IMG/VR virus record: IMGVR_UViG_3300042302_000394
Span: 124,001 to 188,000 of that record
Strand: one strand, 5' to 3'
Length of the DNA: 64,000 nt
Part shown: positions 1 to 64,000 of the stretch, piece by piece
Position numbering within the stretch: the stretch's first letter is position 1
How the letters are laid out: the number at the start of each line of letters is the position of its first letter
The notes under the pieces: generated by a model
What the model saw: only the letters and a program-made list of their open reading frames with translations
What the model was told of the DNA's origin: nothing
The model's database searches: none
Program-made: the position numbers and the translations under genes

Positions 1-153
1 ATTGTCGTAACCTACTCTATAGTGATCACGAAATTGATTTTTTGGAATATTAGGAATAGGAGGGATTGGATTAATTTTATTTTCCATATTTGTATACCCG
101 TGATTTTGGTTCTCGTCTCTAGAGTTTTTAAAATTTTTAAACCAGTCAAACAT
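1..153 (-). CDS. hypothetical protein, partial (runs off window start)
   Basis: ATG at 153, open to position 1 (MFDWFKNFKNSRDE...HYRVGYDN); co-oriented with neighbours; not in ORF track. Confidence 0.5.
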   Translation of the reverse strand, partial: MFDWFKNFKNSRDENQNHGYTNMENKINPIPPIPNIPKNQFRDHYRVGYDN

Positions 154-222
154 ATTAACGTCCTAGATTATCTTGGTCAGCGGCAGGAATGTCAGACCCA
201 GGCGTTGCCAAATTTATCCAAA

Positions 223-504
223 TTAAGATTCTGGATTAACTACAGAAATACCCTGATTTTGGAAATACATGATTAGAAATCGTTTAGCGGCCTGTGCATC
301 AGATTTGCTTAGATTTTGGATAACTGTTTCAACTCTTACCAATTCTCCTGCTCGAATCTTTTGGTAAGTCTTGCTCATAACATCTAGAGATGCTTGTGCC
401 CAAGACTCGTGAATTTCTACTTTGTTTTCGCCCACGTTTTTGCGGGCGTGAATACCGATTGAGCCGTCTCGGTAGTGACGAATTAATACATTATGTTCTT
501 TCAT
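223..504 (-). CDS. hypothetical protein
   Basis: 93-aa ORF with AAGGAG Shine-Dalgarno upstream. Confidence 0.7.
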   Translation of the reverse strand: MKEHNVLIRHYRDGSIGIHARKNVGENKVEIHESWAQASLDVMSKTYQKIRAGELVRVETVIQNLSKSDAQAAKRFLIMYFQNQGISVVNPES

Positions 505-549
505 ACAATTTCTCCTTGTAAAATGCCGTTTCTCACAGCATAAAATTTA

Positions 550-651
550 TTAACGCTTTTTTGCGGCTCGACGAGCCATTTCGTTTACAGTCTTTGGCTT
601 TGGGGGCTTTTTGCCTTTTAAGATTTGACTGACTTTGCGTGGGCTTGGCAT
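550..651 (-). CDS. basic micropeptide c, 33 aa (MPSPRKVSQILKGKKPPKPKTVNEMARRAAKKR)
   Basis: Translated by hand; ATG 3 nt after stop of peptide b; 12/33 K+R. Confidence 0.7.
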   Translation of the reverse strand: MPSPRKVSQILKGKKPPKPKTVNEMARRAAKKR

Positions 652-654
652 AAG

Positions 655-729
655 TTATTTCCTTTTTTTGACAATTCGACGTGCAGTAGCACGTACTGAT
701 CGAGGATGATGTGCTCTAAATTTAGCCAT
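655..729 (-). CDS. basic micropeptide b, 24 aa (MAKFRAHHPRSVRATARRIVKKRK)
   Basis: ATG overlaps TGA of peptide a (TGATG coupling); 10/24 K+R, no acidic residue. Confidence 0.72.
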   Translation of the reverse strand: MAKFRAHHPRSVRATARRIVKKRK

Positions 730-803
730 CATTTTTTCTTTCTAAGTTGGCGGCGAACTGCAACTTTAATTGGACTTGTTGCCCTATCTGATCTACGTGC
801 CAT
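729..803 (-). CDS. basic micropeptide a, 24 aa (MARRSDRATSPIKVAVRRQLRKKK)
   Basis: AAGGAG SD at 810-815, 6 nt before ATG; TAAATA box at 829-834; 10/24 K+R. Confidence 0.75.
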   Translation of the reverse strand: MARRSDRATSPIKVAVRRQLRKKK

Positions 804-827
804 GATTATCTCCTTGTGTTTAGTGTA

Positions 828-1367
828 TTATTTATTGTTCAAGTTGTCAATGTTTAATTTACCCAAACTTTCTAGGTAGATGATTAACTTTTGTTGCTCA
901 TCTGACGACATATCTTGATAAAGATCAATGATAGTGGCTCTGCGTTCTTTATCCGAATTAGTATTTCCTCTATTTTCATTCAGACGCCTGCATCGGATAC
1001 GTAGATTTCCTGGAACATCCTTGCCGCCGAGACTTTTTGGAACAATATGGTCTAGATTAGGAACATGCAGATAATCTGAGGTAATCAAATTTTTGCCCTT
1101 GCCCCAATCGTAATAATATTCATTTACTCCGTCAGTCCATTTTATTGAATTCTCTTTATGATCTTCAATAAATTGATCTGCTTGCTCTCTAGTCCATTTA
1201 TATTCTTTTGCGTAATAACCGTAGACTGCTAGTTTAAAAAGAATAAACGGGTCGTCATGGTTATCACATACATAGTCATAAAGCTCGCCTGTAAAATAGG
1301 TACCTTCTTCACGCCCAGTAAAGAGGGACCTATTAGTTATAGCCTTGTTGATATCAATGTGGTTCAT
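828..1367 (-). CDS. HNH endonuclease-domain protein
   Basis: LDHIVPKSLGG...NLRIRCRRLNENRGN HNH motif. Confidence 0.8.
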   Translation of the reverse strand: MNHIDINKAITNRSLFTGREEGTYFTGELYDYVCDNHDDPFILFKLAVYGYYAKEYKWTREQADQFIEDHKENSIKWTDGVNEYYYDWGKGKNLITSDYLHVPNLDHIVPKSLGGKDVPGNLRIRCRRLNENRGNTNSDKERRATIIDLYQDMSSDEQQKLIIYLESLGKLNIDNLNNK

Positions 1368-2584
1368 GGCTTCTTAGGAATTGCTTTAAATCCTGCAAGT
1401 GCAACTTCAACATCTTGTCCATTGTAATTAATTGGTGCCCAATTAATTGTAGGATGTACAATTTTGCACAATTTACCAATACCGGCCGCAAGATATCTTG
1501 GCTCGGAGCAGTCTAGAAACTTACCGGCTTTAGCATTATTTTCCAAAAACTCACGAAATACTTTTTTAATATCTAAGTGCATGCCACTACGAACTGGATC
1601 TGTGTACTTGTAAGTAATTGCTTCCTGAATGTTCCAATCCAACTCCATTGAATCAGAGATGGGTCCGTTGTTTTCTTGTTCACGCAAGTATTCCATAATT
1701 CCCCACGCATTTGCAGTAGAGAACGGTGCTTTGGCAAATATAGAACATACTATTCCCACCGCACGTTCGTAGATGTCGGCTCCGTAAACATCGTAGTATT
1801 TTAGCATGTTACCCACGCCTGTACATTCTTTTGGTAACACATTATCCGTGCCTTTACCTTTTTCTACAAATCGACTTCCGTATCGAGCATGAATGTCAAA
1901 CACATGTTCACATTTGATATCTTCGGCAATTAAATCAGTTCGACCTTCTGCCTTACGTACTTGATTTCGTCGAACCTTAATTCGAAACTCGTCAAAAGGG
2001 CTAGCAGACAATGTATGCAGATTGTCTGTTGCATACAGGTCAACGTCTACACTTTCAAAATCACTAACTTTCCATTCTACCGGAACTTCACGTACCCCAA
2101 TAATAATACATGCAAGTGTTCGATGTTGACCATTATTAAGATTGTAAGTACCGTCACTGAGCTGCCGAGCCAGTCCCATTAATACATGACTAGGCTCAAA
2201 TTCAAAGAGGATGTCCTGCAATAGATGGCGTAACTGAATGCCGCGCTGAACAGAATTGTTTTTATATGCCTTGGCAGTGTGAATATAATGAGAAGGGTCG
2301 CGGAAAATTCCCCCATTTGACAAGGACATACACCAGTTAAGGTCAATACCATTTAGTGCCTTGGTATTCTTTAGTATTAACAGAATCTTGTTTGCAACCT
2401 GATAAAAGCTAGGACGTGGGCCAAGGTCGTCTGTTTCTACATATTCCGGTACTTTATCTAAAATAGCCTCTTTCTCAGCAGGAGTGAGTTTAGAAATATG
2501 TTTTCGAGCAGTGCGTGGTCCAAAAATTTGAATTAAGTCTTGCCCAAAATTATCTTTAGGGTCAGCATGTTGATTAAAAGCCAT
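1364..2584 (-). CDS. ParB/Srx-like (DGQHR-type) N-terminal domain protein
   Basis: YNLNNGQHRTLACIIIGVREVPV resembles the ParB/Srx DGQHR motif; start moved to ATG 2584 (AAAGGA SD, downstream of promoter). Confidence 0.6.
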   Translation of the reverse strand: MAFNQHADPKDNFGQDLIQIFGPRTARKHISKLTPAEKEAILDKVPEYVETDDLGPRPSFYQVANKILLILKNTKALNGIDLNWCMSLSNGGIFRDPSHYIHTAKAYKNNSVQRGIQLRHLLQDILFEFEPSHVLMGLARQLSDGTYNLNNGQHRTLACIIIGVREVPVEWKVSDFESVDVDLYATDNLHTLSASPFDEFRIKVRRNQVRKAEGRTDLIAEDIKCEHVFDIHARYGSRFVEKGKGTDNVLPKECTGVGNMLKYYDVYGADIYERAVGIVCSIFAKAPFSTANAWGIMEYLREQENNGPISDSMELDWNIQEAITYKYTDPVRSGMHLDIKKVFREFLENNAKAGKFLDCSEPRYLAAGIGKLCKIVHPTINWAPINYNGQDVEVALAGFKAIPKKP

Positions 2585-2611
2585 ATCAAATCCTTTTGTG
2601 TGTAAGTCTTT

Positions 2612-2640
2612 ATTATACAAGAAAAAACCAGTCCTGTCAA
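2612..2640 (-). promoter_or_regulatory. sigma70-type promoter TTGACA-17-TATAAT
   Basis: Perfect consensus upstream of the ParB-like/HNH pair. Confidence 0.8.
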
Positions 2641-2657
2641 GAACTGGTTTATCCAAA

Positions 2658-3188
2658 TTATCTAGGACGGATCTTCATTTTACTGTAGATATTTTGGACA
2701 CCTACTGCTTGTCGGATAGCATCTTGCAGAGCATCGTGTTTCCCACCTTTGGGCATGTCCGGATCAAATCCTAGATCAAACAGAGTGCGAGTGTCGCGTA
2801 ACTGCCAATAATTCCACGGCAACGGCTTACCAAGTTGGCGATAGATGTTTTCGATAATTACTAAGTCAAAGGTAGCACCGTGTGACCAAAATGCATCACA
2901 TCCCCAAGCAAACTTGTGAAACTGGTCCATTGCATCCGCAAGTGGAATTCGATTGTCTGGACTAAAGGCTTCTTCCATAATAACCGGATCTTGTTTACTC
3001 CACCAATCTAGTGTGTTTGGGTCAATTTCTCTACCCAATTTATCTTGGTCGTCGAGGTCAACACGGAAATAAATCTTCTCTCCATATCCGTTGCCCCAGG
3101 GATTAAAGTGTACAGCGCCTAAACTAAGGACAACTGCGTTTGGGGAGACAGCCATAGTCTCCATATCAATCATTAAGTGTTTTGCCAT
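2658..3188 (-). CDS. 3'-5' exoribonuclease (DEDDh, Rv2179c/RNase AS-like)
   Basis: HLMIDMETM, WSHGATFDLVII, RDTRT, HDALQDA motifs; start moved to ATG 3188. Confidence 0.8.
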   Translation of the reverse strand: MAKHLMIDMETMAVSPNAVVLSLGAVHFNPWGNGYGEKIYFRVDLDDQDKLGREIDPNTLDWWSKQDPVIMEEAFSPDNRIPLADAMDQFHKFAWGCDAFWSHGATFDLVIIENIYRQLGKPLPWNYWQLRDTRTLFDLGFDPDMPKGGKHDALQDAIRQAVGVQNIYSKMKIRPR

Positions 3189-3194
3189 ACTGTA

Positions 3195-3223
3195 AGTATA
3201 ACACACTTAATGATCTTTGTCAA
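3195..3223 (-). promoter_or_regulatory. sigma70-type promoter TTGACA-17-TATACT
   Basis: -10 ends 6 nt before ATG 3188, so the transcript is probably leaderless. Confidence 0.65.
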
Positions 3224-3453
3224 TACATTTTTTTAGGTAGTTCGTTATCGCGTAGTTTCTTTTGCCAACGAGATTTAGCTGCGCCTTTTTTTCGCTTTCT
3301 TTCGGTAGTTGGTTTTTCGTAAAACATTTTAGATCGGAGTGTTTCTAGTACTCCACTATCTTCTACCTTTTGTTTGAATTTTCTTAATGCCACATTTAAT
3401 GGCAAGTCGCCAACGATAACTTTATTACCGACTGCTTTATTTTGTTTGCTCAT
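3220..3453 (-). CDS. rpsU: 30S ribosomal protein bS21
   Basis: ALRKFKQKV...GVLETLRSKMFYEKPTTERKRKK signature; start overlaps clpX end. Confidence 0.9.
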   Translation of the reverse strand: MSKQNKAVGNKVIVGDLPLNVALRKFKQKVEDSGVLETLRSKMFYEKPTTERKRKKGAAKSRWQKKLRDNELPKKMY

Positions 3454-4666
3454 TTTTCTTTTTATCAAAAATCATTATGGCAGGTTTGCCATCAATCGTA
3501 TCTTTACTTATGCGAATAGCTGTTAAACCTCGAGCAACTAAGTCAACTGCATCAAATTGATATGGCAGCAATGTTTTTTCGATGATGTTTTTAAGTCCCC
3601 TAGCATTAGTTTTGAGATCTTTGGCTTTACGGGCAATTTCTTTTAGAGCTTGAATTTCAAATTCTAATTTAATACCATCTAACTCAAACATATACTGATA
3701 TTGTTTAACTGGGCTATTTTTAGTTTCAGTAAGGATATTGACTAGTTGATCCTCTGACAATTCGTCTACATTAGTAATAAGCCCAAATCGTCCTACAAAC
3801 TCGGGAATAAGACCGTATTTGATAAGATCTTTTGTACTGATGTCTTGTAGAACACTTGCGTCTTCGTCGATGTTGTCTACATTTGCATGGAATCCGACTG
3901 ACTTTGCACCCTTACGCTGTTTAATGATTTTGTCCAAGCCTACAAATGCTCCACCGCATATAAACAATATACCCCTAGTGTCAATTTCCTGCATATCACT
4001 TCCGGGATGTTTTCGTTTACCAGTCGATGGCACTCGCATAATCGATCCCTCGATCATTTTCAACAAGGCCTGTTGTACACCTTCTCCACTAACATCTCGG
4101 CTAATACTAACATTTTCGCCCTTCTTGGAAATTTTATCAATTTCGTCAATGTAGACAATGCCACGAGCCGCTTTATCAAGATCACCATCTGCTTCGTTGA
4201 TTAATCTTGTTAAAATGCTCTCAACATCATCACCGACATAACCTGCTTCTGTAATACCTGTGGCATCACATATGGCAAAAGGTAATTCTAAATATTGTGC
4301 AATTTTACGTGCCATCATGGTCTTACCGCAGCCCGTGGGTCCTAACAATAACACGTTGGTTTTCTCGAGCTCAATATCTTTACTAGGATTATTGATGCGT
4401 TTGTAATGCTGACTAACTGCAACACTAAGGCTAATTTTAGCATCATCCTGTCCTATAACGTACTCGTCAAGATAGTCTTTGATAGCAACAGGATTTAGAA
4501 GTTTAGAAGGTTCAGCAACTTTTTCTTTTTTGTCTTTTAGTATATCGACACAAAGGTCTACGCACTCGTTACAAATAGCCGCATGTTCACCTACGATCAG
4601 TTTCTCGACATCTTCTTTGCTCTTTCCGCAGAAGTCACAAGAGTGATCACTTTCTGTTTTGTTCAT
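3437..4666 (-). CDS. clpX: ATP-dependent Clp protease ATP-binding subunit ClpX
   Basis: C4 zinc finger, GPTGCGKT Walker A, GYVG pore loop, IVYIDEIDK Walker B, RDVSGEGVQQALLK, RKH loop, VGF (IGF-like) loop. Confidence 0.95.
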   Translation of the reverse strand: MNKTESDHSCDFCGKSKEDVEKLIVGEHAAICNECVDLCVDILKDKKEKVAEPSKLLNPVAIKDYLDEYVIGQDDAKISLSVAVSQHYKRINNPSKDIELEKTNVLLLGPTGCGKTMMARKIAQYLELPFAICDATGITEAGYVGDDVESILTRLINEADGDLDKAARGIVYIDEIDKISKKGENVSISRDVSGEGVQQALLKMIEGSIMRVPSTGKRKHPGSDMQEIDTRGILFICGGAFVGLDKIIKQRKGAKSVGFHANVDNIDEDASVLQDISTKDLIKYGLIPEFVGRFGLITNVDELSEDQLVNILTETKNSPVKQYQYMFELDGIKLEFEIQALKEIARKAKDLKTNARGLKNIIEKTLLPYQFDAVDLVARGLTAIRISKDTIDGKPAIMIFDKKKNEQTK

Positions 4667-5048
4667 TGAATGCCTTTTCTAAAAATGTTTCAATATTAGT
4701 TATCCGATCTTGGTTTATGTAGTGATAAACTGCGGACAGGCTTTCATCATCAACTTTATAGAATGTATTCTTTTTCCCTACAATGTATCCACTGAGTGAT
4801 CGAGTGACATCATTAACTTCGTTGAGATCGATGTATTTGTAATCGCATCTAGCCAACGCATGAAAGAGCCAAGGTAAATCTATTTCGTGATCGTAGAAGT
4901 ATACATTAATATGTTCTTCGATGTCTGATTCAGCTAACCATTTACTAACTAATTGTTGATCGGAATCGCTTAGATGCATAAACAGTACACTATACGAATC
5001 ATTTTCAAAAATGTCGGGAGGGGTGATGAGTGTAATTTTTCCGTTCAT
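4647..5048 (-). CDS. hypothetical protein
   Basis: 133-aa ORF overlapping both neighbours in an operon. Confidence 0.75.
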   Translation of the reverse strand: MNGKITLITPPDIFENDSYSVLFMHLSDSDQQLVSKWLAESDIEEHINVYFYDHEIDLPWLFHALARCDYKYIDLNEVNDVTRSLSGYIVGKKNTFYKVDDESLSAVYHYINQDRITNIETFLEKAFNEQNRK

Positions 5049-6322
5049 TATCTTCTCGCTCTGATATCTAATAAAAGATGTTCTGGAATATCTGCCATTG
5101 TAATTTCTTTGTTTCTAAGTTTTGTCAACCACTCGTTAAGTGTTGCTTCCTGTCTGCTAATTTCTGTATATTCTTCCTGACTAATAGCTTTAGCTGTTTT
5201 AGTCCATAGGCCACTATTTGACTGTTCTTCGTTTTGAACAAATAGCGGTTCTTCTAGAACCTGTAATTCTGTTTCGGGCGCAACTGCTGAGCGATCATTC
5301 ATTCTTTCTAGTTCGGGCTTATACACCATAGGTGCTAGATCTTTGAAATGTACAAACGGCTCTAACAGATAAGGATGGTGTGCTAAAATAGATGTGACAG
5401 TGGTTGCCGTGGAGACTACGTCATCAATCGGACCTGTTGGGCTGTCACCCTCCGTAGTCTCTTGTTGTTCTGTAACAGTAGGCGGCTCTGGGTCTACGAC
5501 CTCGGTGGTCCCTCCGGGGCTGTTACCCTCCACTAATTCCTTTTTACGGTCACGGAAATTCTGGAAACTGATCTGACTAGCTAACAATAAGATAACTGCC
5601 AACGGATCAAATACCACAATAAGAACAATAATTACCCATGTAACTGCTTTTTCCAAAATTGTAGGATCTGTTTCACCGTAGACAAACTGTGCAATATATT
5701 TTATCGGACCAACTTCTGCTTCAACCTTGCGTACTTCGGCTGCAATTGGCGCACGTTCTTCGCTAATAGAGGTAATAGTTTTCTGTTCGGCTTGGATCTC
5801 AGATTGAAGGCGGGCACGCTCTTTTTGTTGTGCGCGGCGTATAGCAACTGCCTTGTCGGCACCCGTTTCCGAACTGCTTCTTGCCATGACTTGGTCCACA
5901 GCCTCATCCATCTGTTTAAGCGCCTTACGGTTTGCATCTATATTTTCCTTTGCGGTTTTTATCTTTTCATCGTAGACTGCAATCTTACTCTGCACGTCAC
6001 CCGACACTAAACTTTGGTCACTGTGAGCCTGGCTGAGGAATCCAAAAATTCCCATCGAAGTAACGCCCATGAGAACAGCAATGGCAGTCAGCAGGTATGT
6101 TCTAACTAACCAGTGTGCAATTTTCCAATTTTGTTTGAGCCAAAGAGTAGCAGCAATCTTACCAATGCCCAATACAATGCCCATAATGATTACGGGAATT
6201 TGGGCGGCGGCAAAGATTGCAGTAAAGCCGATGATACTGTAGAATTCGGCGACTAGGCTGATAGCGAGACCGCTAAACAGTGCAAGATAGGCTATTAGTT
6301 TTTCATTTAATGTTACAGGCAT
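5048..6322 (-). CDS. membrane-anchored coiled-coil protein
   Basis: N-terminal hydrophobic helices, long coiled coil, further TM segment, acidic tail; TAAATA box 6 nt upstream. Confidence 0.75.
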   Translation of the reverse strand: MPVTLNEKLIAYLALFSGLAISLVAEFYSIIGFTAIFAAAQIPVIIMGIVLGIGKIAATLWLKQNWKIAHWLVRTYLLTAIAVLMGVTSMGIFGFLSQAHSDQSLVSGDVQSKIAVYDEKIKTAKENIDANRKALKQMDEAVDQVMARSSSETGADKAVAIRRAQQKERARLQSEIQAEQKTITSISEERAPIAAEVRKVEAEVGPIKYIAQFVYGETDPTILEKAVTWVIIVLIVVFDPLAVILLLASQISFQNFRDRKKELVEGNSPGGTTEVVDPEPPTVTEQQETTEGDSPTGPIDDVVSTATTVTSILAHHPYLLEPFVHFKDLAPMVYKPELERMNDRSAVAPETELQVLEEPLFVQNEEQSNSGLWTKTAKAISQEEYTEISRQEATLNEWLTKLRNKEITMADIPEHLLLDIRARR

Positions 6323-6331
6323 AGATGATAT

Positions 6332-6724
6332 TTATCGACGCATGTTGGCAATGGCCACAGCTTCCTCATCGCTAAAAATAGGCACAGCATTGCTCTTATG
6401 CATAGTACCGATACCTTTAATTTTAGTGCCTGTATAGACCTTAGCTGGTGCCAGTGCGGCAACGCCTGCTCCGGAATTTAAACTTTTGATGTGATGAGTA
6501 TTTGTCCTACCAACAGGTGTCGGTAATGAATATGACAATGTCTCTGCACTCATTGCTCGTTTACGCTTTTTGTCCTCTGCCTCTACTCCCCATTTCTTTT
6601 GGAGGGTGTTCCATTGCTCATCGAGCTCACGTGCCTTACGTGCTTCTTCAGCATTACGGAATTTGACTTTGCCCTTCTTCTTGCCGTTAAGACTAAGGCT
6701 AGGGTGATGCAGATGCATTGACAT
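6332..6724 (-). CDS. conserved phage hypothetical protein
   Basis: C-terminal YTGTKIKGIGTMHKSNAVPIFS motif recalled from T4-like phage hypotheticals. Confidence 0.7.
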   Translation of the reverse strand: MSMHLHHPSLSLNGKKKGKVKFRNAEEARKARELDEQWNTLQKKWGVEAEDKKRKRAMSAETLSYSLPTPVGRTNTHHIKSLNSGAGVAALAPAKVYTGTKIKGIGTMHKSNAVPIFSDEEAVAIANMRR

Positions 6725-7056
6725 TATGCAAGCTCAGTTTGAGGGAAGTTGATAGGATTGGCAGTATTTGATGCATGTGACTCAAATGTCTTTTGAACCT
6801 TGCTAGGGATACCTGTAAATCGTGCTACAGTACCATTGGGATTAATTTTAAGCGAACCGGCTACTACCCAAATTTGTTTGCCAGCTGGGTCAATACCTGC
6901 TAACTTTCGTACTACACCGTTAATCAATCCAGTTGCGGTATCCTTGCCTCTGTTCCATTGATATGTAGTATCTTTATTAAACCAAATCTGTTCATCTTTA
7001 GATTGGGCAATGCACCAAAGTTTCAATTGTGTAAGTGTATGTTCAGCATTATTCAT
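6724..7056 (-). CDS. hypothetical protein
   Basis: 110-aa ORF with GGAGG SD and TTGCAA-17-TATAGT promoter at 7087-7115. Confidence 0.75.
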   Translation of the reverse strand: MNNAEHTLTQLKLWCIAQSKDEQIWFNKDTTYQWNRGKDTATGLINGVVRKLAGIDPAGKQIWVVAGSLKINPNGTVARFTGIPSKVQKTFESHASNTANPINFPQTELA

Positions 7057-7130
7057 AGAACCTCCTAATGTGTATGTCTATGCACTACTATACAACAAAA
7101 CTGGTTTTATTGCAACCGAAAATTTTACCA

Positions 7131-7152
7131 AAAGAAAAGCACCCGAAGGTGC
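7131..7152 (-). terminator. intrinsic terminator after pstS
   Basis: GCACC-TTCG-GGTGC followed by TTTTCTTTT. Confidence 0.75.
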
Positions 7153-7199
7153 CAGTGCTGACTACTTATCACATTATACGCCGTCAGCCGGCGAGTATC

Positions 7200-8204
7200 T
7201 TATTTGATCTGTGTCCAAACACGTTCACGGATCTGCTTTGTCAAGCTGTCAGGCAATGCCACATAGTCTAGGTCGGCAGCATCTTTCTTACCATTCTTGA
7301 ATGCCCAATCAAAGAACTTTAATACTTCGTCACTAGTAGCTTTGTTAGCAGGAGTTTTGTACATGATGATAAAACTTGCTGAACTCACTGGCCATGCATT
7401 GGGATTCTTTTGATCCACGATGCTAAGTCCCATACCTGGAACACTGAACCAATCAGCACCATCTGCTGCGGCAGCAAATGTCAAGTCGTCCGGGCTTACA
7501 TACTTGCCACTCTTGTTTTGTAGTTGCAGGAATGTCATGTTGTTTTTCTTAACATAAGCATACTCTACATAACCAATTGAACCTTTGATTCTGTTCACAT
7601 TGGCAGCAACACCTTCATTGCCCTTGCCACCTACTGAAGTGGCTGCTGGCCACTTGACTGCGGCGCCACGACCCACACGTTGTAGCCACTCAGGGCTTAC
7701 TGTGGCCAAGTAATCGGTCCAGTTGAATGTTGTACCTGAACCATCAGCACGATGAACAATGGTGATGTTCTCGTTAGGTAGGTTCTTGCCTGGATTTAAT
7801 GCAGCCAGTTTAGGGTCATTCCACTTGGTGATGTTGCCCATAAACACTTCAGCCATAACTGGACCAGTGATGCGTAGTTCTCCGGGTTTGAATCCGTCTA
7901 AGTTTACCACAGGAACTGTGCCGCCAATGATAGCAGGAAATTGAACCTGTCCGTTCTTGTCCAAGTTCTCACCGCTTACCGGAGCATCTGTTGCACCAAA
8001 GTCAACGGTCTTTGCATTGATTTGACGAATGCCACCCGAACTTCCGATGCTTTGATAGTTCATGCCTGTACCTGTGGCTTTTTTGTAGCCTTCAGCCCAC
8101 TTGGCATAGATTGGGAATGGGAAGGTAGCTCCGGCACCTGTAATGTCTGCGGCTTGTGCTGACACTGCTACGGCTGCAAATAGAATAGCAAATAATTTTT
8201 TCAC
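7200..8204 (-). CDS. pstS: phosphate ABC transporter substrate-binding protein PstS
   Basis: Signal peptide, GAGATFP, YQSIGSSGG, VDFGATD, HRADGSGTT; start moved to GTG 8204 with AAGGAG SD. Confidence 0.95.
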   Translation of the reverse strand: MKKLFAILFAAVAVSAQAADITGAGATFPFPIYAKWAEGYKKATGTGMNYQSIGSSGGIRQINAKTVDFGATDAPVSGENLDKNGQVQFPAIIGGTVPVVNLDGFKPGELRITGPVMAEVFMGNITKWNDPKLAALNPGKNLPNENITIVHRADGSGTTFNWTDYLATVSPEWLQRVGRGAAVKWPAATSVGGKGNEGVAANVNRIKGSIGYVEYAYVKKNNMTFLQLQNKSGKYVSPDDLTFAAAADGADWFSVPGMGLSIVDQKNPNAWPVSSASFIIMYKTPANKATSDEVLKFFDWAFKNGKKDAADLDYVALPDSLTKQIRERVWTQIK

Positions 8205-8250
8205 TGTAAGTCTCCTTGTGTTTGTGATATTAATATTTAAACACAAAACG

Positions 8251-8268
8251 ATTACAATATGATTACAA
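8251..8268 (-). promoter_or_regulatory. putative Pho box
   Basis: TTGTAAT-N4-TTGTAAT direct repeat with 11-bp period upstream of pstS. Confidence 0.6.
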
Positions 8269-8286
8269 TTTTAAGAAATTTTTGCC

Positions 8287-8312
8287 AAAAAGAAACCCGC
8301 CGAAGCGGGTTC
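8287..8312 (-). terminator. intrinsic terminator after tmRNA
   Basis: GAACCCGC-TTCG-GCGGGTTTC followed by T-run. Confidence 0.85.
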
Positions 8313-8731
8313 TGCTATTTTGGGTGACAAGGTATAACTACCTCGTGGAGATCACGCTGCTAGGCGGTCTTCTCCAAAGTATGCATCGTTTGCATTTAGG
8401 TTTTTTGCTTCTGCGACCGGGTCACCCCAATCCTAACGGCTTCTACATTGCCGGACTGTCCATTTCAATACTCTTGACCCAATCGATCCTGTGTCAGGCC
8501 CATTATAAAACATACTCACCCGAATGGACATTGTCACCTCCGCCTACTGTCGGAAATATGTTTTATGGTGGACCTGGCGGGCACTGCCCCCGCGTCTTGA
8601 ATCCTTTTCTGTCTACTTCATACAGTCTTAACTTTTAACAGACTTCCCAGGGTGTGTTTGGCCTCTGCTAAGCCTGCAGGAATCTCACCTACTGCATATC
8701 TGCTACGCAAACTTGCCCCTGCGAAAGTCTA
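8313..8731 (-). ncRNA. ssrA: circularly permuted (two-piece) tmRNA; tag (A)ANDAYFGEDRLAA at 8352-8393
   Basis: T-arm, CAGGUCC-A-CCA end (8593-8566) upstream of 5' GGGCCUG (8501); G3-U70 alanine pair; P2 pairings; tag ORF ending LAA. Confidence 0.92.
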
Positions 8732-8737
8732 TTATTT

Positions 8738-8767
8738 ATTATACAACAGGATTGCCTTGACTGTCAA
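8738..8767 (-). promoter_or_regulatory. sigma70-type promoter TTGACA-18-TATAAT for tmRNA
   Basis: Consensus hexamers immediately upstream of the tmRNA precursor. Confidence 0.75.
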
Positions 8768-9230
8768 GTTCCATCCAAGTATGATCACCCATATATTTTA
8801 CGTGAGCAATATATTCATAATCTTCAGGAGCACTACTTGACCATCCATCCGGTCCCTGAAACACTAACAATGTTTTTGATTTCCTCTTGTCCCAAGTTAA
8901 CCAGTATGATTGTCCTAGCACAGGGCTGAATTGATATTCAGCGGCATGTACTGCGTCAGTTATTTCTAACCGTCGTTTGATCTGCTGGGCTTGTGTTTCA
9001 AGTACAGATACTAACTGCATAATCCGATCATATTCTTGCTGGGCATATATCCTAGCATGGTTGATCATGATATCTTTTTGCTTAGTTACGGGAACTAGGT
9101 CAAATTTGATACCGCCTGCTTCTGTGGGATATTCACTGACGTTTCTATTGAAGAACGGAATTAACGAACCAGTAGATGTAGAATCATAACTGGTTCTTCC
9201 TTTGGCAAGATTTGAACGTTCATCAGCCAA
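8739..9230 (-). CDS. DUF2452-like protein
   Basis: YPTEAGGIKFDLVPV...QEYDRIMQLVSVL...FSPVLGQSYWL pattern, recalled family resemblance. Confidence 0.65.
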   Translation of the reverse strand: MADERSNLAKGRTSYDSTSTGSLIPFFNRNVSEYPTEAGGIKFDLVPVTKQKDIMINHARIYAQQEYDRIMQLVSVLETQAQQIKRRLEITDAVHAAEYQFSPVLGQSYWLTWDKRKSKTLLVFQGPDGWSSSAPEDYEYIAHVKYMGDHTWMELDSQGNPVV

Positions 9231-9369
9231 TTCGGGTCCAGTTTAACACGTTACCTGAACCGTACTGTGCTTCTGCAAGCATCTTGGCCTGCAGGTCATC
9301 GTTAGCATTTACGCGAACGTGTGCGGTTTGATATGCGTTAAGTCGGATCCAAACTTCGTATGTGTACAT
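9223..9369 (-). CDS. small hypothetical protein (48 aa)
   Basis: ATG 9369 directly after csp stop; end overlaps next gene start. Confidence 0.6.
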   Translation of the reverse strand: MYTYEVWIRLNAYQTAHVRVNANDDLQAKMLAEAQYGSGNVLNWTRIG

Positions 9370-9370
9370 T

Positions 9371-9580
9371 TTAAACTTTCTTAGTTGATCGAATATTTTG
9401 AGCTTGCTTACCTTTGTCACCTTCAGTTAGATCAAATTCTACTTCTTGTCCAACTGCCAGTGTCTTATATCCTTCCATTTGGATTTGACTAAAGTGTGCA
9501 AACACATCATCAGTTGTACCATCTGGAACGATAAATCCAAAACCTTTTGAATTATTAAACCATTTAACTTTTCCCTGCAT
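9371..9580 (-). CDS. cold-shock domain protein
   Basis: GKVKWFN..KGFGFI (RNP1), DVFAHFS (RNP2). Confidence 0.95.
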
Positions 9581-9600
9581 ACTGCTTCCTACTTGTTTAT

Positions 9601-9629
9601 ATTATACTGTGATTTTACCAGTTTGTCAA
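9601..9629 (-). promoter_or_regulatory. sigma70-type promoter TTGACA-17-TATAAT
   Basis: Perfect consensus upstream of the cold-shock gene. Confidence 0.8.
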
Positions 9630-9633
9630 CCGA

Positions 9634-10461
9634 TTATTTGGTAATTCTCCAGCAACTTACCCAACTTGGATTACTTGCCGCTGTACCACCCGGGTATGAA
9701 ATTGTAACATCGCCATCATTTGGATTATTACTTGCTTTTGGACTTTGATTCCCGCCAACAAAAGTAAACTTTCCATTGTTAGCCGTGTAGACAAAGTTTA
9801 CGTGCCTATAACTCCAAAATGCAATATCACCTGGCTGTGCTTGATCTTTAGGTACCTGCACTGCACCCCAACGTTCGGGTGTGGTTGTTATTGCGGCTGC
9901 ACTTGCAGTCTGGACATATTTGTATCCTGAACACTTTAATCCAAAGTTTATGAAACCCATGCACCATGCAGTTTGATCACTGACCCACGGTCCTGAATTA
10001 GGGTATCCTAGATTGGACCATATACCTGTAATATTTTTATTACTAACGCCTCCGGCCTGACCAGTTTCTCTCCACATACCTCGACCTGCTTCTTCCATAG
10101 TGCGTTGCAAGAACGGAACGATATCGGATGCTGAAGTCGATGTGCTAACTGTACCTGTATTGAATGTTTGGTCTTCAATAGGTGCGTAATTTCCTTTTAC
10201 TCCGTCAACTGCTGCCTCTGGAGTATAATATTGATTTTGTCCGGAAGGGTTTGCTATCTGCGCCGCAACAAGATCGTTTGTCTGAGTTGCAATAGCAACT
10301 TCTACATCAGGCGGAATTGTTATTGCACTAGATGCACTTACACCTGCAAAGGCAGAACTGCCCCCGGGTGCAAGCCACAAGGCGACAGGAACATTGTTTA
10401 CATACACATTTCCGCTGCGATATACATCGCTAATTCTACCACCACCAGGAATATAAGGCAT
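9634..10461 (-). CDS. virion-associated peptidoglycan hydrolase, CHAP/NlpC-like (TIGR02594-like)
   Basis: DQTAWCMGF (catalytic Cys), HVNFV (His), GGNQS. Confidence 0.65.
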   Translation of the reverse strand: MPYIPGGGRISDVYRSGNVYVNNVPVALWLAPGGSSAFAGVSASSAITIPPDVEVAIATQTNDLVAAQIANPSGQNQYYTPEAAVDGVKGNYAPIEDQTFNTGTVSTSTSASDIVPFLQRTMEEAGRGMWRETGQAGGVSNKNITGIWSNLGYPNSGPWVSDQTAWCMGFINFGLKCSGYKYVQTASAAAITTTPERWGAVQVPKDQAQPGDIAFWSYRHVNFVYTANNGKFTFVGGNQSPKASNNPNDGDVTISYPGGTAASNPSWVSCWRITK

Positions 10462-10470
10462 AAGTTTAGT

Positions 10471-10938
10471 TTACAATGGAATAGCGGTACCGGTTATCTT
10501 ATACCAGTTACCGTTAAAATAAAATGCAGGCTTACTATTATCATTGGATACAGCACCTATCATACCGTTATCTGGATCAATGCTAATAGGGGTATCTACA
10601 ATGACAATGTTTTGAGTTACGGCTAATACTGCGCCCGAAGTGTTATTTTCTCTTAATTGGACGATGAAAAATTCTGGACCTTCAGGTGGTGTAGTAGTGT
10701 TTGTCGACATTGTTTTGGTAAAGGTAACTACACCGGATAATAAACTATCCGGTAATGTAATGTCTCCCCAAAGCCCAAAAACATCAGAAAAGTCTGTTGC
10801 ATTAGCAAATGTACTGGTTCCTGATTTAATAGTAACACCGTATGTACTAGTAGAACCGTCAGTTACATCAACCGTAAAAACAACACTGCCGCCTTCATCG
10901 ACTTCTATAATGTCCGGGGTAATAGAATATATCGCCAT
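10471..10938 (-). CDS. Calx-beta/Ig-like structural protein
   Basis: VDEGGSVVFTV...PEGPEFFIVQL beta-sandwich pattern. Confidence 0.55.
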   Translation of the reverse strand: MAIYSITPDIIEVDEGGSVVFTVDVTDGSTSTYGVTIKSGTSTFANATDFSDVFGLWGDITLPDSLLSGVVTFTKTMSTNTTTPPEGPEFFIVQLRENNTSGAVLAVTQNIVIVDTPISIDPDNGMIGAVSNDNSKPAFYFNGNWYKITGTAIPL

Positions 10939-10959
10939 ATTGATCTCTTAAACTAGTAT

Positions 10960-11247
10960 TTAAGCCATTGCTATACCAGTAGTACCTTGCATATATTGAT
11001 CTGCGGCTTCCTTTTGACTAGGTACCATACAAAATACGTGTGCTTTTTGTAATGTGATTATATTTTTTGCACCCAAGAACAACCAAGGAATCATTCCTAA
11101 TCCTTGTGCATTCATAGTCAATGCTTTTGGTCTGTCTAATTTAATCTCAGTGGCTGTTTCGCCTTCAAAACGTGCGATAATTTCGTCACCGTTTAATAAT
11201 TTAAGACTTACTACATCTCCTGTAGCGATTTGTTTTTCTAATAACAT
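10960..11247 (-). CDS. Sm/LSm-like fold hypothetical protein
   Basis: VVSLKLLNGDEIIARFEGE...IKLDRP pattern. Confidence 0.5.
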   Translation of the reverse strand: MLLEKQIATGDVVSLKLLNGDEIIARFEGETATEIKLDRPKALTMNAQGLGMIPWLFLGAKNIITLQKAHVFCMVPSQKEAADQYMQGTTGIAMA

Positions 11248-11250
11248 GTT

Positions 11251-11409
11251 TTATCCTTTTCGTTGTGCTAAAATGTTTATGTCTTGTTTACGTCGGGCGT
11301 TTTCTCTTTCTATAAAAGAGACACGCTGATTTAATTCTTTAACCTGCTGAGTTAGCCTAGCAAGTTGCTGCTCAAGTGCAGCTATCTTTTGATCTTTAGG
11401 ATCCGTCAT
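11251..11409 (-). CDS. small coiled-coil protein (52 aa)
   Basis: MTDPKDQKIAALEQQLARLTQQVKELNQRV...; fills the gap between neighbours; below ORF-track cutoff. Confidence 0.7.
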   Translation of the reverse strand: MTDPKDQKIAALEQQLARLTQQVKELNQRVSFIERENARRKQDINILAQRKG

Positions 11410-11842
11410 CTTTCTTCTCAGGTATCTCGCACAGTGCTTCTAGAGTTTTATAATGCTGGTATGCTTTCTGGAGTGCCTCAAAGTGCTCTAACTTGGCCGG
11501 ATCCGGAGTTAGGATAGCCAGTCTCTTTTCAATAGTAGTTAACAGTTCTCCAAGGCTTCGGCCCTTCCATTTAATGTCGCCATCAAACTTAGCATCGCTA
11601 GTAACGTGTAGCCCTGCGTGTGACATGCTTGCTACGCTGGAATTAGCAGTTGTAAAAACATAAGGGTTAGTTGCCCATGTTCCGTTACCCCCTGCTCCAG
11701 TAGATACATAATAAGATCCCGAAGCTCCTGTTGCACCAGTTGATGAAAAAGAGTAGTTCATCGTATTGCTAATGTCTATTGACATGGTATTGTCGAGTGG
11801 ATCATCTAAAGAGATGGATAGTTCATCATCACTATTAGCCAT
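11396..11842 (-). CDS. hypothetical protein
   Basis: 148-aa ORF overlapping both neighbours. Confidence 0.7.
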   Translation of the reverse strand: MANSDDELSISLDDPLDNTMSIDISNTMNYSFSSTGATGASGSYYVSTGAGGNGTWATNPYVFTTANSSVASMSHAGLHVTSDAKFDGDIKWKGRSLGELLTTIEKRLAILTPDPAKLEHFEALQKAYQHYKTLEALCEIPEKKDDGS

Positions 11843-12059
11843 TTAGTTTTGCCTTTAGTTCGGTGAAGCCGCCAACTAGCTCCCCATCTAAAAAGATTTG
11901 GGGAACTGCTCTAGCTGTTGGTACAGCTTCTAATAATTCTTCTTTGGTATAACCATCACCTATTTTCTTTTCTTCAAAGGCAATGCCTTTCTGTTTTAGT
12001 AATGCCTTTGCTTGATCGCAGTAGGGGCAATGGTACTTAGACCACACAATCGCTTTCAT
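11835..12059 (-). CDS. glutaredoxin
   Basis: CPYC active site, VPQIF, VGGF. Confidence 0.93.
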   Translation of the reverse strand: MKAIVWSKYHCPYCDQAKALLKQKGIAFEEKKIGDGYTKEELLEAVPTARAVPQIFLDGELVGGFTELKAKLNG

Positions 12060-12084
12060 TTTATATTTCCTTTAAACTGATAAT

Positions 12085-12411
12085 TCATACTCTAAAACTT
12101 TCACCGCATCCACATCGGTCACGTTCGTTAGGATTCTTAAATTCAAATCCTTCATTAAGTCCGTTGCGTACCCAGTGTACTTCCAATCCATTAACATACG
12201 GATAAGATTTTCCATCTACCCAAACTTTAACACCGTTGCTTTCGTAGACAAATTGATCGCGAGTTACTGGAACATGATCTACAAATTCTAACGTATAAGC
12301 CAAGCCAGAACACCCTGTGGTTTTTACACCGATACGTATCCCTAGCCCTTTGCCTCTTCGTTCTAGATGTTTCTTAACTTTAGCGGCAGCTTGTTCCATT
12401 AATGTTATCAT
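12085..12411 (-). CDS. iscA: iron-sulfur cluster assembly protein IscA
   Basis: GCSGLAY, CGCGESF. Confidence 0.92.
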
Positions 12412-12786
12412 TTAATGTTTTTTACGATAATCTTCAACAGCAGCTTTAATAGCATCTTCAGCCAATATACTGCAATGTATCTTAACGGGCGGTAGTGCTA
12501 ATTCTTCAGCAATCTGGCTATTACGAATGTTACTAGCATCATCCACATGCATTCCTTTAACCATCTCAGTGACAAGACTGGAGCTGGCGATTGCTGAACC
12601 ACATCCATATGTCTTGAAACGAGCATCTCTAATAATACCATTTTCATCTACCTTTATCTGTAATTTCATTACGTCACCGCAAGCAGGTGCACCGACCATG
12701 CCTGTACCTACAGTGTCGTCTATTTCAAACTTACCTACATTACGAGGGTTTTCGTAATGGTCAATTACTTTATTTGAGTATGCCAT
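12412..12786 (-). CDS. iscU: Fe-S cluster scaffold IscU
   Basis: MAYSNKVIDHYENPRNVG, PACGDVM, YGCGSAIASSS, LPPVKIHCS; start moved to 12786. Confidence 0.95.
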   Translation of the reverse strand: MAYSNKVIDHYENPRNVGKFEIDDTVGTGMVGAPACGDVMKLQIKVDENGIIRDARFKTYGCGSAIASSSLVTEMVKGMHVDDASNIRNSQIAEELALPPVKIHCSILAEDAIKAAVEDYRKKH

Positions 12787-12790
12787 AGTT

Positions 12791-13891
12791 TTATAAATCC
12801 GGTAATTCGTCGTAACTAACTGCATCACTCATAACACCGATGACATAGTTAGTACTTTCGTTTTCTTGCAAGGCGGTCTGTTTCTTATTGATATTAACGT
12901 GTTTGTTGAACCAAGGGATAGGACTAAACTTAGGATGCTCTCCTTGATACTTAATACCAATTTCCTTTAAACGCACAAACGCAGTGTAGTCAACAAAGTC
13001 AGACAGGATAGTAGCATTAAGGCCAATAACTGGTCCTAGCTTGAACAAATAATCTGCCCACTCTTTTTCTTCTCGGATGACATCCATATAGAGGGTATAG
13101 ACTTCTTCTGCACATTCTTCTTCAAGTTTTACAAAGTCTGTATCATCTTTAGTCACGTTGTTGATCAGCCAGGCAGTCCATTCTGTATGTAACAACTCAT
13201 CTTGTAGAATCAAACTGATGATGTTACCGTTGCCAATATAGATCTTATTCTCTACCATTGCTAGACTTGTGGCAAAACTTACCATGAAGCGTAGAGCCTC
13301 CAATGCATATGATGCGTGTAAGGCCAACCATATGGCTCGCTTATGAGTATGGAGTTCAATTTCCTCGCCCAACTCTTTACGACAGTTGAGCTGATGAAGA
13401 TCCTCATAGTAGCGACCAATGTTAGCAGCCATGCCAACAATTTCAGCCGTGTCGTGAATCTTGTTAAATTCTTCTTTAGGTACGCCATAGACATTACGAA
13501 TAATGTGACTGTAAGATTTTGAGTGAATATTTGTTTCAAAGAAACTCCAATTGCTTACTAATGCTTCTAGTTCAGGAATACTGATAACAGGTTGAAATAC
13601 TTGATTAGGTGCGCGACCTTGAATACTATCTAATGCTGTCTGACGCAGTAAGTTACTAGTAAAAATATGCTTAACTGCATCACTTGCATCCTTGTGATCC
13701 ATCTTGTCTTTAGTAAGACTGATCTCTTCTGGGACCCAAAAGAATCCACGAGCAAGTTCTTCGTACTTGGTAATCTTAGGGTACTTGACTTCTTCAAAGC
13801 GTTGCACAGTAACTGGACCAGCTGGATCCAGAAACATTGTACGTTTTAGATAGTTTGTTTGTTTTGATAGATTGTATTGTTCTTTGCTCAT
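12791..13891 (-). CDS. nrdB: ribonucleotide reductase class Ia beta subunit
   Basis: FFWVPEEISL, ETNIHSKSY, EALRFMVSF, DELLH, QENESTNY. Confidence 0.95.
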   Translation of the reverse strand: MSKEQYNLSKQTNYLKRTMFLDPAGPVTVQRFEEVKYPKITKYEELARGFFWVPEEISLTKDKMDHKDASDAVKHIFTSNLLRQTALDSIQGRAPNQVFQPVISIPELEALVSNWSFFETNIHSKSYSHIIRNVYGVPKEEFNKIHDTAEIVGMAANIGRYYEDLHQLNCRKELGEEIELHTHKRAIWLALHASYALEALRFMVSFATSLAMVENKIYIGNGNIISLILQDELLHTEWTAWLINNVTKDDTDFVKLEEECAEEVYTLYMDVIREEKEWADYLFKLGPVIGLNATILSDFVDYTAFVRLKEIGIKYQGEHPKFSPIPWFNKHVNINKKQTALQENESTNYVIGVMSDAVSYDELPDL

Positions 13892-13903
13892 GTGTGGTTC
13901 TCT

Positions 13904-16234
13904 TTATAATTTACAGGCTTCGCAATCATCATCGTACAATACTACATTATCTGCGGCATTGATTGCAATGGGGATAGATATGTTAGTGTTTGTTACATCT
14001 GCCTTTGCACCCATTTTATTAATTAAACTGTAATAGATTGTCTTAATGCCCCATTTGTAGGCTAACATTAAATTTTTAGCAATTAATGTACCCGGCACTT
14101 TTCCTCCAGCAAAATGTGCCGGGTTGTAGAATGTATTAGTGCTCAGGCTTTGATCAATGTAGGCAGCAAGCACAGCACTGGTCTTCAAATAGTCAACACA
14201 GTCCTTCTGATCCCACATCAACTGATAACGATTCTTTAGACGTTTGTACTCTGGCACGACTTGTACAAACGATCCAGCTTTCGATTCCTTTACAGAAATC
14301 AATTCCATCGGCATTTCAATTCCGTTGGTAGAGTTTAACACAACTGAACTGGACTCTACTGGTGCCACGGCCATTAAGGTAGCATTACGAATACCGTACT
14401 TGATCATTCTTTCACGTAATGGTTCCCAATCCATACTAGGAGTAAAGTCAGTTAATTCGTTAACTCCAGGTTTACGACGCTCCCAGGGAAACACTCCCTT
14501 ACCATAGTAAGTGTACTGACTACGTCCGCATGGGCCACGTTCTTGGGCAAGCTCGACACTCATTTCGGTTAGGTAGTATGCTTGGTGTTCCGTCCAACGC
14601 TTAACTTCAGCTAATGCTTCATCGGTCCCGTATTTGAAACTTTTACGTGCATGCCAGTAAGCAAGATTAGTAATGCCAACTCCAAGTGGTTCGAAGTCTT
14701 GATTAGCGAGTTTACTTTGTACACTTAAAAAATCTTGATATTGTAGTAAATTACTTAAACTTCGGACCAGCACACGACAGGCTTTTCTCATCTCTTGTGG
14801 GTTACGGAACGCTCCCCAGTTGATGCTGCCAAGAGTGCAAAGAGCAATTCGTCCCTCTGGATCTTCAATTCTCTGGAAAGGGCGGGTGGGTAAAAGTATC
14901 TCCTGGCATAAGTTTGATTGATATATTGGATCCAAGGTTGTATCAAATGGACCCTGGTTAATAACGTTGTCGATATTGACAAGATATATACGCCCCGTAT
15001 CAGTTCGCTCTTTAAGGATTCCATTTTTGAATATCTCATCCGCTGATACAACTTTCTTTTTCTTTGTCTTATCTTGTTCATATTGTAGATACAACTTTTC
15101 AAATTCTGCTGAGTCTCTGTAGTAGGCTTCGTATAGATCCGGAACTTCTGCTGGATCAAACAAACTCATTGTTTCGCCACGCTTATACCGATTCCAGAAC
15201 ATAGCATTAACAACAACACTATAGTCCATTTGGCGTACCCGCACTTCCTCGGTACCTTGGTTGTTCTTTAGAACAATAAGGTCCTCAAACTGATAATGCC
15301 AGATGGGAAAAGTTACTGTACAGCTAGCATTACGAATACCGCCTTGACTGCAACTGCGAAGGTCTGCAAACCATTTCTTTAAGAATGGTATCATACCCGT
15401 ATGCTTGATCTCACCGTTGCGAATAGGGGCCCCTAAGGGGCGGATTCTGCCAATTTCGAGACCAATTCCGGCTCGTTTTGAAGCATATTTGGCCATCATT
15501 TCGCCTGCGGCAAAGATCGAATCAAGAGTATCATCACTACTAATAAGTACGCAACTACTGAATTGTTTAGTTGTGGTGCCAAGGCCAGCAAGGACAGGGG
15601 TAGCTAAAGTAAAGTGGCCATCACTTGCACACTCATAATATTCCTTTACTAATTTTAGTCTTTTATCCTTAGATTCATTGTGAAAAGCTGTTGCGGCGGC
15701 AATAGCATAACGAACCTGAGGAGTTTCATAGATTATACCTGTAGCACGATTTTGTACTAGATACTTTTCAGCCAATTGTGCCACGGCTGCATAGGTATAG
15801 TTTTCATCTTTGCTATGATCAATGAATAGGTCAATAATATCCCATTCTTCTTGTGTATACCATTCTAGCAGATCACTAGTATACATACCTAGCTCTACAT
15901 TCTTTTTAACAATGCTGTATAGTTTAGGAGGATCATACTCTCCGTATACTTCTTTACGTAACATACTGACTTTTTGCCTGCCAGCTACCTGTTGATAGTT
16001 TACATTATTAATTTCTGGATTTTCTGTTTCGTCGATCAAGTCGACCATTGCTTTTAACAGTAGTTCGTCGATGGTTTTAGTGGTCATTCCGTCGTGTAGT
16101 TCAATCTGTGCCTTGATCTCAATCATGGATGGACTTACTCCATCTATACCTCTACACGAATATGCTACCTGTCTTTGTATCTTTGCTATGTCTAAGGGGA
16201 CACGATTCCCATTACGTTTAACCACTGTAATCAT
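13904..16234 (-). CDS. nrdA: ribonucleotide reductase class Ia alpha subunit
   Basis: N-terminal ATP cone, FSSCVLI, QSNLCQEI, C-terminal CEAC; uninterrupted. Confidence 0.96.
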   Translation of the reverse strand: MITVVKRNGNRVPLDIAKIQRQVAYSCRGIDGVSPSMIEIKAQIELHDGMTTKTIDELLLKAMVDLIDETENPEINNVNYQQVAGRQKVSMLRKEVYGEYDPPKLYSIVKKNVELGMYTSDLLEWYTQEEWDIIDLFIDHSKDENYTYAAVAQLAEKYLVQNRATGIIYETPQVRYAIAAATAFHNESKDKRLKLVKEYYECASDGHFTLATPVLAGLGTTTKQFSSCVLISSDDTLDSIFAAGEMMAKYASKRAGIGLEIGRIRPLGAPIRNGEIKHTGMIPFLKKWFADLRSCSQGGIRNASCTVTFPIWHYQFEDLIVLKNNQGTEEVRVRQMDYSVVVNAMFWNRYKRGETMSLFDPAEVPDLYEAYYRDSAEFEKLYLQYEQDKTKKKKVVSADEIFKNGILKERTDTGRIYLVNIDNVINQGPFDTTLDPIYQSNLCQEILLPTRPFQRIEDPEGRIALCTLGSINWGAFRNPQEMRKACRVLVRSLSNLLQYQDFLSVQSKLANQDFEPLGVGITNLAYWHARKSFKYGTDEALAEVKRWTEHQAYYLTEMSVELAQERGPCGRSQYTYYGKGVFPWERRKPGVNELTDFTPSMDWEPLRERMIKYGIRNATLMAVAPVESSSVVLNSTNGIEMPMELISVKESKAGSFVQVVPEYKRLKNRYQLMWDQKDCVDYLKTSAVLAAYIDQSLSTNTFYNPAHFAGGKVPGTLIAKNLMLAYKWGIKTIYYSLINKMGAKADVTNTNISIPIAINAADNVVLYDDDCEACKL

Positions 16235-16269
16235 GAGGTACTTCCTTTATTTTTCTTCTAAGCTGGTAT

Positions 16270-16704
16270 TTACCTGGGGGCAGTAACTTCAACTAGATTT
16301 TCTATCTTAAATGACCCGTTGACTTTATCAACTGGTACAGGTCCGTTGTCGTCATAATTGACAACCCACTTATCATCAATATAAACTAAATTATACTCTC
16401 TCGTTTGGTTGTTGTCTACTAAAGTGCGGACTTCAATGTTACTATCCTTAAATTTTTTTGTCAATTTAAGCGTCCAGCTAATCATTAGTGCTTTGGTAAA
16501 ATCGTCGTAGACGTTTTCTACAATAATTTCCCAAGGACTGGGCCAGCTTTGTTGATAGTAAGGATCAATTGATCTATTATATGGTATGAAGGGGGCATGG
16601 TGCCAAAAATCCCAAACTACCTGTAAGGGATTCTCAACCTCGTCTAATTTCCTTCTATGATTTGTCCACTCTGTTAATCTGTCATCTACAGGTTGGTTAA
16701 ACAT
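16270..16704 (-). CDS. hypothetical protein
   Basis: 144-aa ORF directly downstream of the tailspike-like gene. Confidence 0.7.
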   Translation of the reverse strand: MFNQPVDDRLTEWTNHRRKLDEVENPLQVVWDFWHHAPFIPYNRSIDPYYQQSWPSPWEIIVENVYDDFTKALMISWTLKLTKKFKDSNIEVRTLVDNNQTREYNLVYIDDKWVVNYDDNGPVPVDKVNGSFKIENLVEVTAPR

Positions 16705-16711
16705 ATTTTCC

Positions 16712-18643
16712 TTACAGCATTAATTTATTTTGGAATTCAAGAACTACGGGAACTGTTATAACAGGACCAAAATTTGTGTCTGTATTTAAACTTGCACTAA
16801 TTTCGTAATAGCTTCCTGTATTATTTACGCTGACAAAGAACGCTAGGCCACCGTCTGAATTAATAAAGTTGTAATCGTCAGTGACCAATACATTAGGGTT
16901 TGCACTATCTTGTAGGTAAACACCTAGGTTACCCATTCTATCTAACTGTGAAGCAAAAGCTAAAATGTCAGTTGCCGCCAATGTAACAGTATTTGAAAAT
17001 GTGATCGTATTTGTATCATAATCAACCGCATCAATTACTGTATTAGGTGGAATAACTGAAGTTACTGTAGAAGCTACAAGAATTTCAACGGTAGAAAACT
17101 CTAACACTGAAGTAGTATCATTTATAGTAGCAGTGGTTCCGTTTATTGTGCCAATAATAACAGTAGCAGTACTTGCTCCTGCATTTTGTCTAAATGCACT
17201 GTACTTAATACCTAAATGTTGACTGTTGCCTGTAATAGGTAATCTTAAGAAGGTAGTTGCAGTGTTGCCAGGATAGATAGTTGCAGTGGTAACAAATACT
17301 TCGTCTAGTGTAGTTCTTCCGTCAACTAGAGGTCTATAATATGTAGTTAAAGGAGTGTTGATATATTGCTTATGAACAAGTGCTCGTCTAAAATGATCAT
17401 TGATGCTGGAGTTTTGATCAGATAAGAAACTAATAACCGCGCTGGCGGTTGATCCTATGTCACCGTATTCGTCATCGTGTCGTATGCCAACTCTTTCAAA
17501 AAAGTTGTTCTGACTTATTACATAACTACCTGTGTTAGAACCATTACTACCTACGTAAATAGCTTCTCGTTCTATAACATCAAATCTGTTGTTGGCAATT
17601 TTTACAAAGGTAGGTCCAACTAAGGCTGTTCCGTCTTTAGGATCATTAAATGTTACGCCTCTTACCAATGTATTAAATTCTGAGTTTTGAATCGTAATTG
17701 TTTTAATATCATGATTAGATATAACTCCAGAATAAAGACCATCAAAGGAACAATTGTCAATAATAGAATTAGCATGTGTTCCGTTTTCTGTCTTACCTCG
17801 TAGGTTTAATCCTACGTAACCTGATGTAGTTAATACTCCAGTTCCCGTTGTGTGATTGCCTTTAAACTCTACATTCCTAATTAACGAGTTGTCGGCACAG
17901 TCAAGACTTAACAAACTCATTGCTGATGTAACAGTTGTAGCTGTATTATACTGTAATGTAAGATCACTCATTTGAATGAATCTTGCAGTACCTGTAGTTA
18001 CAAAACCACCTGAGTCGAATGTAAGTGGGTTAAGGCCACTGACGGACCGACTATCCATTGTTTTAATCATAGCAGATGTATTCGTTGTCAAAACAAATAC
18101 AGTCTTTCCAATACCATCACCTATAATATTAGTATAAGCAGGAATATAAACAGTTCCTGTTATGTAATATGTACCGGCTGGAAAATACAACTTTTTAGCC
18201 GGATCAATATTGTACTTTGCATTATTTAAAAACAGCCTATCAATAGTAAATTGTAACCTATCTAGATCCCAATCATTACCATTGCCGTAAACTCCAAAAT
18301 CTCTTACACTAACAATATCATCTAATTTATCTTGTATAGTTCGATCCCATTCGGCACCACCATACTCAGTAATACCGTCAATTCCTGCCACAGCAGAAGC
18401 CGAACCTTCTCTATAGATATAAGTTGATGTTGTGAAACTAACTTGGAAGAAGTTCTTCAGATGATTTTCTGTTAGAATTTCTACATTTGCGTCACGTGAC
18501 CCACCGTCATCTCTTCTTAAGCCGACGAACAGACGTTCTGTATCAGCAGCCCAAGCAAATTCGCCACCTGCAAGTGCAGGTATTCCTGTTTGATTTTCTT
18601 GTCCTCTTCGGACCTGGATTTTTGCAATCTCGATGACAGCCAT
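16712..18643 (-). CDS. tailspike-like protein with pectate-lyase (beta-helix) domain
   Basis: N-terminal IQVRRG...GEFAWA; VSVRDFGVYGNG...LYFPAGTYYI. Confidence 0.75.
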   Translation of the reverse strand: MAVIEIAKIQVRRGQENQTGIPALAGGEFAWAADTERLFVGLRRDDGGSRDANVEILTENHLKNFFQVSFTTSTYIYREGSASAVAGIDGITEYGGAEWDRTIQDKLDDIVSVRDFGVYGNGNDWDLDRLQFTIDRLFLNNAKYNIDPAKKLYFPAGTYYITGTVYIPAYTNIIGDGIGKTVFVLTTNTSAMIKTMDSRSVSGLNPLTFDSGGFVTTGTARFIQMSDLTLQYNTATTVTSAMSLLSLDCADNSLIRNVEFKGNHTTGTGVLTTSGYVGLNLRGKTENGTHANSIIDNCSFDGLYSGVISNHDIKTITIQNSEFNTLVRGVTFNDPKDGTALVGPTFVKIANNRFDVIEREAIYVGSNGSNTGSYVISQNNFFERVGIRHDDEYGDIGSTASAVISFLSDQNSSINDHFRRALVHKQYINTPLTTYYRPLVDGRTTLDEVFVTTATIYPGNTATTFLRLPITGNSQHLGIKYSAFRQNAGASTATVIIGTINGTTATINDTTSVLEFSTVEILVASTVTSVIPPNTVIDAVDYDTNTITFSNTVTLAATDILAFASQLDRMGNLGVYLQDSANPNVLVTDDYNFINSDGGLAFFVSVNNTGSYYEISASLNTDTNFGPVITVPVVLEFQNKLML

Positions 18644-18673
18644 AAAAAATATCCCCGTTATGGGATATTTATC

Positions 18674-19399
18674 TTACTGAGTGAGCATTTGCTTTAAGCC
18701 CTGCATGCCTTTAGTGTAGTATTCTTCTACTTTTCCTAACCACATGTCTTCGTACTTGTTAAAGTTGTCTTTGTTTAGATCAAACTGCTGATACTGTAAA
18801 TCGCGGCTGCACATAAAAATAACACCCCTACGAATGTTAGTTCCGTAGACTTCATTATGTGCTAATATATAGGCAACTAACTGTACATAATAGTCCTCGA
18901 CCCACTCTGCTTTTTTAGGCTTGTTAGTCTGCTTATGATCGCATACTGCTGGCTCATCCTCGAATACTCCAACTAGGTCAGTAGTACCACTGTATAGTCC
19001 CGGGAAATACAGGCTCTGTTCCATGGCCCATACTTCGTTCATTTTACTCAGTCCGTTTTCAATGATGATATCAGCCATTTTATTAGCCTGCACATGCACT
19101 GGGTTATTACCGGGCTGTCGCTGTTCACCAATTAGGAATCGTTCTAAATTGGCGTGCATGGCTGTACCTACGCCTGCTGCCTCTGTGGTGATCTGTTGCG
19201 CTTTCTCAGCACCTACTCGTTTACGCCATTCAATCAAGTGCGTCTGATCTTTGGTGGCACTGAGGATAGTAGTTACGCTGGGTAGCTTTTCACCGTCAGG
19301 TGTTTGATAAACTCGTTTCCGTGTTACGGGATCATTTATCTGCTGACAATTTTTGTATTGGAATCGTTCAATGAACGGGGGAGGAGTATAAACTTGCAT
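18674..19399 (-). CDS. PD-(D/E)XK exonuclease
   Basis: PSVTTIL, GTAMH, MEQSLY, SGTTDLVG, DHKQTNKPK, QLVAY. Confidence 0.85.
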   Translation of the reverse strand: MQVYTPPPFIERFQYKNCQQINDPVTRKRVYQTPDGEKLPSVTTILSATKDQTHLIEWRKRVGAEKAQQITTEAAGVGTAMHANLERFLIGEQRQPGNNPVHVQANKMADIIIENGLSKMNEVWAMEQSLYFPGLYSGTTDLVGVFEDEPAVCDHKQTNKPKKAEWVEDYYVQLVAYILAHNEVYGTNIRRGVIFMCSRDLQYQQFDLNKDNFNKYEDMWLGKVEEYYTKGMQGLKQMLTQ

Positions 19400-19406
19400 T
19401 ACTATA

Positions 19407-19435
19407 ATTATAGCATCGCAAGTTTATAAGGTCAA
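19407..19435 (-). promoter_or_regulatory. sigma70-type promoter TTGACC-17-TATAAT
   Basis: -10 ends 7 nt before ATG 19399. Confidence 0.7.
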
Positions 19436-19770
19436 ATATTTGGCGATAATTGTTTGGCGTTGCTAGATGCCATTGCATCTACTGCCGGGGAACCTGTGGG
19501 TTCTTGTGGTTGATTTGGATTTGCTTCGCCTGTATTAAGGATAACATTTCCTTGATCATCAATGTCTTGAATAACATCTCCTGCTGGATCTACTTCATTT
19601 TTAAGAGCAATTAACCCGTCTGGAGTACTAATTCCCAAACCAAATGGTCTAATTAGTTTTATGACAACAGCAAAAGGCAAAGTTGAACTTTGCCCTGCTC
19701 TATTTGCCTGTCCTTGAAGAACTGCTAAGACATCCCTAGCACTTCCTAAGTCTACTTCAAATAATCTCAT
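19432..19770 (-). CDS. putative head-internal protein (MRLFEV N-terminus)
   Basis: ORF in late cluster; CTS-like N-terminus. Confidence 0.65.
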   Translation of the reverse strand: MRLFEVDLGSARDVLAVLQGQANRAGQSSTLPFAVVIKLIRPFGLGISTPDGLIALKNEVDPAGDVIQDIDDQGNVILNTGEANPNQPQEPTGSPAVDAMASSNAKQLSPNI

Positions 19771-21080
19771 TTTGCCAATTTAGACATAATGCTGTGAGAC
19801 TCGGCCAACTTGCGGGCAAAACGGCTTTCACGCATTTCTCGACCTGTTGTGCCCATGCCTGCTGCTGCATCACTAGCACCAAACTCGTCACCGGCCGGTG
19901 CAGGTGCATTCATATCGTCTGGTGCCGCAATATCCATGCTTGGATCATCTGTTGGCATACCTGCGTCCATGCCTGGCTCCATTCCCATATTGCCCATGTC
20001 TGGAGTAGCTTCGCCTGCCAACACTGCAACTGCGCCGCTTACTGCTTCACGCTGTTGTGTCAATACTTCTAGTGTTGCGCTCAGTGCCGGGCCTACGGAT
20101 GCCTTGAATGCTTCTGCTTCTTGTGCTCCAAAGTCTGCCTTGATAGCATCAGCCAATTCAATCATTGTCTTTGTCTGATATTGACCAACACGTTGCATCC
20201 AACTTGTAAAGTCATTGACCATGTCGCCTGCGGCTGTGATAGCCTTGGCCTTGCCTTCTTCGTCTTCTTGCAATAAGAACTGTAGGCTCTCATTTACAAA
20301 GTGAACGTTGTGGTTAAATTGGCTTTCTTTCATAGCCTTCTTAGCTTTCTTATCGCTGTCTGGTGCTTTAGGAGCATCCTTACCACCGTAGTTCTTGCCT
20401 GCTGTGTGCTTTAGACCTGTAGCAGTTTTAGTAATCTCGCCACCTGTGCTTGACTTCTTCTTCTCGCCTGCTTTCATACTGGCTGTACCAGCGGCTGCTT
20501 TCTTAGCATCGTCAACAGTTGGGAAACCTTCTTTGACTTTTTTGTCTTTAACGGCTTTCTTCATCGGTTCTTTTTTATTACCGTCTTTGTCCATGTCGAG
20601 GAAGTCTGGCTTAGATCCTTTACCTTCTTCAAATGGCTTGCCTGACTTGGCAGCAGCTTTAGCACGACTACCCCAGACTTCGTCCTTAGGGCTTTCTTTC
20701 TTGCCATCGCCGTCGTAGTCTTTAGCAGAGGTACCCTGTGAGTGAATCTTGTACTTAGGTGCTTTGACGCCCTTTTTAGCTTCACTTAGCTCTGTCATTT
20801 TGTCACGTAGTTTTTTGATGTCTTCACCTAGCATTTCTTTAATCCTTGTGTTGAGCAAGTCCAACATGGCCTTGTCTTTTTGGTATGTTTCGTTAGTTAG
20901 CAGATCGTTAATACCTGCACGTCCTTCTTGTTGGAACACCCTTGTGCGTAGTTTGTTACGCATATCTTCTAGCTGCTCTCTGTCATATTTGTCAAGATGA
21001 ACGTTAAGGCCAAACATTTTATTCATGTTTTCCTTTAGTTTAAAACTAGTAATTGTAGCTGAAAAATCTGTTGTCTTCAT
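19767..21080 (-). CDS. putative prohead core/scaffold-like protein
   Basis: 437 aa, Lys-rich low-complexity middle with DYDGDG/DMDKDG motifs, acidic Pro-rich tail. Confidence 0.55.
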   Translation of the reverse strand: MKTTDFSATITSFKLKENMNKMFGLNVHLDKYDREQLEDMRNKLRTRVFQQEGRAGINDLLTNETYQKDKAMLDLLNTRIKEMLGEDIKKLRDKMTELSEAKKGVKAPKYKIHSQGTSAKDYDGDGKKESPKDEVWGSRAKAAAKSGKPFEEGKGSKPDFLDMDKDGNKKEPMKKAVKDKKVKEGFPTVDDAKKAAAGTASMKAGEKKKSSTGGEITKTATGLKHTAGKNYGGKDAPKAPDSDKKAKKAMKESQFNHNVHFVNESLQFLLQEDEEGKAKAITAAGDMVNDFTSWMQRVGQYQTKTMIELADAIKADFGAQEAEAFKASVGPALSATLEVLTQQREAVSGAVAVLAGEATPDMGNMGMEPGMDAGMPTDDPSMDIAAPDDMNAPAPAGDEFGASDAAAGMGTTGREMRESRFARKLAESHSIMSKLAK

Positions 21081-21110
21081 AGTGGTTCCGAAAGAATTGG
21101 TTAAATTTAT

Positions 21111-21581
21111 TTATCTAAACCGCATTAGTTTCTCGAAGACTTTCTTAACTTCAAACATGTGCTGATTCTTTTTGTGTCTTGCAATAATTGACTTTGTGTA
21201 CATCATTTCGGCTTTGTCTAGGTCTTTTTTACCTAGGCTGCGCTCAGCTAAATGAGTATGCAATTCTTCATCGAAATGTGCATGGCCATATTTTGTATCT
21301 GCCTGCATTATATTGTCATCTATATACTTGCCCAGTGCTAACCTGTTGGCCTGTATTGCTGCGGTTTGCGGTAAGTTTATACGATTAAGTATAACTTCAT
21401 TTTTAAAATCCAGTATGGAGTAAAATCCAGACCCTTCTTTTTTGATGCTGTACGAACCTATTTGAATAGATCCATCACGTTTCTTTACAGGAACAACAAT
21501 GCCCTGACGTTTAAGTGTTTCCTTAACATCAGTGCTGATTTGTTGAATCTTTAAATAAATTTCATCTGAAGTTATTTTCAT
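21111..21581 (-). CDS. hypothetical protein
   Basis: 156-aa ORF in operon. Confidence 0.7.
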   Translation of the reverse strand: MKITSDEIYLKIQQISTDVKETLKRQGIVVPVKKRDGSIQIGSYSIKKEGSGFYSILDFKNEVILNRINLPQTAAIQANRLALGKYIDDNIMQADTKYGHAHFDEELHTHLAERSLGKKDLDKAEMMYTKSIIARHKKNQHMFEVKKVFEKLMRFR

Positions 21582-21771
21582 CTAATTTCTTTATAATTGA
21601 TCGGCTGTCATTACTTAGTTCATAGATGCCCTTGCGTACAAGGTTCTGAGCAATCCATTTATCTCGCTCGTCTAGTGCGTTGATAGTGGCTTCAGGGAAA
21701 CGCTTTACAAATTTTTGTTCTTCATTTGTAAGTGCAATTGAAACACCGTCTAAAAGTTGTGCAATTTTCAT
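21562..21771 (-). CDS. small hypothetical protein (MKIAQLLD N-terminus)
   Basis: 69-aa ORF coupled to neighbours. Confidence 0.65.
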   Translation of the reverse strand: MKIAQLLDGVSIALTNEEQKFVKRFPEATINALDERDKWIAQNLVRKGIYELSNDSRSIIKKLDENNFR

Positions 21772-21772
21772 A

Positions 21773-22189
21773 TTACATTGTTCCCTGTGCAGGAGTTGTT
21801 TGGCCTGGCAGGGTAGCAGGCTTTTGTCCCATTGGCTGACCTGGCTTTTGTGCAGATAATTGTTTTAGAGCAGTTGCAAATCCTTGATTCTTCATCATAG
21901 GATTAACTAGTTTACCTAACAGCTCTTGCTGATCAGGCCTTAATTGTTTAGGATTCTGCATGGCAACTTGCAGAGCGGATGTGGCATTGTTTAGATCTTC
22001 CGGGTTTGTAATACCCTGTGGCATCAACAACTTGGCCATCTTTTCTTGATCGGGATTTGTGGTTGCCTTATTATCAGTATTGGTCGGTGCAGATGATTGA
22101 CTAACTTGAGGAACCTGACCAGGAGTGCCTGCAGTTGAGCCCACACTGCCAATTGGTTGAATCTGCTCTAGAAGTTCGAATATACGCAT
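21773..22189 (-). CDS. putative head-internal protein (MRIFELLE N-terminus)
   Basis: Gln/Pro-rich 138 aa; CTS-like N-terminus. Confidence 0.65.
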   Translation of the reverse strand: MRIFELLEQIQPIGSVGSTAGTPGQVPQVSQSSAPTNTDNKATTNPDQEKMAKLLMPQGITNPEDLNNATSALQVAMQNPKQLRPDQQELLGKLVNPMMKNQGFATALKQLSAQKPGQPMGQKPATLPGQTTPAQGTM

Positions 22190-22190
22190 G

Positions 22191-22496
22191 TTATTTTATA
22201 AATTTTAAGATAGTGTCAGCATGTGCTGTTGCCCAACCTAATACTATCATTCCGCCGGCAAACGTATACATCCACCTGTCTTTTAATCTTTCCATGGCAG
22301 ATATTTTTTTAGCCAGTTCCTCGTGCTGCTGGCAACTGGCCTGATACATAGTATCAAGTTTAACTCCTAGTTCATCACGAGTTTTATCTAGACAATCGTG
22401 CATTTCTTTTACATCGACTTTAAGATTGTCTAATTTTTCATCTAAGTTAGTGACCTTGGTCTCTACTATACCAAGTCGCTCTACTGTTGTTGCCAT
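22191..22496 (-). CDS. coiled-coil protein with C-terminal TM (XhlA/holin-like)
   Basis: Heptad repeats then hydrophobic WMYTFAGGMIVLGWA; AGGAGA SD. Confidence 0.5.
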   Translation of the reverse strand: MATTVERLGIVETKVTNLDEKLDNLKVDVKEMHDCLDKTRDELGVKLDTMYQASCQQHEELAKKISAMERLKDRWMYTFAGGMIVLGWATAHADTILKFIK

Positions 22497-22534
22497 TGAG
22501 GCTCTCCTTAATTTTTAAAACTGAAACTTACTAC

Positions 22535-22960
22535 TTAGTTATTGCCTTGGATTGCCTTGATGATGGTATTTTTAGTGGCGGCGTTTTTTAACTCAAACAT
22601 GGCCGTATCCATATTTATAGTTTCTGTCAATTTTTGGATAACGGGGACTCCGTTGACATCGTCGAGTAGTGCGCCAACTTCGTTGTTTCCTTCTATGTAA
22701 GCCCCACTACGATCTGGATAGAATCGGAATGTCCATACCCTGTGTTTGCCCTTGTATTGTGATCCAAATCCTAGATCCTTGATGTCGACTGTTTCCACAG
22801 TTGGACTAGCGTCATAGCTGATAATAGATCTAATCTCAACACATTGTCTCAGTGTTGTAAAGTTTCGATATTGATCGTGTGCTAGAACAGATCCTTGATT
22901 GGGTCTAGCGACTTTAGTGTCTGTAATGTCTACAAGTGTTTGAATTTCGATGGTTTGCAT
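22535..22960 (-). CDS. hypothetical protein
   Basis: 141-aa ORF with TAAATA box upstream. Confidence 0.7.
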   Translation of the reverse strand: MQTIEIQTLVDITDTKVARPNQGSVLAHDQYRNFTTLRQCVEIRSIISYDASPTVETVDIKDLGFGSQYKGKHRVWTFRFYPDRSGAYIEGNNEVGALLDDVNGVPVIQKLTETINMDTAMFELKNAATKNTIIKAIQGNN

Positions 22961-22992
22961 AAAGTACCTATTTAATTACAGATATTTATGTC

Positions 22993-23024
22993 AAAGAAAA
23001 AGGACGCTAAAAAACGTCCTTCTC
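22993..23024 (-). terminator. intrinsic terminator
   Basis: AGGACG/CGTCCT stem followed by T-run on minus strand. Confidence 0.7.
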
Positions 23025-23041
23025 TTATCTAAGTAATTAGA

Positions 23042-23446
23042 TTATAGTGCGTAAGCAACTACGGTAGCATTTGCAAGGTTAACACCCTGGTGTGTACCAG
23101 CGGCAATAACTAGGTCTTCTAGGTGAACAGCGAAAGCTTCGCTGTTTGTACCGTCATATGTGTCAGCACCGTATGCACCGCCGATTGCTGCAACAGCAAT
23201 ACGTAGGCCATTACCAGCACCGCCAGTTGCATCACCTGCACCGATAATTTCGATGCTAGCAACTTGTGCAATTGCTTCTAGAGCAACAGCAACTGGGCTG
23301 CGTGGAGCATTTGGGAATCCAACTGGGTCAGAATCGAACATTGCAGATACGTCTGCGCCGAAGTCAATTTGGAAGAACTGTAGTGTTACGCCGTTCTTGT
23401 AAAAAGGTGCTACTACCTTTTCGTTTTTGTTTGTTAATGTTGCCAT
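23042..23446 (-). CDS. probable abundant small virion protein
   Basis: Own TAAATA box, 5' hairpin, AAGGAG SD and terminator; Ala/Gly-rich. Confidence 0.65.
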   Translation of the reverse strand: MATLTNKNEKVVAPFYKNGVTLQFFQIDFGADVSAMFDSDPVGFPNAPRSPVAVALEAIAQVASIEIIGAGDATGGAGNGLRIAVAAIGGAYGADTYDGTNSEAFAVHLEDLVIAAGTHQGVNLANATVVAYAL

Positions 23447-23539
23447 TTTAATGGTCTCCTTAATCGTTTTTGAACTCCCCTATGGAGCTCGTTATGTTTT
23501 TATTTAGTCTCTTTGAAAAAAATTTACTCAAATGACTGA

Positions 23540-23869
23540 TTAATCGTCATCTTTTAGGTCACCCTCGATAACTTTTAACCCTTTAGCAGTTTCTTTACTA
23601 TCACGTAACTTACGTATACCCCTAGTAAATTTAGTAGGATCACCTGCTTTGATGCTGTTTAAGAGGCGCCGCTCTAACTCATACGCCTGCTCAGGTGGGA
23701 AATTTTCCTTAATGATTGCTAAAAGATTAATTGCGCTATTAATGACATGAGCAGCTCTACTTTCTACAATAGCTTCGCCGTCTTTCTTAAGCGTAATTGA
23801 ATTTAGTTCTTCTAATAGGCTTTTTGTGGCTCTTTTCAAGTTAGTATCCTTTGCAATATTTAGTTTCAA
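23540..23869 (-). CDS. hypothetical protein
   Basis: 109-aa ORF; start uncertain. Confidence 0.65.
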   Translation of the reverse strand: MKLNIAKDTNLKRATKSLLEELNSITLKKDGEAIVESRAAHVINSAINLLAIIKENFPPEQAYELERRLLNSIKAGDPTKFTRGIRKLRDSKETAKGLKVIEGDLKDDD

Positions 23870-23932
23870 ATAAAGTATAATAGATATTTTGGTAAAATAC
23901 TATCTTGTTTTAACTCAGTAGAAACACTAATA

Positions 23933-23940
23933 TATAAATA
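23933..23940 (+). promoter_or_regulatory. T4-type late promoter TATAAATA
   Basis: Exact T4 gp55 consensus upstream of the plus-strand island. Confidence 0.6.
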
Positions 23941-23989
23941 CAGAGTCAGTAGAAACCATGAGTCTACCCACACTTACAGAGGAAAAAAT

Positions 23990-24166
23990 ATGAAAATTAT
24001 ATCAGAATTTATGCTAGGACTAATGGAACGTTTAAGTGAGATGTTTCCGGGATCTAGTTATCAAAGCCGCTTAGACGCATATCTAAGCACCAAAGGCATT
24101 ACCGATGCCGCACAGTTGGAAACTTACGTCCGACAATTTAATTCTCAAAAGGAAAACTATCTATGA
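23990..24166 (+). CDS. small protein, DUF3563-like (58 aa)
   Basis: MKIISEFMLGLMERLSEMFPGSSYQSRLDAYLSTKGITDAAQLETYVRQF; GAGGA SD; family resemblance recalled only. Confidence 0.6.
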   Translation: MKIISEFMLGLMERLSEMFPGSSYQSRLDAYLSTKGITDAAQLETYVRQFNSQKENYL

Positions 24167-24285
24167 AAAAATTACTAAACATTCTATACGAAATTGGCCT
24201 AAGCATTGGTCAAGCTCGTGCTGCTTCTGCTATGGTTCGTGCAGGCATGCACAAAGAAGCACAGACATTACTGGCTGGCAAGTAA
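24163..24285 (+). CDS. small helical protein (40 aa)
   Basis: ATGA overlap with preceding gene; MKKLLNILYEIGLSIGQARAASAMVRAGMHKEAQTLLAGK. Confidence 0.6.
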   Translation: MKKLLNILYEIGLSIGQARAASAMVRAGMHKEAQTLLAGK

Positions 24286-24391
24286 TATCGTATTTTGTCA
24301 GATCGCTTTACACAGCGTAACAAGATCTATATAATAAATACTTAGGCAGTAATGATACTGCTTATACAAACATACACACAAGGAGAAAAAT

Positions 24392-24646
24392 ATGTTTTCA
24401 GCATTTGCACCATACTTTACGCTCGAGGCACAGATCGATGCGTTTCAAACTACCAAGCGTGGTTTAACAGATAAGATCATCACTGATCCTACATTGAACA
24501 AAGCGGCACACCAATACATCGATGCTCAGACTACATTTGCCAAGATGTTGTCTAAGAACTTCGCTGATCTTGCCAAGTATTCCGTGGATTCTTTTGCCAA
24601 CAAGGCATTTCCACAGACTAAAGAAAAAGCCACTACTAAGGCTTAA
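24392..24646 (+). CDS. small amphipathic helical protein, possibly phasin-like
   Basis: AAGGAG SD, TAAATA box and 5' hairpin; phasin call is resemblance only. Confidence 0.55.
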   Translation: MFSAFAPYFTLEAQIDAFQTTKRGLTDKIITDPTLNKAAHQYIDAQTTFAKMLSKNFADLAKYSVDSFANKAFPQTKEKATTKA

Positions 24647-24668
24647 TACACACATACAGGAAAAAAAT

Positions 24669-24938
24669 ATGACAGACTTTAATACACCAAAGCTACCAGA
24701 AGTTAAATTTAATAAGAACGGCTACGAAATCCGTACAGACATTCTAGGCATGGCAAAAAGCCTAGTACAAGAAGATTTCCATGCTAAATTTCAAGGCTGG
24801 GAAATGACTGCTACTCGTGACGAGAAGACTGGTCAGATCGTCAGTACTGTTGCAATGCCGACTTTTCCAGGACTAGACAAAGTTCTTGAAACAGCAGAAA
24901 AAATGTACGCATTTGTCAACGCTGGCGCCAAGAAATAA
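24669..24938 (+). CDS. conserved phage hypothetical protein X (89 aa)
   Basis: ATG 24669 with CAGGA SD; NKNGYEIRTDIL motif; second copy at 29038. Confidence 0.8.
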   Translation: MTDFNTPKLPEVKFNKNGYEIRTDILGMAKSLVQEDFHAKFQGWEMTATRDEKTGQIVSTVAMPTFPGLDKVLETAEKMYAFVNAGAKK

Positions 24939-25013
24939 TTTATAATAATATTAGGGCATAGCCCATAAAATAATATACTAGAAAATAAAAAAGGACCTTC
25001 GGGTCCTTTTTTT
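24678..25013 (+). repeat. direct repeat copy 1 (gene X + 3' UTR + terminator)
   Basis: Homologous to 29038-29374; 44-bp perfect core 24798-24841 = 29158-29201. Confidence 0.85.
24987..25013. terminator. bidirectional intrinsic terminator
   Basis: AAAAAAGGACC-TTCG-GGTCCTTTTTT between convergent genes. Confidence 0.85.
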
Positions 25014-25416
25014 ATAGTGGCTTGCTTCTTAGATAGTTAGGATATCGTTTATTGAAGTTACGCATAATAACTCCTGCTATCTCATGTGCTTGATTTTCAT
25101 GCGGACTACCTGTTTCACCACTAGTATCCGTTAGCTCACCTTGCTGATCTTGTTTGTAATGAACCAGCTCGTGTGCCACTGTTCTCAGTATGTCAACAGG
25201 GTGACGGTTCTTTAAGGCAACTAACAGCATATTCTCACTCGGCACGTATGCACCAAAGCTGGGCTGCTCGCCTGTATTTAGATCCGGGGCAAACTGCATC
25301 TTAGGCAACTGATCTATTTCAAGGATCTCCATAGCTAGAGGTAGAAACTTTTGAAACATTTCCACAACGTTGGCATTTTCCTCTGCGCCTTCAACAATAA
25401 ACTGACGTGCTCTCAT
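25012..25416 (-). CDS. HExxH zinc-metallopeptidase-like protein with CTS-like N-terminus
   Basis: DILRTVAHELVHYKQ ... PHENQAH; starts MRARQFIVE. Confidence 0.65.
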   Translation of the reverse strand: MRARQFIVEGAEENANVVEMFQKFLPLAMEILEIDQLPKMQFAPDLNTGEQPSFGAYVPSENMLLVALKNRHPVDILRTVAHELVHYKQDQQGELTDTSGETGSPHENQAHEIAGVIMRNFNKRYPNYLRSKPL

Positions 25417-25424
25417 AGCAGTAT

Positions 25425-28400
25425 TTAGCGCCGAACAAAATGATAATCACCGTCGGGTCCGTTGTTGCTAAAGATACCCAAACAGTCGAACCCTTGTGTG
25501 TCCATATATGCTATTACATCATCTTTTAACGGGGCACCTTTATTGTATTCTACAACCTGTAGTTCTAGAATAACATGTTTCACTGTGGATAATGTTTCTA
25601 CAGCACCCTTTAGCACATCTAACTCTGCACCTTGTACATCCATTTTAATCATATCTGGGGGAGGAAAGTTTTTAAGGCGGCGTACAGCATCTAGGGTCAC
25701 TGTCTTTAGCCTACGACGATGTGTTTCGTTAAAGTAGTTGACTGTTTCGGGATTTACTTCTTCGTTTTCTTTGTAATAACTGTTGCCACCCGGATGTACA
25801 TCATTTTGATAGAAGTCAACTTCTTTGCCACTCTGGTCACTTAGCACACCCATATGATATTGCAAATTACGTTCTTTATATAGGAACTCGCTACTGTCCA
25901 TTGCTTCAAATACAACATACTTTGCTCGATCCCAAATACGTTGTGCTTCGTTAGTCCAGTGCAGAACACATGCACCGATATCGTATATAACCTTTGGTTC
26001 AAACCCTTCATTCTTGAGTTTGGCAAGATAATCTACATGGTTACGAGGAATCAGTCGTTGACTTCCTAACTCCCGTAAACGATCCTGTATGTTAAACGGT
26101 GTTACATCTGGGGCAGCAGTAATGGCATTATCTACATTAAAAGTAAAGCTGCCAGTATGGCTGCATAACACACTGGGATCTGCCCAAATTTTAAATCCTT
26201 TGTCCCGGGCCTTGCGACAGAAATCTACATCTTCTGAAACAGTGTTCCTATGATCGATAGCACTATAATACTTAAATTGTGGATAACCTATTTCACACAT
26301 AACTTCTGCTTTGACTAGAGCACAACCAAATCCACAGCCGGCAATTTCAACTAAAGGTCTACCCTTTAGCTTTTCATACGGCATATTGCTTACTCCGCCA
26401 TTCTGATTGTGTTCATATATTTCTAAAATATGTAATCCAGGTTTACGTTGTATGTATAAACCGCTGACAACATCCTTATCGTGCGATAGCAACTTTGACA
26501 GTGTGTTAGGAGGGAAGCTAATATCACTATCTACACTGAATAGATAATCAAATCCTTTTACTACCCAGTCGGCAATCAAGTTGCGTACCTGATCAATATT
26601 GTATCCGTAAAAATATTGGAACGTTGCTTCGTAGCCCTCGGGGATGATTAAGTCATAGATACTTTTAAAAGTTTCCGGTTCAATATTACGAGCTGTTGGA
26701 ATTGCTATGAGAATCTTTTTTTTAGATGGATTCATTTTTTTAATAATAGATTTAGCTGCTACGTTTTGTTCAATAGCATTTACTTTGTAATCGTTGAGTG
26801 GATTAACATCATTGTAATTATATACAATATCTTGTAGACATTTAACTTTACTAGGATCAGCATTTTCGATTAGTGCATAGAAAATACTGCCGTCACCGCC
26901 TGCCTTATACCATGCACCTGTGTCATCTTGGAATAGGCTATCGTCTAGACCGTCAATTAACTGTTGTTTAAATGTGCGTAGGTGTGTGTAAGGTAAGATC
27001 CAATTAAAGTGATGATTCCTGTATTCTTTGCTGTTCTTTACGTGCTCGGGATAAGGCTGACTAATCAATGGAATATTATCAACCATTGACCAGCAACTAC
27101 CGTAGGTAAATTCTGTTGTGCCGTCATACACATTGTTATAGTAGCTGAACACAGTGTTGTCATTAACTAGACTGTCGTCACCGTCGAGTATCATTACAAT
27201 AGCATTGGGATCTTGTAGACTTCTAAATGTATCTATTTGATTTTTTACTGCGCCTACGTTATTTTGATTTTCAATAACTTCAAACTTGGCTCGAATGTGT
27301 GCAGGATAGGCTGACAGTGCAGTGTACAATGCTTCCAGTGTATTATCAGTACTTGCATCGTCTACCAAAATACATCGATAGTTGTCGTAGTCTTGTGTAG
27401 CAATACTGTTGATGCAACGTGCAATATAATTTTTGCAATTGTAGAATGTGCTAACAACCACAATAGGTTGCTCTGTTCCCGGCTTGTAATCTTCTAATTC
27501 AACTGTATTATGAAACTTGCGATTGTAAATCTTGTGCAGTCTGTGGTTGATTTTGCTAACAGCACGATAGTCACTGCTGCTTAGATAATGTCCTGTCTTT
27601 TTATAAAAATGCTGCTTCCATTGCAGTGCTACACTGTCCCAACCCGCAATGTCTTTAACAATGTTGCAATAGTATTGTTTCTGTTGATGTAGATACGGAT
27701 TACGATATGCTTCTACCGTGGTCTTGACAAACTGTTCAACCTGTGTTGGTACACTGATATCCGGAAACAGTCCATTGGGTTCAATAGCATAGTCAATTAA
27801 GTAACAAGCACCTGCCACTGCAATTTCTTCTAATGCACCAAAGCGGCAAGTTATGATAGGAGTGTTGTAGCATAAACTCTCCATTGATGAAATGCCGTAG
27901 GTTTCCGGAAACGCTGCCGGATACAGCATGAAGTTAGCAGTAGTTAGTATATCGGCAATTTCTTTCTGCGGTATAACACCTGTAAATTCTATACCTTGTG
28001 CTGCTAGCTGCGGATCAGCAGCCATCTCGCGCCAATCTTTTTCTTGTTGATCAGGTTCTGCATTTGTGCTAAATCTATAGTAGCCGCCTATGACTTTTAG
28101 TTTAGCTTCAGGTATATGTCGCTTGACATGTGGCCAGATCATTTTAACCAGCGGAATCATTCCTTTGGTCACTGATGCATTATAAACAAACAAATTCTTA
28201 TCTTTGGCTTTGATATCCACTTCGCGATTATAGATGCGTACACCGTTACGTGTGATGAACATCTTACGCTTTAGTACTTCGAAGTTTCGTCTGCGGCCAT
28301 GATGACAGTTAGTAACATAGGTTAGGTGGAAATCGCTTAGTGTAAAGATGTCTGTAATTCTATCTGCAACAGCAAGCTCTTCGATCAAGTTATCGCCTAG

Positions 28401-28793
28401 ACAGAATGTGTCGTGCATCCACAATACTCGCATTTTAGCTTTACTGATAATCCTGTCGTATAGATTCATAGACATGAATGGTACACTGCGATTATCGTTT
28501 AATCTCGGATAATCTTTCGGATCAGTGAATGGAATAATTGTGCGACTGCTTATAACAATATCAAACTCGTGATTGTTAGCTAGATCTGTAAGTGGCCTAT
28601 AAGTTACTGTGTCGTACTTGCCAGGTACTGCATGATCAATGTTACAGTTATTGAACACTGTAACATCAAATCCAATTTGTGCGAGTTCCCTACTCATTAG
28701 GATAACAGCACTTTCGCTGCCTCCTAGTCCTTGTTTGAATACCGTAGTTCCGTCGTATGGGATGCCGATAATATCTATAATAGCTAGCTTCAT
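25425..28793 (-). CDS. multidomain glycosyltransferase (GT4 + GT2 + GT2-like) fused to FkbM-type methyltransferase
   Basis: GLGGSE and FPETYGISSMES (GT4); ILVDDAS, ILDGDD (GT2); LIAIPT, FSVDSD, SEDVDFC; YDIGAC, IKMDVQGAE (FkbM). Confidence 0.85.
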   Translation of the reverse strand: MKLAIIDIIGIPYDGTTVFKQGLGGSESAVILMSRELAQIGFDVTVFNNCNIDHAVPGKYDTVTYRPLTDLANNHEFDIVISSRTIIPFTDPKDYPRLNDNRSVPFMSMNLYDRIISKAKMRVLWMHDTFCLGDNLIEELAVADRITDIFTLSDFHLTYVTNCHHGRRRNFEVLKRKMFITRNGVRIYNREVDIKAKDKNLFVYNASVTKGMIPLVKMIWPHVKRHIPEAKLKVIGGYYRFSTNAEPDQQEKDWREMAADPQLAAQGIEFTGVIPQKEIADILTTANFMLYPAAFPETYGISSMESLCYNTPIITCRFGALEEIAVAGACYLIDYAIEPNGLFPDISVPTQVEQFVKTTVEAYRNPYLHQQKQYYCNIVKDIAGWDSVALQWKQHFYKKTGHYLSSSDYRAVSKINHRLHKIYNRKFHNTVELEDYKPGTEQPIVVVSTFYNCKNYIARCINSIATQDYDNYRCILVDDASTDNTLEALYTALSAYPAHIRAKFEVIENQNNVGAVKNQIDTFRSLQDPNAIVMILDGDDSLVNDNTVFSYYNNVYDGTTEFTYGSCWSMVDNIPLISQPYPEHVKNSKEYRNHHFNWILPYTHLRTFKQQLIDGLDDSLFQDDTGAWYKAGGDGSIFYALIENADPSKVKCLQDIVYNYNDVNPLNDYKVNAIEQNVAAKSIIKKMNPSKKKILIAIPTARNIEPETFKSIYDLIIPEGYEATFQYFYGYNIDQVRNLIADWVVKGFDYLFSVDSDISFPPNTLSKLLSHDKDVVSGLYIQRKPGLHILEIYEHNQNGGVSNMPYEKLKGRPLVEIAGCGFGCALVKAEVMCEIGYPQFKYYSAIDHRNTVSEDVDFCRKARDKGFKIWADPSVLCSHTGSFTFNVDNAITAAPDVTPFNIQDRLRELGSQRLIPRNHVDYLAKLKNEGFEPKVIYDIGACVLHWTNEAQRIWDRAKYVVFEAMDSSEFLYKERNLQYHMGVLSDQSGKEVDFYQNDVHPGGNSYYKENEEVNPETVNYFNETHRRRLKTVTLDAVRRLKNFPPPDMIKMDVQGAELDVLKGAVETLSTVKHVILELQVVEYNKGAPLKDDVIAYMDTQGFDCLGIFSNNGPDGDYHFVRR

Positions 28794-28800
28794 GCTATTA

Positions 28801-28828
28801 ATTATACAGTATATCTTAGTAGGGTCAA
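28801..28828 (-). promoter_or_regulatory. sigma70-type promoter TTGACC-16-TATAAT
   Basis: -10 ends 7 nt before the GT start codon. Confidence 0.6.
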
Positions 28829-28878
28829 TGATATTGATTTTTACTCATTGATCGGATAATGCTCGTGAAATTAATCTT

Positions 28879-29041
28879 TTAATAATCTAGGTAAGACTCT
28901 GTCAGTGCTGTAAAGTTAAGAAGTTTGGAAAGGACCTGCAGGTGCCGTGAAGTTAGCAGTGTAACGTGCTACACCATTGGTAATTCTGAAGTCACTAATG
29001 TATCCGTTCAAATAATCACCAGCCTGGCCTCCAAAGTTTTG
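28879..29041 (-). pseudogene. orphan alternative C-termini of the LamG fibre gene
   Basis: 28916-29008 encodes [30 protein letters not shown], matching the end of the 1526-aa protein; 28879-28917 encodes NFTALTESYLDY*. Confidence 0.75.
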
Positions 29042-29298
29042 AAACCCCAAAATTGCCAGAAGTTAAATTCAACAAAAACGGATACGAAATCCGTACAGAT
29101 ATCCTAGATATGGCAAAGGGACTAGTAAGCGAAGAATTTCATTCCAAATTTCAAGGTTGGGAAATGACTGCTACTCGTGACGAGAAGACTGGTCAGATCG
29201 TTACCAAAGTTGGTATGCCAGAGTTTCCAGGACTTGAAAAAGTTCTTGAGACAGCGGAAAAAATGTATAGTTTTGTCAATGCTGGTGCTAAGAAATAA
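29038..29298 (+). pseudogene. 5'-truncated second copy of gene X
   Basis: 69/80 aa identical to 24669-24938; lacks ATG/SD (only TTG at 29053); fused to the LamG remnant. Confidence 0.7.
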
Positions 29299-29350
29299 TT
29301 TTATAATAATAATATTAGGGCATAGCCCAAACATAATATAGTAAGTAATG

Positions 29351-29374
29351 AAAAAGGACCCGAAGGTCCTTTTT
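29351..29374. terminator. bidirectional intrinsic terminator
   Basis: AAAAAGGACC-CGAA-GGTCCTTTT. Confidence 0.85.
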
Positions 29375-29390
29375 CTATAGTATTTCGCTG

Positions 29391-32300
29391 TTACTGAGTC
29401 AGGGAAACACCTGTAGGTGGTGTAAAGTTAGCAGTGTAACGGGCAATACCTAGGGTGATTCTAAAGTCACTAATATAACCATTGACACTATGAGCAGCAC
29501 TAAAGCTACTGCCACCTATATATATAAGACCGGTAGCAGATGCAAAATTAGTTGAATTAGAAGTAGTGGAGCCAACTTGTGTTCCGTTAACAAATAATCT
29601 CAGTGATGTGCCTGATCTGGTAGCTGCTATATGAGTCCAAGTATTTGCTACTACTGCTGTGGTCGTCACATTTAATATAACCGCGTTTCTTGCGTCAAGC
29701 TTCAGTTGGGTGGTGCTCCAATCGTAACCAAATGACACTACCGATCCTCCATCGTCAGGTCGTAAAAACGAAGAAAATGTACTAGTGTTTGCCATGTTTA
29801 CCCAAAGTTCTATAGTAAAGTCGCCTGTACCAAAATTTATAGAGGCACCGCCTATATAAGTCAAACTATCCCCATTACCGTCAAACTTCACGCTTTCTGT
29901 GCCGGTGAATTTAACTACTGTGGTGTCAATTTTAGCATCACCCACAGTTTCATAATTGTTCATTCCCGAACTGTCATAGACACCAGCACCGGTTCCGTTG
30001 ATCAATAATACAGTGTTTCTAACTGCTGTTAATGGTGTGTTTTGTGGTACGAAATTTGAGGTGTAGAGTGCGGTACCTTTGACATATCTAAAATCGCTGA
30101 TGTAACCAGTAACACCTACTGGGTTAAAAGCAGTCCAATTGGTTGAATTAACGCCTAACCATAATCCGTTAGGTCCAGCTAAATCATATCGACTACTCAA
30201 TGGTTGTGCTGCACCAGGTGCGCTGACCGCTGTTCCTCCTACTCCATTTACATACACTTTAATAAAATTACTCGAACGAACTAGCGCAATGTGGTTCCAG
30301 CTATTAGTTGATAAAGTAGCCGACGACGGAAATAGCGCGGTATATTGTACAGAGCTCGTATTACTGCCGCCGCTGATAAAGATACTTGCGCTTTTGTTAG
30401 TAATCCAAATAACCCGCTCACTGTTATATGCTTCTTTGTAAGTGCCGTAGTTTGCTATTGTGTAATCTGCCAAACCGCTAGTTGAGTAAACCCATAACTC
30501 CATAGTGAAGTCTTGACCGGAAGCAAAATTCATTACGGATGTGGTATTGGTCTGAGCAGAACCAATCCAATCATTGGTACCATCAAAGCGTGAACTACCG
30601 CCAAACACTTGTGGTGTATAACGTTGTCTAGTAGTGTAAGCGACGTTGAATGGTGCGAATTGGGATGGTATCGTGTTACCAACCGCAGTTATTGCAAAAT
30701 TGTTTGTACTGTTATCTATGAAAGTATTAGATTGGCAAGTCAATAAACTTGTACCTGCGATAGCAGTTAGTGGTTCAGTAGGTACTGTTATCGTAGTAGA
30801 TGTAGCAGCGTAGGGAGCAGAACCAGTAGCACCATTATAAATCCTAACGTTACTAATATACCCCACATGGCCTCCGCCCCCAGCAATGATGCCAAAACCA
30901 ATATATAAAGCACTGGCACTGGTTTTTGCAGCAGTGTTCAATCCGTTGAAAGATGTTGCCCTAGTGCCATTGATGAACAAAGCCCAGTCTGCATTTGTTT
31001 TGACCAATGCCAAGTGATACCACTGACCTGCAACAGGAACGGTACTAGAAGGAAGAACGCCGATCCCCGAGCTGCCAGGTGCACCAGAAGCTCCCCAATT
31101 TATAGCAATTTGACTAGATGCATTTAAATATATTGCCCAGTTTGAAAAAGAGACAGTATCTAATCCGCCGTTGTCAATGATAGTTCGGTTGGCACTAACA
31201 GTAGCAAAGTTTACCCAAAGCTCGCAACTAAAAGAATCTGTGCTACCCGAAGTGATATTAAATGCAGCATTTGATGGTACAGTTAAATAATCCCCAGTAC
31301 CATCAAAGTAGTTGCTATAATAAGGTGTAGGTAATGAGGTTTCTGTAAAAGGACTGAACTTTTGCACACTGACATCACCCGCCTTGGTGACGGCAAAGTT
31401 GTTGGGGCTGGCATCGACGAGTCGATTGCGAGCACAGGTCAACAAACTTGTTCCAGCTATGGGTTGCAGTGGGGCGGTGCTTGGTGTAAAGTTAGCGGTA
31501 TAAAGTGCGGTGCCTTTGACTAACCTTAAATTACTAATATAACCGGTAACATATTCAGATGTTCCGTCTGAATATGCTCCAACAGTCACTTGGCTTGCAC
31601 CGTCGGTTAGTGCTCCTATTGTGCCGGTAGTTGCATCTAATACTCCGTTCACAAACAATCTAACAGTACTGCTGGATCGTGTAATTGCAACGTGATTCCA
31701 TTGGTTGATGACTACCGCAGTGGTAGTTCCTGTTACATTGGTAGCAGCCCCTGAAAATTGTAGTCGACCAGCAGCAACATATCTAAAGATCCATGCATTA
31801 CCGGTACCCCATTGTGCCAATATATTATTATTTCCTGAAGTAATAGAAGTTGGATACACCCAGCATTCAAAAGTAAAGTCATTAGTGCCCAATGTGAACG
31901 CAGCGTTGTCCGGAATACTTAAATAATCGCCAGTACCATCAAAGTAGTTGCTCCATCCACCACCGTAGGGACTGAATGTTCCTTGTGTAGTATTACCATT
32001 TCTTGTTATCAAGAAATTGTTAGTGCTGTTGTCAATGAACACATTGTTGTTGACTGGTTGATTGGTTTGGCAAGTCAATAAACTTGTACCTGCGATAGCA
32101 GTTAGTGGTTCAGTAGGTACAGTTAATGTAGTTTGTGTCGGATCGTAAACTGCTGTACCTATAACAACTCTAAAATTACTAATATAACCAAAAAACATCT
32201 GTGAAGCTGCACCGCCTATAGTTGCTGGTCCTGCTACATAATTTGTGCTGACTGTACCATTGACATTACGAACACCGTTAAAAAATATACTTGTTTGGTT

Positions 32301-33971
32301 TGCACCTGTTCCACTTCTTACAGCCACAATATGTAACCATCTATTTGTAACAAACGGACTTCCCGATGTTGCTATAGTATTGCCTACGCCGTATGTACCA
32401 ATATTTAAATTTCCACCGCTATCTGTTTGTAATTGTATACCTCCGTTTGTAGTGGTACCAAATATAATAGCGTTTGTTGGTATTGATGTAGGATAAGCCC
32501 AAAACTCTATAGTAAAGGCACTAGTTCCGAGCGTCATTGATTGTGCCGTTAAAAAGTCCCCAGTACCATCAAAGTAAGTACTGCCGTATCCACTATAACT
32601 AGTATTGGGTACAAACGGATCAAACCCTGATATAGCCAAATTTCCATTTACTGTTAGTGCAAAATTGTTTGTACTGTTATCAATAAATCTATTGCTCTGA
32701 CAAGTTAATAAAGTAGTACCTGCAATAGCAGTTAGTGGTACCGTAGGCGGTGTAAAGTTAGCTGTATAAACAGCAGAACCTTTGACTATTCTTACATTAG
32801 AAATATATCCGTTGAAGTCCCATCCACTGCCTGCATCTGGATTTCTACCAATGTAAAATGTACTTGCATTATCGGAGCCCGGGACAAGTGCGCCAGTAGC
32901 TGTTTGCGCTACACCGTTTAAGTACAGTATATTTGTTGTTCCGTCGTAACACATGGCAACATGATTCCACTGGTTCAAAGGAGCAGTATTGTTTGATAGT
33001 TGACTACTGCCAGTATTAAATAACCAAGTCACTTGTTGAGATGTGTTTACATCAAGTCGCCATCTTGCGGCGCCTGATGAAATTAATTGAACTTGTTTTG
33101 AGCTTGTTTGATAAAACCAACATTCAACAGTCCACGACCCGGAGCTTAGGTTAAATGCTACATTTCCCGGATTAGATATAAAATCACCAGTACCATCAAA
33201 GAAATTACTGTAATATCCAGGTGTATATGGACCGAAGTTATTTGGTCTAGTATCGCCAAATATAGATACTGGGAAGTTGTTTGTACTTGCATCGTCGACA
33301 AATACACTAGTTGCAGGGGAATTTGCACTAATCAATGTAGTGACATTTTTAAAGAAAGGGTCAGCGATCGTTATAGTAACAGTAAAGGCTCTGGGGCTTT
33401 CTTGTAATTCCACATCAATTGCTTCTATAGTAAAATTATAAAGTGTTTCAACACCCACTGCAACTAATCCAGTAATTAATCCACTGCTGGACAATGAAAC
33501 ACCGCTCGGTAAACTACTACCGGCTTGAACCGCATATGTTAGTGGTGAATCTCCGGTTGTTTCTAGTTGTATAGAGATGGCAGTATTTGCCGGTTGATCG
33601 GGCAATGTACTACCTGTTACCCAAGTAGGGTTTCCACTATAGGTTAACCCATTAACTCGTATTGCGACTCCACCATCGGGATTGACTACATACACTACAT
33701 ATGTACCCGCAACCTGTGCAGGAACCTGTACATTTAGGGTAGTACTATTTACAAATGTAACTGATGTTGCGTTTGCACTGCCTAAAATAACTTGACATCC
33801 TGAAACAAACTTAGTTCCTGTGAGTTTTATGTAACCACCGGATAGTAATACAGCGGTATCATCAATAATAGCATAACTGGCATCTGTTATTTGTACGTTG
33901 GTTAACGTAGGGCCGCCCAACGCGGCTAATGTTGCAGGTTGTATGTTGTCTTGACTAATTTGAGTAGGCAT
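29391..33971 (-). CDS. large fibre/adhesin with IPT/TIG, Ig-like and repeated LamG (ConA-like) domains
   Basis: Repeated YFDGTGDYL...FT.E.W...W.H.A...GYISN.R..KG.A.YT.NFT units. Confidence 0.85.
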   Translation of the reverse strand: MPTQISQDNIQPATLAALGGPTLTNVQITDASYAIIDDTAVLLSGGYIKLTGTKFVSGCQVILGSANATSVTFVNSTTLNVQVPAQVAGTYVVYVVNPDGGVAIRVNGLTYSGNPTWVTGSTLPDQPANTAISIQLETTGDSPLTYAVQAGSSLPSGVSLSSSGLITGLVAVGVETLYNFTIEAIDVELQESPRAFTVTITIADPFFKNVTTLISANSPATSVFVDDASTNNFPVSIFGDTRPNNFGPYTPGYYSNFFDGTGDFISNPGNVAFNLSSGSWTVECWFYQTSSKQVQLISSGAARWRLDVNTSQQVTWLFNTGSSQLSNNTAPLNQWNHVAMCYDGTTNILYLNGVAQTATGALVPGSDNASTFYIGRNPDAGSGWDFNGYISNVRIVKGSAVYTANFTPPTVPLTAIAGTTLLTCQSNRFIDNSTNNFALTVNGNLAISGFDPFVPNTSYSGYGSTYFDGTGDFLTAQSMTLGTSAFTIEFWAYPTSIPTNAIIFGTTTNGGIQLQTDSGGNLNIGTYGVGNTIATSGSPFVTNRWLHIVAVRSGTGANQTSIFFNGVRNVNGTVSTNYVAGPATIGGAASQMFFGYISNFRVVIGTAVYDPTQTTLTVPTEPLTAIAGTSLLTCQTNQPVNNNVFIDNSTNNFLITRNGNTTQGTFSPYGGGWSNYFDGTGDYLSIPDNAAFTLGTNDFTFECWVYPTSITSGNNNILAQWGTGNAWIFRYVAAGRLQFSGAATNVTGTTTAVVINQWNHVAITRSSSTVRLFVNGVLDATTGTIGALTDGASQVTVGAYSDGTSEYVTGYISNLRLVKGTALYTANFTPSTAPLQPIAGTSLLTCARNRLVDASPNNFAVTKAGDVSVQKFSPFTETSLPTPYYSNYFDGTGDYLTVPSNAAFNITSGSTDSFSCELWVNFATVSANRTIIDNGGLDTVSFSNWAIYLNASSQIAINWGASGAPGSSGIGVLPSSTVPVAGQWYHLALVKTNADWALFINGTRATSFNGLNTAAKTSASALYIGFGIIAGGGGHVGYISNVRIYNGATGSAPYAATSTTITVPTEPLTAIAGTSLLTCQSNTFIDNSTNNFAITAVGNTIPSQFAPFNVAYTTRQRYTPQVFGGSSRFDGTNDWIGSAQTNTTSVMNFASGQDFTMELWVYSTSGLADYTIANYGTYKEAYNSERVIWITNKSASIFISGGSNTSSVQYTALFPSSATLSTNSWNHIALVRSSNFIKVYVNGVGGTAVSAPGAAQPLSSRYDLAGPNGLWLGVNSTNWTAFNPVGVTGYISDFRYVKGTALYTSNFVPQNTPLTAVRNTVLLINGTGAGVYDSSGMNNYETVGDAKIDTTVVKFTGTESVKFDGNGDSLTYIGGASINFGTGDFTIELWVNMANTSTFSSFLRPDDGGSVVSFGYDWSTTQLKLDARNAVILNVTTTAVVANTWTHIAATRSGTSLRLFVNGTQVGSTTSNSTNFASATGLIYIGGSSFSAAHSVNGYISDFRITLGIARYTANFTPPTGVSLTQ

Positions 33972-33973
33972 AG

Positions 33974-34321
33974 TTATACTATTGTTATTCCATTCGGTTT
34001 TACTGCAACTTTTCCATTGTCAGTGGTTGTGACATAAACAATGTAATTTCCCACAGCTAGTGCAGGTACTTGAATATTTATTCTAACAGAGCTTACAAAT
34101 GTAACTGTGCTGGCCAGTGCTGTACCTATCACAACATTGATGTTACTTGAAAAATTAGATCCGTTGATGATTGCAAACCCACCTGTTGTGCCTATTGTGG
34201 TTCCGCCTGTTGCAATATAAGAACCATTAGCAACCTGCACGCTGGTAATTTTAGGGCCAGATATATATATAATATCCAATGTACTGGGCTGAATATTGTT
34301 CGATGATATTTGAGTAGTCAT
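33974..34321 (-). CDS. stand-alone IPT/TIG domain, paralog of the LamG protein N-terminus
   Basis: MTTQISSNNIQP vs MPTQISQDNIQP; VTFVSS..INIQVPA vs VTFVNS..LNVQVPA. Confidence 0.75.
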   Translation of the reverse strand: MTTQISSNNIQPSTLDIIYISGPKITSVQVANGSYIATGGTTIGTTGGFAIINGSNFSSNINVVIGTALASTVTFVSSVRINIQVPALAVGNYIVYVTTTDNGKVAVKPNGITIV

Positions 34322-34348
34322 TTATTTAAATTTTGATCAAATAACGTT

Positions 34349-34714
34349 TCAAGACAGCGTGAGTAGAATCCAAGATTGTGTATCTTCGTCCCATGTATAT
34401 GTTTCACCGTCAGTTGGATACGGTACTGGAGCAGTCCATTGGCTGGTATCTGTGTCAAGAACCCAACTTGGATAGGGACTGGGAGGTATAAATGCGTCTA
34501 ATTCTAGATCATATGTATGGCCCGTGCCCGCATAATTTTTTCTAAAATTAGCATTGTAACTGGTTTGAACCCAATTTCCACCCAATAACTGTGTACAAAA
34601 TTCTTGACCCAATTGTTCACTTTCATTACCGTTAGCATCCAATAAAACATCGTTGTTTACTACGATTACTTGAATTACTGAATTATTTTCATCTAGTTGG
34701 GCAAAATGTGCCAT
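34349..34714 (-). CDS. putative fibre-associated small protein
   Basis: MAHFAQLDENN...WVQTSYN...FRKNYAG...FIPPSPYPSW. Confidence 0.7.
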   Translation of the reverse strand: MAHFAQLDENNSVIQVIVVNNDVLLDANGNESEQLGQEFCTQLLGGNWVQTSYNANFRKNYAGTGHTYDLELDAFIPPSPYPSWVLDTDTSQWTAPVPYPTDGETYTWDEDTQSWILLTLS

Positions 34715-34731
34715 ATCTTTTCCTTTAATAT

Positions 34732-35670
34732 TTAAAATGTAATAGAGCCTGAGCCAATGAAGGAGTAGATTCTAAAACCGTTCAATAATGTAATAGTTGG
34801 ACCACCAGTAGTAGATGTGGCCGCCGGGTACGCACTTGAGTATCTAAGTACCACAACTCCGGACGAACCGGCGGTACCTGTCGAACCTGTGCCACCACCA
34901 CCACCGCCACCACCCGTGTTTGCATCGCCAGCAACTGGTCTATTACCTGCGGCGGTTGGAGCGCCTTGGCCACCTGGTGAATAAGTTACAGCAGAGCCCC
35001 TAATACCATTAGATAACCCTGCACCTCCGGCGGCCAGCACTATACCAGCACCGTTTGCGCCCACGCCGCCAGCTCCACCACCACCTGCGCCGCCGCCGCC
35101 GCTGGTGCCAGTTTCTGCTGTAGATCCACCGTTTCTACCGTAAACTCCGCCTGCACCAGCAGCGCCACTGGAGTTGGCGCCACCGCCTCCAGACCCATTT
35201 CCGGAACTATTTCCGGCACGAGTTGCAGCATAACTAGAGCCAGTACCACCGGCAGTTCCACCAAAACCTCCTCCATTGGCTGTGACAGAATACGCAACTG
35301 CTCCTGCTGTTGTAATACTGCTATTACCTCCGTTGGTTTGAGTTCTACTGGCCACGCCTCCAATTGTGCCGCCGCCGCCTACTGTGATGATATAGGTTTG
35401 GCCAATCTCAAAATTCTGAGAAGACAATGTTAAGTATGCGCCGCCGCCGCCACCTCCGCCGCCACGTGCATTATTTGCTCCGGCACCGCCCGCTCCACCC
35501 CCTCCGACTATAAGTATATCATCAACAGGTATACGAAACAGCGGCGGCCAGGTATTAGTTTGTCTAGCCTGCATTTGCTGAGTAACATTAAAAACTCCAT
35601 TTATCGCCGCTACTGCGCTAATAGTTGGGGGTGTAGCCGATATTATTCCGCCAAGGTACCGTTTTACCAT
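34732..35670 (-). CDS. glycine-rich fibre/tip protein
   Basis: ILIVGGGGAGG...GSSGVVVLRY...RIYSFIGSGSITF; paralog of 36551-37465. Confidence 0.75.
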   Translation of the reverse strand: MVKRYLGGIISATPPTISAVAAINGVFNVTQQMQARQTNTWPPLFRIPVDDILIVGGGGAGGAGANNARGGGGGGGGAYLTLSSQNFEIGQTYIITVGGGGTIGGVASRTQTNGGNSSITTAGAVAYSVTANGGGFGGTAGGTGSSYAATRAGNSSGNGSGGGGANSSGAAGAGGVYGRNGGSTAETGTSGGGGAGGGGAGGVGANGAGIVLAAGGAGLSNGIRGSAVTYSPGGQGAPTAAGNRPVAGDANTGGGGGGGGTGSTGTAGSSGVVVLRYSSAYPAATSTTGGPTITLLNGFRIYSFIGSGSITF

Positions 35671-35671
35671 G

Positions 35672-36043
35672 TTAACTTATATCCTCATAACTACAAGTAA
35701 CTATCAATGAATTTCCTGTCGCCGCCGCAGCGCCTAGACTATTGTTTTCTTCTAAATAGTACTGACTAGTTTTGTCAATAACGTTCAATGTTGCTCCCGC
35801 CGGCACCGCTGCATTACTTATAATTGCAAACGCAGCACCTCCTATGCTTGCAGTATTATACCAACTTACAGTTACATTGGTTGCTGTGGCTCCATAATTT
35901 GCCACGTTCAATGTGTTGACTTTCAAACATTTTCCACTATCTGATGGATTATTCAACACTGTAGTAGTTGATGTTGTGGTAAGACTAGTTCCGGTGGTCT
36001 TACCTGTAATTGTTGTTGCGCCGATTAAGTTTGGTGCTGTCAT
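35672..36043 (-). CDS. small adaptor-like virion protein
   Basis: MTAPNL...CSYEDIS; start moved to 36043 after GGAGG. Confidence 0.7.
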   Translation of the reverse strand: MTAPNLIGATTITGKTTGTSLTTTSTTTVLNNPSDSGKCLKVNTLNVANYGATATNVTVSWYNTASIGGAAFAIISNAAVPAGATLNVIDKTSQYYLEENNSLGAAAATGNSLIVTCSYEDIS

Positions 36044-36044
36044 A

Positions 36045-36506
36045 TTATCCTCCAAAGACTAAATTGTATCCTGCTATTGCTGCGTTGCTAGTTCCGCCGG
36101 ATCCACCAGAGCCACCAGAGCCACTAATGATTATTTCTCTTATCTGTATGGCCATATTTGTTGTAGGTGCTGTGACAAATATTAAGTTTGTGCCACTAAC
36201 AGTATAATCAGTTGTGGGAAACTGCATAATACCGTTTTCAAATACAAACACACTGTTTACAGTCAATCCGTTCGTAATGGTAAAGGTTGTATTACTACCA
36301 TTACCTGTGTAATTTCTAGTTACAAAATTTATTGATGCGCTGCTGCCTTGACTACCTGTATATCCAATATCACCCTTTGAACCAGTATATCCCAATTCTC
36401 CCTGGGGTGGAACAACTTCCCAGCCCTCGCCATTAAACTTCCATGTTCTAGTTCCTAGAGTATAGAGAGCGTCGAGGGCCGGTGATGATGGAAAATTTAA
36501 TGACAT
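36045..36506 (-). CDS. short collagen-containing fibre protein
   Basis: [16 protein letters not shown]; YTGNGSNTTF beta-repeat. Confidence 0.7.
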   Translation of the reverse strand: MSLNFPSSPALDALYTLGTRTWKFNGEGWEVVPPQGELGYTGSKGDIGYTGSQGSSASINFVTRNYTGNGSNTTFTITNGLTVNSVFVFENGIMQFPTTDYTVSGTNLIFVTAPTTNMAIQIREIIISGSGGSGGSGGTSNAAIAGYNLVFGG

Positions 36507-36550
36507 AATATTGTATACTTATCTGTTGTTTGATAACTGATTGTTACTTT

Positions 36551-37465
36551 TTAGAATGTTATGCTACCGGACCCGGTGAAGGTATAGATTCTAAATCCAC
36601 CAACTGTGGTAATTGTAGGGCTTCCTGTTGTGGCTGATGCTGCATTGAATCTGTCTGGATAGCGAATGATGACAATGCCAGATCCACCACCACCGCCAGC
36701 ACTGGTAGTGTTGCCGGCGCCACCGCCGCCACCACCTGTATTAGAAGTTCCCGGGGCAAACCCGCCGCTAGCTCTACCACCTTGGCCACCACCGCCAGCG
36801 CCTCCTGCAGGAAAAAAGCCAGCCGTTCCAGCAAAATGTCCGCCGCCTCCGCCGCCTGCATAGGTTACGGCATTTCCTGAAATAGCCGATGATGTTCCTG
36901 CGCCGCCAGCGCCGCCGCCAGTAGTATTGCCGGCAAATCCAGTACCACCTGCTCCACCACCACCACCAGCTGAAAACTGTGGGCTACCGGGACCTCCTTG
37001 TCCACCATTACTACCTTGAGACGGAGTTGTAGACGGGGTATTACCGTCGCCGGCAGCTCCACTAGTATAGGAGCCACCTCCTCCTGAACCACCCGCAGCA
37101 CCTGCTCCGGCATTGCTAACACCACCTCTACCTCCACCGGTAGAAGTTATAGAAGAAAACACAGAGTTCACTCCGCTTGCAGCAGTAGTGCCGCCACTAC
37201 CTCCTGCACCTACTGTTATTGTATAACTTACTTGACTTGCAATACTTAAAGTTCCGGTTCTAAATCCTCCTGCGCCACCACCACCATAATTGCTGCCGCC
37301 GCCGCCGCCAGCAACAACTAGATATTCAACTTCAGATACGATAAACCCCGGTGGCCATCTATTAAAGTTTTGCTGTTGTTCACTAATAGACCATATACCT
37401 GAAGATCCTAGCAGAGGATCTGGTGTATTCAACGAACCTATAAGGCCGCCATTATTCCTGCCCAT
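36551..37465 (-). CDS. glycine-rich fibre/tip protein
   Basis: EYLVVAGGGGG...GGSGIVIIRY...RIYTFTGSGSITF. Confidence 0.75.
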   Translation of the reverse strand: MGRNNGGLIGSLNTPDPLLGSSGIWSISEQQQNFNRWPPGFIVSEVEYLVVAGGGGGSNYGGGGAGGFRTGTLSIASQVSYTITVGAGGSGGTTAASGVNSVFSSITSTGGGRGGVSNAGAGAAGGSGGGGSYTSGAAGDGNTPSTTPSQGSNGGQGGPGSPQFSAGGGGGAGGTGFAGNTTGGGAGGAGTSSAISGNAVTYAGGGGGGHFAGTAGFFPAGGAGGGGQGGRASGGFAPGTSNTGGGGGGAGNTTSAGGGGGSGIVIIRYPDRFNAASATTGSPTITTVGGFRIYTFTGSGSITF

Positions 37466-37818
37466 TACTGAATTTCCTCATATGAGCACACTGCCTGTAG
37501 ACGAGAATTGACCCCAGCAGTCAATCTCAATGTATCACCTTCTTCTAGATAAATTGATTTATTAATTACATCTAGTGTTGCATCAGCAGGTACAACTACA
37601 GTTTTGGCAATGTGATATGCAACACTGCTTCTAAACACATCTACAGTGACGGATTCATTATTTGTACCATCCACATTACTAATGTATAATGCGCTGATTT
37701 TCAACACAGTGTTGCTGGCAGTGCTGTTGGTAACAATAGCAGTTGCGGCAGTTGTTATTGATTGAACTGCGGTTTTTGGTGTAATTGTTGTTAAACTTAA
37801 TAAATTTGGTGTTGCCAT
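37465..37818 (-). CDS. small adaptor-like virion protein
   Basis: MATPNL...CSYEEIQ; start moved to 37818. Confidence 0.7.
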   Translation of the reverse strand: MATPNLLSLTTITPKTAVQSITTAATAIVTNSTASNTVLKISALYISNVDGTNNESVTVDVFRSSVAYHIAKTVVVPADATLDVINKSIYLEEGDTLRLTAGVNSRLQAVCSYEEIQ

Positions 37819-37819
37819 G

Positions 37820-39799
37820 TTATCCTCCAAAACTAAACACTGTGCCTAGTCCATAAACTTGTGAAGCGGTTAAGCCGCCCCCGCTGCCTGTCCCTACACT
37901 TCCAGTAAATCCAAGAGTACCTGGATTACTGAACTCTACCCACTGAGTAGAATTGCCGTCATCTATATAAAAATATTGTATGCCCGTGTCAGTATCAATC
38001 CAAACATCACCTAATGATGGTGTGACTGGTGGCGTCGCAGATATTGTTGCTACTACTGCTCCTCGACTACCAGTGAATCCGACTCCTTGACTACCAGTGA
38101 ATCCAACTCCCTGACTACCAGTGAATCCTTGACTACCCACAAATCCATTAATACCTTGACTACCAGTGAATCCAACTCCCTGACTACCAGTGAATCCTTG
38201 ACTTCCGTCATATCCATTAATACCTTGACTACCAGTGAATCCAACTCCCTGACTACCAGTGAATCCTTGACTTCCCACAAATCCAACACTGCCAGTAAAT
38301 CCCTGACTACCGGTATAGCCAATATCCCCCTGCGGCCCAACAATGCTGCCAACTGCATTCCATGTTGAACCAGTCCAAACATTAAGATATCCATTGTCTG
38401 TTGTAATGTATCCGTCGCCTATATTGCCTGAATAAGGATCAGGTAACGCAGTGTAAGTAGAAGTAGACCCAACGATAGCCACAGAAGTTCCGTCATTTCC
38501 TTGACTACCAGTATATCCTTGACTACCAGTATATCCAATAACAGTGCTTGCCGAACCAGTGAATCCGACTCCTTGTGATCCAGTATAGCCAATATCTCCT
38601 TGACTACCTGTATAACCTTGACTGCCAGTAAATCCTTGACTTCCGGTATAGCCAATATCTCCTTGACTACCCACAAATCCAACACTGCCAGTAAATCCTT
38701 GACTCCCGGTATAGCCAATATCTCCTTGACTACCCACAAATCCAACACTGCCAGTAAATCCTTGACTTCCGGTATAGCCAATATCTCCTTGACTACCTGT
38801 ATAACCTTGACTACCAGTAAATCCTTGACTTCCGGTATAGCCAATATCTCCTTGACTACCTGTATAACCTTGACTACCAGTGAACCCCTGACTACCAGTA
38901 AATCCCTGACTACCAGTAAATCCCTGACTACCAGTATAGCCAATATCTCCCTGACTGCCAGTATAACCATCAGCGCCATCTGAGCCATTAGTACCGTCTG
39001 TACCCGGGTCTCCTTGGCTACCTGTATATCCCGTATCGCCTTGACTACCAGTATACCCTTGTGATCCGTCATAGCCTCTAGATCCAGTATATCCGTAGCC
39101 TACACTGATTCCATTTCTGAATATCTCTCCGGCAATTTGTAGATCCTTACCAATGCCCGCGCCACCGGCAACTACTAACGCACCAGTTTCTGTTGATACG
39201 GAGTTAGTATCATTGTCCACTGTGAATACATCATCAGTGACAATAGATGTTGTAGTAATTGTAGTCAGCTGTATTGTTAACTTTTCAGCAACAATCTCAC
39301 CACCTACATATAGGTTTCCGCCGATGCCCACTCCGCCTGCTACTACTAATGAGCCCGTAACAGTTGATGTTGACTGTGTTGCAGTTGTCAACACTATGCT
39401 GGCAGCAGTTATAGTAGAATTGGCATTTATTCCACTAGTGAATAACGTTCCATTCTGATATAGGTCACCGCCAAAGTATATATTGCCACCGACTCCTAGG
39501 CCGCCAGAAATAACCAATGCACCCGTTGTAGTGCTAGTAGATTCTGTGTCATTGACTATTGATAGGATACCGCTTACAGTTCCTGTAGTTATTGTAACAA
39601 AATCTAAAGTTAGATTAGTTAATGTTTGTGACCAATATCTTAAACCATCGATACTACCTAATAATACAGAATTGTCATCGTTGGGTAGACCCAAGTCAGG
39701 TTCCGCTTGACTTACATCTAAATATTCGTAGCGATCAACGGAGAGTTGCCCTCCGCTTAACTTTTTTATCTTACCGCTGAAGAGTCTGCTCTTACTCAT
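37820..39799 (-). CDS. collagen-like fibre protein
   Basis: Long Gly-X-Y tract of [12 protein letters not shown] triplets. Confidence 0.8.
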   Translation of the reverse strand: MSKSRLFSGKIKKLSGGQLSVDRYEYLDVSQAEPDLGLPNDDNSVLLGSIDGLRYWSQTLTNLTLDFVTITTGTVSGILSIVNDTESTSTTTGALVISGGLGVGGNIYFGGDLYQNGTLFTSGINANSTITAASIVLTTATQSTSTVTGSLVVAGGVGIGGNLYVGGEIVAEKLTIQLTTITTTSIVTDDVFTVDNDTNSVSTETGALVVAGGAGIGKDLQIAGEIFRNGISVGYGYTGSRGYDGSQGYTGSQGDTGYTGSQGDPGTDGTNGSDGADGYTGSQGDIGYTGSQGFTGSQGFTGSQGFTGSQGYTGSQGDIGYTGSQGFTGSQGYTGSQGDIGYTGSQGFTGSVGFVGSQGDIGYTGSQGFTGSVGFVGSQGDIGYTGSQGFTGSQGYTGSQGDIGYTGSQGVGFTGSASTVIGYTGSQGYTGSQGNDGTSVAIVGSTSTYTALPDPYSGNIGDGYITTDNGYLNVWTGSTWNAVGSIVGPQGDIGYTGSQGFTGSVGFVGSQGFTGSQGVGFTGSQGINGYDGSQGFTGSQGVGFTGSQGINGFVGSQGFTGSQGVGFTGSQGVGFTGSRGAVVATISATPPVTPSLGDVWIDTDTGIQYFYIDDGNSTQWVEFSNPGTLGFTGSVGTGSGGGLTASQVYGLGTVFSFGG

Positions 39800-40127
39800 T
39801 GCTTGTTTCTAGAATACTTAGAATTAAATTTACACTGTTATTGGCACCGGCGCTGGCAGTAACAGATGAACCTGTTTCGATTACCAATTTACCTGTAGTT
39901 ACTTCAGCCGCATCATTAACAGGGATTTCAAAATCTTTTAACATGACAAAATTTGTATCATTTTTAATCAAGGTAAATCTAACAGTAACTGGGTCATTAC
40001 CTATGTTGTTTGCCTGAGCGCCTAGTACGATGGTAGTAATATCAGCCGGCGTTTCATATATTGTCTGCGTCGATGTTGTTAACTCGAATGCCATAGTTTT
40101 AAACGAATTTAAGGGTAGCGTTGCCAT
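39792..40127 (-). CDS. small adaptor-like virion protein (third paralog)
   Basis: Similar size and pattern (IYETP, AQANN, IPVND, LVIETG). Confidence 0.6.
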   Translation of the reverse strand: MATLPLNSFKTMAFELTTSTQTIYETPADITTIVLGAQANNIGNDPVTVRFTLIKNDTNFVMLKDFEIPVNDAAEVTTGKLVIETGSSVTASAGANNSVNLILSILETSNE

Positions 40128-40130
40128 TTT

Positions 40131-42374
40131 TTAGGATCCTATTGCCAGTATATATGGCGTCATTACTGCGAACAGACTCTTGGTAAATGTTCTACCAGAT
40201 ATTGTTCCTATGCTGTTATTTATAACCAGGTCATTACCAATACGGAAATCTCCCTGCTGGTCTGTACCGGTATAGTAGACTTTCCCCCCATCTAATGCCA
40301 CTGCTTGATTATCACTGTTGGGTTCACCGCCTAGATAGGGCAAGGCCGAATTGATGTTTATACCTGCACCAATCCATTCAAAGTTGTGTGCCGAACTCTG
40401 TATTTGACTGTATTGATGGAATGATACCACAGTGTTGTCCGCAACAGCCGGACTAACTGACGACTGTAAGGTAACTGTGCTCGAGTAAGCGTTTTCTAAT
40501 ATGTTAGATACGATTGCTACTAATGCCTGTGCTCTTGCTGATTCAGTAGATGTTCCTGCTGTGGTACTAGTATTCTGCACTACACTAGACTGCAATGGAG
40601 TAACGGCTGTTGCTAATATACAATCATCTACAATTGTACTGATAAAATCATATGCTGCAATAGTAGCAGGTTTTTCTTCTAATGGTATTCTAAACACTGC
40701 TCCGTCGTAGTAGGAATCGGCAGCATCGGCAGTCTGACTATTGCCCCCGTATAATACATCGTAACTTACTGCATCTATAATATATCCTACATCTCTCTTG
40801 CAGGTGCCTGTATTGTAGACAAGAGAAGGATATTCATCAGCAATATAGGCTATAGTTTCTTCTGCAATGAATGCTCTATTAGACTGAAGTAAAGTAACTG
40901 CATTAACAGTAGAAGTACTTGCACCTGTTGGTGTATTATAAGCCAGTGCAGGCGCTGCCGATTCGCCATTCTCTAATATGTTTAATAATATATCAAACAG
41001 ATTAGATGTGCGTGTATAGGCAGTAGTTGCCGGAGTTAATAAAGCCAGTGTCTTGGTTTTTAAGAAACTGATAGCACTTAATGTTTCAGTTAATTGATCT
41101 TCTACGACTACTAAACTTGCTGCTCTATAATAACTCGTGCCTGCTTTCACAGTTTGATAGTTAGTGTTTAACACCATGTCGTATGCCACAGCATTTAAAA
41201 TGTCACCTACGTCTCTACTGCACTTGAATTGATTAAAATCAAATCCTGGAAATGTTTCAAGAACATGATTAATAGTCATCACCTGTAATTTTGGCTTTTC
41301 GTTGAGTATAACTTGTCTAGAATTTCTTAAACCTGCATCTTCTGCTGTTAATATAGGATAGACAATGTCTGTGTTGCCCGTTTTAAATGCAGTTGCACTG
41401 ACAATGGTATAGTATGTACTAGTACCGAAACTGATAGCATCTCCCACGGATGGTTTAATACTTAAATTATCAATAGTAATTGTTCTACCACTAGATGTGC
41501 TGACTACCTTGCCTGTGTATTTTGCGGGACTTACTCCTACTGCTTTTAATGCATAGTTACCGAAACTGCTGTTACTGTTGGTAATAGAACAGAATCCGCC
41601 TGTTTCACACAAAAATCCCACATCGCAGCAAATGGTAAACACTGACACTAAAGATGCATATCCACTGTTTAACATATGTATGCCGATGCCGCCCTGGTTA
41701 TACTGCGTGAACGCATCAACCATCATACTCTTTGTACCCAGTGCATGATCCCCGTCAACACGCATACCAGTACCGCTGCTGGTCATACTGGTGCAGTTTT
41801 GCACATATGGACTAGTAGATATAACACCTGCACTACCGTCCGGATCAAATGCCACTGCTGCGGAGGGGCTTACATGATCCTTAAATGTCATGTGTGCTAG
41901 GTAAGATCCATTGTTTACGTAGAATAAGTCGTTAGTGGGAGTTTGTGGACGAACTGTAACAGATCTTAAATTATCACCAATTACAGATACAAAATCTGGT
42001 ACTGTGATAGGATTTGCTTCAGTGTAGTCCCCGCTCTTGACAAAAACTGTAGTACCGCGAGTAGCAATAGCTAACGCTGCTTTGATAGTTCTTTTGCTTA
42101 AATTTAGTGCAGTTCCAGAATTTGCATCGTTGCCGCTTTCACTAACATACAGAACATTATCGACTGCAATGTTGCCCACGCTACCTGCATAACCTACACT
42201 ACCTGTATAGCCGCGAATCCCGCCGTAGTCTAAATCTAGCCAGTTGTCCTGGCCGTTACCTATTTTAAACAGATCAGTATCTGTTTCTATACCCATTTCG
42301 GCTACAGCTAGGGCAGGGTTAACGCTAGCCCATTCCGCTGCTGTCCCCCTTTTAAATTGAATCTGTATTGCCAT
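40131..42374 (-). CDS. fibre/spike protein with Mtd-like N-terminus and pectin-lyase-like fold
   Basis: MAIQIQFKRGTAAEWASVNPALAVAEMGIETDT; YVSESGNDANSG. Confidence 0.75.
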   Translation of the reverse strand: MAIQIQFKRGTAAEWASVNPALAVAEMGIETDTDLFKIGNGQDNWLDLDYGGIRGYTGSVGYAGSVGNIAVDNVLYVSESGNDANSGTALNLSKRTIKAALAIATRGTTVFVKSGDYTEANPITVPDFVSVIGDNLRSVTVRPQTPTNDLFYVNNGSYLAHMTFKDHVSPSAAVAFDPDGSAGVISTSPYVQNCTSMTSSGTGMRVDGDHALGTKSMMVDAFTQYNQGGIGIHMLNSGYASLVSVFTICCDVGFLCETGGFCSITNSNSSFGNYALKAVGVSPAKYTGKVVSTSSGRTITIDNLSIKPSVGDAISFGTSTYYTIVSATAFKTGNTDIVYPILTAEDAGLRNSRQVILNEKPKLQVMTINHVLETFPGFDFNQFKCSRDVGDILNAVAYDMVLNTNYQTVKAGTSYYRAASLVVVEDQLTETLSAISFLKTKTLALLTPATTAYTRTSNLFDILLNILENGESAAPALAYNTPTGASTSTVNAVTLLQSNRAFIAEETIAYIADEYPSLVYNTGTCKRDVGYIIDAVSYDVLYGGNSQTADAADSYYDGAVFRIPLEEKPATIAAYDFISTIVDDCILATAVTPLQSSVVQNTSTTAGTSTESARAQALVAIVSNILENAYSSTVTLQSSVSPAVADNTVVSFHQYSQIQSSAHNFEWIGAGININSALPYLGGEPNSDNQAVALDGGKVYYTGTDQQGDFRIGNDLVINNSIGTISGRTFTKSLFAVMTPYILAIGS

Positions 42375-42406
42375 TTTTATATATTCCAGTTGACAGGATA
42401 TTTATT

Positions 42407-45400
42407 CTAAACAATGTAGCCTGCATCTAAGGCAGTAATGCCCACATGATTTGAGTCCGGAGTCCCGCCATCGTAATTACCGGATGCGCCGCTGCCACCC
42501 GATATAGTAACTACGACGGCTCCTGTGCCACTTGACACAGCAGACACTCCGTCCCCTAAGAATGTGATACTTGTAACGGTGTTAGTTATAGTAGTTGTTT
42601 GATCGACAATTTTAATAGAAGATCCTGATCCGGCGCTACCAGTGTAACCAACAGCAGCATATTCACCCGGGATACCTTGGCTACCAGTGTATCCTAGATC
42701 GCCCTTACTTCCGGTAAATCCAGTTTCACCTTGACTACCGGTAAATCCAGATCCTTGACTGCCGGTGTATCCAATACTGCCAATAAATCCAACTGATCCC
42801 ACAAATCCAGTTTCACCTTGACTACCTGTGAATCCGGTTCCTTGACTGCCGGTGTATCCAACTGATCCCACAAATCCAGTTTCACCTTGACTACCTGTAA
42901 ATCCAGCTCCTTGGCTACCAGTAAATCCAATACTGCCAGTGTATCCAACTGATCCCACAAATCCAGATTCGCCTCGACTACCTGTAAATCCAACTCCTTG
43001 ACTACCTGTGTAACCTAAATCGCCGGCAATACCCTGACTACCAGTGAAACCTGTAATGCCTTGACTACCTGTAAATCCAATACTGCCTGTATAACCTTTA
43101 CTACCCGTAAAGCCCTTGCCGCCGGCAACAGGTGTAAACACAACAATTAAATTAAACGTTGCTGATGCTGTTTGTGGAACTGTGTCTTGCACTGTCACAG
43201 TAAAAGCAGCAGAATTCGTCAGTACAGTAGGAATACCAGTGATAAATCCTGTAGCAGTGTTGAAACTTAGACCTGCAGGAAGATTAGGACTGATAGAATA
43301 AGTAACTGCACCAAAGCCCCCGGACACGATCACTGGCTGAAATTCTGTTTCAGCGTTTAATTCTAAAGCAACATCGCTGTTTTGCGGTGCAGCAACTAAC
43401 GACGGAGGAACAGCATCATTTACTACTAAGTTAAAGTTAGCCGACGCAGTTATGCCCACACTGTCCAATGCAGTTACTGTATAAGTTGCTGAGGATTCAG
43501 TAGTAGGGGTTCCTGTAATTTGTCCGCTGGCGGTGTTAAATGTCAATCCGATAGGAAGCGAAGGACTAATGCTATATGTTTTAGATCCAGTGCCGCCTGT
43601 AGCAGTGACAGGGCTGACTGCTGTAATTTGAACATACTCTGTCAATACAATAGTTGGATTATTAACTACGGCAACTAACGGTTGTGCGATTACAGATAGA
43701 CTAAAAGTGTTACTGCTGGTTTGCGATAAACTATCAGTTACTGTAACAGTAAAATTAGTAGAAGTTAATAGTGCAACAGGTGTTCCTGTTATTCTTCCTG
43801 TGCTGCTGGCAAATTGTAAACCAGTTGGCAAACTCGGGCTGATAGAAAATACTAGTGTACCATCGCCGCCTGTGGCAGTAACTGGAATAACGGGTGTGAT
43901 CGTTTGACTTATAACTAGCTCAACTGACGCAGTACTCAACACAGTGTTAACTGGCGGAGGATCTATTACAGTTAACAAGAATGTGGAAGAATTTGAAGAC
44001 CCTACACTGTCAGACACAATAACAGTAAAAGATGTAGCTGTCAACAAAGAATTAGGTTTACCGCCAACGAGTCCAGTGTTGACATTTAATGTCATTGTTG
44101 CAGGTAATGAAGGGCTTATGCTGTAAACCAAAGGAGCAATACCTCCAGCGCCGTTCACTGGTTTAAATGCTGTTGTTTCTTTTGTTCTTGTTGCAGTAGT
44201 TGAAGCAATCACCGTTGTTGCAGTAACAGGTGGATTGTTCAACGTTAAATTAAATTGTTTACTACTGACTTGTGCAATAGAATCATTTGCCGTAATAGTA
44301 TAAGTTTGGTTAACTAATACTGTGGCAACACCGCTGATTCTACCGTTGCCACTGTTAAAACTTAATCCTGCGGGCAAACTTGGGCTAATAGCAAAACTTA
44401 TTGAACCAAAGCCGCCGGATGCGCTTACCGGGACTATGCTGATTGTGTCGGTTACTCTGTTAAATGTAGCAGACGATATAACCAAAGTGGTAGTTAATGG
44501 TGGCGGCTCATTTACTGTTATTTTAAATGTGTTGCTGGCTGTTTGACTTAAACTGTCTGTAACAGTAACTGTATAAGTTGTTTCTGTTGATACAACTGTA
44601 GGGGTTCCAGTGATCTGTCCAGTTGAAGTGCTAAATGCTAGCCCTGCAGACAAATTTGGTGCTACGCCGTAAGAATAAATTAAAGACCCGCCTGTAGCAG
44701 TCACTGGTGTAAATGCTGAAATTGGTACAGTTCTAATCAGTGTCGAACCTGCAACAGATTGTTGTGCTTGTAATGGAGGCGTTTCAACTGTTAAACTAAA
44801 ACTCTCGCTAGCAGACTGTGTAGCCTGATCTGAGACTGTTACAGTATGATTGGTAGCAGTACGGAAAATAGTAGCGGTGCCTGATACCTGTCCAGTTGCT
44901 GCGTTAAAATTTAAACCTGTAGGGAGTGCTGGATTAATTGCAAATGTCAGTGTACCAAATCCGCCAGTTGCAGTTATTGGAATAAAAGGAGTGTCTGCTA
45001 GATTTTGAACCAGTGTCTTAGTACCAATACTGGAAATTATCAATATAGGTGCAGGGTCTACTTTAAGACTAAATGTTTTGCTGCTAGTCTGTGGGGTACT
45101 ATTACTGTCAGTTACTGTAACAGTGTTGTTGGTGTTAGCACTTACAACTGTAGAAGATCCTGTTATTTGTCCAGTCGCAGTATTAAATGACAATCCTGAG
45201 GGCAAGCTAGGACTAATTGCAAATGTCAGTGTACCTTCGCCACCACTTGCAGTTACCGGTGTAAAGGGAGCACTAACTTGCGAATTCTGAATCAATGTTC
45301 TAGAAGAAATCGCCAGTGTCGTTGATAATACAGGTGGGCCAACTAGAATAGTAAACTGTTTTGATGTAGTTTGTGTTGCTTGATCCGTTATGGTAACTGT

Positions 45401-47029
45401 ATACTGCGTCTGAGTAGAAGTAACAGTAGGACGACCAGATATTTGACCAGTTGTAGTACTGAATGTTAATCCAGCAGGTAGTGCCGGACTAATTGCATAA
45501 GATAAAGTTAAATACCCACCGCTAGCAGATACTGGAGTAAATGCCGTAATGGTAGTATTTTTAATGAATGTACTAGTTGCAACTAGTAGTGTTGAATTAA
45601 GAGCAGGTAATGCTTCAACTGTTAAACTAAAAGTTTTGCTGCTAACTTGTGAAGGACTACTAGAGTCAGTAACTGATACAGTGTAAGTCGAAGCTGCAAT
45701 GGCTTCAGTGGCCGTGCCCGATACTACCCCAGTTGATGTGTTAAAACTTAACCCAGCAGGCAATGCTGGACTAATTGAAAATGCTAAAGGCGTTATACCA
45801 CCGCTAGCAGTTACTGGAGTAAATGCTGTGAACGCAATAGTTCTAATTAGAGTTCTACTAGAAACATTTTGTACAGTAATTAGCGCCGGAGGAAGTATTT
45901 CTAAACTAAAAGTCTTACTGCTAGTAGCACCAGAACTGTCGCTAACAGTAATAACAAAATTATTCTGTGCAAAAGATACAGATGGTGTTCCTGAAATAAA
46001 TCCTGTTGCAGTATTAAATGTTAGTCCTGCAGGTAATGCAGGATTGATAGAATATGTTAAAGTTCCAATTCCGCCTGTACCATTAACTGGTTTAAATGCG
46101 GTAATAGATAAATTTTGTGTAAGTGTTCTACTTGCCGTGTCTAGTGTAGAACCCAATTGGGTTGCTCCTGCGGCAACAGCTAATGTAAATGTTGCACTGC
46201 CTGTTTGACCGCTAGCATCTGTAAAAGTCATTACATATGAAGTAGATGGCGATGCTACTGTAGGAGTTCCGGCGATAACAATATCAAGATAGTTGTACCA
46301 GTAATTAACTGTGTCCGCTGCTGTTATCGATTTAACAGTAGCATCAGTGATACTAACAGTTGCACCTGTATTCCACGCAACCTGTCCTATCGGTGATGTT
46401 CCTCCGCTTAGACTAGGATTAGCATTATATCTAAGCGTGATTGTGGATACTGTAACAGCAGTACATTCCCATATTCCGTTGTAGCTGGTTTTAGTTTGTC
46501 CTCTTACTGCGTAAAAACTTCCAGCAACAGGAGTTTGTCCGTTAGAAGTATATTGATATGTTACAGACCACGAAGTTCCAGATCCTGATATAGTAGGAGC
46601 AGTGCCAGAGACATTTAGATCAACTCTAGTTTTTTTAATAGCAAGTCCAGCAGGCAGTGCAGGATTGATACTAACATTTAAAATTTCAGTTGGTATCGCA
46701 CTTCCGCCGTACACACTTACCGGATTAAAGGTGGCCAGTGTGCCTTGTGTAAAATTCAATGTAGGAACTAAGGTCGTTGCTACAATATTAGGCGGAGTAG
46801 GAGGTGAAGCTAGACCGGGAAATCTAGAACCTGTTACGCCCAGGTAAGGTTTTGTTAAATCGTAGTTGCCCAGTGTAATCTTACCAGCAGACAACCCAGT
46901 ACCTAATACGCCCGTTCTGGCAGCGCCGTTTTGGTTGATATAAGCGTCTTGAGCACCGAAGTAATTGTCACCTGCTACAGTAGCGGGTGCAGGTTGAGCT
47001 GTTGGATAGGGAAAGTAATAAATGGTCAC
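42407..47029 (-). CDS. large fibre with tandem putative-Ig (He_PIG-like) repeats and collagen segment
   Basis: About 95-aa repeats (ISPALPAGL.FNT.TG.ISGTP); GTG start 7 nt after TAAATA. Confidence 0.8.
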   Translation of the reverse strand: MTIYYFPYPTAQPAPATVAGDNYFGAQDAYINQNGAARTGVLGTGLSAGKITLGNYDLTKPYLGVTGSRFPGLASPPTPPNIVATTLVPTLNFTQGTLATFNPVSVYGGSAIPTEILNVSINPALPAGLAIKKTRVDLNVSGTAPTISGSGTSWSVTYQYTSNGQTPVAGSFYAVRGQTKTSYNGIWECTAVTVSTITLRYNANPSLSGGTSPIGQVAWNTGATVSITDATVKSITAADTVNYWYNYLDIVIAGTPTVASPSTSYVMTFTDASGQTGSATFTLAVAAGATQLGSTLDTASRTLTQNLSITAFKPVNGTGGIGTLTYSINPALPAGLTFNTATGFISGTPSVSFAQNNFVITVSDSSGATSSKTFSLEILPPALITVQNVSSRTLIRTIAFTAFTPVTASGGITPLAFSISPALPAGLSFNTSTGVVSGTATEAIAASTYTVSVTDSSSPSQVSSKTFSLTVEALPALNSTLLVATSTFIKNTTITAFTPVSASGGYLTLSYAISPALPAGLTFSTTTGQISGRPTVTSTQTQYTVTITDQATQTTSKQFTILVGPPVLSTTLAISSRTLIQNSQVSAPFTPVTASGGEGTLTFAISPSLPSGLSFNTATGQITGSSTVVSANTNNTVTVTDSNSTPQTSSKTFSLKVDPAPILIISSIGTKTLVQNLADTPFIPITATGGFGTLTFAINPALPTGLNFNAATGQVSGTATIFRTATNHTVTVSDQATQSASESFSLTVETPPLQAQQSVAGSTLIRTVPISAFTPVTATGGSLIYSYGVAPNLSAGLAFSTSTGQITGTPTVVSTETTYTVTVTDSLSQTASNTFKITVNEPPPLTTTLVISSATFNRVTDTISIVPVSASGGFGSISFAISPSLPAGLSFNSGNGRISGVATVLVNQTYTITANDSIAQVSSKQFNLTLNNPPVTATTVIASTTATRTKETTAFKPVNGAGGIAPLVYSISPSLPATMTLNVNTGLVGGKPNSLLTATSFTVIVSDSVGSSNSSTFLLTVIDPPPVNTVLSTASVELVISQTITPVIPVTATGGDGTLVFSISPSLPTGLQFASSTGRITGTPVALLTSTNFTVTVTDSLSQTSSNTFSLSVIAQPLVAVVNNPTIVLTEYVQITAVSPVTATGGTGSKTYSISPSLPIGLTFNTASGQITGTPTTESSATYTVTALDSVGITASANFNLVVNDAVPPSLVAAPQNSDVALELNAETEFQPVIVSGGFGAVTYSISPNLPAGLSFNTATGFITGIPTVLTNSAAFTVTVQDTVPQTASATFNLIVVFTPVAGGKGFTGSKGYTGSIGFTGSQGITGFTGSQGIAGDLGYTGSQGVGFTGSRGESGFVGSVGYTGSIGFTGSQGAGFTGSQGETGFVGSVGYTGSQGTGFTGSQGETGFVGSVGFIGSIGYTGSQGSGFTGSQGETGFTGSKGDLGYTGSQGIPGEYAAVGYTGSAGSGSSIKIVDQTTTITNTVTSITFLGDGVSAVSSGTGAVVVTISGGSGASGNYDGGTPDSNHVGITALDAGYIV

Positions 47030-47052
47030 AGTATTATATTTACCCTATTTTA

Positions 47053-48744
47053 TTATGCTCTCACTGTCAAGTCTAATATGTCAAAATATCCTAATCCAGT
47101 ATCGTAACAAATGAATATAGCAGCATTGACATCATCATAGTAATAGTCACCGGGTTTAAGATCGCTTAGGCTTAATCCGTTTGCAGCATCTGCATTGGTA
47201 TACATTCTAGGTGCAGCTGACAGTTGTCCCGAGCCATCTGGAAATACTAGGGTGTAACCCGATTGTATAGTAATAGAACCGATACCGTCTGAAACAAGAC
47301 CTTCTACGGCACTACCTGTATAGCCAATGTCCCCTTGACTACCTGTATAACCATCACGTCCTATTACACCGTCAACACCTGCACTACCTGTGAATCCAAT
47401 ACTACCTGTATAACCTAGATCACCGGCGCTGCCTACATCACCTTTTTCTCCTTGCGAACCTACATAACCTACGTTGCCTCTCGAACCTACATAGCCCACA
47501 TCGCCTTGTGAACCTACATAGCCCACATCGCCTTTTTCTCCCTGCGAACCTACATAACCTACGTTGCCTCTCGAACCTACATAGCCCACATCGCCTTGTG
47601 AACCAGTATATCCATCTATGCCTTGGCTACCAGTAAAACCAATACTTCCAGTATACCCTAACTCTCCCTGCGGTCCTACAATATTTCCAACATCTAACCA
47701 ATCATCACCGACCCAAATGTTTAAGTGGCCATTATCAGATGTAATGTATCCATCACCGATATTTCCTAGATAGGACCCGGGGAGAGTTGCGTAGGTAGAA
47801 GTACTACCTAAAATCTGTACACTAGTACCGTCAGTACCTCGACTACCCACATAGCCCACATTTCCCTGACTACCTGTAAATCCTAATTCTCCTTGTGAAC
47901 CCGAGTATCCAATGCTTCCAGTAAAACCTAGATCACCTTGACTACCTGTAAATCCTAATTCACCTTGTGATCCGGTAAAACCTTGTGATCCAGTATATCC
48001 ACGACTTCCAGTAAATCCTATATCGCCTTGACTACCAGTAAATCCAGTATCACCAACTGATCCATCAACACCGGCACTTCCAGTAAATCCTATATCGCCT
48101 TGACTACCAGTAAATCCAGTATCACCAACTGATCCATCAACACCGGCACTTCCAGTAAATCCAGTATTGCCTTGACTACCAGTAAATCCAGTATCACCAA
48201 CTGATCCATCAACACCGGCACTTCCAGTAAATCCAGTATTGCCTTGACTACCAGTAAATCCAGTATCACCAACTGATCCAGTATAACCTACATTCCCTTG
48301 ACTACCTGTAAAACCTTGACTGCCTGTGTAGCCCGTATATCCGAGATTTCCCTGAGATCCAGTGTACCCGGTATCTCCACGCGAGCCTGTATAGCCAATA
48401 TTACCCTGCGAACCTGTATAGCCTGTAGGGCCTTGTATTTTTCCTACATCAACCCAAACTGTCCCGTCCCATACCCATAAATTTCCAGTGGCTTCTTCAA
48501 TAAATCCATCACCGGAATCGCCTGCGTAACTAGTTTCCAATTGAGTACTATTAGATACGCTGCCTGTAATAGTAACGCCACTACCCGAACCATTAAATTG
48601 CAGTAATCTGCCGCCAGGGGTAACGCCGTCACCTATGCGTAGGTCCCCTAATGTCTCATCATACCAAATTGTGCCCTTGTCCCCTACCCAGTCGTAAGAA
48701 TTGACAGTTATTATTCTACCGGCTTGTATTTTATAGATTGGCAT
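47053..48744 (-). CDS. collagen-like fibre protein
   Basis: GFT/GYT-GSQ collagen tract. Confidence 0.8.
48005..48279. repeat. 72-bp tandem repeat (about 3.8 copies) within collagen gene
   Basis: Unit starts at 48005, 48077, 48149, 48221; encodes [19 protein letters not shown](N/D)(T/I)GFT. Confidence 0.85.
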
Positions 48745-48765
48745 AACGATATTTATCGTATGCTG

Positions 48766-49056
48766 TTATCTTGACATTAATGCTTTTAGTTGTTGAATAA
48801 TGTCGTTCTGCTCAGGGGGCTCTTCGCCCACTGTTTCCTGACCTGTTAGTTTGTCTATAACAGGGCTGTCTTTGCCTGCTGCGGCTTTAGCAAGTTCTAG
48901 TTCTTGCTGCTGTGGGCTGATCATCACAGGATTTTGCTGCAATTCTGTATCGGCTTCCTCGGGTGGGTTTTGACCAGCAGCATTAACCACAGGATCTTCA
49001 TCACCATTAATTGTAATGGTAATAGGTACATTAATGGTGAATTCTTTTGCTCTCAT
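48766..49056 (-). CDS. small acidic protein (MRAKEFTI N-terminus)
   Basis: TAAATA 4 nt upstream; CTS-like start. Confidence 0.7.
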   Translation of the reverse strand: MRAKEFTINVPITITINGDEDPVVNAAGQNPPEEADTELQQNPVMISPQQQELELAKAAAGKDSPVIDKLTGQETVGEEPPEQNDIIQQLKALMSR

Positions 49057-49066
49057 GATGTATTTA

Positions 49067-49194
49067 GTTGCCGGTTACTTAATCCGGCGCCGAATTTTTT
49101 ATGGCTCAGCAGTGTAATTACGCCGGCAATTTACGTTTGCTAGACGGACGCCTGCCCGGTGGGCTAACCGTTACGACAACGGACCTAAGGTGGT
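49067..49194. other. GC-rich structured intergenic element of unknown class
   Basis: TTGCCGG/CCGGCAA, CCGTT/AACGG and GCCC/GGGC complementarities. Confidence 0.4.
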
Positions 49195-49635
49195 TTAGTT
49201 ACACCAACTTTGTTTAGCATCGCCGTAATATTCGCGTGCTAGACCGTTGGCAATTAATCCTTGACGAATGCTCTGTCCATTGACTAAGATGTCTCCTAGA
49301 ATGCGACCGCCAAACTTGTCCCAACCGTAGATGATAACTTGATGTTTAGGGTGGGATTGAATCGCATGTGTGGTAAATTTGCTGGCCACTAATGCTCTCT
49401 CGTTTTCTTGCGGGCACTGTGCTCTGTGTCCTTTTTCCGGAGTATCAACACCAAATATACGAACTGCTAGTTCTGGCTTTAGTGGAGCAGGAAGGAATGG
49501 TGCTGCAATCACAATAGTGTCACCGTCGCTTACACGTATAATCTGTGCGTCATAAGTTGCACCTTTAGGTGTCTTTTGTGCTAGAGCAGGAACTGCCGCC
49601 ACTGCTAATAATAGGGTTAATAATAGTTTTTTCAT
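49195..49635 (-). CDS. thermonuclease (SNase-like) with signal peptide
   Basis: DGDT, VRIFGVDTPE, DKFGGRILG; MKKLLLTLLLAVAAVPALA; start moved to 49635. Confidence 0.88.
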   Translation of the reverse strand: MKKLLLTLLLAVAAVPALAQKTPKGATYDAQIIRVSDGDTIVIAAPFLPAPLKPELAVRIFGVDTPEKGHRAQCPQENERALVASKFTTHAIQSHPKHQVIIYGWDKFGGRILGDILVNGQSIRQGLIANGLAREYYGDAKQSWCN

Positions 49636-49642
49636 AATGTAT

Positions 49643-51355
49643 TTAAGTAATTTCTTGCCAGCCAATTTGTGCCAGCACGTCTGCGTTGTTTGATGTTGCT
49701 GCCATAGTTAGTGTCACAATATCGCTGACTCCTGCCAATGTTCTGCCTAACTGAAACGCAAACGCATCTGCTCCTAGTTCCGATAGTTCTCTACTGCTGA
49801 CATAACCAGTTTGTAGTTCTATACCGCCCGAAACTCCTGTGGCGGCCGTGTCATATTCAACAGTTCCTGAAGTACTGGTTCCTGCCCAAGTAGCACCAGT
49901 TAGGGTAGGGTTTAGCACCAATCTCCAACGATAGTAATTCACTGTGGGACTCAGCACATCCACTTGTCTGGGCAACACAATAGCATCTAATCTTGTGCTG
50001 GCCAATCTAATGCTGACCAACGGATAGTATGTTCCGGCATTGACCAATCTCAACACACTGGTGCCACGTCCTGCTGATTCGCTGTAGGTAAATGCGTTGT
50101 AGCCACCTTCGCTGATTACAGTGGAGCATATCTGTCTCATCATACTGGATGAAGCAGTGGCTCCAGTATTGGTTATTTCATAACGCACTGGCAGTACAGC
50201 CGTGGTCATATAAGTGGTGGTATTATTCACAACATTGGCATGATGGAATGTGTGGCAAAGCACATAAGCACCGTTGACAACAAATCCACAGCGAACACTT
50301 CCCACGCCCAACCACTCAATGTCTGTCCAAAATATCTGTGTCCTGTCTACATTTAATGCGGCGAATGGATTGTCCCAAGCGTCTTGTCTTATCCTATCTT
50401 CAACCAACGCACCTGTACTATAACTTCTTATTACCAAATAGTTATATGCGCCATCATTTTCAAAATAGACTCCGTTGTTGGTGGTAAAATATCCCACACG
50501 CTGACGCAGGTTGGCCTTGGGAGTGTTCATGGCAAAAGTGGCCAACACCAGCAGACTCTTGCCTGGCTGATAAGGAAAAACTCTTTTGGTTTCTCGTATG
50601 ACACTGGATCCATTACTTGTGCTCACTGCCAGTCTAAATGTAGAACTGTCTGTTTCGTAGACCACTGTGCCGCCAGTGCTGGTGCTACTGCTAAAATCAT
50701 TGTGGTCGTAATATCTTGCTCTACTGTCAAACAGTGTATAAGGCTCACTGACTCGCAGTCTACCAAACGCATCAGTAGATCCTGTGCCCAATGTAAATGT
50801 GTTAGTGCCAGTTAGTGTGGCAGTTACCGTACCACTGACGGGTATAGGATTACCTGAATCGTTTTTAATCTCTACTTCCGGAAGGCTTGAGATAGCAACT
50901 GTGCCAGTTATAGTCCACGGTATTGTACCTTGGTATACTGTGGAGGTGGTTGGAAAGTTAGTTACAGCAAAACTGGTGTTGCTGATTGTCAGTGTATTGC
51001 TTACAAATACAGTTGAAGTAAAATTACTTACTGTGACTGTTCCTGTGATAGCAGGTAGAGAAGAAATATTTACAGTTGATGTAAAATTGCTGACTACAAC
51101 TTGTCCGTTGGTTCCTATGCTAACTGTCCAGGTGCCTTCTTGACGAACACTAATGCTTTCTAATGCAGCCAGTGTTGATGTACTTAAACTTACAGTGTCA
51201 ACAATAACATCACCTTCAAGATTGATACCATCAACATGTACACGAGCCACGGGTTGCCCCTGGCTGTTGTACTGCATAGTCTTATGAATATTTAGAAGAT
51301 TGCTCTCCTGTGGATGTTCATAGGCTGTGCTGTTCTGATAGCGATCAACCGCCAT
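49643..51355 (-). CDS. putative virion structural protein
   Basis: 570 aa, Thr/Ser-rich; DAFGRLRVSEP motif. Confidence 0.7.
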   Translation of the reverse strand: MAVDRYQNSTAYEHPQESNLLNIHKTMQYNSQGQPVARVHVDGINLEGDVIVDTVSLSTSTLAALESISVRQEGTWTVSIGTNGQVVVSNFTSTVNISSLPAITGTVTVSNFTSTVFVSNTLTISNTSFAVTNFPTTSTVYQGTIPWTITGTVAISSLPEVEIKNDSGNPIPVSGTVTATLTGTNTFTLGTGSTDAFGRLRVSEPYTLFDSRARYYDHNDFSSSTSTGGTVVYETDSSTFRLAVSTSNGSSVIRETKRVFPYQPGKSLLVLATFAMNTPKANLRQRVGYFTTNNGVYFENDGAYNYLVIRSYSTGALVEDRIRQDAWDNPFAALNVDRTQIFWTDIEWLGVGSVRCGFVVNGAYVLCHTFHHANVVNNTTTYMTTAVLPVRYEITNTGATASSSMMRQICSTVISEGGYNAFTYSESAGRGTSVLRLVNAGTYYPLVSIRLASTRLDAIVLPRQVDVLSPTVNYYRWRLVLNPTLTGATWAGTSTSGTVEYDTAATGVSGGIELQTGYVSSRELSELGADAFAFQLGRTLAGVSDIVTLTMAATSNNADVLAQIGWQEIT

Positions 51356-51357
51356 AA

Positions 51358-51648
51358 TTAATCAGCGTCGATAAGTGTAACGTAACCTAAACCCGTTGGA
51401 CTGATAAACGCAACGTGCGTTCCTGTAGTAACATTAAAATCCATCATAGAGTTTGCAGGAACTACACAGCTGGCAGTCGTTGCAGCAACAGTTCCTGTAC
51501 CGAATGACATGAACTGGCTAGTACCGTTGGTTACTACAGTAATACGTCTTGCGGTAATTGCTGTATTAACACTGGCTGCACCTGTTTGCAGTGTGGTGAA
51601 TTTTGGAGTGGCGCTATTGCTAGCATAAAGGGTGTGATATCTACTCAT
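51358..51648 (-). CDS. small putative structural protein
   Basis: 96-aa beta-rich ORF in operon. Confidence 0.65.
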   Translation of the reverse strand: MSRYHTLYASNSATPKFTTLQTGAASVNTAITARRITVVTNGTSQFMSFGTGTVAATTASCVVPANSMMDFNVTTGTHVAFISPTGLGYVTLIDAD

Positions 51649-51650
51649 TG

Positions 51651-51953
51651 TTATTCCTTGGTTTGAAAGTTTGGATACATGCTTACGCTGTCTGATCTAA
51701 TGTCACTAGGGTTTTTAGGACCGTTTAGTCCGCCTAGCCCTGCGGCTGTGGTCACGCTGTCAATGCCTTGTACATGCACGTCTGGACTGTTGTCATACAT
51801 GCCAGCAGATTTAACTTCTACAGGTTCTGCTGATAATTGTGCAAACAGTTGTGCAAAGGCACCACCGATCGGATCTTGCTGTGTAGATTGTTGGGCGCAC
51901 TCAACTTGATCAATAAGATCCAGTACGCCACGAATAATTTCAGTTGCTCTCAT
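51651..51953 (-). CDS. small protein (MRATEII N-terminus)
   Basis: TAAATA 6 nt upstream; CTS-like start. Confidence 0.7.
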   Translation of the reverse strand: MRATEIIRGVLDLIDQVECAQQSTQQDPIGGAFAQLFAQLSAEPVEVKSAGMYDNSPDVHVQGIDSVTTAAGLGGLNGPKNPSDIRSDSVSMYPNFQTKE

Positions 51954-51983
51954 AATGTGTATTTACTCGTAAGTTAACACTGA

Positions 51984-54683
51984 TTAGACTATGTTGATAA
52001 CATTACCCATTACGCCATGGATAGTGCATTGATAATACAGTGTAGATGGTGCATTCATTGGCACAGTAAATGTCTGTGTGCCTGCTTGACTGCCTGAAAC
52101 GCCGTCAGTATAAGCTGCGCCGCCGTCACTTACTCTAATAGCAAAGGGATGACTGCCACCCGTAGTGTTGATAAAAGTATAGGTAAATCCTCTGTATAGA
52201 TATAGCACAGGATCATTAGTGTTGCCTGCAACTACACCGGGTCCGCTGAATACGTAATCACTAGTTCCAGTAGATGATACTGACCACGTAATAGAAGCAC
52301 TAGGGCCAGTTGGCCCTGTATCGCCTTGTGGTCCTTGTGGTCCAGTTACTCCTTGTGGACCAGTTGGACCTACGTTTCCTTGAACGCCTTGTGAACCACT
52401 TGGCCCAGTTGGCCCTGATGGTCCAATAAATCCTATGCCGTTTGCTCCACTAGGTCCTGATGGCCCGGTTGGCCCGGTGGGTCCTGTGGCCCCGTCGACT
52501 CCTGTGGGTCCCGATGGCCCAGTAGGACCCGAAGGTCCTGCTACTGCGCTTGCCGGTCCTGCTGGTCCAGTGGCGCCTGATGGGCCAGTAGGTCCTGTAT
52601 CACCAGATGGTCCTTGTGGACCAGTTGGGCCTGCACCTGTAGGTCCTGTATCGCCTGGAATTCCTTGAGCACCTGATGGTCCAGTTGGACCAGTTGGACC
52701 TACAGCTCCTTGAACACCCTGTGGGCCAGTTGGACCCACGTCTCCTTGAACGCCTTGTGGACCTTGCGGGCCACCGGATGGGCCAGTTGGACCCACGTCT
52801 CCTTGAACGCCTTGTGGACCAGCAGGGCCAGTTGCACCAGTAGGCCCCTGTGGACCTACGTCTCCTTGAACGCCTTGTGGACCTTGCGGGCCACCGGATG
52901 GGCCAGTTGGACCCACGTCTCCTTGAACGCCTTGTGGACCAGCAGGGCCAGTTGCACCTACCGATCCTTGACCACCGGCAGGGCCAGTTGGACCCACGTC
53001 TCCTTGAACGCCTTGTGGACCAGCAGGACCAGTTGGACCTACAGCTCCTTGACCACCAGCAGGTCCTTGTGGGCCAGTTAGTCCTTGTGATCCGGTACTT
53101 GCAACTACAATACCATTTACACTTATATCACCTTCGAGTGTAACTTGCAAAGGAATACCGCCAAAATATACGGTGCTAGTCCCAACATACAAACTACGCC
53201 ATTGTTTATCAGCACTACCTAAATCAAATCTTATATCATCTGTTGGAATTAAACTGTTTTGCACTTGTAAGTCTGTACCTGTTGCCAGTGACCCTATCTT
53301 TGTAAACTTAAATGTTCCTGTTGATGAAAGCTCCGATGAAACTATGCTAGTAGTAGTAGTTCCGGAGTTAGTAAAAAACATAAACTTGGCAGTGGGGAAA
53401 GTCCCTGTGTTTTCAACTCGAACGTGTATTCTTGCGGGAGCCATGAATTGTGTTGGAGTTCGAGTTGAAAACACAAGCTCTGCAATATTATCATTTTCTA
53501 ACAAAGGTGTTGGTGCAGTTGCTGTTCCTCTAGTTCTAACCCATCTAAAATCTAATGCATCTGGTTGATCAAAGTGTTGTGAAAATGACCAACCTGCGGC
53601 ACCTGGTATAAAAAGTTCTCTAGACCAAGCAACACTTGTACCAGTATTAGAGGTAGCACCACCAATAAAAATTACCTGACTATCGAAATTGTAAGACATT
53701 GCTAAACTAGGAGAAATTTCTGTATTATTAGTTGTTCCGTAGAGTGCAAATCTTCCAAATTGACCAGGATTTACTCTTCCTTGTCTAATACCATCTATAC
53801 TAATTCCGGTTGTTGGATCTACAGATACTTGGTAATTGTCAAAGTACATGGATGTAGATGCTACATGTATCGTTCCACTGTTTAGGTATAGATTGCCTTG
53901 TCCAGTTAGTTCTAACTTTTTAACCCAGGTAGTTTCCTGTCCGGTGGTAGGGACTGTATAGGTTTCAAATGAATTGTCAGCAACACCGATACCGAATAAT
54001 GTCTGTGAATCACCCGGTCCCGTATCCCCTAGAAATAAAACTTGATTTATGTTTGCATCTTCATTTACTAAAACTGTTGATTGCTCGTATGCCGAGGCGA
54101 ATCCGTATGCTCGATATTCACCTCCGGTAAATGGAGTTGATTCTAAGTGACGTATTCTACTATAATTGTCACTATCATAACCTCCAACAACAATAGCTTG
54201 ACGAATGGTAAGTGTGTTAACATAGACGGTATTCCATCTACGTAGGTCAGATCCTAAGTTAAATTGGTTACTAGCATTGGGTAATACATTACCGGAAGTT
54301 ACTAAGTTTCCAAAGCTATTTAGACTAGTAACAAAAGATCCGTTAACCAGAGACGACGTGGTTGAAAATCCGCCCCCGGTACCGGCAGGGCCAGTTGGGC
54401 CAGTCTCACCTTGTGGCCCAGCAGGGCCGGTAGGACCGGCAGCTACAGTAAATTGAACAATATTTAATGCATCATTATATACAGCAGTCATGCCACTATG
54501 ACTACTATGAACTAATAGCGTAGCACCAGCGTCTGCTACTGCTTCTGTAAAATCAGTACCAGTTGTTCCTAGCAGTGTGGCAATTTCTGTAAAATTTTGA
54601 TTTACTTTGATAAATGCAGATCGTATGCTGTCACCGTCGCCTGAGTTTGCATTAGAACCTGTATTGATAACTTGAATGGTCAT
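51984..54683 (-). CDS. baseplate-anchored fibre: T4 gp9/gp10-like N-terminus, Pro-rich collagen, C-terminal cupredoxin-like domain
   Basis: [26 protein letters not shown]; GPT/GPQ triplets; SHPF...[11 protein letters not shown]. Confidence 0.75.
52738..52958. repeat. 120-bp-period direct repeat in collagen tract
   Basis: 52738-52838 identical to 52858-52958. Confidence 0.8.
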
Positions 54684-54685
54684 TT

Positions 54686-54973
54686 TTATAATCCTGCTAG
54701 TTTTCTAATTGACTCTAACTGATCCGGTTTCTCTAGAATCTTGTCATAATCTTGCATAGTGAGTACACCCTTGTTCTTAATAGCCAAAATGTTAGTGATA
54801 ACAAAGTGCAGGTCTGCATCCGATTTTACGTCCTCGCGGGCTAGTTCTAAAATTCGAGTAAGTAATGGAATATCCAATGTTACTGTATCAACAGCATCTG
54901 CGGACTCCTTTACTGTAATATTTGGTTTGGCAGGGTTTACAATGCCGGAATGTATAAAAGTTGAGTGACTCAT
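54686..54973 (-). CDS. hypothetical protein
   Basis: 95 aa; TAAATA 5 nt upstream. Confidence 0.7.
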
Positions 54974-54985
54974 ATGACTATTTAG

Positions 54986-55014
54986 TTGCTCTTTATGGTA
55001 AATGACTGTATAAT
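54986..55014 (+). promoter_or_regulatory. sigma70-type promoter TTGCTC-17-TATAAT
   Basis: Upstream of plus-strand HNH gene. Confidence 0.6.
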
Positions 55015-55049
55015 AAATACTGGGTCACAACAACCTTTGAAAGTAGTAA

Positions 55050-55562
55050 ATGAGTTCGACATTATTGTTAAATGCAGACGGAGCCCCGATTTCTTGGCTA
55101 CCGTTGAGCACAATTTCCTGGGAAGAATCTATTAAGTTCATAGTGCTTGAAAAAGCCACTGTGTTAGATGTCTACGATAATTGGGTCGTGCATAGTGCAA
55201 ACTGGGAAACACAGGTTCCTGCCGTTATGATTCTTCGCGAGTACGAAAAGCGCAAGACTGCAATTCGTTATTCCAAACATAATGTGTTCCTTCGTGATGG
55301 CTATACATGCCAGTACTGTGGGGATGATGTAAGCCGTAAAACAGCCACGTTAGACCACGTGCTGCCAGTTAGTCACGGTGGTAAGACTACCTTTGAAAAC
55401 ACTGTCTGCGCCTGCGCGAGCTGTAATGCAAACAAGGGTAACGACAAGAAGATTGTGCCAAAGCACAAGCCAGTTAAGCCCACCTACTATCAATTAGTAG
55501 ACAAGCGTAGACAGCAAAAGTGGGATATACCACACCCATCGTGGGCCAACTACTTAGGATAA
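55050..55562 (+). CDS. HNH endonuclease (McrA-like)
   Basis: RDGYTCQYCG...TLDHVLPVSHGG...NTVCACASCNANKG. Confidence 0.9.
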   Translation: MSSTLLLNADGAPISWLPLSTISWEESIKFIVLEKATVLDVYDNWVVHSANWETQVPAVMILREYEKRKTAIRYSKHNVFLRDGYTCQYCGDDVSRKTATLDHVLPVSHGGKTTFENTVCACASCNANKGNDKKIVPKHKPVKPTYYQLVDKRRQQKWDIPHPSWANYLG

Positions 55563-55565
55563 AAG

Positions 55566-55590
55566 AAAAGCACCGTAAGGTGCTTTTTTT
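55566..55590. terminator. bidirectional intrinsic terminator
   Basis: AAAAGCACC-GTAA-GGTGCTTTTTTT. Confidence 0.85.
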
Positions 55591-55602
55591 ATGACCCAAA
55601 TT

Positions 55603-55821
55603 TTATTTTGAACGATATACTATACGACATTTAGTTAAGTCGTATGGGCTCATTTCTACCCTAACTCTATCCCCTAACAGTATTTGAATTCTGTTCTGTC
55701 GCATCTTGCCCGAGATGAATCCCAGAACTGCGGAACCTTGTTCCAACCTTACCCGAAACATTGCGTTGGGTAGTACTTCTTCGATCCTGCCCTCAAGGCT
55801 GATCATATCTTCTTTAGCCAC
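55603..55821 (-). CDS. infA: translation initiation factor IF-1
   Basis: [22 protein letters not shown]...[28 protein letters not shown]. Confidence 0.95.
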
Positions 55822-55823
55822 GA

Positions 55824-56066
55824 TTAAACACTTTCTCCTTTAAGTCCTTTAATGACCATTTCTTTAGCTCTCCTATCTAAATCAGCTACTTCAGCTTTGT
55901 GTATATTTACTGCCATTTGAATCATAAAGTCCGTTATGGCAATCTTGCCCCGATCAGTAAAATAACAGTATTCTGGACCTACGGCACTGCGGTGGTAGAA
56001 TCGATCGTCCCTGGCCAACTCGCAGAAGCCTCCGAACATTAAATTTTTAACAGCTTCTTTATCCAT
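55824..56066 (-). CDS. hypothetical protein (80 aa)
   Basis: ATG 56066 directly after the ligase stop; upstream extension in the ORF track overlaps ligase and is rejected. Confidence 0.7.
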
Positions 56067-56067
56067 A

Positions 56068-57360
56068 TTATAGTTTCTCACCTGCTTTAAAACCTCGGAA
56101 TCGAAGAGCCCGTGGAAATCGGAGGCTGTATACGTCTTCACTATCTTGGCTCCGAGTAATTGCATCTGCTCGCACTTCCAAGACTTGACCAATAACCTCA
56201 TCGTCAACTTCGGCTCTCTGATCATCTGTCCAGCCAGAGCCAACATTAACACGGATGAACTTGCCATCCTCTTCGCCTTCGCAGATAACTGCGCCCATTT
56301 TGCCTTCATTTTTACCTGTTCCTGGCTCGATGCCCACAATGGTTAAACTTACTTCGATAAATGGCTTTTGTTTGAGCCACGCCACATGACGCTTACAGAC
56401 ATAAGGTGCATCAATGTCTTTGATCATAATGCCTTCAAACCCTGCATCAATGGCATCTTTGTTATATTGTTTAAATTGCATTTCACCAACTGCTGTGTCT
56501 AGATCCACTTCAAGTTGAGGAATAATATCAATGTTCCCAATCTTATCCAGTACAGACTGCATACTGCGTAGGAGATTACTACGACGGCGTTGTCCCAGAA
56601 TGCTTTTACCTTTTCGGAATTCACTAAGTGGAAGAACATCAAAGGCCATCAGTCGTGCATCGCTGGCATCTGCATCGCTTTTACGATGTACCTGTTTCAT
56701 TAGTGCTTGGAAGCTAGAGCTAACCACTTCACCGTCAATGACAATACTGCGATCAAACAGTTCGATGTTATCTTCAATGCCTTTGGTAATGTGTCCAAAG
56801 TTTTCTAAAATTTTGCCATTGCGGCTGTAGACAGTTGCAGTCTTAGCATCGGCATCAACAATCAACACAGCACGAACACCGTCCAGTTTAGGCTCAAGCA
56901 GTTTCTTACCTGCGACTTTGCTTTCGTGGTTGGCGCCGTCGTGAGCCAACATGCACTCGAACAATGGTACAGCGTCTTTCTTAATCTTATTGATAGTCTT
57001 TTCACTAACACCGCAACGGAGATCCTTGATTAGGATACGACGATACCAATCATTCCATTGCTTCTGTGTGCTTGCACTCAATGCCAATTCGATTGCATCA
57101 CGTGCGGCATCGCCTGTTAGTTGTCGAGTGCGTAGAAGTTCGCACAGTTCTTTAAATGCAACCCAAGGCAGACCCTGTCCGCTACCACCTGTGCTGGTAG
57201 GTACTTTCTTTACACCAAATGTAATAAATGGACTTAGAGCCAGTTGAAAGCCTTCAAACAACTCTACGTTGTCGATTTCTGCTTCTAGGATTGCTTCTTT
57301 GTTTAGTCGGCTGGAGTGTTCTTCCAGACTGCGGATTACTGCATCGCAAGGAGTTGTCAT
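56068..57360 (-). CDS. ATP-dependent DNA ligase
   Basis: EPKLDGVR (motif I), DGE, FDV, EGIMIK, WLKQK, OB domain with LRFPR. Confidence 0.93.
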   Translation of the reverse strand: MTTPCDAVIRSLEEHSSRLNKEAILEAEIDNVELFEGFQLALSPFITFGVKKVPTSTGGSGQGLPWVAFKELCELLRTRQLTGDAARDAIELALSASTQKQWNDWYRRILIKDLRCGVSEKTINKIKKDAVPLFECMLAHDGANHESKVAGKKLLEPKLDGVRAVLIVDADAKTATVYSRNGKILENFGHITKGIEDNIELFDRSIVIDGEVVSSSFQALMKQVHRKSDADASDARLMAFDVLPLSEFRKGKSILGQRRRSNLLRSMQSVLDKIGNIDIIPQLEVDLDTAVGEMQFKQYNKDAIDAGFEGIMIKDIDAPYVCKRHVAWLKQKPFIEVSLTIVGIEPGTGKNEGKMGAVICEGEEDGKFIRVNVGSGWTDDQRAEVDDEVIGQVLEVRADAITRSQDSEDVYSLRFPRALRFRGFKAGEKL

Positions 57361-57391
57361 GTGTGTTTCATTAGTGTGTTACGATAAGACA

Positions 57392-57420
57392 ATTATACAA
57401 CATTTTTGGAACAGTGTCAA
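57392..57420 (-). promoter_or_regulatory. sigma70-type promoter TTGACA-17-TATAAT
   Basis: Perfect consensus upstream of ligase. Confidence 0.8.
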
Positions 57421-57438
57421 TGGACATTTTACCAAAAT

Positions 57439-57762
57439 TTAAATGGAGAAGCTACTGCCGCAGCCGCAAGTGGATTGAGCGTTTGGATTTTTTATTGAAA
57501 AGCTAGATCCGGAAAGATCTTCTTTGTAATCAATTTCGGCACCTTGTAGATACTGCATACTCATAGCATCTACTACGACTTTAAATTCACCAATTGGAAA
57601 TTGGAAATCATCTTCGTTAAATTCTTCATCAAAGGTAAATCCGTAACTAAATCCAGAACAGCCGCCACCTTGTACAAAGGTTCTTAAGGCAAGTTTTGGA
57701 TTATTTTCCTCCATTAGGAGGTCTGTAATCTTTGTCTTAGCATTTGATGTTATGTTGATCAT
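57439..57762 (-). CDS. A-type Fe-S carrier (ErpA/IscA family)
   Basis: [17 protein letters not shown]; start moved to ATG 57762, 5 nt after TAAATA. Confidence 0.9.
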
Positions 57763-57767
57763 ACTAC

Positions 57768-57784
57768 TATTTACACTATAAATA
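57768..57784. promoter_or_regulatory. back-to-back late-type boxes TAAATA (-) and TATAAATA (+)
   Basis: 57768-57773 on minus strand, 57777-57784 on plus strand. Confidence 0.6.
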
Positions 57785-57802
57785 TCCAAGCAGGAGAAAA
57801 AC

Positions 57803-57967
57803 ATGGAACAATACATGGATGACTTTCAAAACTACAAACGATTTACAGCTAAATGCAAATGCGGATGTCCTGCACACTGCAATCATAGTTGTACTGAATG
57901 CGAATACTGCCCGGACTGCGAATGTCCAGAGTGCATAGAATTAGATAATAGCAGAGGGTACAATTAA
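57803..57967 (+). CDS. Cys-rich metallothionein-like micro-protein (54 aa)
   Basis: CAGGAG SD; [27 protein letters not shown]; TAATG coupling to next gene; not in ORF track. Confidence 0.75.
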
Positions 57968-58320
57968 TGGCATACTGGTCTAGAGATGATACTAAAGAAT
58001 GGATCATACAGTTAGAGCATCGTATTGACGACATCGACTACTATTTGAATAAAACTTTAGAATGGTGCGAAGAATACGGTATAGAAAATCAACGTGTGAT
58101 TTTTATGTGCAGTTTCTTAACCTGTATTTGGGTTAGCCAGGTTCGGGGAGAGACTATAACGTTTACAGAACTAATGGAAATGTTAGGCGTTTCGGAATGG
58201 GAAACTAATTTTAATAACGAAGAAAAAATATATGAACTCGACAAGTGTTTCGCCGAGTTAGATCATCACGAGTTGTTAGAAACGGCCGTGCTGAAACTCA
58301 ATCAGAATGACGAGTGGTAA
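57967..58320 (+). CDS. hypothetical acidic protein
   Basis: 117 aa, coupled to preceding ORF. Confidence 0.7.
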   Translation: MAYWSRDDTKEWIIQLEHRIDDIDYYLNKTLEWCEEYGIENQRVIFMCSFLTCIWVSQVRGETITFTELMEMLGVSEWETNFNNEEKIYELDKCFAELDHHELLETAVLKLNQNDEW

Positions 58321-58572
58321 TCATTTACTGTCGTAGTCTTTAACAGGGCCGCCGTGTAATTCACTCTTAGACTTTTTGCCTTTGAGTCTTACACCGCTGC
58401 CTGCCTTGCCCTGTGTACCCGTACCGTCAGTATGATTGCTATCATGTTTAAGCATGCCGCGGCTCACGCATTGTGAATAGCGCACATTACTCAATCTAGA
58501 ACGCCCAATAGAGCATTGGCTAGCAGTAGGTGCGGCTATTTTCTTTTCGGCAAGTAGTTCTGTGATTCGCAT
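58321..58572 (-). CDS. small basic protein (MRITELLAE N-terminus)
   Basis: TAAATA 5 nt upstream; CTS-like start. Confidence 0.7.
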   Translation of the reverse strand: MRITELLAEKKIAAPTASQCSIGRSRLSNVRYSQCVSRGMLKHDSNHTDGTGTQGKAGSGVRLKGKKSKSELHGGPVKDYDSK

Positions 58573-58580
58573 AGATTTAT

Positions 58581-58901
58581 TTATTTGAATAGGATCAAAC
58601 TCATAATTACTGTCTGTGCCGCAAAGCCCAAACAGATAGTAGCAATGTACAAGAAGTTACGTTCAATAAGAGCTTTAAAAAACAGCGTGATCAATGCACT
58701 CCAAACAAATACCATTAAATCTACAGGAGGCAGCTTATCGCTCTGCGCCATCAATACTGCTACAAGAGTAGGAATACTAGACAGATGCAGTAGGATAATT
58801 GTAACCCAACCTAATGTATGGGCACTTACATGCCCAAGGTGATCTTTAGCAAATTTAACAAGAAATAATACTGCGTCTTTAATTTGATCAATGATAAACA
58901 T
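58581..58901 (-). CDS. small multi-pass membrane protein
   Basis: Three to four hydrophobic segments. Confidence 0.7.
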   Translation of the reverse strand: MFIIDQIKDAVLFLVKFAKDHLGHVSAHTLGWVTIILLHLSSIPTLVAVLMAQSDKLPPVDLMVFVWSALITLFFKALIERNFLYIATICLGFAAQTVIMSLILFK

Positions 58902-58909
58902 ACTTGTCC

Positions 58910-59491
58910 TTACTTGTAAAAAATGTGATTGCCGATTTTAGTGATACGTTCTCTCTTCCAGCCTGGATTGATATAATCACCGTGGAAGTACATGGCCTCT
59001 TTTAGGCTAGGAAGGCGAAATCCTTCTAGTAGAACTTTCTTAGCGACTTCTTCGCTTTCTTTAAAAGAAGCCTTGTTCACTGCCCTAGTTGGAACAGTCC
59101 TGTCACAGACCCAACTAAATTGGCATAGGACCTTTTCATAGACAATGTTCTTTTGATAGATTGTCTTGCAGATATCGCTTGGATACTGCCCGCTTTCAGT
59201 TCTGTTTATTGTAACTTGTGCAACTGCAACCTTGCCCTCAAACGGCTGATTGCCTGCTTCATAATAGATGTTCTTGGCGAGACAAGCTAATTGTCTTTCG
59301 CGAACTTCTGTTGTAATTTGGGAACTATCTGTTACTTGATAATTAGATTGCTTGTTAGCAATGGCCCATTGTAATAGAGATACAGATCCATAAGCAGCTA
59401 CAATCATCAACAATAATGTGATGATCTTCAACAAAGTCGAAGAAACTTGCACCTGTGTATCTTGATCCCTATCTAGCGTTAACTCAGTCAT
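58910..59491 (-). CDS. cell wall hydrolase SleB family with N-terminal membrane anchor
   Basis: CLAKNIYYEAGNQ..GKVAVAQV..NR, CQFSW, IGNHIFY. Confidence 0.88.
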   Translation of the reverse strand: MTELTLDRDQDTQVQVSSTLLKIITLLLMIVAAYGSVSLLQWAIANKQSNYQVTDSSQITTEVRERQLACLAKNIYYEAGNQPFEGKVAVAQVTINRTESGQYPSDICKTIYQKNIVYEKVLCQFSWVCDRTVPTRAVNKASFKESEEVAKKVLLEGFRLPSLKEAMYFHGDYINPGWKRERITKIGNHIFYK

Positions 59492-59590
59492 ATAGACCTC
59501 CTTTTTCGTTAGTGGTAAAATAATTATACAACAATGACTATTATACAGTCAAAGTTGGTAAAAAGCAACCGGTTTTGGTAAAATCTAGGA

Positions 59591-60142
59591 TTACTTAATG
59601 CCAATAAGCATAAATCTTGAGAACTTCCAAGTGGGGTACTCAAAGTCTTTTTGGCCGCGGTACAGTAGGTTACTAACTGGATAAGTCCCGATGAACTCGT
59701 CTAAACTACTGCTGTGTATGTGGTGGTCTTCGTGCGGCATATTGTTGCCTTGAAGTACTACAGTGGTTCCTTTTGGGATACTGTTCCACCAATCCAAACT
59801 TTCGAAGTGTTCGGTGCTTGTATTTATAACCAAATCTGGGCCGTGCCAGTCCAGATCAAGTAGATTACAGTCCTGGGTTTTAGCTTTAAACTTCCAGTTA
59901 TCTATAACCCAATTCTCGTTGATCATGTCCGCCACAGCTTCGCATTTTGGATCAACGTCGTAACTGCGTATCTTTCCAATCTGTATATTGCCTCGACTGT
60001 TTAATAGGAACGCTGTTACTCCATACCATCCGCCGTAGATCCAAATACTATCGACAGAATCAAAAAGTTTTTCTAATTCTTCGCAGAGCCAAATCTTACT
60101 TCCTATTTGACCGCTACTAAATGCATCCTTATTCACTATCAT
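59591..60142 (-). CDS. class I SAM-dependent methyltransferase-like protein
   Basis: IYGGWYG, SYDVDP, INTSTEH. Confidence 0.55.
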   Translation of the reverse strand: MIVNKDAFSSGQIGSKIWLCEELEKLFDSVDSIWIYGGWYGVTAFLLNSRGNIQIGKIRSYDVDPKCEAVADMINENWVIDNWKFKAKTQDCNLLDLDWHGPDLVINTSTEHFESLDWWNSIPKGTTVVLQGNNMPHEDHHIHSSSLDEFIGTYPVSNLLYRGQKDFEYPTWKFSRFMLIGIK

Positions 60143-60251
60143 ACTTTAATTTCAATATTTTTTTCAAGACTAGGAACCCTAAATATAGCATCTATTTACT
60201 GAGAGATCAAATGTTGTTAATATAACAGTATTTTATTTAATAAATACCGCT

Positions 60252-62216
60252 ATGCCTGATAGATCTATACAATTACTAACTGATGTTTTTCCAAATTCAA
60301 CTACAAATCATGGTAATTTGAACAATCCCGATATAATACTAGTCCAGGCACCTGGATGGGGAGTGCAAACAGCTCCGCTTTCTTTAGCATCACTTTCAGC
60401 CTATGTTCGGCAGAAAGGATACAAGATTTTACCATTAGATTTAAATGTTGAATTTTTTGCTATTAGACCTGAGAAATTTTCCATAATGTGGGACATAGAT
60501 CAATCTCAGTGGTTTTGGGAATCTAAAGACTGCGTTAATGACCTGTTAACCGAATACAAAAAAGAAATTGATGACTTTGTCGAGTTAGTGGTGTCGACTA
60601 ATACACCATTAGTTGGATTTAGTTTATACAACACTTCAATGCATACTTCGATGCATCTTATCAAACTGCTCAAAGCACGTAAGCCTGAGCTAAAGATTAT
60701 TGTCGGTGGTCCTCATGCCCACCGATATCTAGCTGGTAATGTTTTGGCAAAAAATCCGTTAATAGATGCAGTCGCCCAGGCTGAGGGAGAAGAAACATTA
60801 GTAGACATAATTGAGCGTGTTCGAAAAAATCAATCATTGCTCGATTGCCCTGGATTGTTAGTGTTTAAAGACGGAGCAGTACATGCTACTCCAACAAGGC
60901 CAATGATTCCAAAAATCGACACTCTTCCGATACCCCACTACAGTGATTTTTCATTAGCTCCTTACCTATCCCCAACACGATTACCAATGGCGTCTAGTCG
61001 AGGGTGTCCTAATAAATGTATATTCTGTAATGAGCAACCTTATTGGGAATCATATCGATTTCGGTCTGCAGAAAGCATGATTGAAGAAGTTAAGTACCAA
61101 TTAAAATTATATCCTGAAATTGACTTTATTGACTTTCAAGATAGTTTATGTAACGGGAAGATAAGCGCAATTGAAAAGTTTGCCGAATACCTCATTGAAA
61201 ATAAAATTAAAATACAATGGGCCGGACAGGCAGTTATTAGAAAAGAAATGACCGAAGAACTGATGATAAAATTAAAACAGTCCGGATGTGTGGTCATGGC
61301 CTACGGATTAGAAACTCCAAACCCTACACTTATGAGGAGTGTAGGAAAGTTATTATCAAAAGGTGCCGATATTGATAAAATTGCTGAATCTCATGCAAGG
61401 ACCGGACTTAATGCAGTTTACAATGTCATGTTTGGGTTACCGGGAGAAACTGAAGAAGATTCATTAATGGTCTTAGAGTTTTTAAGACGTAATTCAAAAA
61501 ATAAATTATATGTAAATCCCAGTGCAGCATTTTGCGGATTTGCTAACGGAACTCCTGGATGGGAGAACGCAGAAAAATTCGGTATTGACAAAACACTCGG
61601 CGGAACTTTTTGGAAAAGTGTAGATGGTAATAACACATTCCTAGTTCGATTAAAAAGATTTGAAGATTTTTGTCGATTAGTTTCCGACTTAGGTATAAAA
61701 ACCACTTATCCGTCGACATATCTTCTCAATAGAAATCAAGTCATTGCCCAATATTATATTGCAATAGGTCAACCAGAAAAAGCAATATACTATTACACAG
61801 AATGGGTTAAAGATCATCCCGAAGATCAAATAGCTAAAAAGTTTTTATTCGAATATTCAGGTTTCTTAAAAAGTACCCCAAGTTCAAATGTTTATGCAAT
61901 TAGCCGGCATTCGGATGAGAATTGGTTAAATGGTGTTGCTAGAAATTGGGGGCCTGCAATATTATTTTCACATGTTCCTTACATTTTAGAAGAATTAACA
62001 GTTGGTAAAATTGTACAGTTTTCAGATCTTCAAACAAGAAAAATAATTAGAGTTGAAGATAATTTTGAAAATGATTGTATTGTAATACACCTCGACGGCA
62101 CTCATTTAGATGGAGATCAAGTTGGTTGGCCAAAACTAATAACTGTTTTAGAGGAGCCTAGCAAAGTTATCCCTATTAAGATAGTTAATTACACAGAAAT
62201 AGATTTTAAAAAATGA
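60252..62216 (+). CDS. cobalamin-binding radical SAM enzyme
   Basis: VGFSLY..IIVGGPHA B12-binding domain; SRGCPNKCIFC CxxxCxxC; YGLET; TPR-like C-terminal segment. Confidence 0.88.
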   Translation: MPDRSIQLLTDVFPNSTTNHGNLNNPDIILVQAPGWGVQTAPLSLASLSAYVRQKGYKILPLDLNVEFFAIRPEKFSIMWDIDQSQWFWESKDCVNDLLTEYKKEIDDFVELVVSTNTPLVGFSLYNTSMHTSMHLIKLLKARKPELKIIVGGPHAHRYLAGNVLAKNPLIDAVAQAEGEETLVDIIERVRKNQSLLDCPGLLVFKDGAVHATPTRPMIPKIDTLPIPHYSDFSLAPYLSPTRLPMASSRGCPNKCIFCNEQPYWESYRFRSAESMIEEVKYQLKLYPEIDFIDFQDSLCNGKISAIEKFAEYLIENKIKIQWAGQAVIRKEMTEELMIKLKQSGCVVMAYGLETPNPTLMRSVGKLLSKGADIDKIAESHARTGLNAVYNVMFGLPGETEEDSLMVLEFLRRNSKNKLYVNPSAAFCGFANGTPGWENAEKFGIDKTLGGTFWKSVDGNNTFLVRLKRFEDFCRLVSDLGIKTTYPSTYLLNRNQVIAQYYIAIGQPEKAIYYYTEWVKDHPEDQIAKKFLFEYSGFLKSTPSSNVYAISRHSDENWLNGVARNWGPAILFSHVPYILEELTVGKIVQFSDLQTRKIIRVEDNFENDCIVIHLDGTHLDGDQVGWPKLITVLEEPSKVIPIKIVNYTEIDFKK

Positions 62217-62995
62217 AAAGTTTTTTAAATCAATATAATGTTATATCTGAAGATATACCAGGGTCCTTACAATTTCCCAGTGCATTAGTATGGGACTCGT
62301 TATTAGGTTATCAAACCGAAAATAAAGTTGTGCGTAATTTTTTAGAAATAGGTGTATTACATGGAAAGTCTGCAATGCTAAGTGGGCTATATGCACAGGC
62401 CAACAACACACAGCAGGTGATTGTAGATCCCGGTGAATGGATGGACACAACTTATTCAAATTTACTATCAAAGATTGAGGGATTAAATCTAAGATTAATA
62501 AATGATTATTCTAACAGTTTGGTGCATTTTCATTATTCTATTTTTCAAGAACATTCTCGCGATTATTCATGGTTTCATATTGATGGCGATCATAGTTATG
62601 CACAATGCTATAAAGATTTAATTTTAGCTGATCATTTTTTGTCTGACTATGGAGTTGTTATTGTTGATGATTTCTTTTCAACCATGTTTCCTCAGGTTAC
62701 AGCTAGCACTTTTTCATATTTAGAAAAACATCCATTAAATTTAAAAATGTTTTTAGTTGGTCAATGTAATAAAGCATATCTATGCAGACCGCCAGCATTT
62801 GATTTTTATAAAACGTTTTGCATAGATGTATTATCTAAAGATATGAAAGACCGAAAATATCCTGTAACTATAACTAAAACAACTTATCCTCAGGATTTTG
62901 ATTGTTACGGGTATCAACCCATAGGATGGACTGATGACAGAATGGAGTTTCGTGGTCCGGACTGGGATAGAACTAATTTTATAAAATATACCTAA
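62213..62995 (+). CDS. class I SAM-dependent methyltransferase (Methyltransf_24-like)
   Basis: FLEIGVLHGKS, FHIDGDHSY, VIVDDF. Confidence 0.82.
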   Translation: MKSFLNQYNVISEDIPGSLQFPSALVWDSLLGYQTENKVVRNFLEIGVLHGKSAMLSGLYAQANNTQQVIVDPGEWMDTTYSNLLSKIEGLNLRLINDYSNSLVHFHYSIFQEHSRDYSWFHIDGDHSYAQCYKDLILADHFLSDYGVVIVDDFFSTMFPQVTASTFSYLEKHPLNLKMFLVGQCNKAYLCRPPAFDFYKTFCIDVLSKDMKDRKYPVTITKTTYPQDFDCYGYQPIGWTDDRMEFRGPDWDRTNFIKYT

Positions 62996-62998
62996 CAG

Positions 62999-64000
62999 TT
63001 AATTTTTCCACCACGGCAAATATTTTTCTGTATTGTGATTTCGATAAGCATCCATCTTTTTTATTATCGAAACACTGTTTTTAAAATTTATATCTGACTC
63101 AGGTGTTCCGATTAAAAATGTAATCATTGCACTCAATATGTTAGCCTTTTCTTTAACTGCATCTTTTTCAAGTAGTTCTCTATTGTTTTCAAACCAGGTT
63201 GCAATTTCTTGATACACTGTATTTTTATAAGCTGTTGGTAAATTACTCGGGGATGCATAGCTTGGATCGTAGATATAATTTATGTGAGGAAAGTTTAAAA
63301 TATTCTTTCCTTCCAACCTCACAATATAATCTAACAATTCTGTAAATTTATGTGTATTAAAAATAGAAAACACAGTGTGAAACTCGATACCAATATTTTC
63401 GTTTTCATTCGAATATTGAACTATGCTATCAATATTATCTTTAACAATGTTCCATTTTCCAGGATATCTAATATATTCGTACATATCAGCAACAGCATCA
63501 ATACTTACTTTAATAGTCATAGTCTTAAAATGGCTCCAGATGTCAAACCATTTTGACGGTGTCACAGTTAAATTTGTATGTATAGATAAGTCAACCTGTT
63601 TAGATAAACCTGAACTAATTAGTTCTTTACAAAATGTATAAAAATCGTTGTTGATTAATGGTTCACCACCGGTTACTAATATCTGCACTAATCCGTCAGT
63701 CTTTACTAGGTCAAGGATATGTTTAATTTGATCATAGTTCCATTGAGCTTTATAATCACTTTCTTTTTCACCCCATGGTTTAATGTTGAGGAATTTAAAT
63801 TCTTTTATTAGTTGATCGCTAGCTCCCGGGGTACACATCTTGCATTGTAGATTACACTTATTCGACCAACTTAAATCTAAGTAATTTACATCAACAGATT
63901 CTAACTTGCCCGTATGCATTTCAGTGTTTGTTATAATATCTTCAATCGGCCATCTCTTTACAAACCAATTTCTAACACTTTCACCCCCATTGTCCTCAAC
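62999..64000 (-). CDS. radical SAM protein, partial (5' end beyond window)
   Basis: KCNLQCKMC, TGGEPL; frame stays open from 63919 to 64000. Confidence 0.85.
   Translation of the reverse strand, partial: VEDNGGESVRNWFVKRWPIEDIITNTEMHTGKLESVDVNYLDLSWSNKCNLQCKMCTPGASDQLIKEFKFLNIKPWGEKESDYKAQWNYDQIKHILDLVKTDGLVQILVTGGEPLINNDFYTFCKELISSGLSKQVDLSIHTNLTVTPSKWFDIWSHFKTMTIKVSIDAVADMYEYIRYPGKWNIVKDNIDSIVQYSNENENIGIEFHTVFSIFNTHKFTELLDYIVRLEGKNILNFPHINYIYDPSYASPSNLPTAYKNTVYQEIATWFENNRELLEKDAVKEKANILSAMITFLIGTPESDINFKNSVSIIKKMDAYRNHNTEKYLPWWKN

What the first reader, a model, noticed from the sequence alone, without database searches (positions are those of the whole stretch)
8287..8767. Phage-encoded circularly permuted (two-piece) tmRNA
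Seen (minus strand, 5' to 3'): TTGACA-18-TATAAT promoter; acceptor piece ending GCGGG-GGCAGUG-CCCGC-CAGGUCC-A-CCA (8593-8566); 64-nt intervening segment closed by a 10-bp inverted repeat (8505-8514/8557-8566); coding piece starting GGGCCUG (8501). This gives a 7-bp acceptor stem with the G3-U70 AlaRS determinant and A73. Inter-piece helices are UUGGGUC/GAUUCAA and ACAGUC/GACUGU. The tag frame ANDAYFGEDRLAA* (8393-8352) is followed by a terminator. Established: permuted tmRNAs are known from alphaproteobacteria, some cyanobacteria and a small betaproteobacterial lineage. From memory, the non-canonical GGCAGU T-loop resembles the alphaproteobacterial form. Inference: a stand-alone permuted ssrA in a phage is unusual. 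The roughly 165-nt acceptor piece carries an extra stem-closed domain (AGACUUUC/GGGAAGUCU) and may be a distinct permutation.
Basis: partly seen in the sequence, partly recalled or inferred. Interest (0 to 1): 0.9.

Follow-up and report, generated by a model that had tools for sequence, protein, structure and literature searches.

The report
Phage two-piece tmRNA behind leader RNA
An uncultivated T4-like phage carries a complete split ("two-piece") ribosome-rescue RNA gene, a kind already reported in aquatic phages; the "extra domain" in front of it is a separate, apparently undescribed structured leader RNA that related phages place before many different genes.

Summary
The locus is a circularly permuted tmRNA gene: Rfam tmRNA_permuted scores 101.9 bits against a cut-off of 47 (E 1e-18), and alpha_tmRNA scores 55.5 against 50. 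The window is phage DNA: T4-like tail and baseplate genes, nrdAB and PstS, with identical copies in IMG/VR. Seventy-three distinct relatives in IMG/VR show compensatory changes in the acceptor stem, T-arm and both inter-piece helices. G3-U70 is invariant, and there are 26 different tags of one AND...AA-type family. So the gene is real and under selection.

Two parts of the interpretation fail. First, phage two-piece tmRNAs are not new: 53 were reported among isolate phages in 2022. Second, the "extra stem-closed domain" is not part of a new permutation. It is an independent leader RNA of about 95 nt, a four-way junction plus a pseudoknot. I found 46 distinct copies with strong covariation and no Rfam match. 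It sits right after promoters and before varied cargo genes or the tmRNA.

ARAGORN at default settings misses this tmRNA. A full ClpX gene lies 3.7 kb away, and no SmpB or ClpP was found in the window. The tmRNA is a new member of a known kind. The leader RNA is the novel item.

The parts
8733..8767 (-). Promoter: -35 TTGACA (8767-8762), 18-nt spacer, -10 TATAAT (8743-8738). It overlaps a T4-late-like TAAATA (8738-8733).
   Evidence: reading. One search scores it 12/12. TAAATA lies within 9 nt upstream of the leader in 39 of 46 distinct relatives.
8635..8730 (-). Leader RNA motif: four-way junction (P1 plus three hairpins) with a pseudoknot between the third hairpin loop (GCAGA) and the 3' tail (UCUGU). 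It is independent of the tmRNA.
   Evidence: Model R1 scores 107.7 bits here, and this is the only copy in the window. Of 26 modelled pairs, 20 show compensatory changes and 95.6% of cells are paired. The pseudoknot is 100% paired with 3 of 5 pairs compensatory. There are 46 distinct copies and no Rfam hit.
8566..8627 (-). tmRNA acceptor piece: 5' strands of the inter-piece helices (8627-8622, 8603-8597), T-arm (8593-8577), acceptor 3' strand (8576-8570), A73 (8569), encoded CCA (8568-8566).
   Evidence: RF04321 alignment. Covariation across 73 distinct relatives.
8502..8565 (-). Intervening segment, presumably removed during maturation. It forms a long hairpin closed by the 10-bp inverted repeat 8566-8557 / 8514-8505.
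   Evidence: Its length ranges from 23 to 382 nt among relatives, and it is only 42% identical to L127 while the flanks are 86-98% identical.
8290..8501 (-). tmRNA coding piece: acceptor 5' strand GGGCCUG (8501-8495), D-loop analogue, 3' strands of the inter-piece helices (8482-8476, 8459-8454), tag frame, 3' stem-loops and terminator.
   Evidence: RF04321 and RF01850 alignments. Covariation.
8352..8393 (-). Tag reading frame ANDAYFGEDRLAA plus stop. The resume codon is GCA.
   Evidence: ARAGORN -ps reports the same tag. Relatives carry 25 further tag variants of the same family.
8287..8312 (-). Intrinsic terminator: 8-bp stem, 4-nt loop, then a T-run.
   Evidence: It aligns to the terminator hairpin of RF01850.
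3437..4666 (-). Phage-encoded ClpX, a possible partner that would recognise and unfold tagged proteins. It has the Zn finger, GYVG pore loop and RKH loop, with VGF in place of IGF.
   Evidence: Pfam zf-C4_ClpX plus AAA_2. E 4e-123 to solved ClpX structures, with the residue alignment shown. The functional link to the tmRNA is inferred only.

Best explanation
The locus is a functional, phage-borne, circularly permuted ssrA gene.

Transcription is inferred to start at about 8731-8726, from a promoter that reads both as sigma-70 type and as T4-late type. The transcript first makes a leader RNA of about 95 nt (a four-way junction with a pseudoknot), then the acceptor piece, a 64-nt spacer hairpin, the coding piece and a terminator.

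Host tRNA-processing enzymes are inferred to do the maturation. RNase P would cut 5' of G8501, and 3' trimming would stop at the encoded CCA at 8566. This excises the spacer. The two RNAs stay joined by the 7-bp acceptor stem and two inter-piece helices. The leader is probably cut away from the acceptor piece.

Host AlaRS would charge the RNA through G3-U70 and A73. Host SmpB and EF-Tu would deliver it to stalled ribosomes. Translation would resume at GCA and append ANDAYFGEDRLAA. The tagged products would go to ClpXP, for which the phage supplies its own ClpX.

Shown: the gene anatomy, the model scores, covariation and tag conservation, the phage context, and the independence of the leader. 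Inferred: processing, charging, tagging, proteolysis, and the benefit to the phage (keeping ribosomes free, or recycling host protein, during infection).
For: - Model scores: RF04321 101.9 bits against a cut-off of 47, and alpha_tmRNA 55.5 against 50. The beta model aligns over its full length, including the 3' CCUUGUCACCCAAAA loop and the terminator.
- Conservation: in 73 distinct IMG/VR relatives G3-U70 is present in 73 of 73. Compensatory changes occur in the acceptor stem, T-arm, and the helices labelled P2a and P2c (the 7-bp and 6-bp inter-piece helices). There are 26 distinct tags, nearly all starting AND and most ending LAA or MAA.
- Expression signals: a perfect promoter and an intrinsic terminator.
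- Phage context: tail-fibre and baseplate genes, nrdAB, PstS. There are 100% identical stretches in IMG/VR contigs, including one of 207,813 nt.
- Partner: a full ClpX with the RKH loop, which in my recollection contributes to ssrA-tag recognition by proteobacterial ClpX.
- Leader independence.
- Precedent: Melnitz and 53 isolate phages with two-piece tmRNA (PMC9004378); tmRNA and SmpB in huge phages (PMC7162821).
Against: - No experiment of any kind supports function.
- ARAGORN at default settings rejects the gene.
- The beta model is below its cut-off (59 against 84), and the alpha model matches only positions 40-240 of 355.
- I could not resolve the pseudoknot upstream of the resume codon.
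- No smpB or clpP is in the window, so function depends on host factors of an unknown host.
- This T-arm variant matched no tmRNA in 185,579 bacterial and archaeal species genomes, so there is no sign of a host-like origin.
- Whether the leader is removed from the acceptor piece is unknown.
Confidence: 0.82

Rival explanations
1. One reading: the 5' stem-closed domain is an integral part of an acceptor piece of about 165 nt, so this would be a structurally distinct permutation of tmRNA.
For: In the window and in four other distinct variants (L206, L016, L085, L127), the domain abuts the tmRNA. Only about 8 nt separate it from the first inter-piece helix, and the spacing to the T-arm is the same (41 nt) in the four variants the script could measure. 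No promoter lies between them. If nothing cuts there, the primary acceptor piece would carry the domain.
Against: - The same domain occurs in 46 distinct forms. Most are followed by protein genes, with the tmRNA 0.4-1.1 kb away or absent.
- The Rfam permuted model begins after the domain, at 8627.
- The window and L127 share a 98.5% identical promoter and leader but only 72-75% identical tmRNA.
- In L098 the acceptor piece follows ORFs with no visible promoter of its own, so its 5' end must be made by cleavage.
Confidence: 0.1
2. The RNA is a decoy or a decaying relic. It would bind SmpB or ribosomes and inhibit host trans-translation rather than tag proteins, or it would have no function. The TLD-only tmRNA of mycobacteriophage DS6A (TLD = tRNA-like domain) is the precedent.
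For: The T-loop is non-canonical and ARAGORN scores it below threshold. A TLD-only phage tmRNA that inhibits tmRNA has been described (PMC4131195, PMC11915505). The window has no phage smpB.
Against: - The gene is complete, with an open tag frame.
- The tag peptide family is conserved over 26 variants while the nucleotides change, and the stop codon is retained.
- The T-loop and D-loop match those of the alphaproteobacterial model consensus. From memory, the Caulobacter two-piece tmRNA of that lineage is functional.
- Covariation in all helices argues for selection on the whole fold.
Confidence: 0.06
3. The sequence is bacterial rather than phage: a host ssrA on a mis-assigned contig, or an attachment-site fragment carried by a prophage.
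For: Prophages often integrate into ssrA and carry fragments of it (PMC4383910, PMC9004378).
Against: - Both halves of the gene are present with their own promoter and terminator.
- The neighbours for 64 kb are phage structural and replication-related genes, nearly all on one strand, and none of the ORFs I scanned matched an integrase.
- Identical DNA is present in many IMG/VR viral contigs.
- No bacterial species genome holds a tmRNA with this T-arm.
Confidence: 0.02

Closest known systems
Two-piece tmRNA genes of aquatic myophages: Methylophilales phage Melnitz, pelagimyophages such as Mosig, and some cyanophages (Buchholz et al. 2022, PMC9004378)
   Same: A complete circularly permuted ssrA in a lytic T4-like phage, placed behind an early promoter. 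A structured RNA element is associated with the gene. No smpB is reported alongside. The proposed roles are the same: keeping the translation machinery working, or recycling host protein.
   Different: - There is no detectable nucleotide similarity to any of 50,697 isolate phage records beyond a T-arm match of about 32 nt.
- The associated RNA in Melnitz is a glutamine riboswitch (glnA motif). Here it is a different, unmatched four-way-junction and pseudoknot leader.
- ARAGORN, the tool used in that survey, misses this gene at default settings.
Alphaproteobacterial two-piece tmRNA (Rfam RF01849). The Caulobacter tmRNA is the experimentally studied example (from memory).
   Same: The permuted order is the same. 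The T-loop follows the pattern GGCRGUR and the D-loop analogue is AGGAUCGA. G3-U70, the encoded CCA and the score above the family cut-off (55.5 against 50) all agree.
   Different: Only model positions 40-240 of 355 align. The tag region and the 3' end do not fit the alpha model. This exact T-arm was not found in any tmRNA among 185,579 species genomes.
Betaproteobacterial two-piece tmRNA (Rfam RF01850)
   Same: The alignment is full length. The resume region UAAAUGCAAACGAUG, the 3' stem-loop with CCUUGUCACCCAAAA and the terminator all match. The tags of relatives (ANDEQFALAA, ANDSQFALAA) resemble the tag encoded by the model consensus. Some relatives, such as L127, also have the beta-like T-loop UUCGACU.
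   Different: The score of 59 is below the cut-off of 84. The T-loop and D-loop are of the alpha type. The window's tag is 13 residues (ANDAYFGEDRLAA), longer than the 10 of most relatives.
PeSL promoter/stem-loop cassettes of T4-type phages (PMC2839356, PMC4122927). This comparison is for the leader RNA only.
   Same: A short conserved promoter-plus-structure module is repeated in front of variable accessory genes of T4-like phages. It sits at the borders of swapped cassettes. Here the leader is 98.5% conserved while the tmRNA behind it is exchanged.
   Different: PeSLs are described as simple terminator/promoter composites. This element is an RNA of about 95 nt with four helices and a covarying pseudoknot, and its junction nucleotides are highly conserved. 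That points to a function at the RNA level. I made no sequence comparison with PeSLs.

Membership tests
tmRNA, permuted (two-piece) form (RF04321) | Covariance-model score above the curated cut-off | tested here: met
   101.9 bits against 47, E 1e-18, model positions 1-213 of 213.
tmRNA, permuted (two-piece) form (RF04321) | tRNA-like domain: a 7-bp acceptor stem formed between the 5' end of the coding piece and the 3' end of the acceptor piece, plus a 5-bp T-arm with a 7-nt loop | tested here: met
   Reading. In 73 distinct relatives 72-73 keep each pair, with compensatory changes at acceptor pairs 4-6 and T-arm pairs 1-2.
tmRNA, permuted (two-piece) form (RF04321) | AlaRS identity elements: G3-U70, discriminator A73, 3' CCA | tested here: met
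   G8499-U8572, A8569, CCA 8568-8566. G-U is present in 73 of 73 relatives. Charging itself was not tested.
tmRNA, permuted (two-piece) form (RF04321) | Permuted gene order: acceptor piece, then intervening segment, then coding piece, held together by inter-piece helices | tested here: met
   Order 8627-8566 / 8565-8502 / 8501-8290. The helices labelled P2a (7 bp) and P2c (6 bp) covary: AT to GC, CG to TA.
tmRNA, permuted (two-piece) form (RF04321) | Tag reading frame that starts at an alanine resume codon and ends in a hydrophobic ...AA degradation signal and a stop codon | tested here: met
   GCA...UGA 8393-8352, ANDAYFGEDRLAA*. There are 26 tag variants of the same family.
tmRNA, permuted (two-piece) form (RF04321) | Pseudoknot (PK1) upstream of the resume codon | tested here: inconclusive
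   The Rfam models place only a hairpin (CGGC...GCCG) there, and the window has a 20-nt insertion holding a GGG/CCC hairpin. My alifold run on the coding pieces was too gappy to decide.
tmRNA, permuted (two-piece) form (RF04321) | Maturation into two RNAs, SmpB binding, tagging activity | not testable with these tools
   This needs Northern blot or RACE, alanylation and reporter assays.
alpha_tmRNA (RF01849) | Score above the cut-off, with the alpha-type T-loop and D-loop | tested here: met
   55.5 against 50. GGCAGUG aligns to GGCgGUA and AGGAUCGA aligns to AGGAUCGA. Only model positions 40-240 of 355 are matched.
beta_tmRNA (RF01850) | Score above the cut-off | tested here: not met
   59 against 84, although the alignment is full length (1-331) and the 3' loop and terminator match.
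Any Rfam 15 family (riboswitches, ribozymes, leaders), tested for the 5' leader motif | Covariance-model match | tested here: not met
   Nothing over 8635-8730 at E up to 10. Nothing over the motif in eight other loci at E up to 0.1.
PeSL cassettes of T4-type phages, tested for the leader | Composite early promoter plus terminator-like stem-loop that flanks variable genes | not tested
   The comparison is by description only (PMC4122927). The position after a promoter and before variable genes is similar, but the structure is much more complex.

The most novel reading that the evidence does not exclude
The 95-nt element at 8730-8635 would be a new class of cis-acting phage RNA: a four-way junction locked by a pseudoknot and made as the first nucleotides of the transcript. 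Candidate roles are a ligand- or metal-sensing riboswitch, an element that acts on RNA polymerase (anti-termination, as put RNAs do), or a 5'-end stabiliser or processing signal. It would travel as a promoter-plus-leader cassette that phages attach to accessory cargo. That cargo is often small secreted His/Gly-rich proteins, and in this clade a phage-specific two-piece tmRNA with an alpha-type tRNA-like domain and a beta-type 3' half.
Probability: 0.5. Interest if true: 0.7.

Novelty: new member of a known kind. Interest (0 to 1): 0.42.

Why it matters
The tmRNA shows that split ribosome-rescue RNAs are common accessory genes of large uncultivated phages. They are swapped as cassettes, and the default ARAGORN settings that I ran miss this lineage, so published frequencies of phage tmRNA are probably underestimates. 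A phage ClpX next to the tmRNA suggests that the phage may run its own tag-and-degrade pathway.

The leader RNA matters more. It is a well-supported, unmatched structured RNA at the 5' end of many phage transcripts. It can be tested directly by reporter fusions and in-line probing, and it may reveal how these phages control accessory genes.

Tried and rejected
- **ARAGORN at default settings.** It found nothing in the window. This is a threshold effect, not evidence against a tmRNA: with -ps it finds the gene with the same tag.
- **Nucleotide searches of 50,697 isolate phage records.** There was no match at E 1e-5 and only T-arm matches of about 32 nt at E up to 1. No cultured relative could be named.
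- **Genome-contig scan for the T-arm variant.** It gave 24 hits, mostly high-GC coincidences. None is a tmRNA by BLAST or Rfam.
- **Glutamine riboswitch, as in Melnitz.** I considered it for the 5' domain. There is no glnA or any other Rfam hit.
- **First degenerate pattern for the leader.** The gap length was wrong, and the 12 hits were mostly unrelated. I corrected it.
- **alifold on the coding pieces to resolve PK1 and the stem-loops after the tag.** The alignment was too gappy to use.
- **Plus-strand ORF 8282-8638 (118 aa).** Rejected as a gene. It lies antisense inside the tmRNA, and relatives have indels of 23-382 nt in the spacer.
- **SmpB and ClpP.** They were not found in any scanned ORF of the window. 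The rest of the roughly 208-kb genome was not available.
- **Two founding papers on two-piece tmRNA (PMC16621, PMC516066).** They are not held in the library.

Full report
**1. The observation**

- Promoter: TTGACA (8767-8762), 18 nt, TATAAT (8743-8738).
- T-arm: GCGGG / GGCAGUG / CCCGC (8593-8577).
- CAGGUCC-A-CCA (8576-8566).
- A 64-nt spacer (8565-8502) closed by a perfect 10-bp inverted repeat.
- GGGCCUG (8501-8495), which pairs with CAGGUCC to give a 7-bp stem with G3-U70.
- The two inter-piece helices.
- The frame GCA...UGA (8393-8352), which encodes ANDAYFGEDRLAA.
- A terminator: stem 8312-8293 and a T-run.

The consensus scan rates the promoter 12/12 and lists the terminator.

**2. It is a permuted tmRNA**

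Rfam 15 gives tmRNA_permuted (RF04321) 101.9 bits against a cut-off of 47, E 1e-18, over the whole model. It gives alpha_tmRNA 55.5 against 50. In E-value mode the beta model aligns end to end (8681-8291) but scores 59, below its cut-off of 84.

The tRNA-like domain is of the alpha type. T-loop GGCAGUG aligns with GGCgGUA, and D-loop AGGAUCGA aligns with its alpha counterpart. The resume region, the 3' stem-loop (CCUUGUCACCCAAAA) and the terminator fit the beta model.

RF04321 was built in 2025 by merging the three lineage models and covers only the tRNA domain (PMC11915505).

ARAGORN finds nothing in the 64 kb at default settings. Run locally, it reports a permuted tmRNA with the same tag only with -ps. 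It does call the relatives L127 and L016 at default settings. L127 has the canonical UUCGACU T-loop, but L016 has the same GGCAGUG T-loop as the window, so the T-loop alone does not explain the miss.

**3. The DNA is phage**

Almost all long ORFs lie on the minus strand. PHROGs and Pfam find:
- collagen-like tail fibres, baseplate wedge proteins and virion structural proteins at about 20-21 kb and 29-55 kb;
- nrdA and nrdB;
- a PstS-like phosphate-binding protein directly downstream of the tmRNA;
- ClpX, NifU and IscA, a DNA ligase and HNH endonucleases.

A virion protein is 40-48% identical to proteins of cyanomyoviruses, phage DSL-LC04 and Puniceispirillum phage HMO-2011. No isolate phage matches at the nucleotide level.

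The 484 nt around the tmRNA are 100% identical to several IMG/VR contigs, one of them 207,813 nt long. The upstream ORF's exact protein is on record in 82 blocks of public assemblies. The host and the environment were not established.

**4. The gene is under selection**

An exact 26-nt T-arm and acceptor probe hit more than 120 IMG/VR contigs. Relatives of the upstream ORF number more than 590. From the loci I fetched I extracted 73 distinct tmRNAs. Across them:
- G3-U70 is present in 73 of 73.
- Acceptor pairs 4-6 and T-arm pairs 1-2 change on both sides.
- The 7-bp and 6-bp inter-piece helices show AT/GC and CG/TA exchanges, with 60-73 of 73 sequences paired at each position.
- There are 26 different tags, for example ANDSQFALAA, ANDEQFALAA, ANDSLYSMAA and ANDNYYTEELRLAA. 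Nearly all start with AND and most end in LAA or MAA. The window's 13-residue tag is unique among them.

The spacer varies from 23 to 382 nt, as expected for a segment that is discarded.

Two types of tRNA-like domain coexist: the alpha-like type of the window, and a beta-like type (UUCGACU with UGGUUUCGACA).

Compared with L127, the flanks are 86-98.5% identical, but the tmRNA is only 72-75% identical and the spacer 42%. This fits cassette exchange.

**5. The extra domain is a separate RNA**

The 5' domain (8730-8640) folds stably, at z = -4.5, but it is separable from the tmRNA. In L098 and L089 the same element follows a promoter and is itself followed by protein genes, and only then by the tmRNA.

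Two pattern scans of IMG/VR and a covariance model (R1) gave 46 distinct copies. The window holds one.

On 31 distinct sequences, 20 of 26 modelled pairs show compensatory changes and 95.6% of cells pair. Slid controls pair at 33-60%, and none of 500 shuffles reached the observed values.

A pseudoknot joins the loop of the third hairpin to the 3' tail. The model did not include it, yet it is paired in 100% of sequences, and 3 of its 5 pairs are compensatory, for example A-U in 22 sequences and G-C in 9.

No Rfam family matches the element.

In 39 of 46 copies a T4-late-like TAAATA lies within 9 nt upstream, and 8 copies have a sigma-70-type promoter. The window has both.

The downstream cargo is varied:
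- in about half the cases, a small secreted His/Gly-rich protein;
- otherwise a P-loop kinase-like ORF, a solute-binding protein, a methyltransferase-like ORF or tiny basic peptides;
- in five variants, the tmRNA directly.

In L098 the acceptor piece follows the stop codon of a small ORF, and I saw no promoter of its own there by reading. Its 5' end must therefore come from cleavage. By extension, the leader is probably removed in the window's phage as well. That last step is inference.

**6. Mechanism**

The gene's anatomy, conservation and context are shown. The rest is inferred from established tmRNA biology:
- RNase P and 3' trimming remove the spacer.
- Alanine is charged through G3-U70.
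- Host SmpB and EF-Tu deliver the RNA to the ribosome, since no smpB is in the window.
- Translation resumes at GCA.
- Tagged products are degraded by ClpXP.

The phage ClpX at 3437-4666 matches solved ClpX structures at E 4e-123. It keeps the zinc finger, the GYVG pore loop and the RKH loop, and has VGF at the ClpP-docking IGF position. A link between ClpX and the tag is plausible but untested.

**7. Comparison with what is known**

Phage tmRNAs have long been known in mycobacteriophages and Bacillus phage G (PMC4131195), and in huge phages together with SmpB (PMC7162821). Two-piece forms were described in the OM43 phage Melnitz. The same study counted 53 two-piece forms among 18,146 phage genomes, 50 of them from marine or aquatic phages, and permuted tmRNAs in 17 of 47 Melnitz-like contigs (PMC9004378). 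The 2025 tmRNA database lists 79 bacteriophage sequences and 11,946 permuted ones (PMC11915505).

The kind is therefore known. This lineage is new in four respects: it has no cultured relative, it mixes alpha and beta features, it was not found in bacterial species genomes, and ARAGORN misses it at default settings.

**8. Verdict**

The tmRNA reading is supported. The claims of rarity and of a distinct permutation are not supported. The tmRNA is a new member of a known kind and of moderate interest.

Noticed in passing
window 8635-8730 (-); relatives e.g. L089:1592-1673, L098:2221-2317, L012:11168-11261, L283:3195-3290: A conserved leader RNA of about 95 nt: a four-way junction plus a pseudoknot, at the very start of transcripts. 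There are 46 distinct copies with strong covariation and no Rfam match.
   Followed up: yes
relatives: L224, L207, L033, L045, L069, L012, L273 and others, just downstream of the leader motif: A recurrent family of small secreted proteins (about 100-120 aa): signal peptide, His-rich stretch, Gly-rich run, then a glycine-zipper-like hydrophobic segment. This is the commonest cargo behind the leader. It may hint at a metal-related function.
   Followed up: partly
window 3437-4666 (-): A full-length phage ClpX (Zn finger, GYVG, RKH loop, VGF in place of IGF), 3.7 kb downstream of the tmRNA. No ClpP or SmpB was found in the window.
   Followed up: partly
relatives L039, L021, L097, L049, L058 (spacer 339-382 nt); L016:8019-8139: The spacer between the two tmRNA pieces ranges from 23 to 382 nt. 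In L016 it holds a 37-aa hydrophobic ORF. A near-identical small ORF lies just upstream of the tmRNA in L098.
   Followed up: partly
window 7129-10461 compared with L127: Mosaic pattern: the promoter and leader are 98.5% identical and the neighbouring genes 86-95%, but the tmRNA is 72-75% identical and has a different T-loop type. This suggests exchange of the tmRNA cassette between related phages.
   Followed up: partly
window 12085-12828 (-), 57439-57816 (-), 11835-12059 (-): Fe-S cluster assembly genes (NifU-like, and two IscA-like Fe-S_biosyn proteins) and a glutaredoxin, next to nrdAB.
   Followed up: no
window 7200-8246 (-) and 9371-9580 (-): A PstS-like phosphate-binding protein directly downstream of the tmRNA terminator, and a cold-shock-domain protein upstream.
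   Followed up: no
window 9601-9629 (-): A second perfect TTGACA-17-TATAAT promoter, located after the stop of the 275-aa ORF (9634-10461) and upstream of the cold-shock-domain gene.
   Followed up: no
window 60252-63919: A B12-binding radical SAM protein, a methyltransferase and a second radical SAM protein at the low-GC end of the window. Two of them lie on the plus strand, unlike nearly all other genes.
   Followed up: no
window 1-64000: ARAGORN finds no tRNA gene in 64 kb of a large T4-like phage that nevertheless carries a tmRNA.
   Followed up: no
window 828-1367 (-) and 55050-55562 (+): Two HNH endonuclease-like ORFs, probably homing endonucleases.
   Followed up: no

What the first reader, a model, noticed from the sequence alone, without database searches (positions are those of the whole stretch)
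28879..29065. Stacked orphan C-termini of the LamG fibre gene
Seen: 28916-29008 encodes [30 protein letters not shown], versus [30 protein letters not shown] in the active gene, with many synonymous differences. Overlapping its stop, 28879-28917 encodes a third ending, NFTALTESYLDY*, matching the active gene at 17 of 20 nt (TAACTTTACAgCACtgACAG). There is no start codon or RBS, and the frame is closed by a stop at 29063-29065. Inference: successive allele replacements of the receptor-binding gene left old 3' ends behind, or these are silent cassettes for C-terminal switching.
Basis: partly seen in the sequence, partly recalled or inferred. Interest (0 to 1): 0.62.

Follow-up and report, generated by a model that had tools for sequence, protein, structure and literature searches.

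The report
Leftover fibre-gene ends from phage recombination
Two promoterless tail ends of a LamG-type fibre gene, plus a beheaded copy of a small conserved gene, sit behind the working gene of a lake phage; they are most likely scars from the fibre gene being swapped by recombination with other phages, an ordinary process caught in unusual detail.

Summary
On the minus strand, the 1526-aa six-LamG gene (33971-29391) is followed by four elements:
- a two-way terminator;
- a plus-strand copy of a conserved small gene that has lost its Shine-Dalgarno site, ATG and first about 4 codons (homology 29034/38-29381);
- a 39-codon LamG 3' remnant (29035-28916);
- a 12-codon remnant (28917-28879).

The conserved promoter of a glycosyltransferase gene comes next.

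In related IMG/VR contigs the gene before that promoter is hypervariable. It is LamG-ending in at least nine loci, and its stop abuts the promoter. The small gene lies only downstream of the glycosyltransferase, where the window keeps an intact second copy (24669-24938).

The beheaded copy is closer to the copy in another phage lineage (L087: 6 synonymous and 3 non-synonymous codon differences) than to the resident copy (21 and 12). So a foreign block was recombined in illegitimately, stranding the older 3' ends.

The junctions are identical in six IMG/VR contigs and in Logan contigs of four lake metagenome runs, so this is not a chimera.

Mismatches are mostly synonymous and not adenine-specific. 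No reverse transcriptase, invertase or flanking inverted repeats were found, and no alternative in-register joints. This is a recombination scar, not a switching system. Interest is low to moderate.

The parts
29391..33971 (-). Active 1526-aa virion or fibre-type gene with six LamG (Laminin_G_3) domains. It ends ...[17 protein letters not shown].
   Evidence: Pfam PF13385 E 1.8e-105 in 6 stretches. PHROG hits to baseplate wedge and virion structural proteins.
29350..29375 (.). Two-way intrinsic terminator hairpin shared by the LamG gene and small-gene copy A. It is part of the imported module.
   Evidence: It is homologous to the terminator behind copy B (24988-25011) with the loop flipped (D10, I1).
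29034..29298 (+). Copy A of a conserved small gene, truncated at its 5' end. The Shine-Dalgarno site, ATG and about 4 codons are missing. The frame is open from [11 protein letters not shown] to the stop, and only a TTG at 29053 could start it. Module homology to relatives runs 29034/38-29375/81.
28916..29035 (-). LamG 3' remnant 2: 39 codons plus stop ([39 protein letters not shown]). It has no start and no promoter.
   Evidence: D6. In codons -30 to -10 there are 8 synonymous and 2 non-synonymous codon differences.
28879..28917 (-). LamG 3' remnant 3: 12 codons plus stop (NFTALTESYLDY*). It is in another frame and shares 2 nt (28916-28917) with the TAA stop (28916-28918) of remnant 2.
   Evidence: 27/42 to the active end with stops aligned, unique in the genome.
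28841..28878 (-). Spacer of about 40 nt of unknown origin between remnant 3 and the conserved promoter block. Relatives have nothing here.
   Evidence: A TAATTTCACG (NFT-like) match is not significant: 423 of 3000 shuffles reach it.
28794..28840 (-). Conserved promoter block AATCAATATCATTGACC-N16-TATAATTAATAGC directly before the glycosyltransferase ATG. It marks the right-hand border of the variable fibre slot in relatives.
   Evidence: 11 of 12 consensus positions; nucleotide-level conservation across loci with unrelated upstream genes.
25425..28793 (-). 1122-aa multidomain glycosyltransferase and FkbM methyltransferase gene.
   Evidence: 136 related stretches found in IMG/VR.
25012..25416 (-). 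134-aa gene of unknown function that travels with the glycosyltransferase in some relatives.
24669..24938 (+). Intact copy B of the small conserved gene (89 aa, starting [14 protein letters not shown]), in the position syntenic with relatives.
   Evidence: the Atlas holds this exact protein.

Best explanation
The region 28879-29381 is a non-functional composite recombination scar at the 3' border of a hypervariable fibre-gene slot in a freshwater phage. The record is 207.8 kb and CheckV rates it about 58% complete.

Inferred history:
1. The resident arrangement was LamG gene, then conserved promoter, then glycosyltransferase, then p134, then terminator, facing the small gene.
2. An earlier replacement of the LamG allele ended imprecisely. 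It left the last 12 codons of the previous allele (remnant 3) behind the new stop, with the joint at a shared TAA.
3. Later a block from another phage lineage came in. In that lineage a LamG gene lay directly convergent with the small gene. The block comprised the LamG 3' part or the whole gene, the terminator and the small gene.
4. Its right-hand joint was illegitimate. It fell between about codon 4 of the donor's small gene and codon -39 of the resident LamG gene, at about 29033-29037.
5. This stranded remnant 2 and created a beheaded second copy of the small gene.

What is shown: the anatomy, the homologies, the different affinities of the two small-gene copies, the synteny in relatives, and the fixed junctions.

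What is inferred: the order and number of events, the donor arrangement, and that neither the remnants nor copy A are expressed.
For: - Relatives: the gene upstream of the glycosyltransferase varies completely. It is LamG-ending in L012, L023, L025, L026, L051, L055, L061, L071 and L072, and glycine-rich or other types elsewhere. In most of these loci its stop lies 34-56 nt before the glycosyltransferase ATG, where it abuts the conserved promoter.
- In loci other than the window's own lineage, the small gene is found only downstream of the glycosyltransferase.
- Relatives start the small gene with AAGGAG-N-ATG and then [14 protein letters not shown]. Copy A has ...[15 protein letters not shown] with no ATG or Shine-Dalgarno site.
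- Homology of the small-gene and terminator module to about 60 loci stops sharply at 29033-29056 (mostly 29034-29038) on one side. Where it reaches the terminator, it stops at 29372-29381 on the other.
- Over the 87 aligned codons, copy A differs from L087 by 6 synonymous and 3 non-synonymous codons (11 nt). It differs from resident copy B by 21 and 12 codons (47 nt). The window backbone is only about 68-80% identical to L087.
- Remnant 2 differs from the active end mainly at third codon positions, so it evolved as coding sequence before being orphaned.
- Junctions: six IMG/VR contigs are identical. Logan contigs of X1, X2 and X23 cover 27800-29187 with 0 differences. X4 covers 27800-29070 and 29041-29187. 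Twenty-four lake or freshwater runs hold 97-98% of the sampled words.
Against: - No donor was found. No contig has a LamG gene convergent with the small gene.
- No full gene ends in APAGPFQTS* or TESYLDY*. Searches found only the window's own lineage plus two chance matches.
- The closest relative of the active C-terminal domain is only 41% identical.
- Copy A keeps an open frame, so a function from its TTG start cannot be excluded.
- Contigs cannot reveal rare rearranged variants.
Confidence: 0.8

Rival explanations
1. The structure arose inside one genome. An unequal tandem duplication covered the segment from the LamG end to the small gene. One glycosyltransferase copy was then deleted and the copies diverged slowly. 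No foreign DNA was involved.
For: Two direct repeat pairs have matching geometry. The small gene plus terminator repeats at a spacing of about 4360 nt, and the LamG end repeats at 475 nt.
Against: Copy A is much closer to L087's small gene (11 nt differences) than to copy B (47). Yet the backbone is only about 68-80% identical to L087. In-genome copies should be each other's closest relatives unless gene conversion from outside occurred.
Confidence: 0.1
2. The remnants are silent cassettes. Homologous recombination between the direct repeats occasionally swaps or deletes DNA, giving the fibre an alternative C-terminus (...RIT|[20 protein letters not shown]). This would serve as a host-range bet-hedging device.
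For: The repeats are direct, with 80% identity over 75 nt. They lie in a receptor-binding-type gene. Stacking of two endings is reminiscent of cassette arrays.
Against: - The remnants are only 39 and 12 codons, mostly conserved LamG core.
- No in-register joint and no listed differences in the active end were seen in four runs. The single 29002-to-29572 joint is out of register, has 6 mismatches in 41 nt and sides of 26-27 nt, so it comes from another organism.
- A swap by deletion would be irreversible.
- No recombinase was found on the record.
- Relatives lack such remnants.
Confidence: 0.05
3. Remnant 2 is the template repeat of a diversity-generating retroelement that mutates the fibre's C-terminus.
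For: It is a non-coding near-copy of the 3' end of a putative receptor-binding gene lying close downstream. This is the classic layout of such elements.
Against: - The 23 mismatches in 93 nt fall on all four bases. In the remnant they are A 7, C 7, T 5, G 4, and 12 of the 23 are at third codon positions.
- No reverse transcriptase was found on the 207.8-kb record.
- The neighbour is a glycosyltransferase, and the small gene lies on the opposite strand.
Confidence: 0.01
4. The junction at about 29040 is an assembly chimera.
For: Repeats in the small gene break Logan contigs at 29172-29201.
Against: Contigs from four separate runs bridge 28879-29187 without a difference. Six IMG/VR contigs from different metagenomes carry the identical structure.
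Confidence: 0.01

Closest known systems
Vestigial tail-fibre gene fragments at novel joints in mosaic phage genomes (P2, Mu, P1, lambda and e14 fibre regions; the illegitimate-recombination model of phage mosaicism). Cited from my own knowledge of Haggard-Ljungquist 1992, Sandmeier 1994 and Hendrix 1999, not checked here.
   Same: Receptor-binding genes are exchanged between phages. The joints sometimes fall inside genes and leave promoterless 3' fragments next to the working gene.
   Different: Here two remnants are stacked. The scar also contains a beheaded duplicate of an unrelated conserved gene with its terminator. The setting is an uncultured freshwater large phage with LamG-repeat fibres.
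Promoter and stem-loop cassettes that mediate modular shuffling in T4-type phages (Arbiol et al. 2010; cited from my own knowledge, not checked here).
   Same: The variable slot is bordered by a promoter block conserved at the nucleotide level and by a conserved terminator module. In relatives the variable gene's stop abuts the promoter. This suggests that regulatory sequences serve as recombination linkers.
   Different: The two joints seen in this window lie inside coding sequence, not in the regulatory blocks. The promoter block occurs only once in this record.
Diversity-generating retroelements and invertible fibre segments (BPP-1 mtd; Mu G and P1 C).
   Same: There is a partial copy of the fibre gene's 3' end close to the active end.
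   Different: There is no reverse transcriptase, no adenine bias, no invertase and no inverted repeats, and the copies are in direct orientation.

Membership tests
Recombination scar or vestigial gene fragment | Homologous to the 3' end of an intact gene but lacking a start, a ribosome-binding site and a promoter, with the frame closed upstream | tested here: met
Recombination scar or vestigial gene fragment | Lies at a joint between segments of different ancestry | tested here: met
   Copy A differs from L087 by 11 nt and from copy B by 47 nt. The backbone is about 68-80% identical to L087. Homology ends sharply at 29033-29056, mostly 29034-29038.
Recombination scar or vestigial gene fragment | Syntenic relatives lack the fragment | tested here: met
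   In 40 or more distinct upstream regions the stop of the variable gene abuts the promoter. No remnants occur there, and no small gene lies upstream of the glycosyltransferase.
Diversity-generating retroelement (template and variable repeat pair) | Mismatches confined to adenines of the template repeat | tested here: not met
   mismatches fall on A 7, C 7, T 5, G 4, and 12 of 23 are at third codon positions.
Diversity-generating retroelement (template and variable repeat pair) | Reverse transcriptase gene nearby | tested here: not met
   no RVT_1 match on the 207.8-kb record. The record is about 58% complete, so absence from the whole genome is not proven.
Invertible fibre segment (Gin, Cin or Pin type) | Alternative C-termini in inverted orientation, flanked by inverted repeats, with a serine invertase next to them | tested here: not met
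   The remnants are on the same strand as the active gene. No flanking inverted repeats and no resolvase or invertase.
Silent-cassette gene conversion (pilE/pilS-like) | Sequence variation of the expressed copy in the population that can be traced to the cassettes | tested here: inconclusive
   Contigs of four runs show no listed differences or joints, but contigs drop rare variants and raw reads were not available.
LamG (Laminin_G_3) fibre or structural protein | Pfam PF13385 domains above the curated cut-off in the active gene, with the remnant aligning to a domain end | tested here: met
   (349.9 bits, 6 stretches); remnant 2 aligns to the ends of five of the six domains in the gene, best to the last one.

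The most novel reading that the evidence does not exclude
The direct repeats are used. Rare recombination could occur between the active end and remnant 2, or between the two small-gene copies, which would remove the glycosyltransferase cassette. The phage population would then toggle between fibre C-termini or between cassette-carrying and cassette-free forms. On that reading the scar is a working intermediate of cassette gain and loss rather than dead DNA.
Probability: 0.06. Interest if true: 0.6.

Novelty: new member of a known kind. Interest (0 to 1): 0.28.

Why it matters
This is a clean, datable example of how receptor-binding genes turn over in uncultured lake phages.
- The conserved promoter and terminator blocks define a replaceable slot.
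- The stacked leftovers record at least two successive replacements.
- The beheaded small gene shows what the donor genome looked like.

It is useful for annotation, because these fragments and copy A should not be called as genes. It is also useful for studies of fibre-module exchange. It does not reveal a new mechanism.

Tried and rejected
- Megablast of 27000-33000 and tblastn of the small protein against the 50,697 phage records found nothing.
- tblastn of the 48-aa frame found only generic LamG ends in cyanophages and other phages.
- Degenerate pattern scans for the two exact endings found only the window's own lineage plus chance hits. These hits were L165 (not in an open frame) and L167 (56% GC, not LamG). 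The scans covered IMG/VR for both endings and JGI metagenome contigs for remnant 2.
- A possible fourth remnant (TAATTTCACG, NFT-like) in the spacer is not significant. The spacer matches nothing.
- Rfam gave only sub-threshold hits on the terminator.
- Reverse transcriptase and resolvase searches were negative.
- The protein atlas gave only unnamed viral clusters for the small protein.
- Literature searches gave no paper on this lineage or on stacked fibre remnants. The comparisons with known systems therefore rest on my own knowledge.
- I did not use the large protein searches, structure prediction or complex prediction. No claim here depends on them.

Full report
**Context.** The window is bases 124001-188000 of a single 207,813-base IMG/VR virus record, which CheckV rates about 58% complete.
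- GC content is about 41% and there are no tRNAs in the window.
- Window coordinates 29-55 kb form a minus-strand cluster of collagen-like, fibre, LamG and glycine-rich structural genes.
- Structural proteins are distantly (40-48%) related to those of marine cyanomyoviruses and a few other phages.
- The DNA occurs in lake and freshwater metagenomes.

**Observation.**
- The 1526-aa gene 33971-29391 has six Laminin_G_3 domains.
- Remnant 2 matches its last domain end best: 80% over 75 nt with E 1e-13, and 73% over 109 nt. It matches the internal domain ends more weakly.
- Remnant 3 aligns without gaps to the last 42 nt of the active gene at 27/42, with the stop codons in register. Genome-wide only the active end, remnant 2 (30/42) and remnant 3 reach 26 or more. 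The chance expectation for the 125-nt gap is about 1e-4.
- All three ends, and LamG ends in relatives such as L025, L026, L051, L055 and L174, share the form FT + 9 residues + stop.

The 80 best are 84-100% identical in protein.
- Relatives begin AAGGAG-N-ATG and then [14 protein letters not shown].
- The window copy (copy A) reads ...[15 protein letters not shown]. Its ribosome-binding site, ATG and first about 4 codons are gone.
- Homology of the small gene, its 3' untranslated region and the hairpin terminator to about 60 loci ends sharply. On one side it ends at 29033-29056, mostly 29034-29038. Where it reaches the terminator, it ends at 29372-29381 on the other side, 10 nt from the LamG stop.
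- A second, intact copy (copy B, 24669-24938, 89 aa) with the same 3' untranslated region and terminator lies 4.36 kb away. It sits behind the glycosyltransferase and a 134-aa gene.

**Relatives.** The 1122-aa glycosyltransferase and methyltransferase protein matched 136 stretches in IMG/VR, of which the best 80 loci were fetched.
- Their upstream gene is hypervariable. It is LamG-ending in L012, L023, L025, L026, L051, L055, L061, L071 and L072, and glycine-rich or other types elsewhere.
- In most of these loci its stop lies 34-56 nt before the glycosyltransferase ATG. There it directly abuts a promoter block conserved at the nucleotide level, (A)ATCCAATATCWTTGAC-N17-GTGTATAATTAATAGCATG.
- Genes further upstream are barely recognisable between loci.
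- In every locus outside the window's own lineage, the small gene lies only downstream of the glycosyltransferase.
- The space between the fibre cluster and the small gene carries different accessory genes in different phages. In L087 these are a fatty-acid desaturase and a nuclease.

**Ancestry of the pieces.** Over the 87 aligned codons, copy A differs from the small gene of L087 by 6 synonymous and 3 non-synonymous codons (11 nt). The non-synonymous ones are at the extreme C-terminus. Copy A differs from copy B by 21 synonymous and 12 non-synonymous codons (47 nt).
- The window backbone is only about 68-80% identical to L087. Copy A and its terminator therefore came from another lineage, not from a recent in-genome duplication.
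- Remnant 2 differs from the active end by 8 synonymous and 2 non-synonymous codons in the conserved block. It was a working coding end before it was orphaned.

**Mechanism (inferred).** A foreign block was recombined into the slot. It comprised a LamG 3' part or whole gene, the terminator and the small gene.
- The block's right-hand joint was illegitimate. It fell between about codon 4 of the donor's small gene and codon -39 of the resident LamG gene, at about 29033-29037 with at most a few nucleotides of microhomology.
- Remnant 3 is as far from remnant 2 (27/42) as from the active end (27/42). It therefore records an earlier, separate replacement, whose joint lies in the TAA shared by the stop of remnant 2 and the GCTAAC of the older allele.
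- The remnants sit between the terminator (29350-29375) and the glycosyltransferase promoter (28828-28801). They have no start or promoter of their own.

**Not an artefact.** Six IMG/VR contigs from different metagenomes carry the identical arrangement.
- Twenty-four lake or freshwater runs hold 97-98% of the sampled words.
- Logan contigs of X1, X2 and X23 cover 27800-29187 with no difference. X4 covers 27800-29070 and 29041-29187.
- Contigs break at 29172-29201, inside a stretch that is identical in the two small-gene copies.
- The one joint involving a remnant (29002 to 29572) is out of register, has sides of 26-27 nt and comes from a contig with 6 mismatches in 41 nt. It belongs to another organism's LamG gene.
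- The other listed joint (29201 to 29306, side 24 nt) comes from short contigs at repeats shared by the two small-gene copies.

**Alternatives rejected.**
- Diversity-generating retroelement: mismatches are not adenine-specific and no reverse transcriptase was found.
- Invertible segment: the remnants are in direct orientation, with no flanking inverted repeats and no invertase.
- Structured RNA or intron: nothing in Rfam.
- Silent cassettes: no variation or in-register joints in contigs, although rare variants cannot be excluded.

**Limits.** No donor and no full gene with these exact endings was found. The closest relative of the active C-terminal domain is 41% identical. Whether copy A is expressed from its TTG is unknown.

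**Verdict.** This is a well-documented but ordinary recombination scar at a hypervariable fibre slot. It is a new member of a known kind.

Noticed in passing
window 28791-28828 (-) and 12 other sites in the genome: There are thirteen near-consensus promoters of the form TTGAC-N16-19-TATAAT followed within 0-12 nt by ATG. The glycosyltransferase example reads TATAAT-TAATAGC-ATG. This suggests leaderless or nearly leaderless mRNAs.
   Followed up: partly
window 24669-24938 (+), 29034-29298 (+): An 89-aa protein of unknown function is very strongly conserved. Among the 80 best of more than 578 IMG/VR matches it is 84-100% identical. This holds in phages whose neighbouring genes are only 50-80% identical. 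It has no Pfam, PHROG or atlas name.
   Followed up: partly
window 24988-25011 and 29351-29374: The two copies of the two-way terminator have identical stems but flipped loops (TTCG and CGAA on the plus strand). The UUCG tetraloop therefore faces the small-gene transcript at copy B and the LamG transcript at copy A.
   Followed up: no
window 24939-25424 and 28794-29390; L087:6299-7783: The gap between the end of the fibre cluster and the small gene is an accessory-gene hot spot. This phage has the glycosyltransferase/methyltransferase gene and a 134-aa gene there. L087 has a fatty-acid desaturase and an SNase-like nuclease.
   Followed up: partly
window 24678-24941 versus 29038-29301: The direct repeats are 82% identical, with one long stretch that is identical in both copies. 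Recombination between them would delete remnants 2 and 3, the glycosyltransferase and p134, and would rebuild an intact small gene. Logan contigs break inside this repeat.
   Followed up: partly

What the first reader, a model, noticed from the sequence alone, without database searches (positions are those of the whole stretch)
57768..57967. Unannotated metallothionein-like micro-protein divergent from the Fe-S carrier
Seen: a 54-aa ORF with 10 Cys and 2 His in 27 residues ([27 protein letters not shown]), an exact TATAAATA box, a CAGGAG SD and TAATG coupling to the next gene. It is back-to-back with the ErpA/IscA gene. Established: CxC/CxxC clusters with His typify bacterial metallothioneins. 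Inference: a phage metal buffer (Zn/Cu) or Fe-S shuttle.
Basis: partly seen in the sequence, partly recalled or inferred. Interest (0 to 1): 0.6.

Follow-up and report, generated by a model that had tools for sequence, protein, structure and literature searches.

The report
Phage Cys10-His metal-cluster micro-protein
The 54-residue ORF is a real, strongly conserved gene for a phage-only micro-protein whose ten cysteines and one histidine never vary, so it almost certainly binds a metal cluster. Its repeated placement beside phage iron-sulfur assembly genes points to iron or Fe-S handling rather than classical metallothionein buffering, but no metal has been shown.

Summary
The ORF at 57803-57967 (+) encodes 54 aa with 10 Cys. 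It has a TATAAATA box, a CAGGAG Shine-Dalgarno site and a TAATG overlap with the next gene, and ErpA lies divergent. It is a real gene: about 150 phage or metagenome loci and 47 clusters at 50% identity carry it. dN/dS is about 0.05-0.15, and the 10 Cys plus His25 are invariant; His28 is not. It matches no Pfam, PHROG, NCBIfam or PDB entry. The pattern scan found no relative in 185,579 prokaryote species genomes, and tblastn found none in GenBank phages. It is therefore not a member of the SmtA/BmtA metallothionein family.

The TATAAATA/NATAAATA box is a genuine T4-type late promoter in this roughly 350 kb freshwater jumbo phage.

The gene moves between contexts. In a relative (L087) it heads a micro-ORF-iscU-iscA operon opposite erpA. 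Elsewhere it sits in NrdA/NrdB/thioredoxin/ErpA clusters. In 39 loci it lies between a neck protein and tail gene gp15, and in 50 marine loci it lies beside a methyltransferase.

The phage fragment carries IscU, two A-type carriers and seven radical SAM genes. My best reading is a late-expressed metal-thiolate micro-protein serving iron/Fe-S handling (confidence 0.38). A Zn/Cu buffer, a Zn-knotted assembly adaptor and a RiPP precursor remain rivals.

The parts
57777..57784 (+). T4-type late-promoter box TATAAATA, starting 26 nt before the ATG
   Evidence: Present in the sequence. Genome-wide, 9 of 15 TATAAATA copies and 28 of 47 ATAAATA copies lie within 60 nt upstream of ORFs on the same strand, against about 0.5 and 1.5 expected. 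The box is kept as TATAAATA or AATAAATA in context-A relatives. An ATAAATA box about 25 nt upstream also occurs in L070, L072/73 and L085/86.
57791..57796 (+). Shine-Dalgarno site CAGGAG, 6 nt before the start codon
   Evidence: Read. It is identical in all context-A relatives.
57803..57967 (+). Micro-ORF, 54 aa, P0001 (Cys10-His micro-protein)
   Evidence: Homologs were found. dN/dS is 0.05-0.15. It is the 4th most conserved of 32 reciprocal best hits with a related jumbo phage: 86.5% identity against a median of 55%.
57854..57934 (+). Metal-ligand core C18-C44, pattern CxCxCxxHCxxxCxxCxxCxxCxCxxC
   Evidence: The 10 Cys and His25 are the only invariant columns across 25 sequences down to 38% identity. 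The full pattern is kept in 46 of 47 HMM-found clusters; the third ligand is C in 42, H in 3 and D in 1.
57967..58320 (+). Downstream 117-aa gene (dn117), coupled by the TAATG overlap, function unknown
   Evidence: It follows the micro-ORF in all context-A loci, including L055, which lacks ErpA. There is no Pfam, PHROG or NCBIfam hit. The AF2 model is helical with pLDDT 74 and has no significant PDB fold match. C34, C48 and C53 are invariant.
57439..57762 (-). Divergent A-type Fe-S carrier ErpA (107 aa)
   Evidence: PF01521 at E 1.5e-18; NCBIfam ErpA NF010147 at 160 bits against a cut-off of 117.
12412..12786 (-). Phage IscU scaffold, a distant part of the same Fe-S toolkit. In relatives L057, L072, L086 and L087 this gene directly follows the micro-ORF.
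   Evidence: PF01592 at E 3e-52. It is 89% identical to the L087 IscU, and the start was refined by alignment. Synteny was seen.
12085..12411 (-). Second A-type carrier (IscA-like), directly after IscU and NrdB/NrdA
   Evidence: PF01521 at E 5.8e-18. NrdB lies at 12791-13891 and NrdA at 13904-16234.
60252..62216 (+). B12-binding radical SAM enzyme, a possible Fe-S client and the first of a cluster of radical SAM genes
   Evidence: NCBIfam B12-rSAM families match at E down to 8e-33, all below their cut-offs. PF04055 hits in the genome number seven, four of them at C1:184993-190465. ATAAATA lies upstream.

Best explanation
The ORF encodes a late-expressed, phage-specific micro-protein. Its 27-residue core wraps a metal-thiolate cluster through 11 fixed ligands: 10 Cys and His25.

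Most likely it handles iron, either as Fe(II)/Fe-S or as a small redox centre. It would work alongside the phage's own ISC-type machinery, namely IscU and two A-type carriers. That machinery would mature the phage's many radical SAM enzymes and other iron enzymes, for example by donating or accepting iron, a cluster or an electron.

Shown: the gene is real, under strong purifying selection, restricted to phages as far as the searches reach, has an invariant ligand set, and carries a T4-type late promoter with translational coupling. Its recurrent linkage to iscU, erpA/iscA and nrd genes is also shown.

Inferred: that it binds metal at all, that the metal is iron rather than zinc, and that it acts on IscU or the A-type carriers.
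For: (1) Real gene. dN/dS is 0.05-0.15, and synonymous sites are saturated against more distant copies while the protein stays about 80-87% identical.

(2) Ligand logic. The only invariant columns are the 10 Cys and His25. 46 of 47 clusters keep the pattern, and position 22 swaps Cys to His (3 clusters) or Asp (1 cluster). That is typical of metal ligands and not of disulfides or thioether crosslinks.

(3) Fe-S synteny in several arrangements.
- L086/L087: erpA(-) | micro-ORF, then iscU by TAATG overlap, then iscA, followed by the same ligase, IF-1 and HNH genes as in the window.
- L057 and L072/73: micro-ORF directly before iscU.
- L110: NrdA, x, micro-ORF, ErpA, Trx, NrdB.
- L099/L101: NrdA, ErpA, phrog_3704, micro-ORF.
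- L063-66: NrdA, phrog_3704, micro-ORF, Trx, NrdB.
- L089: ErpA two genes upstream.
- L201 and L239: the micro-ORF lies 0.3 and 1.0 kb from iscU.

Both major Cys-spacing subtypes show this linkage.

(4) Demand. The 207.8 kb fragment encodes seven radical SAM enzymes, IscU and two A-type carriers. It has no Fer2 ferredoxin and no cysteine desulfurase.

(5) Other neighbours are often iron enzymes: fatty-acid desaturases in L056 and L060, and heme oxygenase in L056 and L068.

(6) T4-like environmental viruses that combine A-type carriers, IscU and many radical SAM genes are documented (PMC5332604).

(7) The non-ligand N-terminal motif (YMDDFxNYKRF) is also strongly conserved. This argues for a specific partner rather than a passive sponge.
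Against: - No experiment or model shows metal binding. The AF2 model is unusable at pLDDT 57.6.
- The complex prediction with IscU gave no answer, which is neither support nor evidence against.
- The linkage is not universal. 39 of 150 loci put the gene between a neck/virion protein and gp15. 50 marine loci put it next to an FkbM methyltransferase and unknown genes, and 9 put it next to an SNase nuclease.
- Of the 31 loci with IscU or an A-type carrier within two genes, 23 are the window's own close lineage, so the independent events are few.
- In the reverse direction, only 2 of the 80 sampled phage IscU loci (of at least 595) carry the motif within 10 kb.
- These genes lie in accessory-gene islands rich in iron enzymes, so the background rate of adjacency is raised.
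- The alternating CxCxC run resembles Zn/Cu-thiolate clusters more than classical Fe-S motifs (my own knowledge).
- There are no Fer4, rubredoxin or other Pfam hits.
Confidence: 0.38

Rival explanations
1. Classical metallothionein-like Zn(II)/Cu(I) buffer. The Cys10-His core forms a Zn or Cu thiolate cluster; 11 ligands would fit an M4-type cluster. It buffers or sequesters these metals in the infected cell late in infection.
For: Cys makes up 37% of the core, with CxC, CxCxC and CxxC runs and KC/CK dipeptides. The ligands are invariant and include a Cys/His swap. The 11-ligand count equals that of Zn4Cys9His2 in SmtA or M4Cys11 in the mammalian alpha domain (my own knowledge). The gene is a free-moving cassette with no obligatory neighbour.
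Against: There is no match to the prokaryotic metallothionein model or to any solved metallothionein. No copper or zinc homeostasis gene recurs next to it. The conserved aromatic and charged N-terminal motif and the 83% identity of non-ligand residues between related phages are unlike metallothioneins, whose non-Cys residues drift. No rationale for late-phase Zn/Cu buffering is evident.
Confidence: 0.2
2. Zn-knotted adaptor or assembly factor. Zinc only staples a tiny fold. That fold presents the conserved N-terminal motif to a phage or host protein, for example during neck/tail completion or loading of metal into tail proteins.
For: In 39 loci the gene lies between a virion structural protein (phrog_11591) and the tail sheath stabiliser gp15, with start/stop overlaps on both sides. 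It carries a late promoter wherever it stands alone. It is translationally coupled to whatever gene follows. The N-terminal motif is conserved.
Against: Minimal members of 34-41 aa lack the N-terminal motif entirely. In the window lineage and many others the gene is nowhere near structural genes. No virion proteomics is available. Small accessory ORFs are commonly inserted between structural genes of T4-like phages (my own knowledge).
Confidence: 0.2
3. Precursor peptide of a radical-SAM-modified RiPP (sactipeptide or ranthipeptide-like), whose Cys residues are crosslinked rather than bound to metal.
For: A B12-radical SAM gene and a methyltransferase lie 2.3 kb downstream in the window, and the rSAM resembles RiPP C-methyltransferases at E about 1e-32, well below the family cut-offs. 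A radical SAM gene lies within 4 kb in 8 of 50 marine loci, and 15 loci have two copies of the micro-ORF motif.
Against: The rSAM neighbour is absent from most contexts, from the context-A relatives that carry a different downstream gene, and from all neck/gp15 and RNR/IscU contexts. No protease or exporter recurs. There is no NCBIfam precursor hit. Cys to His/Asp swaps at ligand position 22 fit metal ligation and not thioether chemistry. The Cys core is invariant and the N-terminal part is dispensable, whereas RiPP precursors usually have a conserved leader (from memory).
Confidence: 0.04
4. Chance ORF or non-coding spacer between ErpA and the 117-aa gene.
For: It is very short, matches no protein family and has no transcript data.
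Against: dN/dS is 0.05-0.15. There are about 150 loci and 47 clusters, all ligands are invariant, and the frame is kept across at least 15 different genomic contexts.
Confidence: 0.01

Closest known systems
Bacterial metallothioneins SmtA/BmtA (Pfam PF02069) and mycobacterial MymT
   Same: They are small (about 50-56 aa) cytoplasmic proteins very rich in Cys, with CxC motifs and a His among the ligands. SmtA uses 11 ligands (Cys9His2), which matches the 11 invariant ligands here (my own knowledge).
   Different: No sequence relationship was detected to the Pfam model or to PDB entries. The Cys spacing differs. There is a conserved aromatic/charged N-terminal motif. The family was found only in phages, its genomic company is Fe-S/RNR or tail genes rather than metal-resistance genes, and it is expressed as a late phage gene.
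Miniature iron redox proteins: rubredoxin (about 54 aa), desulforedoxin (36 aa), clostridial 2x[4Fe-4S] ferredoxin (55 aa)
   Same: The size class is the same, with Cys ligands packed in CxxC knuckles (CPDC and CPEC here). They serve as one-electron donors to di-iron enzymes, heme oxygenase, radical SAM enzymes and ISC assembly, which are the kinds of genes found next to this micro-ORF (function of these families from my own knowledge; neighbours).
   Different: There are no Pfam hits to rubredoxin or Fer4 families. Ten Cys compressed into 27 residues with an alternating CxCxC run is unlike their motifs. No iron binding has been shown.
ISC accessory proteins encoded in isc operons (Fdx, IscX, CyaY) and the Cys-rich CIAPIN1 domain of Dre2/anamorsin
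   Same: The gene sits in an iscU-iscA operon in L086/L087, L057 and L072. The protein is small and acidic, with net charge -5. Dre2 is a Cys-rich Fe-S module that serves both Fe-S assembly and the RNR di-iron cofactor (my own knowledge), paralleling the IscU and RNR contexts here.
   Different: There is no homology to any of them, and the ligand pattern differs. Most phage IscU loci lack this gene.
Viral Fe-S auxiliary gene sets in T4-like environmental phages (Nishimura et al. 2017, PMC5332604)
   Same: These are T4-like uncultured phages encoding A-type carriers, IscU and up to a dozen radical SAM enzymes. The window phage has the same toolkit.
   Different: That work does not mention a Cys-rich micro-protein; 'cysteine-rich' gave 0 hits in the paper. 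The micro-ORF would be a previously unlisted member of such gene sets.
SCIFF/ranthipeptide precursors
   Same: Both are peptides of about 45-55 aa with a conserved Cys-rich C-terminal half.
   Different: No dedicated SPASM-type radical SAM maturase is adjacent in most loci. Ligand-type Cys/His/Asp swaps occur. There is no NCBIfam hit.

Membership tests
Prokaryotic metallothionein (SmtA/BmtA, Pfam PF02069) | Sequence match to the family model or to a solved member | tested here: not met
   No Pfam family at E<=0.1. A profile of 25 members finds no PDB chain at E<=10.
Prokaryotic metallothionein (SmtA/BmtA, Pfam PF02069) | Small size, high Cys content, CxC/CxxC clusters with His ligand(s) | tested here: met
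   54 aa, with 10 Cys and 2 His in 27 residues. The 10 Cys and His25 are invariant.
Prokaryotic metallothionein (SmtA/BmtA, Pfam PF02069) | Demonstrated Zn/Cd/Cu-thiolate cluster and a metal-tolerance phenotype | not testable with these tools
   Needs recombinant protein with ICP-MS or native MS, plus complementation.
Metallothionein in the broad operational sense | Few or no aromatic residues and little conserved non-Cys sequence | tested here: not met
   There are 6 Tyr/Phe in 54 aa. The N-terminal YMDDFxNYKRF motif is conserved, and about 83% of non-ligand residues are identical between two related phages whose shared proteins have a median identity of 55%.
Ferredoxin (Fer4/Fer2) or rubredoxin | Match to the family models or the canonical CxxCxxCxxxCP or paired CxxCG knuckle layout | tested here: not met
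   No Pfam or NCBIfam hit. The spacing is CxCxCxxHCxxxCxxCxxCxxCxCxxC.
Component of a phage ISC-type Fe-S assembly gene set | Encoded in or next to iscU/iscA/erpA in more than one independent arrangement | tested here: met
   Window and its relatives: divergent erpA. L086/87: micro-ORF-iscU-iscA. L057 and L072: micro-ORF-iscU. L110, L099 and L101: with ErpA inside RNR clusters.
Component of a phage ISC-type Fe-S assembly gene set | Regular co-occurrence with phage IscU | tested here: not met
   Only 2 of 80 sampled phage IscU loci have the motif within 10 kb. 39 loci place it in the neck/tail operon. Record-level co-occurrence is inconclusive because the contigs are 9-58% complete.
Component of a phage ISC-type Fe-S assembly gene set | Physical or functional interaction with IscU or an A-type carrier | tested here: inconclusive
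   The complex prediction with the window IscU plus Zn scored 0.01 against a mark of 0.32, verdict 'no answer'. Biochemistry is needed.
RiPP precursor (SCIFF/ranthipeptide-like) | Adjacent dedicated radical SAM maturase, conserved across family members | tested here: not met
   A radical SAM gene lies within 4 kb in 8 of 50 marine loci, in none of the neck/gp15, RNR or IscU contexts, and in the window lineage only among near-identical loci.

The most novel reading that the evidence does not exclude
The micro-protein founds a new, phage-exclusive class of miniature iron or iron-sulfur proteins with Cys10-His ligation in under 30 residues. In its ancestral arrangement it heads a viral iscU-iscA operon. 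It acts as the iron, cluster or electron donor that lets jumbo and T4-like aquatic phages mature their own radical SAM, di-iron RNR and desaturase enzymes late in infection, independently of host ferredoxin or frataxin-type factors.
Probability: 0.25. Interest if true: 0.8.

Novelty: new variant of a known kind. Interest (0 to 1): 0.55.

Why it matters
Micro-proteins of this size are routinely missed in phage annotation. This one is among the most conserved proteins shared by a widespread lineage of roughly 350 kb freshwater jumbo phages. The locus is present in at least 24 lake metagenome runs from 23 studies, though any of them may be the source sample. Relatives occur in marine and estuarine phages.

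If it is an iron or Fe-S handling factor, it would be a missing, virus-specific part of the viral Fe-S auxiliary toolkit of IscU, A-type carriers and many radical SAM enzymes. It would also be one of the smallest natural multi-ligand metal sites, which is of interest for metalloprotein design. If it turns out to be a Zn/Cu thionein, I know of no earlier report of a phage-encoded metallothionein; two literature searches found none.

Either way it is cheap to test, since a 54-aa peptide is easily expressed or synthesised.

Tried and rejected
- **Family scans.** Pfam, PHROGs and NCBIfam scans of the micro-protein gave no hit.
- **PDB profile searches.** The 4-sequence profile gave only chance-level hits at E>=0.23. 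The 25-sequence profile gave none at E<=10.
- **GenBank phages.** tblastn of three family members against 50,697 GenBank phage records gave no match. BLAST's low-complexity filter may hide Cys-rich hits. Megablast of the locus also found nothing. The ligase has no cultured relative above 35% identity.
- **Prokaryote genomes.** A pattern scan of 185,579 species genomes matched 38 stretches, none of them a relative.
- **Structure.** The AF2 model of the micro-protein has pLDDT 57.6, too poor for a fold search. An ESM Atlas feature search gave only unnamed clusters at scores of 0.83 or less.
- **Complex prediction.** IscU plus the micro-protein plus 3 Zn gave verdict 'no answer'. This is neither support nor evidence against.
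- **Downstream 117-aa gene.** The fold (pLDDT 74) had no PDB match at E<=0.001. Weak winged-helix-like rows at E>=1.7 were disregarded.
- **Recurrent 371-aa marine neighbour.** It belongs to a phage-only hypothetical family with at most a weak glycosyltransferase flavour.
- **Literature.** Two searches for phage metallothioneins found nothing relevant.
- **Expression.** No RNA run holds the locus. Read laying was therefore not used, because contigs cannot show expression.
- **'Unrelated lineages share the gene'.** I rejected this idea. BLAST found no context-B structural genes in the window record. However, the record is only 58% complete, and a context-B phage shares 32 reciprocal best hits with it. 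These are related jumbo phages in which the gene has moved.

Full report
**1.

Window 57803-57967 (+) is an ATG-to-TAA ORF of 54 codons. The stretch from C18 to C44 contains 10 Cys and 2 His. TATAAATA lies at 57777-57784 and CAGGAG at 57791-57796. The stop overlaps the start of the next ORF (57967-58320) as TAATG.

On the opposite strand, 40 bp from the start codon, lies a 107-aa A-type Fe-S carrier at 57439-57762. It matches PF01521 at E 1.5e-18 and the NCBIfam ErpA model at 160 bits against a cut-off of 117.

The window is positions 124001-188000 of a 207.8 kb IMG/VR virus record that CheckV rates 58% complete, so the phage is roughly 350 kb. The locus is held near-identically by at least 24 lake-water metagenome runs from 23 studies, any of which may be the source sample. 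No RNA run holds it.

**2. It is a real gene and defines a family**

- A word-based protein search found three clusters at 78-84% identity.
- A scan of IMG/VR found 57 loci.
- A scan of JGI metagenomes found 94 loci, of which 80 were kept.
- An HMM search of 1.84 billion representative proteins found 47 clusters at E<=1e-3. All are stand-alone proteins of 42-88 aa, and none is a domain of a larger protein.

Against close relatives dN/dS is 0.05-0.15. Against more distant copies synonymous sites are saturated while dN stays near 0.1.

In an alignment of 25 members reaching down to 38% identity, the only invariant columns are the 10 Cys and His25. Gly21 is nearly invariant, and His28 is variable.

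Of the 47 HMM-found clusters, 46 keep the full ligand pattern. The third ligand, position 22, is Cys in 42 clusters, His in 3 and Asp in 1. Cys/His/Asp interchange at one fixed position is what metal ligands do. Disulfides and thioether crosslinks do not behave this way.

Three spacing subtypes exist, each with ten Cys. Minimal marine members of 34-41 aa are essentially the bare core.

No source gives any member a name other than 'hypothetical protein', and none comes from NCBI or UniRef.

The searches below found nothing, so as far as they reach the family is phage-only and uncharacterised.
- Pfam, PHROGs and NCBIfam.
- PDB.
- GenBank phages by tblastn.
- 185,579 prokaryote species genomes by pattern scan.

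**3. Expression signals**

By simple count TATAAATA is not enriched in the window: 5 copies against 5.8 expected. Across the whole record, however, 9 of its 15 copies lie within 60 nt upstream of ORFs of at least 80 aa on the same strand, against about 0.5 expected. For ATAAATA the figure is 28 of 47 against 1.5 expected. This is the T4-type late promoter consensus (my own knowledge), and it is clearly used by this phage.

The box is kept as TATAAATA or AATAAATA in the window-type relatives. An ATAAATA box about 25 nt before the start codon also precedes the gene in other contexts, namely L070, L072/73 and L085/86.

Where the gene has no box of its own, it is embedded in a late structural operon with overlapping stop and start codons. 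The gene is therefore consistently a late gene.

**4. Genomic company**

The gene is a mobile cassette. I classified 150 loci by their neighbours.

| Context | Loci |
|---|---|
| IscU or an A-type carrier within two genes | 28 |
| Both an A-type carrier and RNR genes | 3 |
| RNR or thioredoxin genes only | 6 |
| Between a virion structural protein (phrog_11591) and the tail sheath stabiliser gp15 | 39 |
| Marine/estuarine group: DUF6267, two unknown genes, the micro-ORF (two motif copies in 15 loci), an FkbM methyltransferase | 50 |
| Before an SNase nuclease | 9 |
| Other | 15 |

L072/L073 fall in the marine row because of a shared unknown gene family, although their micro-ORF directly precedes iscU.

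The most telling arrangements are these:
- **L086/L087:** erpA(-) | micro-ORF, iscU by TAATG overlap, then iscA. The same ligase, IF-1 and HNH genes as in the window follow, so this is a relative in which the micro-ORF heads an isc operon.
- **L057 and L072/73:** micro-ORF directly before iscU, in both major spacing subtypes.
- **L110:** NrdA, x, micro-ORF, ErpA, thioredoxin, NrdB.
- **L099/L101:** NrdA, ErpA, phrog_3704, micro-ORF.
- **L063-66:** NrdA, phrog_3704, micro-ORF, thioredoxin, NrdB.

In the window itself IscU (12412-12786) and a second A-type carrier (12085-12411) follow NrdB and NrdA. The ancestral micro-ORF-iscU-iscA unit appears to have been split. The micro-ORF stayed beside erpA while iscU-iscA moved next to the RNR genes.

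The 207.8 kb fragment also encodes seven radical SAM enzymes, four of them just downstream of this locus. It has no Fer2 ferredoxin and no cysteine desulfurase.

Other neighbours include fatty-acid desaturases, heme oxygenase and peptide deformylase. T4-like environmental viruses combining A-type carriers, IscU and many radical SAM genes have been described, without mention of such a micro-protein (PMC5332604).

**5. Limits of the Fe-S link**

- Of the 31 Fe-S-adjacent loci, 23 are the window's own close lineage, so independent events are perhaps seven or eight.
- In L055 the ErpA gene is missing, yet the micro-ORF and the downstream 117-aa gene remain.
- In a related jumbo phage the ligase module carries an A-type carrier but the micro-ORF sits 70 kb away in the neck operon. 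That phage (G001) shares 32 reciprocal best hits at a median 55% identity, and the micro-protein ranks 4th at 86.5%.
- In L070 the gene lies between two genes whose homologs in the window's genome are adjacent without it.
- Starting from IscU instead, only 2 of the 80 sampled phage IscU loci (of at least 595) carry the motif within 10 kb.
- Record-level co-occurrence cannot be judged, because the contigs are 9-58% complete.
- These genes lie in accessory islands already rich in iron enzymes, which raises chance adjacency.

**6. Structure and interaction attempts**

AF2 gave pLDDT 57.6 for the micro-protein, as expected for a metal-dependent fold. The complex prediction with the window IscU and three Zn ions returned 'no answer', which is not evidence either way. 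The coupled 117-aa gene folds as a helical protein with pLDDT 74, has three invariant Cys and no significant fold match.

**7. Interpretation**

That the protein binds a metal cluster through 11 fixed ligands is very likely; I put it near 0.85.

Which metal, and to what end, is inferred. I favour an iron/Fe-S handling role alongside the phage ISC proteins, at 0.38. The reasons are that the isc-operon arrangement recurs in different subtypes, that the phage has a heavy Fe-S demand with no ferredoxin seen in the fragment, and that the conserved N-terminal motif implies a specific partner.

The rivals are:
- a Zn/Cu thionein-type buffer (0.20);
- a Zn-knotted late assembly adaptor linked to the neck/tail module (0.20);
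- a RiPP precursor (0.04);
- a chance ORF (about 0.01).

The remainder is left for functions not considered here.

**8. Comparison with known families**

The protein works like a metallothionein in the descriptive sense, but it fails the membership test for SmtA/BmtA. There is no model or structure match, aromatic residues are present, and non-Cys sequence is conserved.

It shares size and likely clients with rubredoxin, desulforedoxin and mini-ferredoxins, but not their motifs. It shares operon position with ISC accessory factors, but no homology.

I therefore rate it a new variant of a known kind, the Cys-rich metal-binding micro-proteins. It forms a new, phage-restricted family.

Noticed in passing
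window 57392-57420 (-): A perfect sigma-70 consensus promoter (TTGACA, 17 nt spacer, TATAAT; 12 of 12 matches) lies between the ErpA stop and the DNA ligase start. The ligase may therefore be an early gene read by host RNA polymerase, unlike the late micro-ORF.
   Followed up: no
whole record G000; window 57777-57784 and other sites: TATAAATA/NATAAATA is strongly positioned upstream of genes genome-wide: 9 of 15 and 28 of 47 copies lie within 60 nt of ORF starts. The phage therefore uses T4-type late promoters.
   Followed up: partly
window 12085-16234 (-): NrdA (13904-16234), NrdB (12791-13891), IscU (12412-12786) and a second A-type carrier (12085-12411) form one co-directional block. Ribonucleotide reductase and Fe-S scaffold genes are thus linked in this phage.
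   Followed up: partly
window 60252-64000 and beyond (G000:C1:184993-190465): The 207.8 kb fragment has seven radical SAM genes, four of them clustered just downstream of the micro-ORF. They include a B12-binding rSAM (60252-62216) followed by a Methyltransf_24 gene (62213-62995).
   Followed up: partly
window 55603-55821 (-) and 55050-55562 (+): The phage encodes a translation initiation factor IF-1 homolog (PF01176, E 3.6e-25) next to an HNH endonuclease. Both are conserved next to the ligase in related phages.
   Followed up: no
window 57967-58320 (+): The 117-aa gene coupled to the micro-ORF is acidic and helical, has three invariant Cys (C34, C48, C53) and matches no family or fold. It stays with the micro-ORF even where ErpA is lost, as in L055.
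   Followed up: partly
L090, L096, L098, L102-104, L109, L114, L131, L141, L142, L146-148, L152: Fifteen marine or estuarine loci carry two copies of the micro-ORF motif. In the two loci read in detail the copies are adjacent (L090) or separated by the FkbM gene (L114), and each copy keeps the ligand core.
   Followed up: no
L068 6153-6575 and L069 581-1003: A SegE-type GIY-YIG homing endonuclease gene directly follows the micro-ORF in an RNR cluster, with a 46-aa zinc-ribbon ORF just before it. This is a possible route for the cassette's mobility.
   Followed up: no
L072 1350-4661; marine loci such as L118 565-1680: An unknown, phage-only family of about 371 aa neighbours the micro-ORF in the marine group. 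It occurs as three tandem paralogs between ErpA and the micro-ORF in L072. It has at most a weak glycosyltransferase-like flavour.
   Followed up: partly
window 29391-33971, 37820-39799, 40131-42374, 42407-47029, 47053-48744, 51984-54683 (-): A run of very large fibre-like proteins carries collagen repeats, 11 He_PIG Ig domains, six Laminin_G_3 domains and an Mtd N-terminal domain. A 1122-aa fusion of two glycosyltransferases and an FkbM methyltransferase lies at 25425-28793.
   Followed up: no
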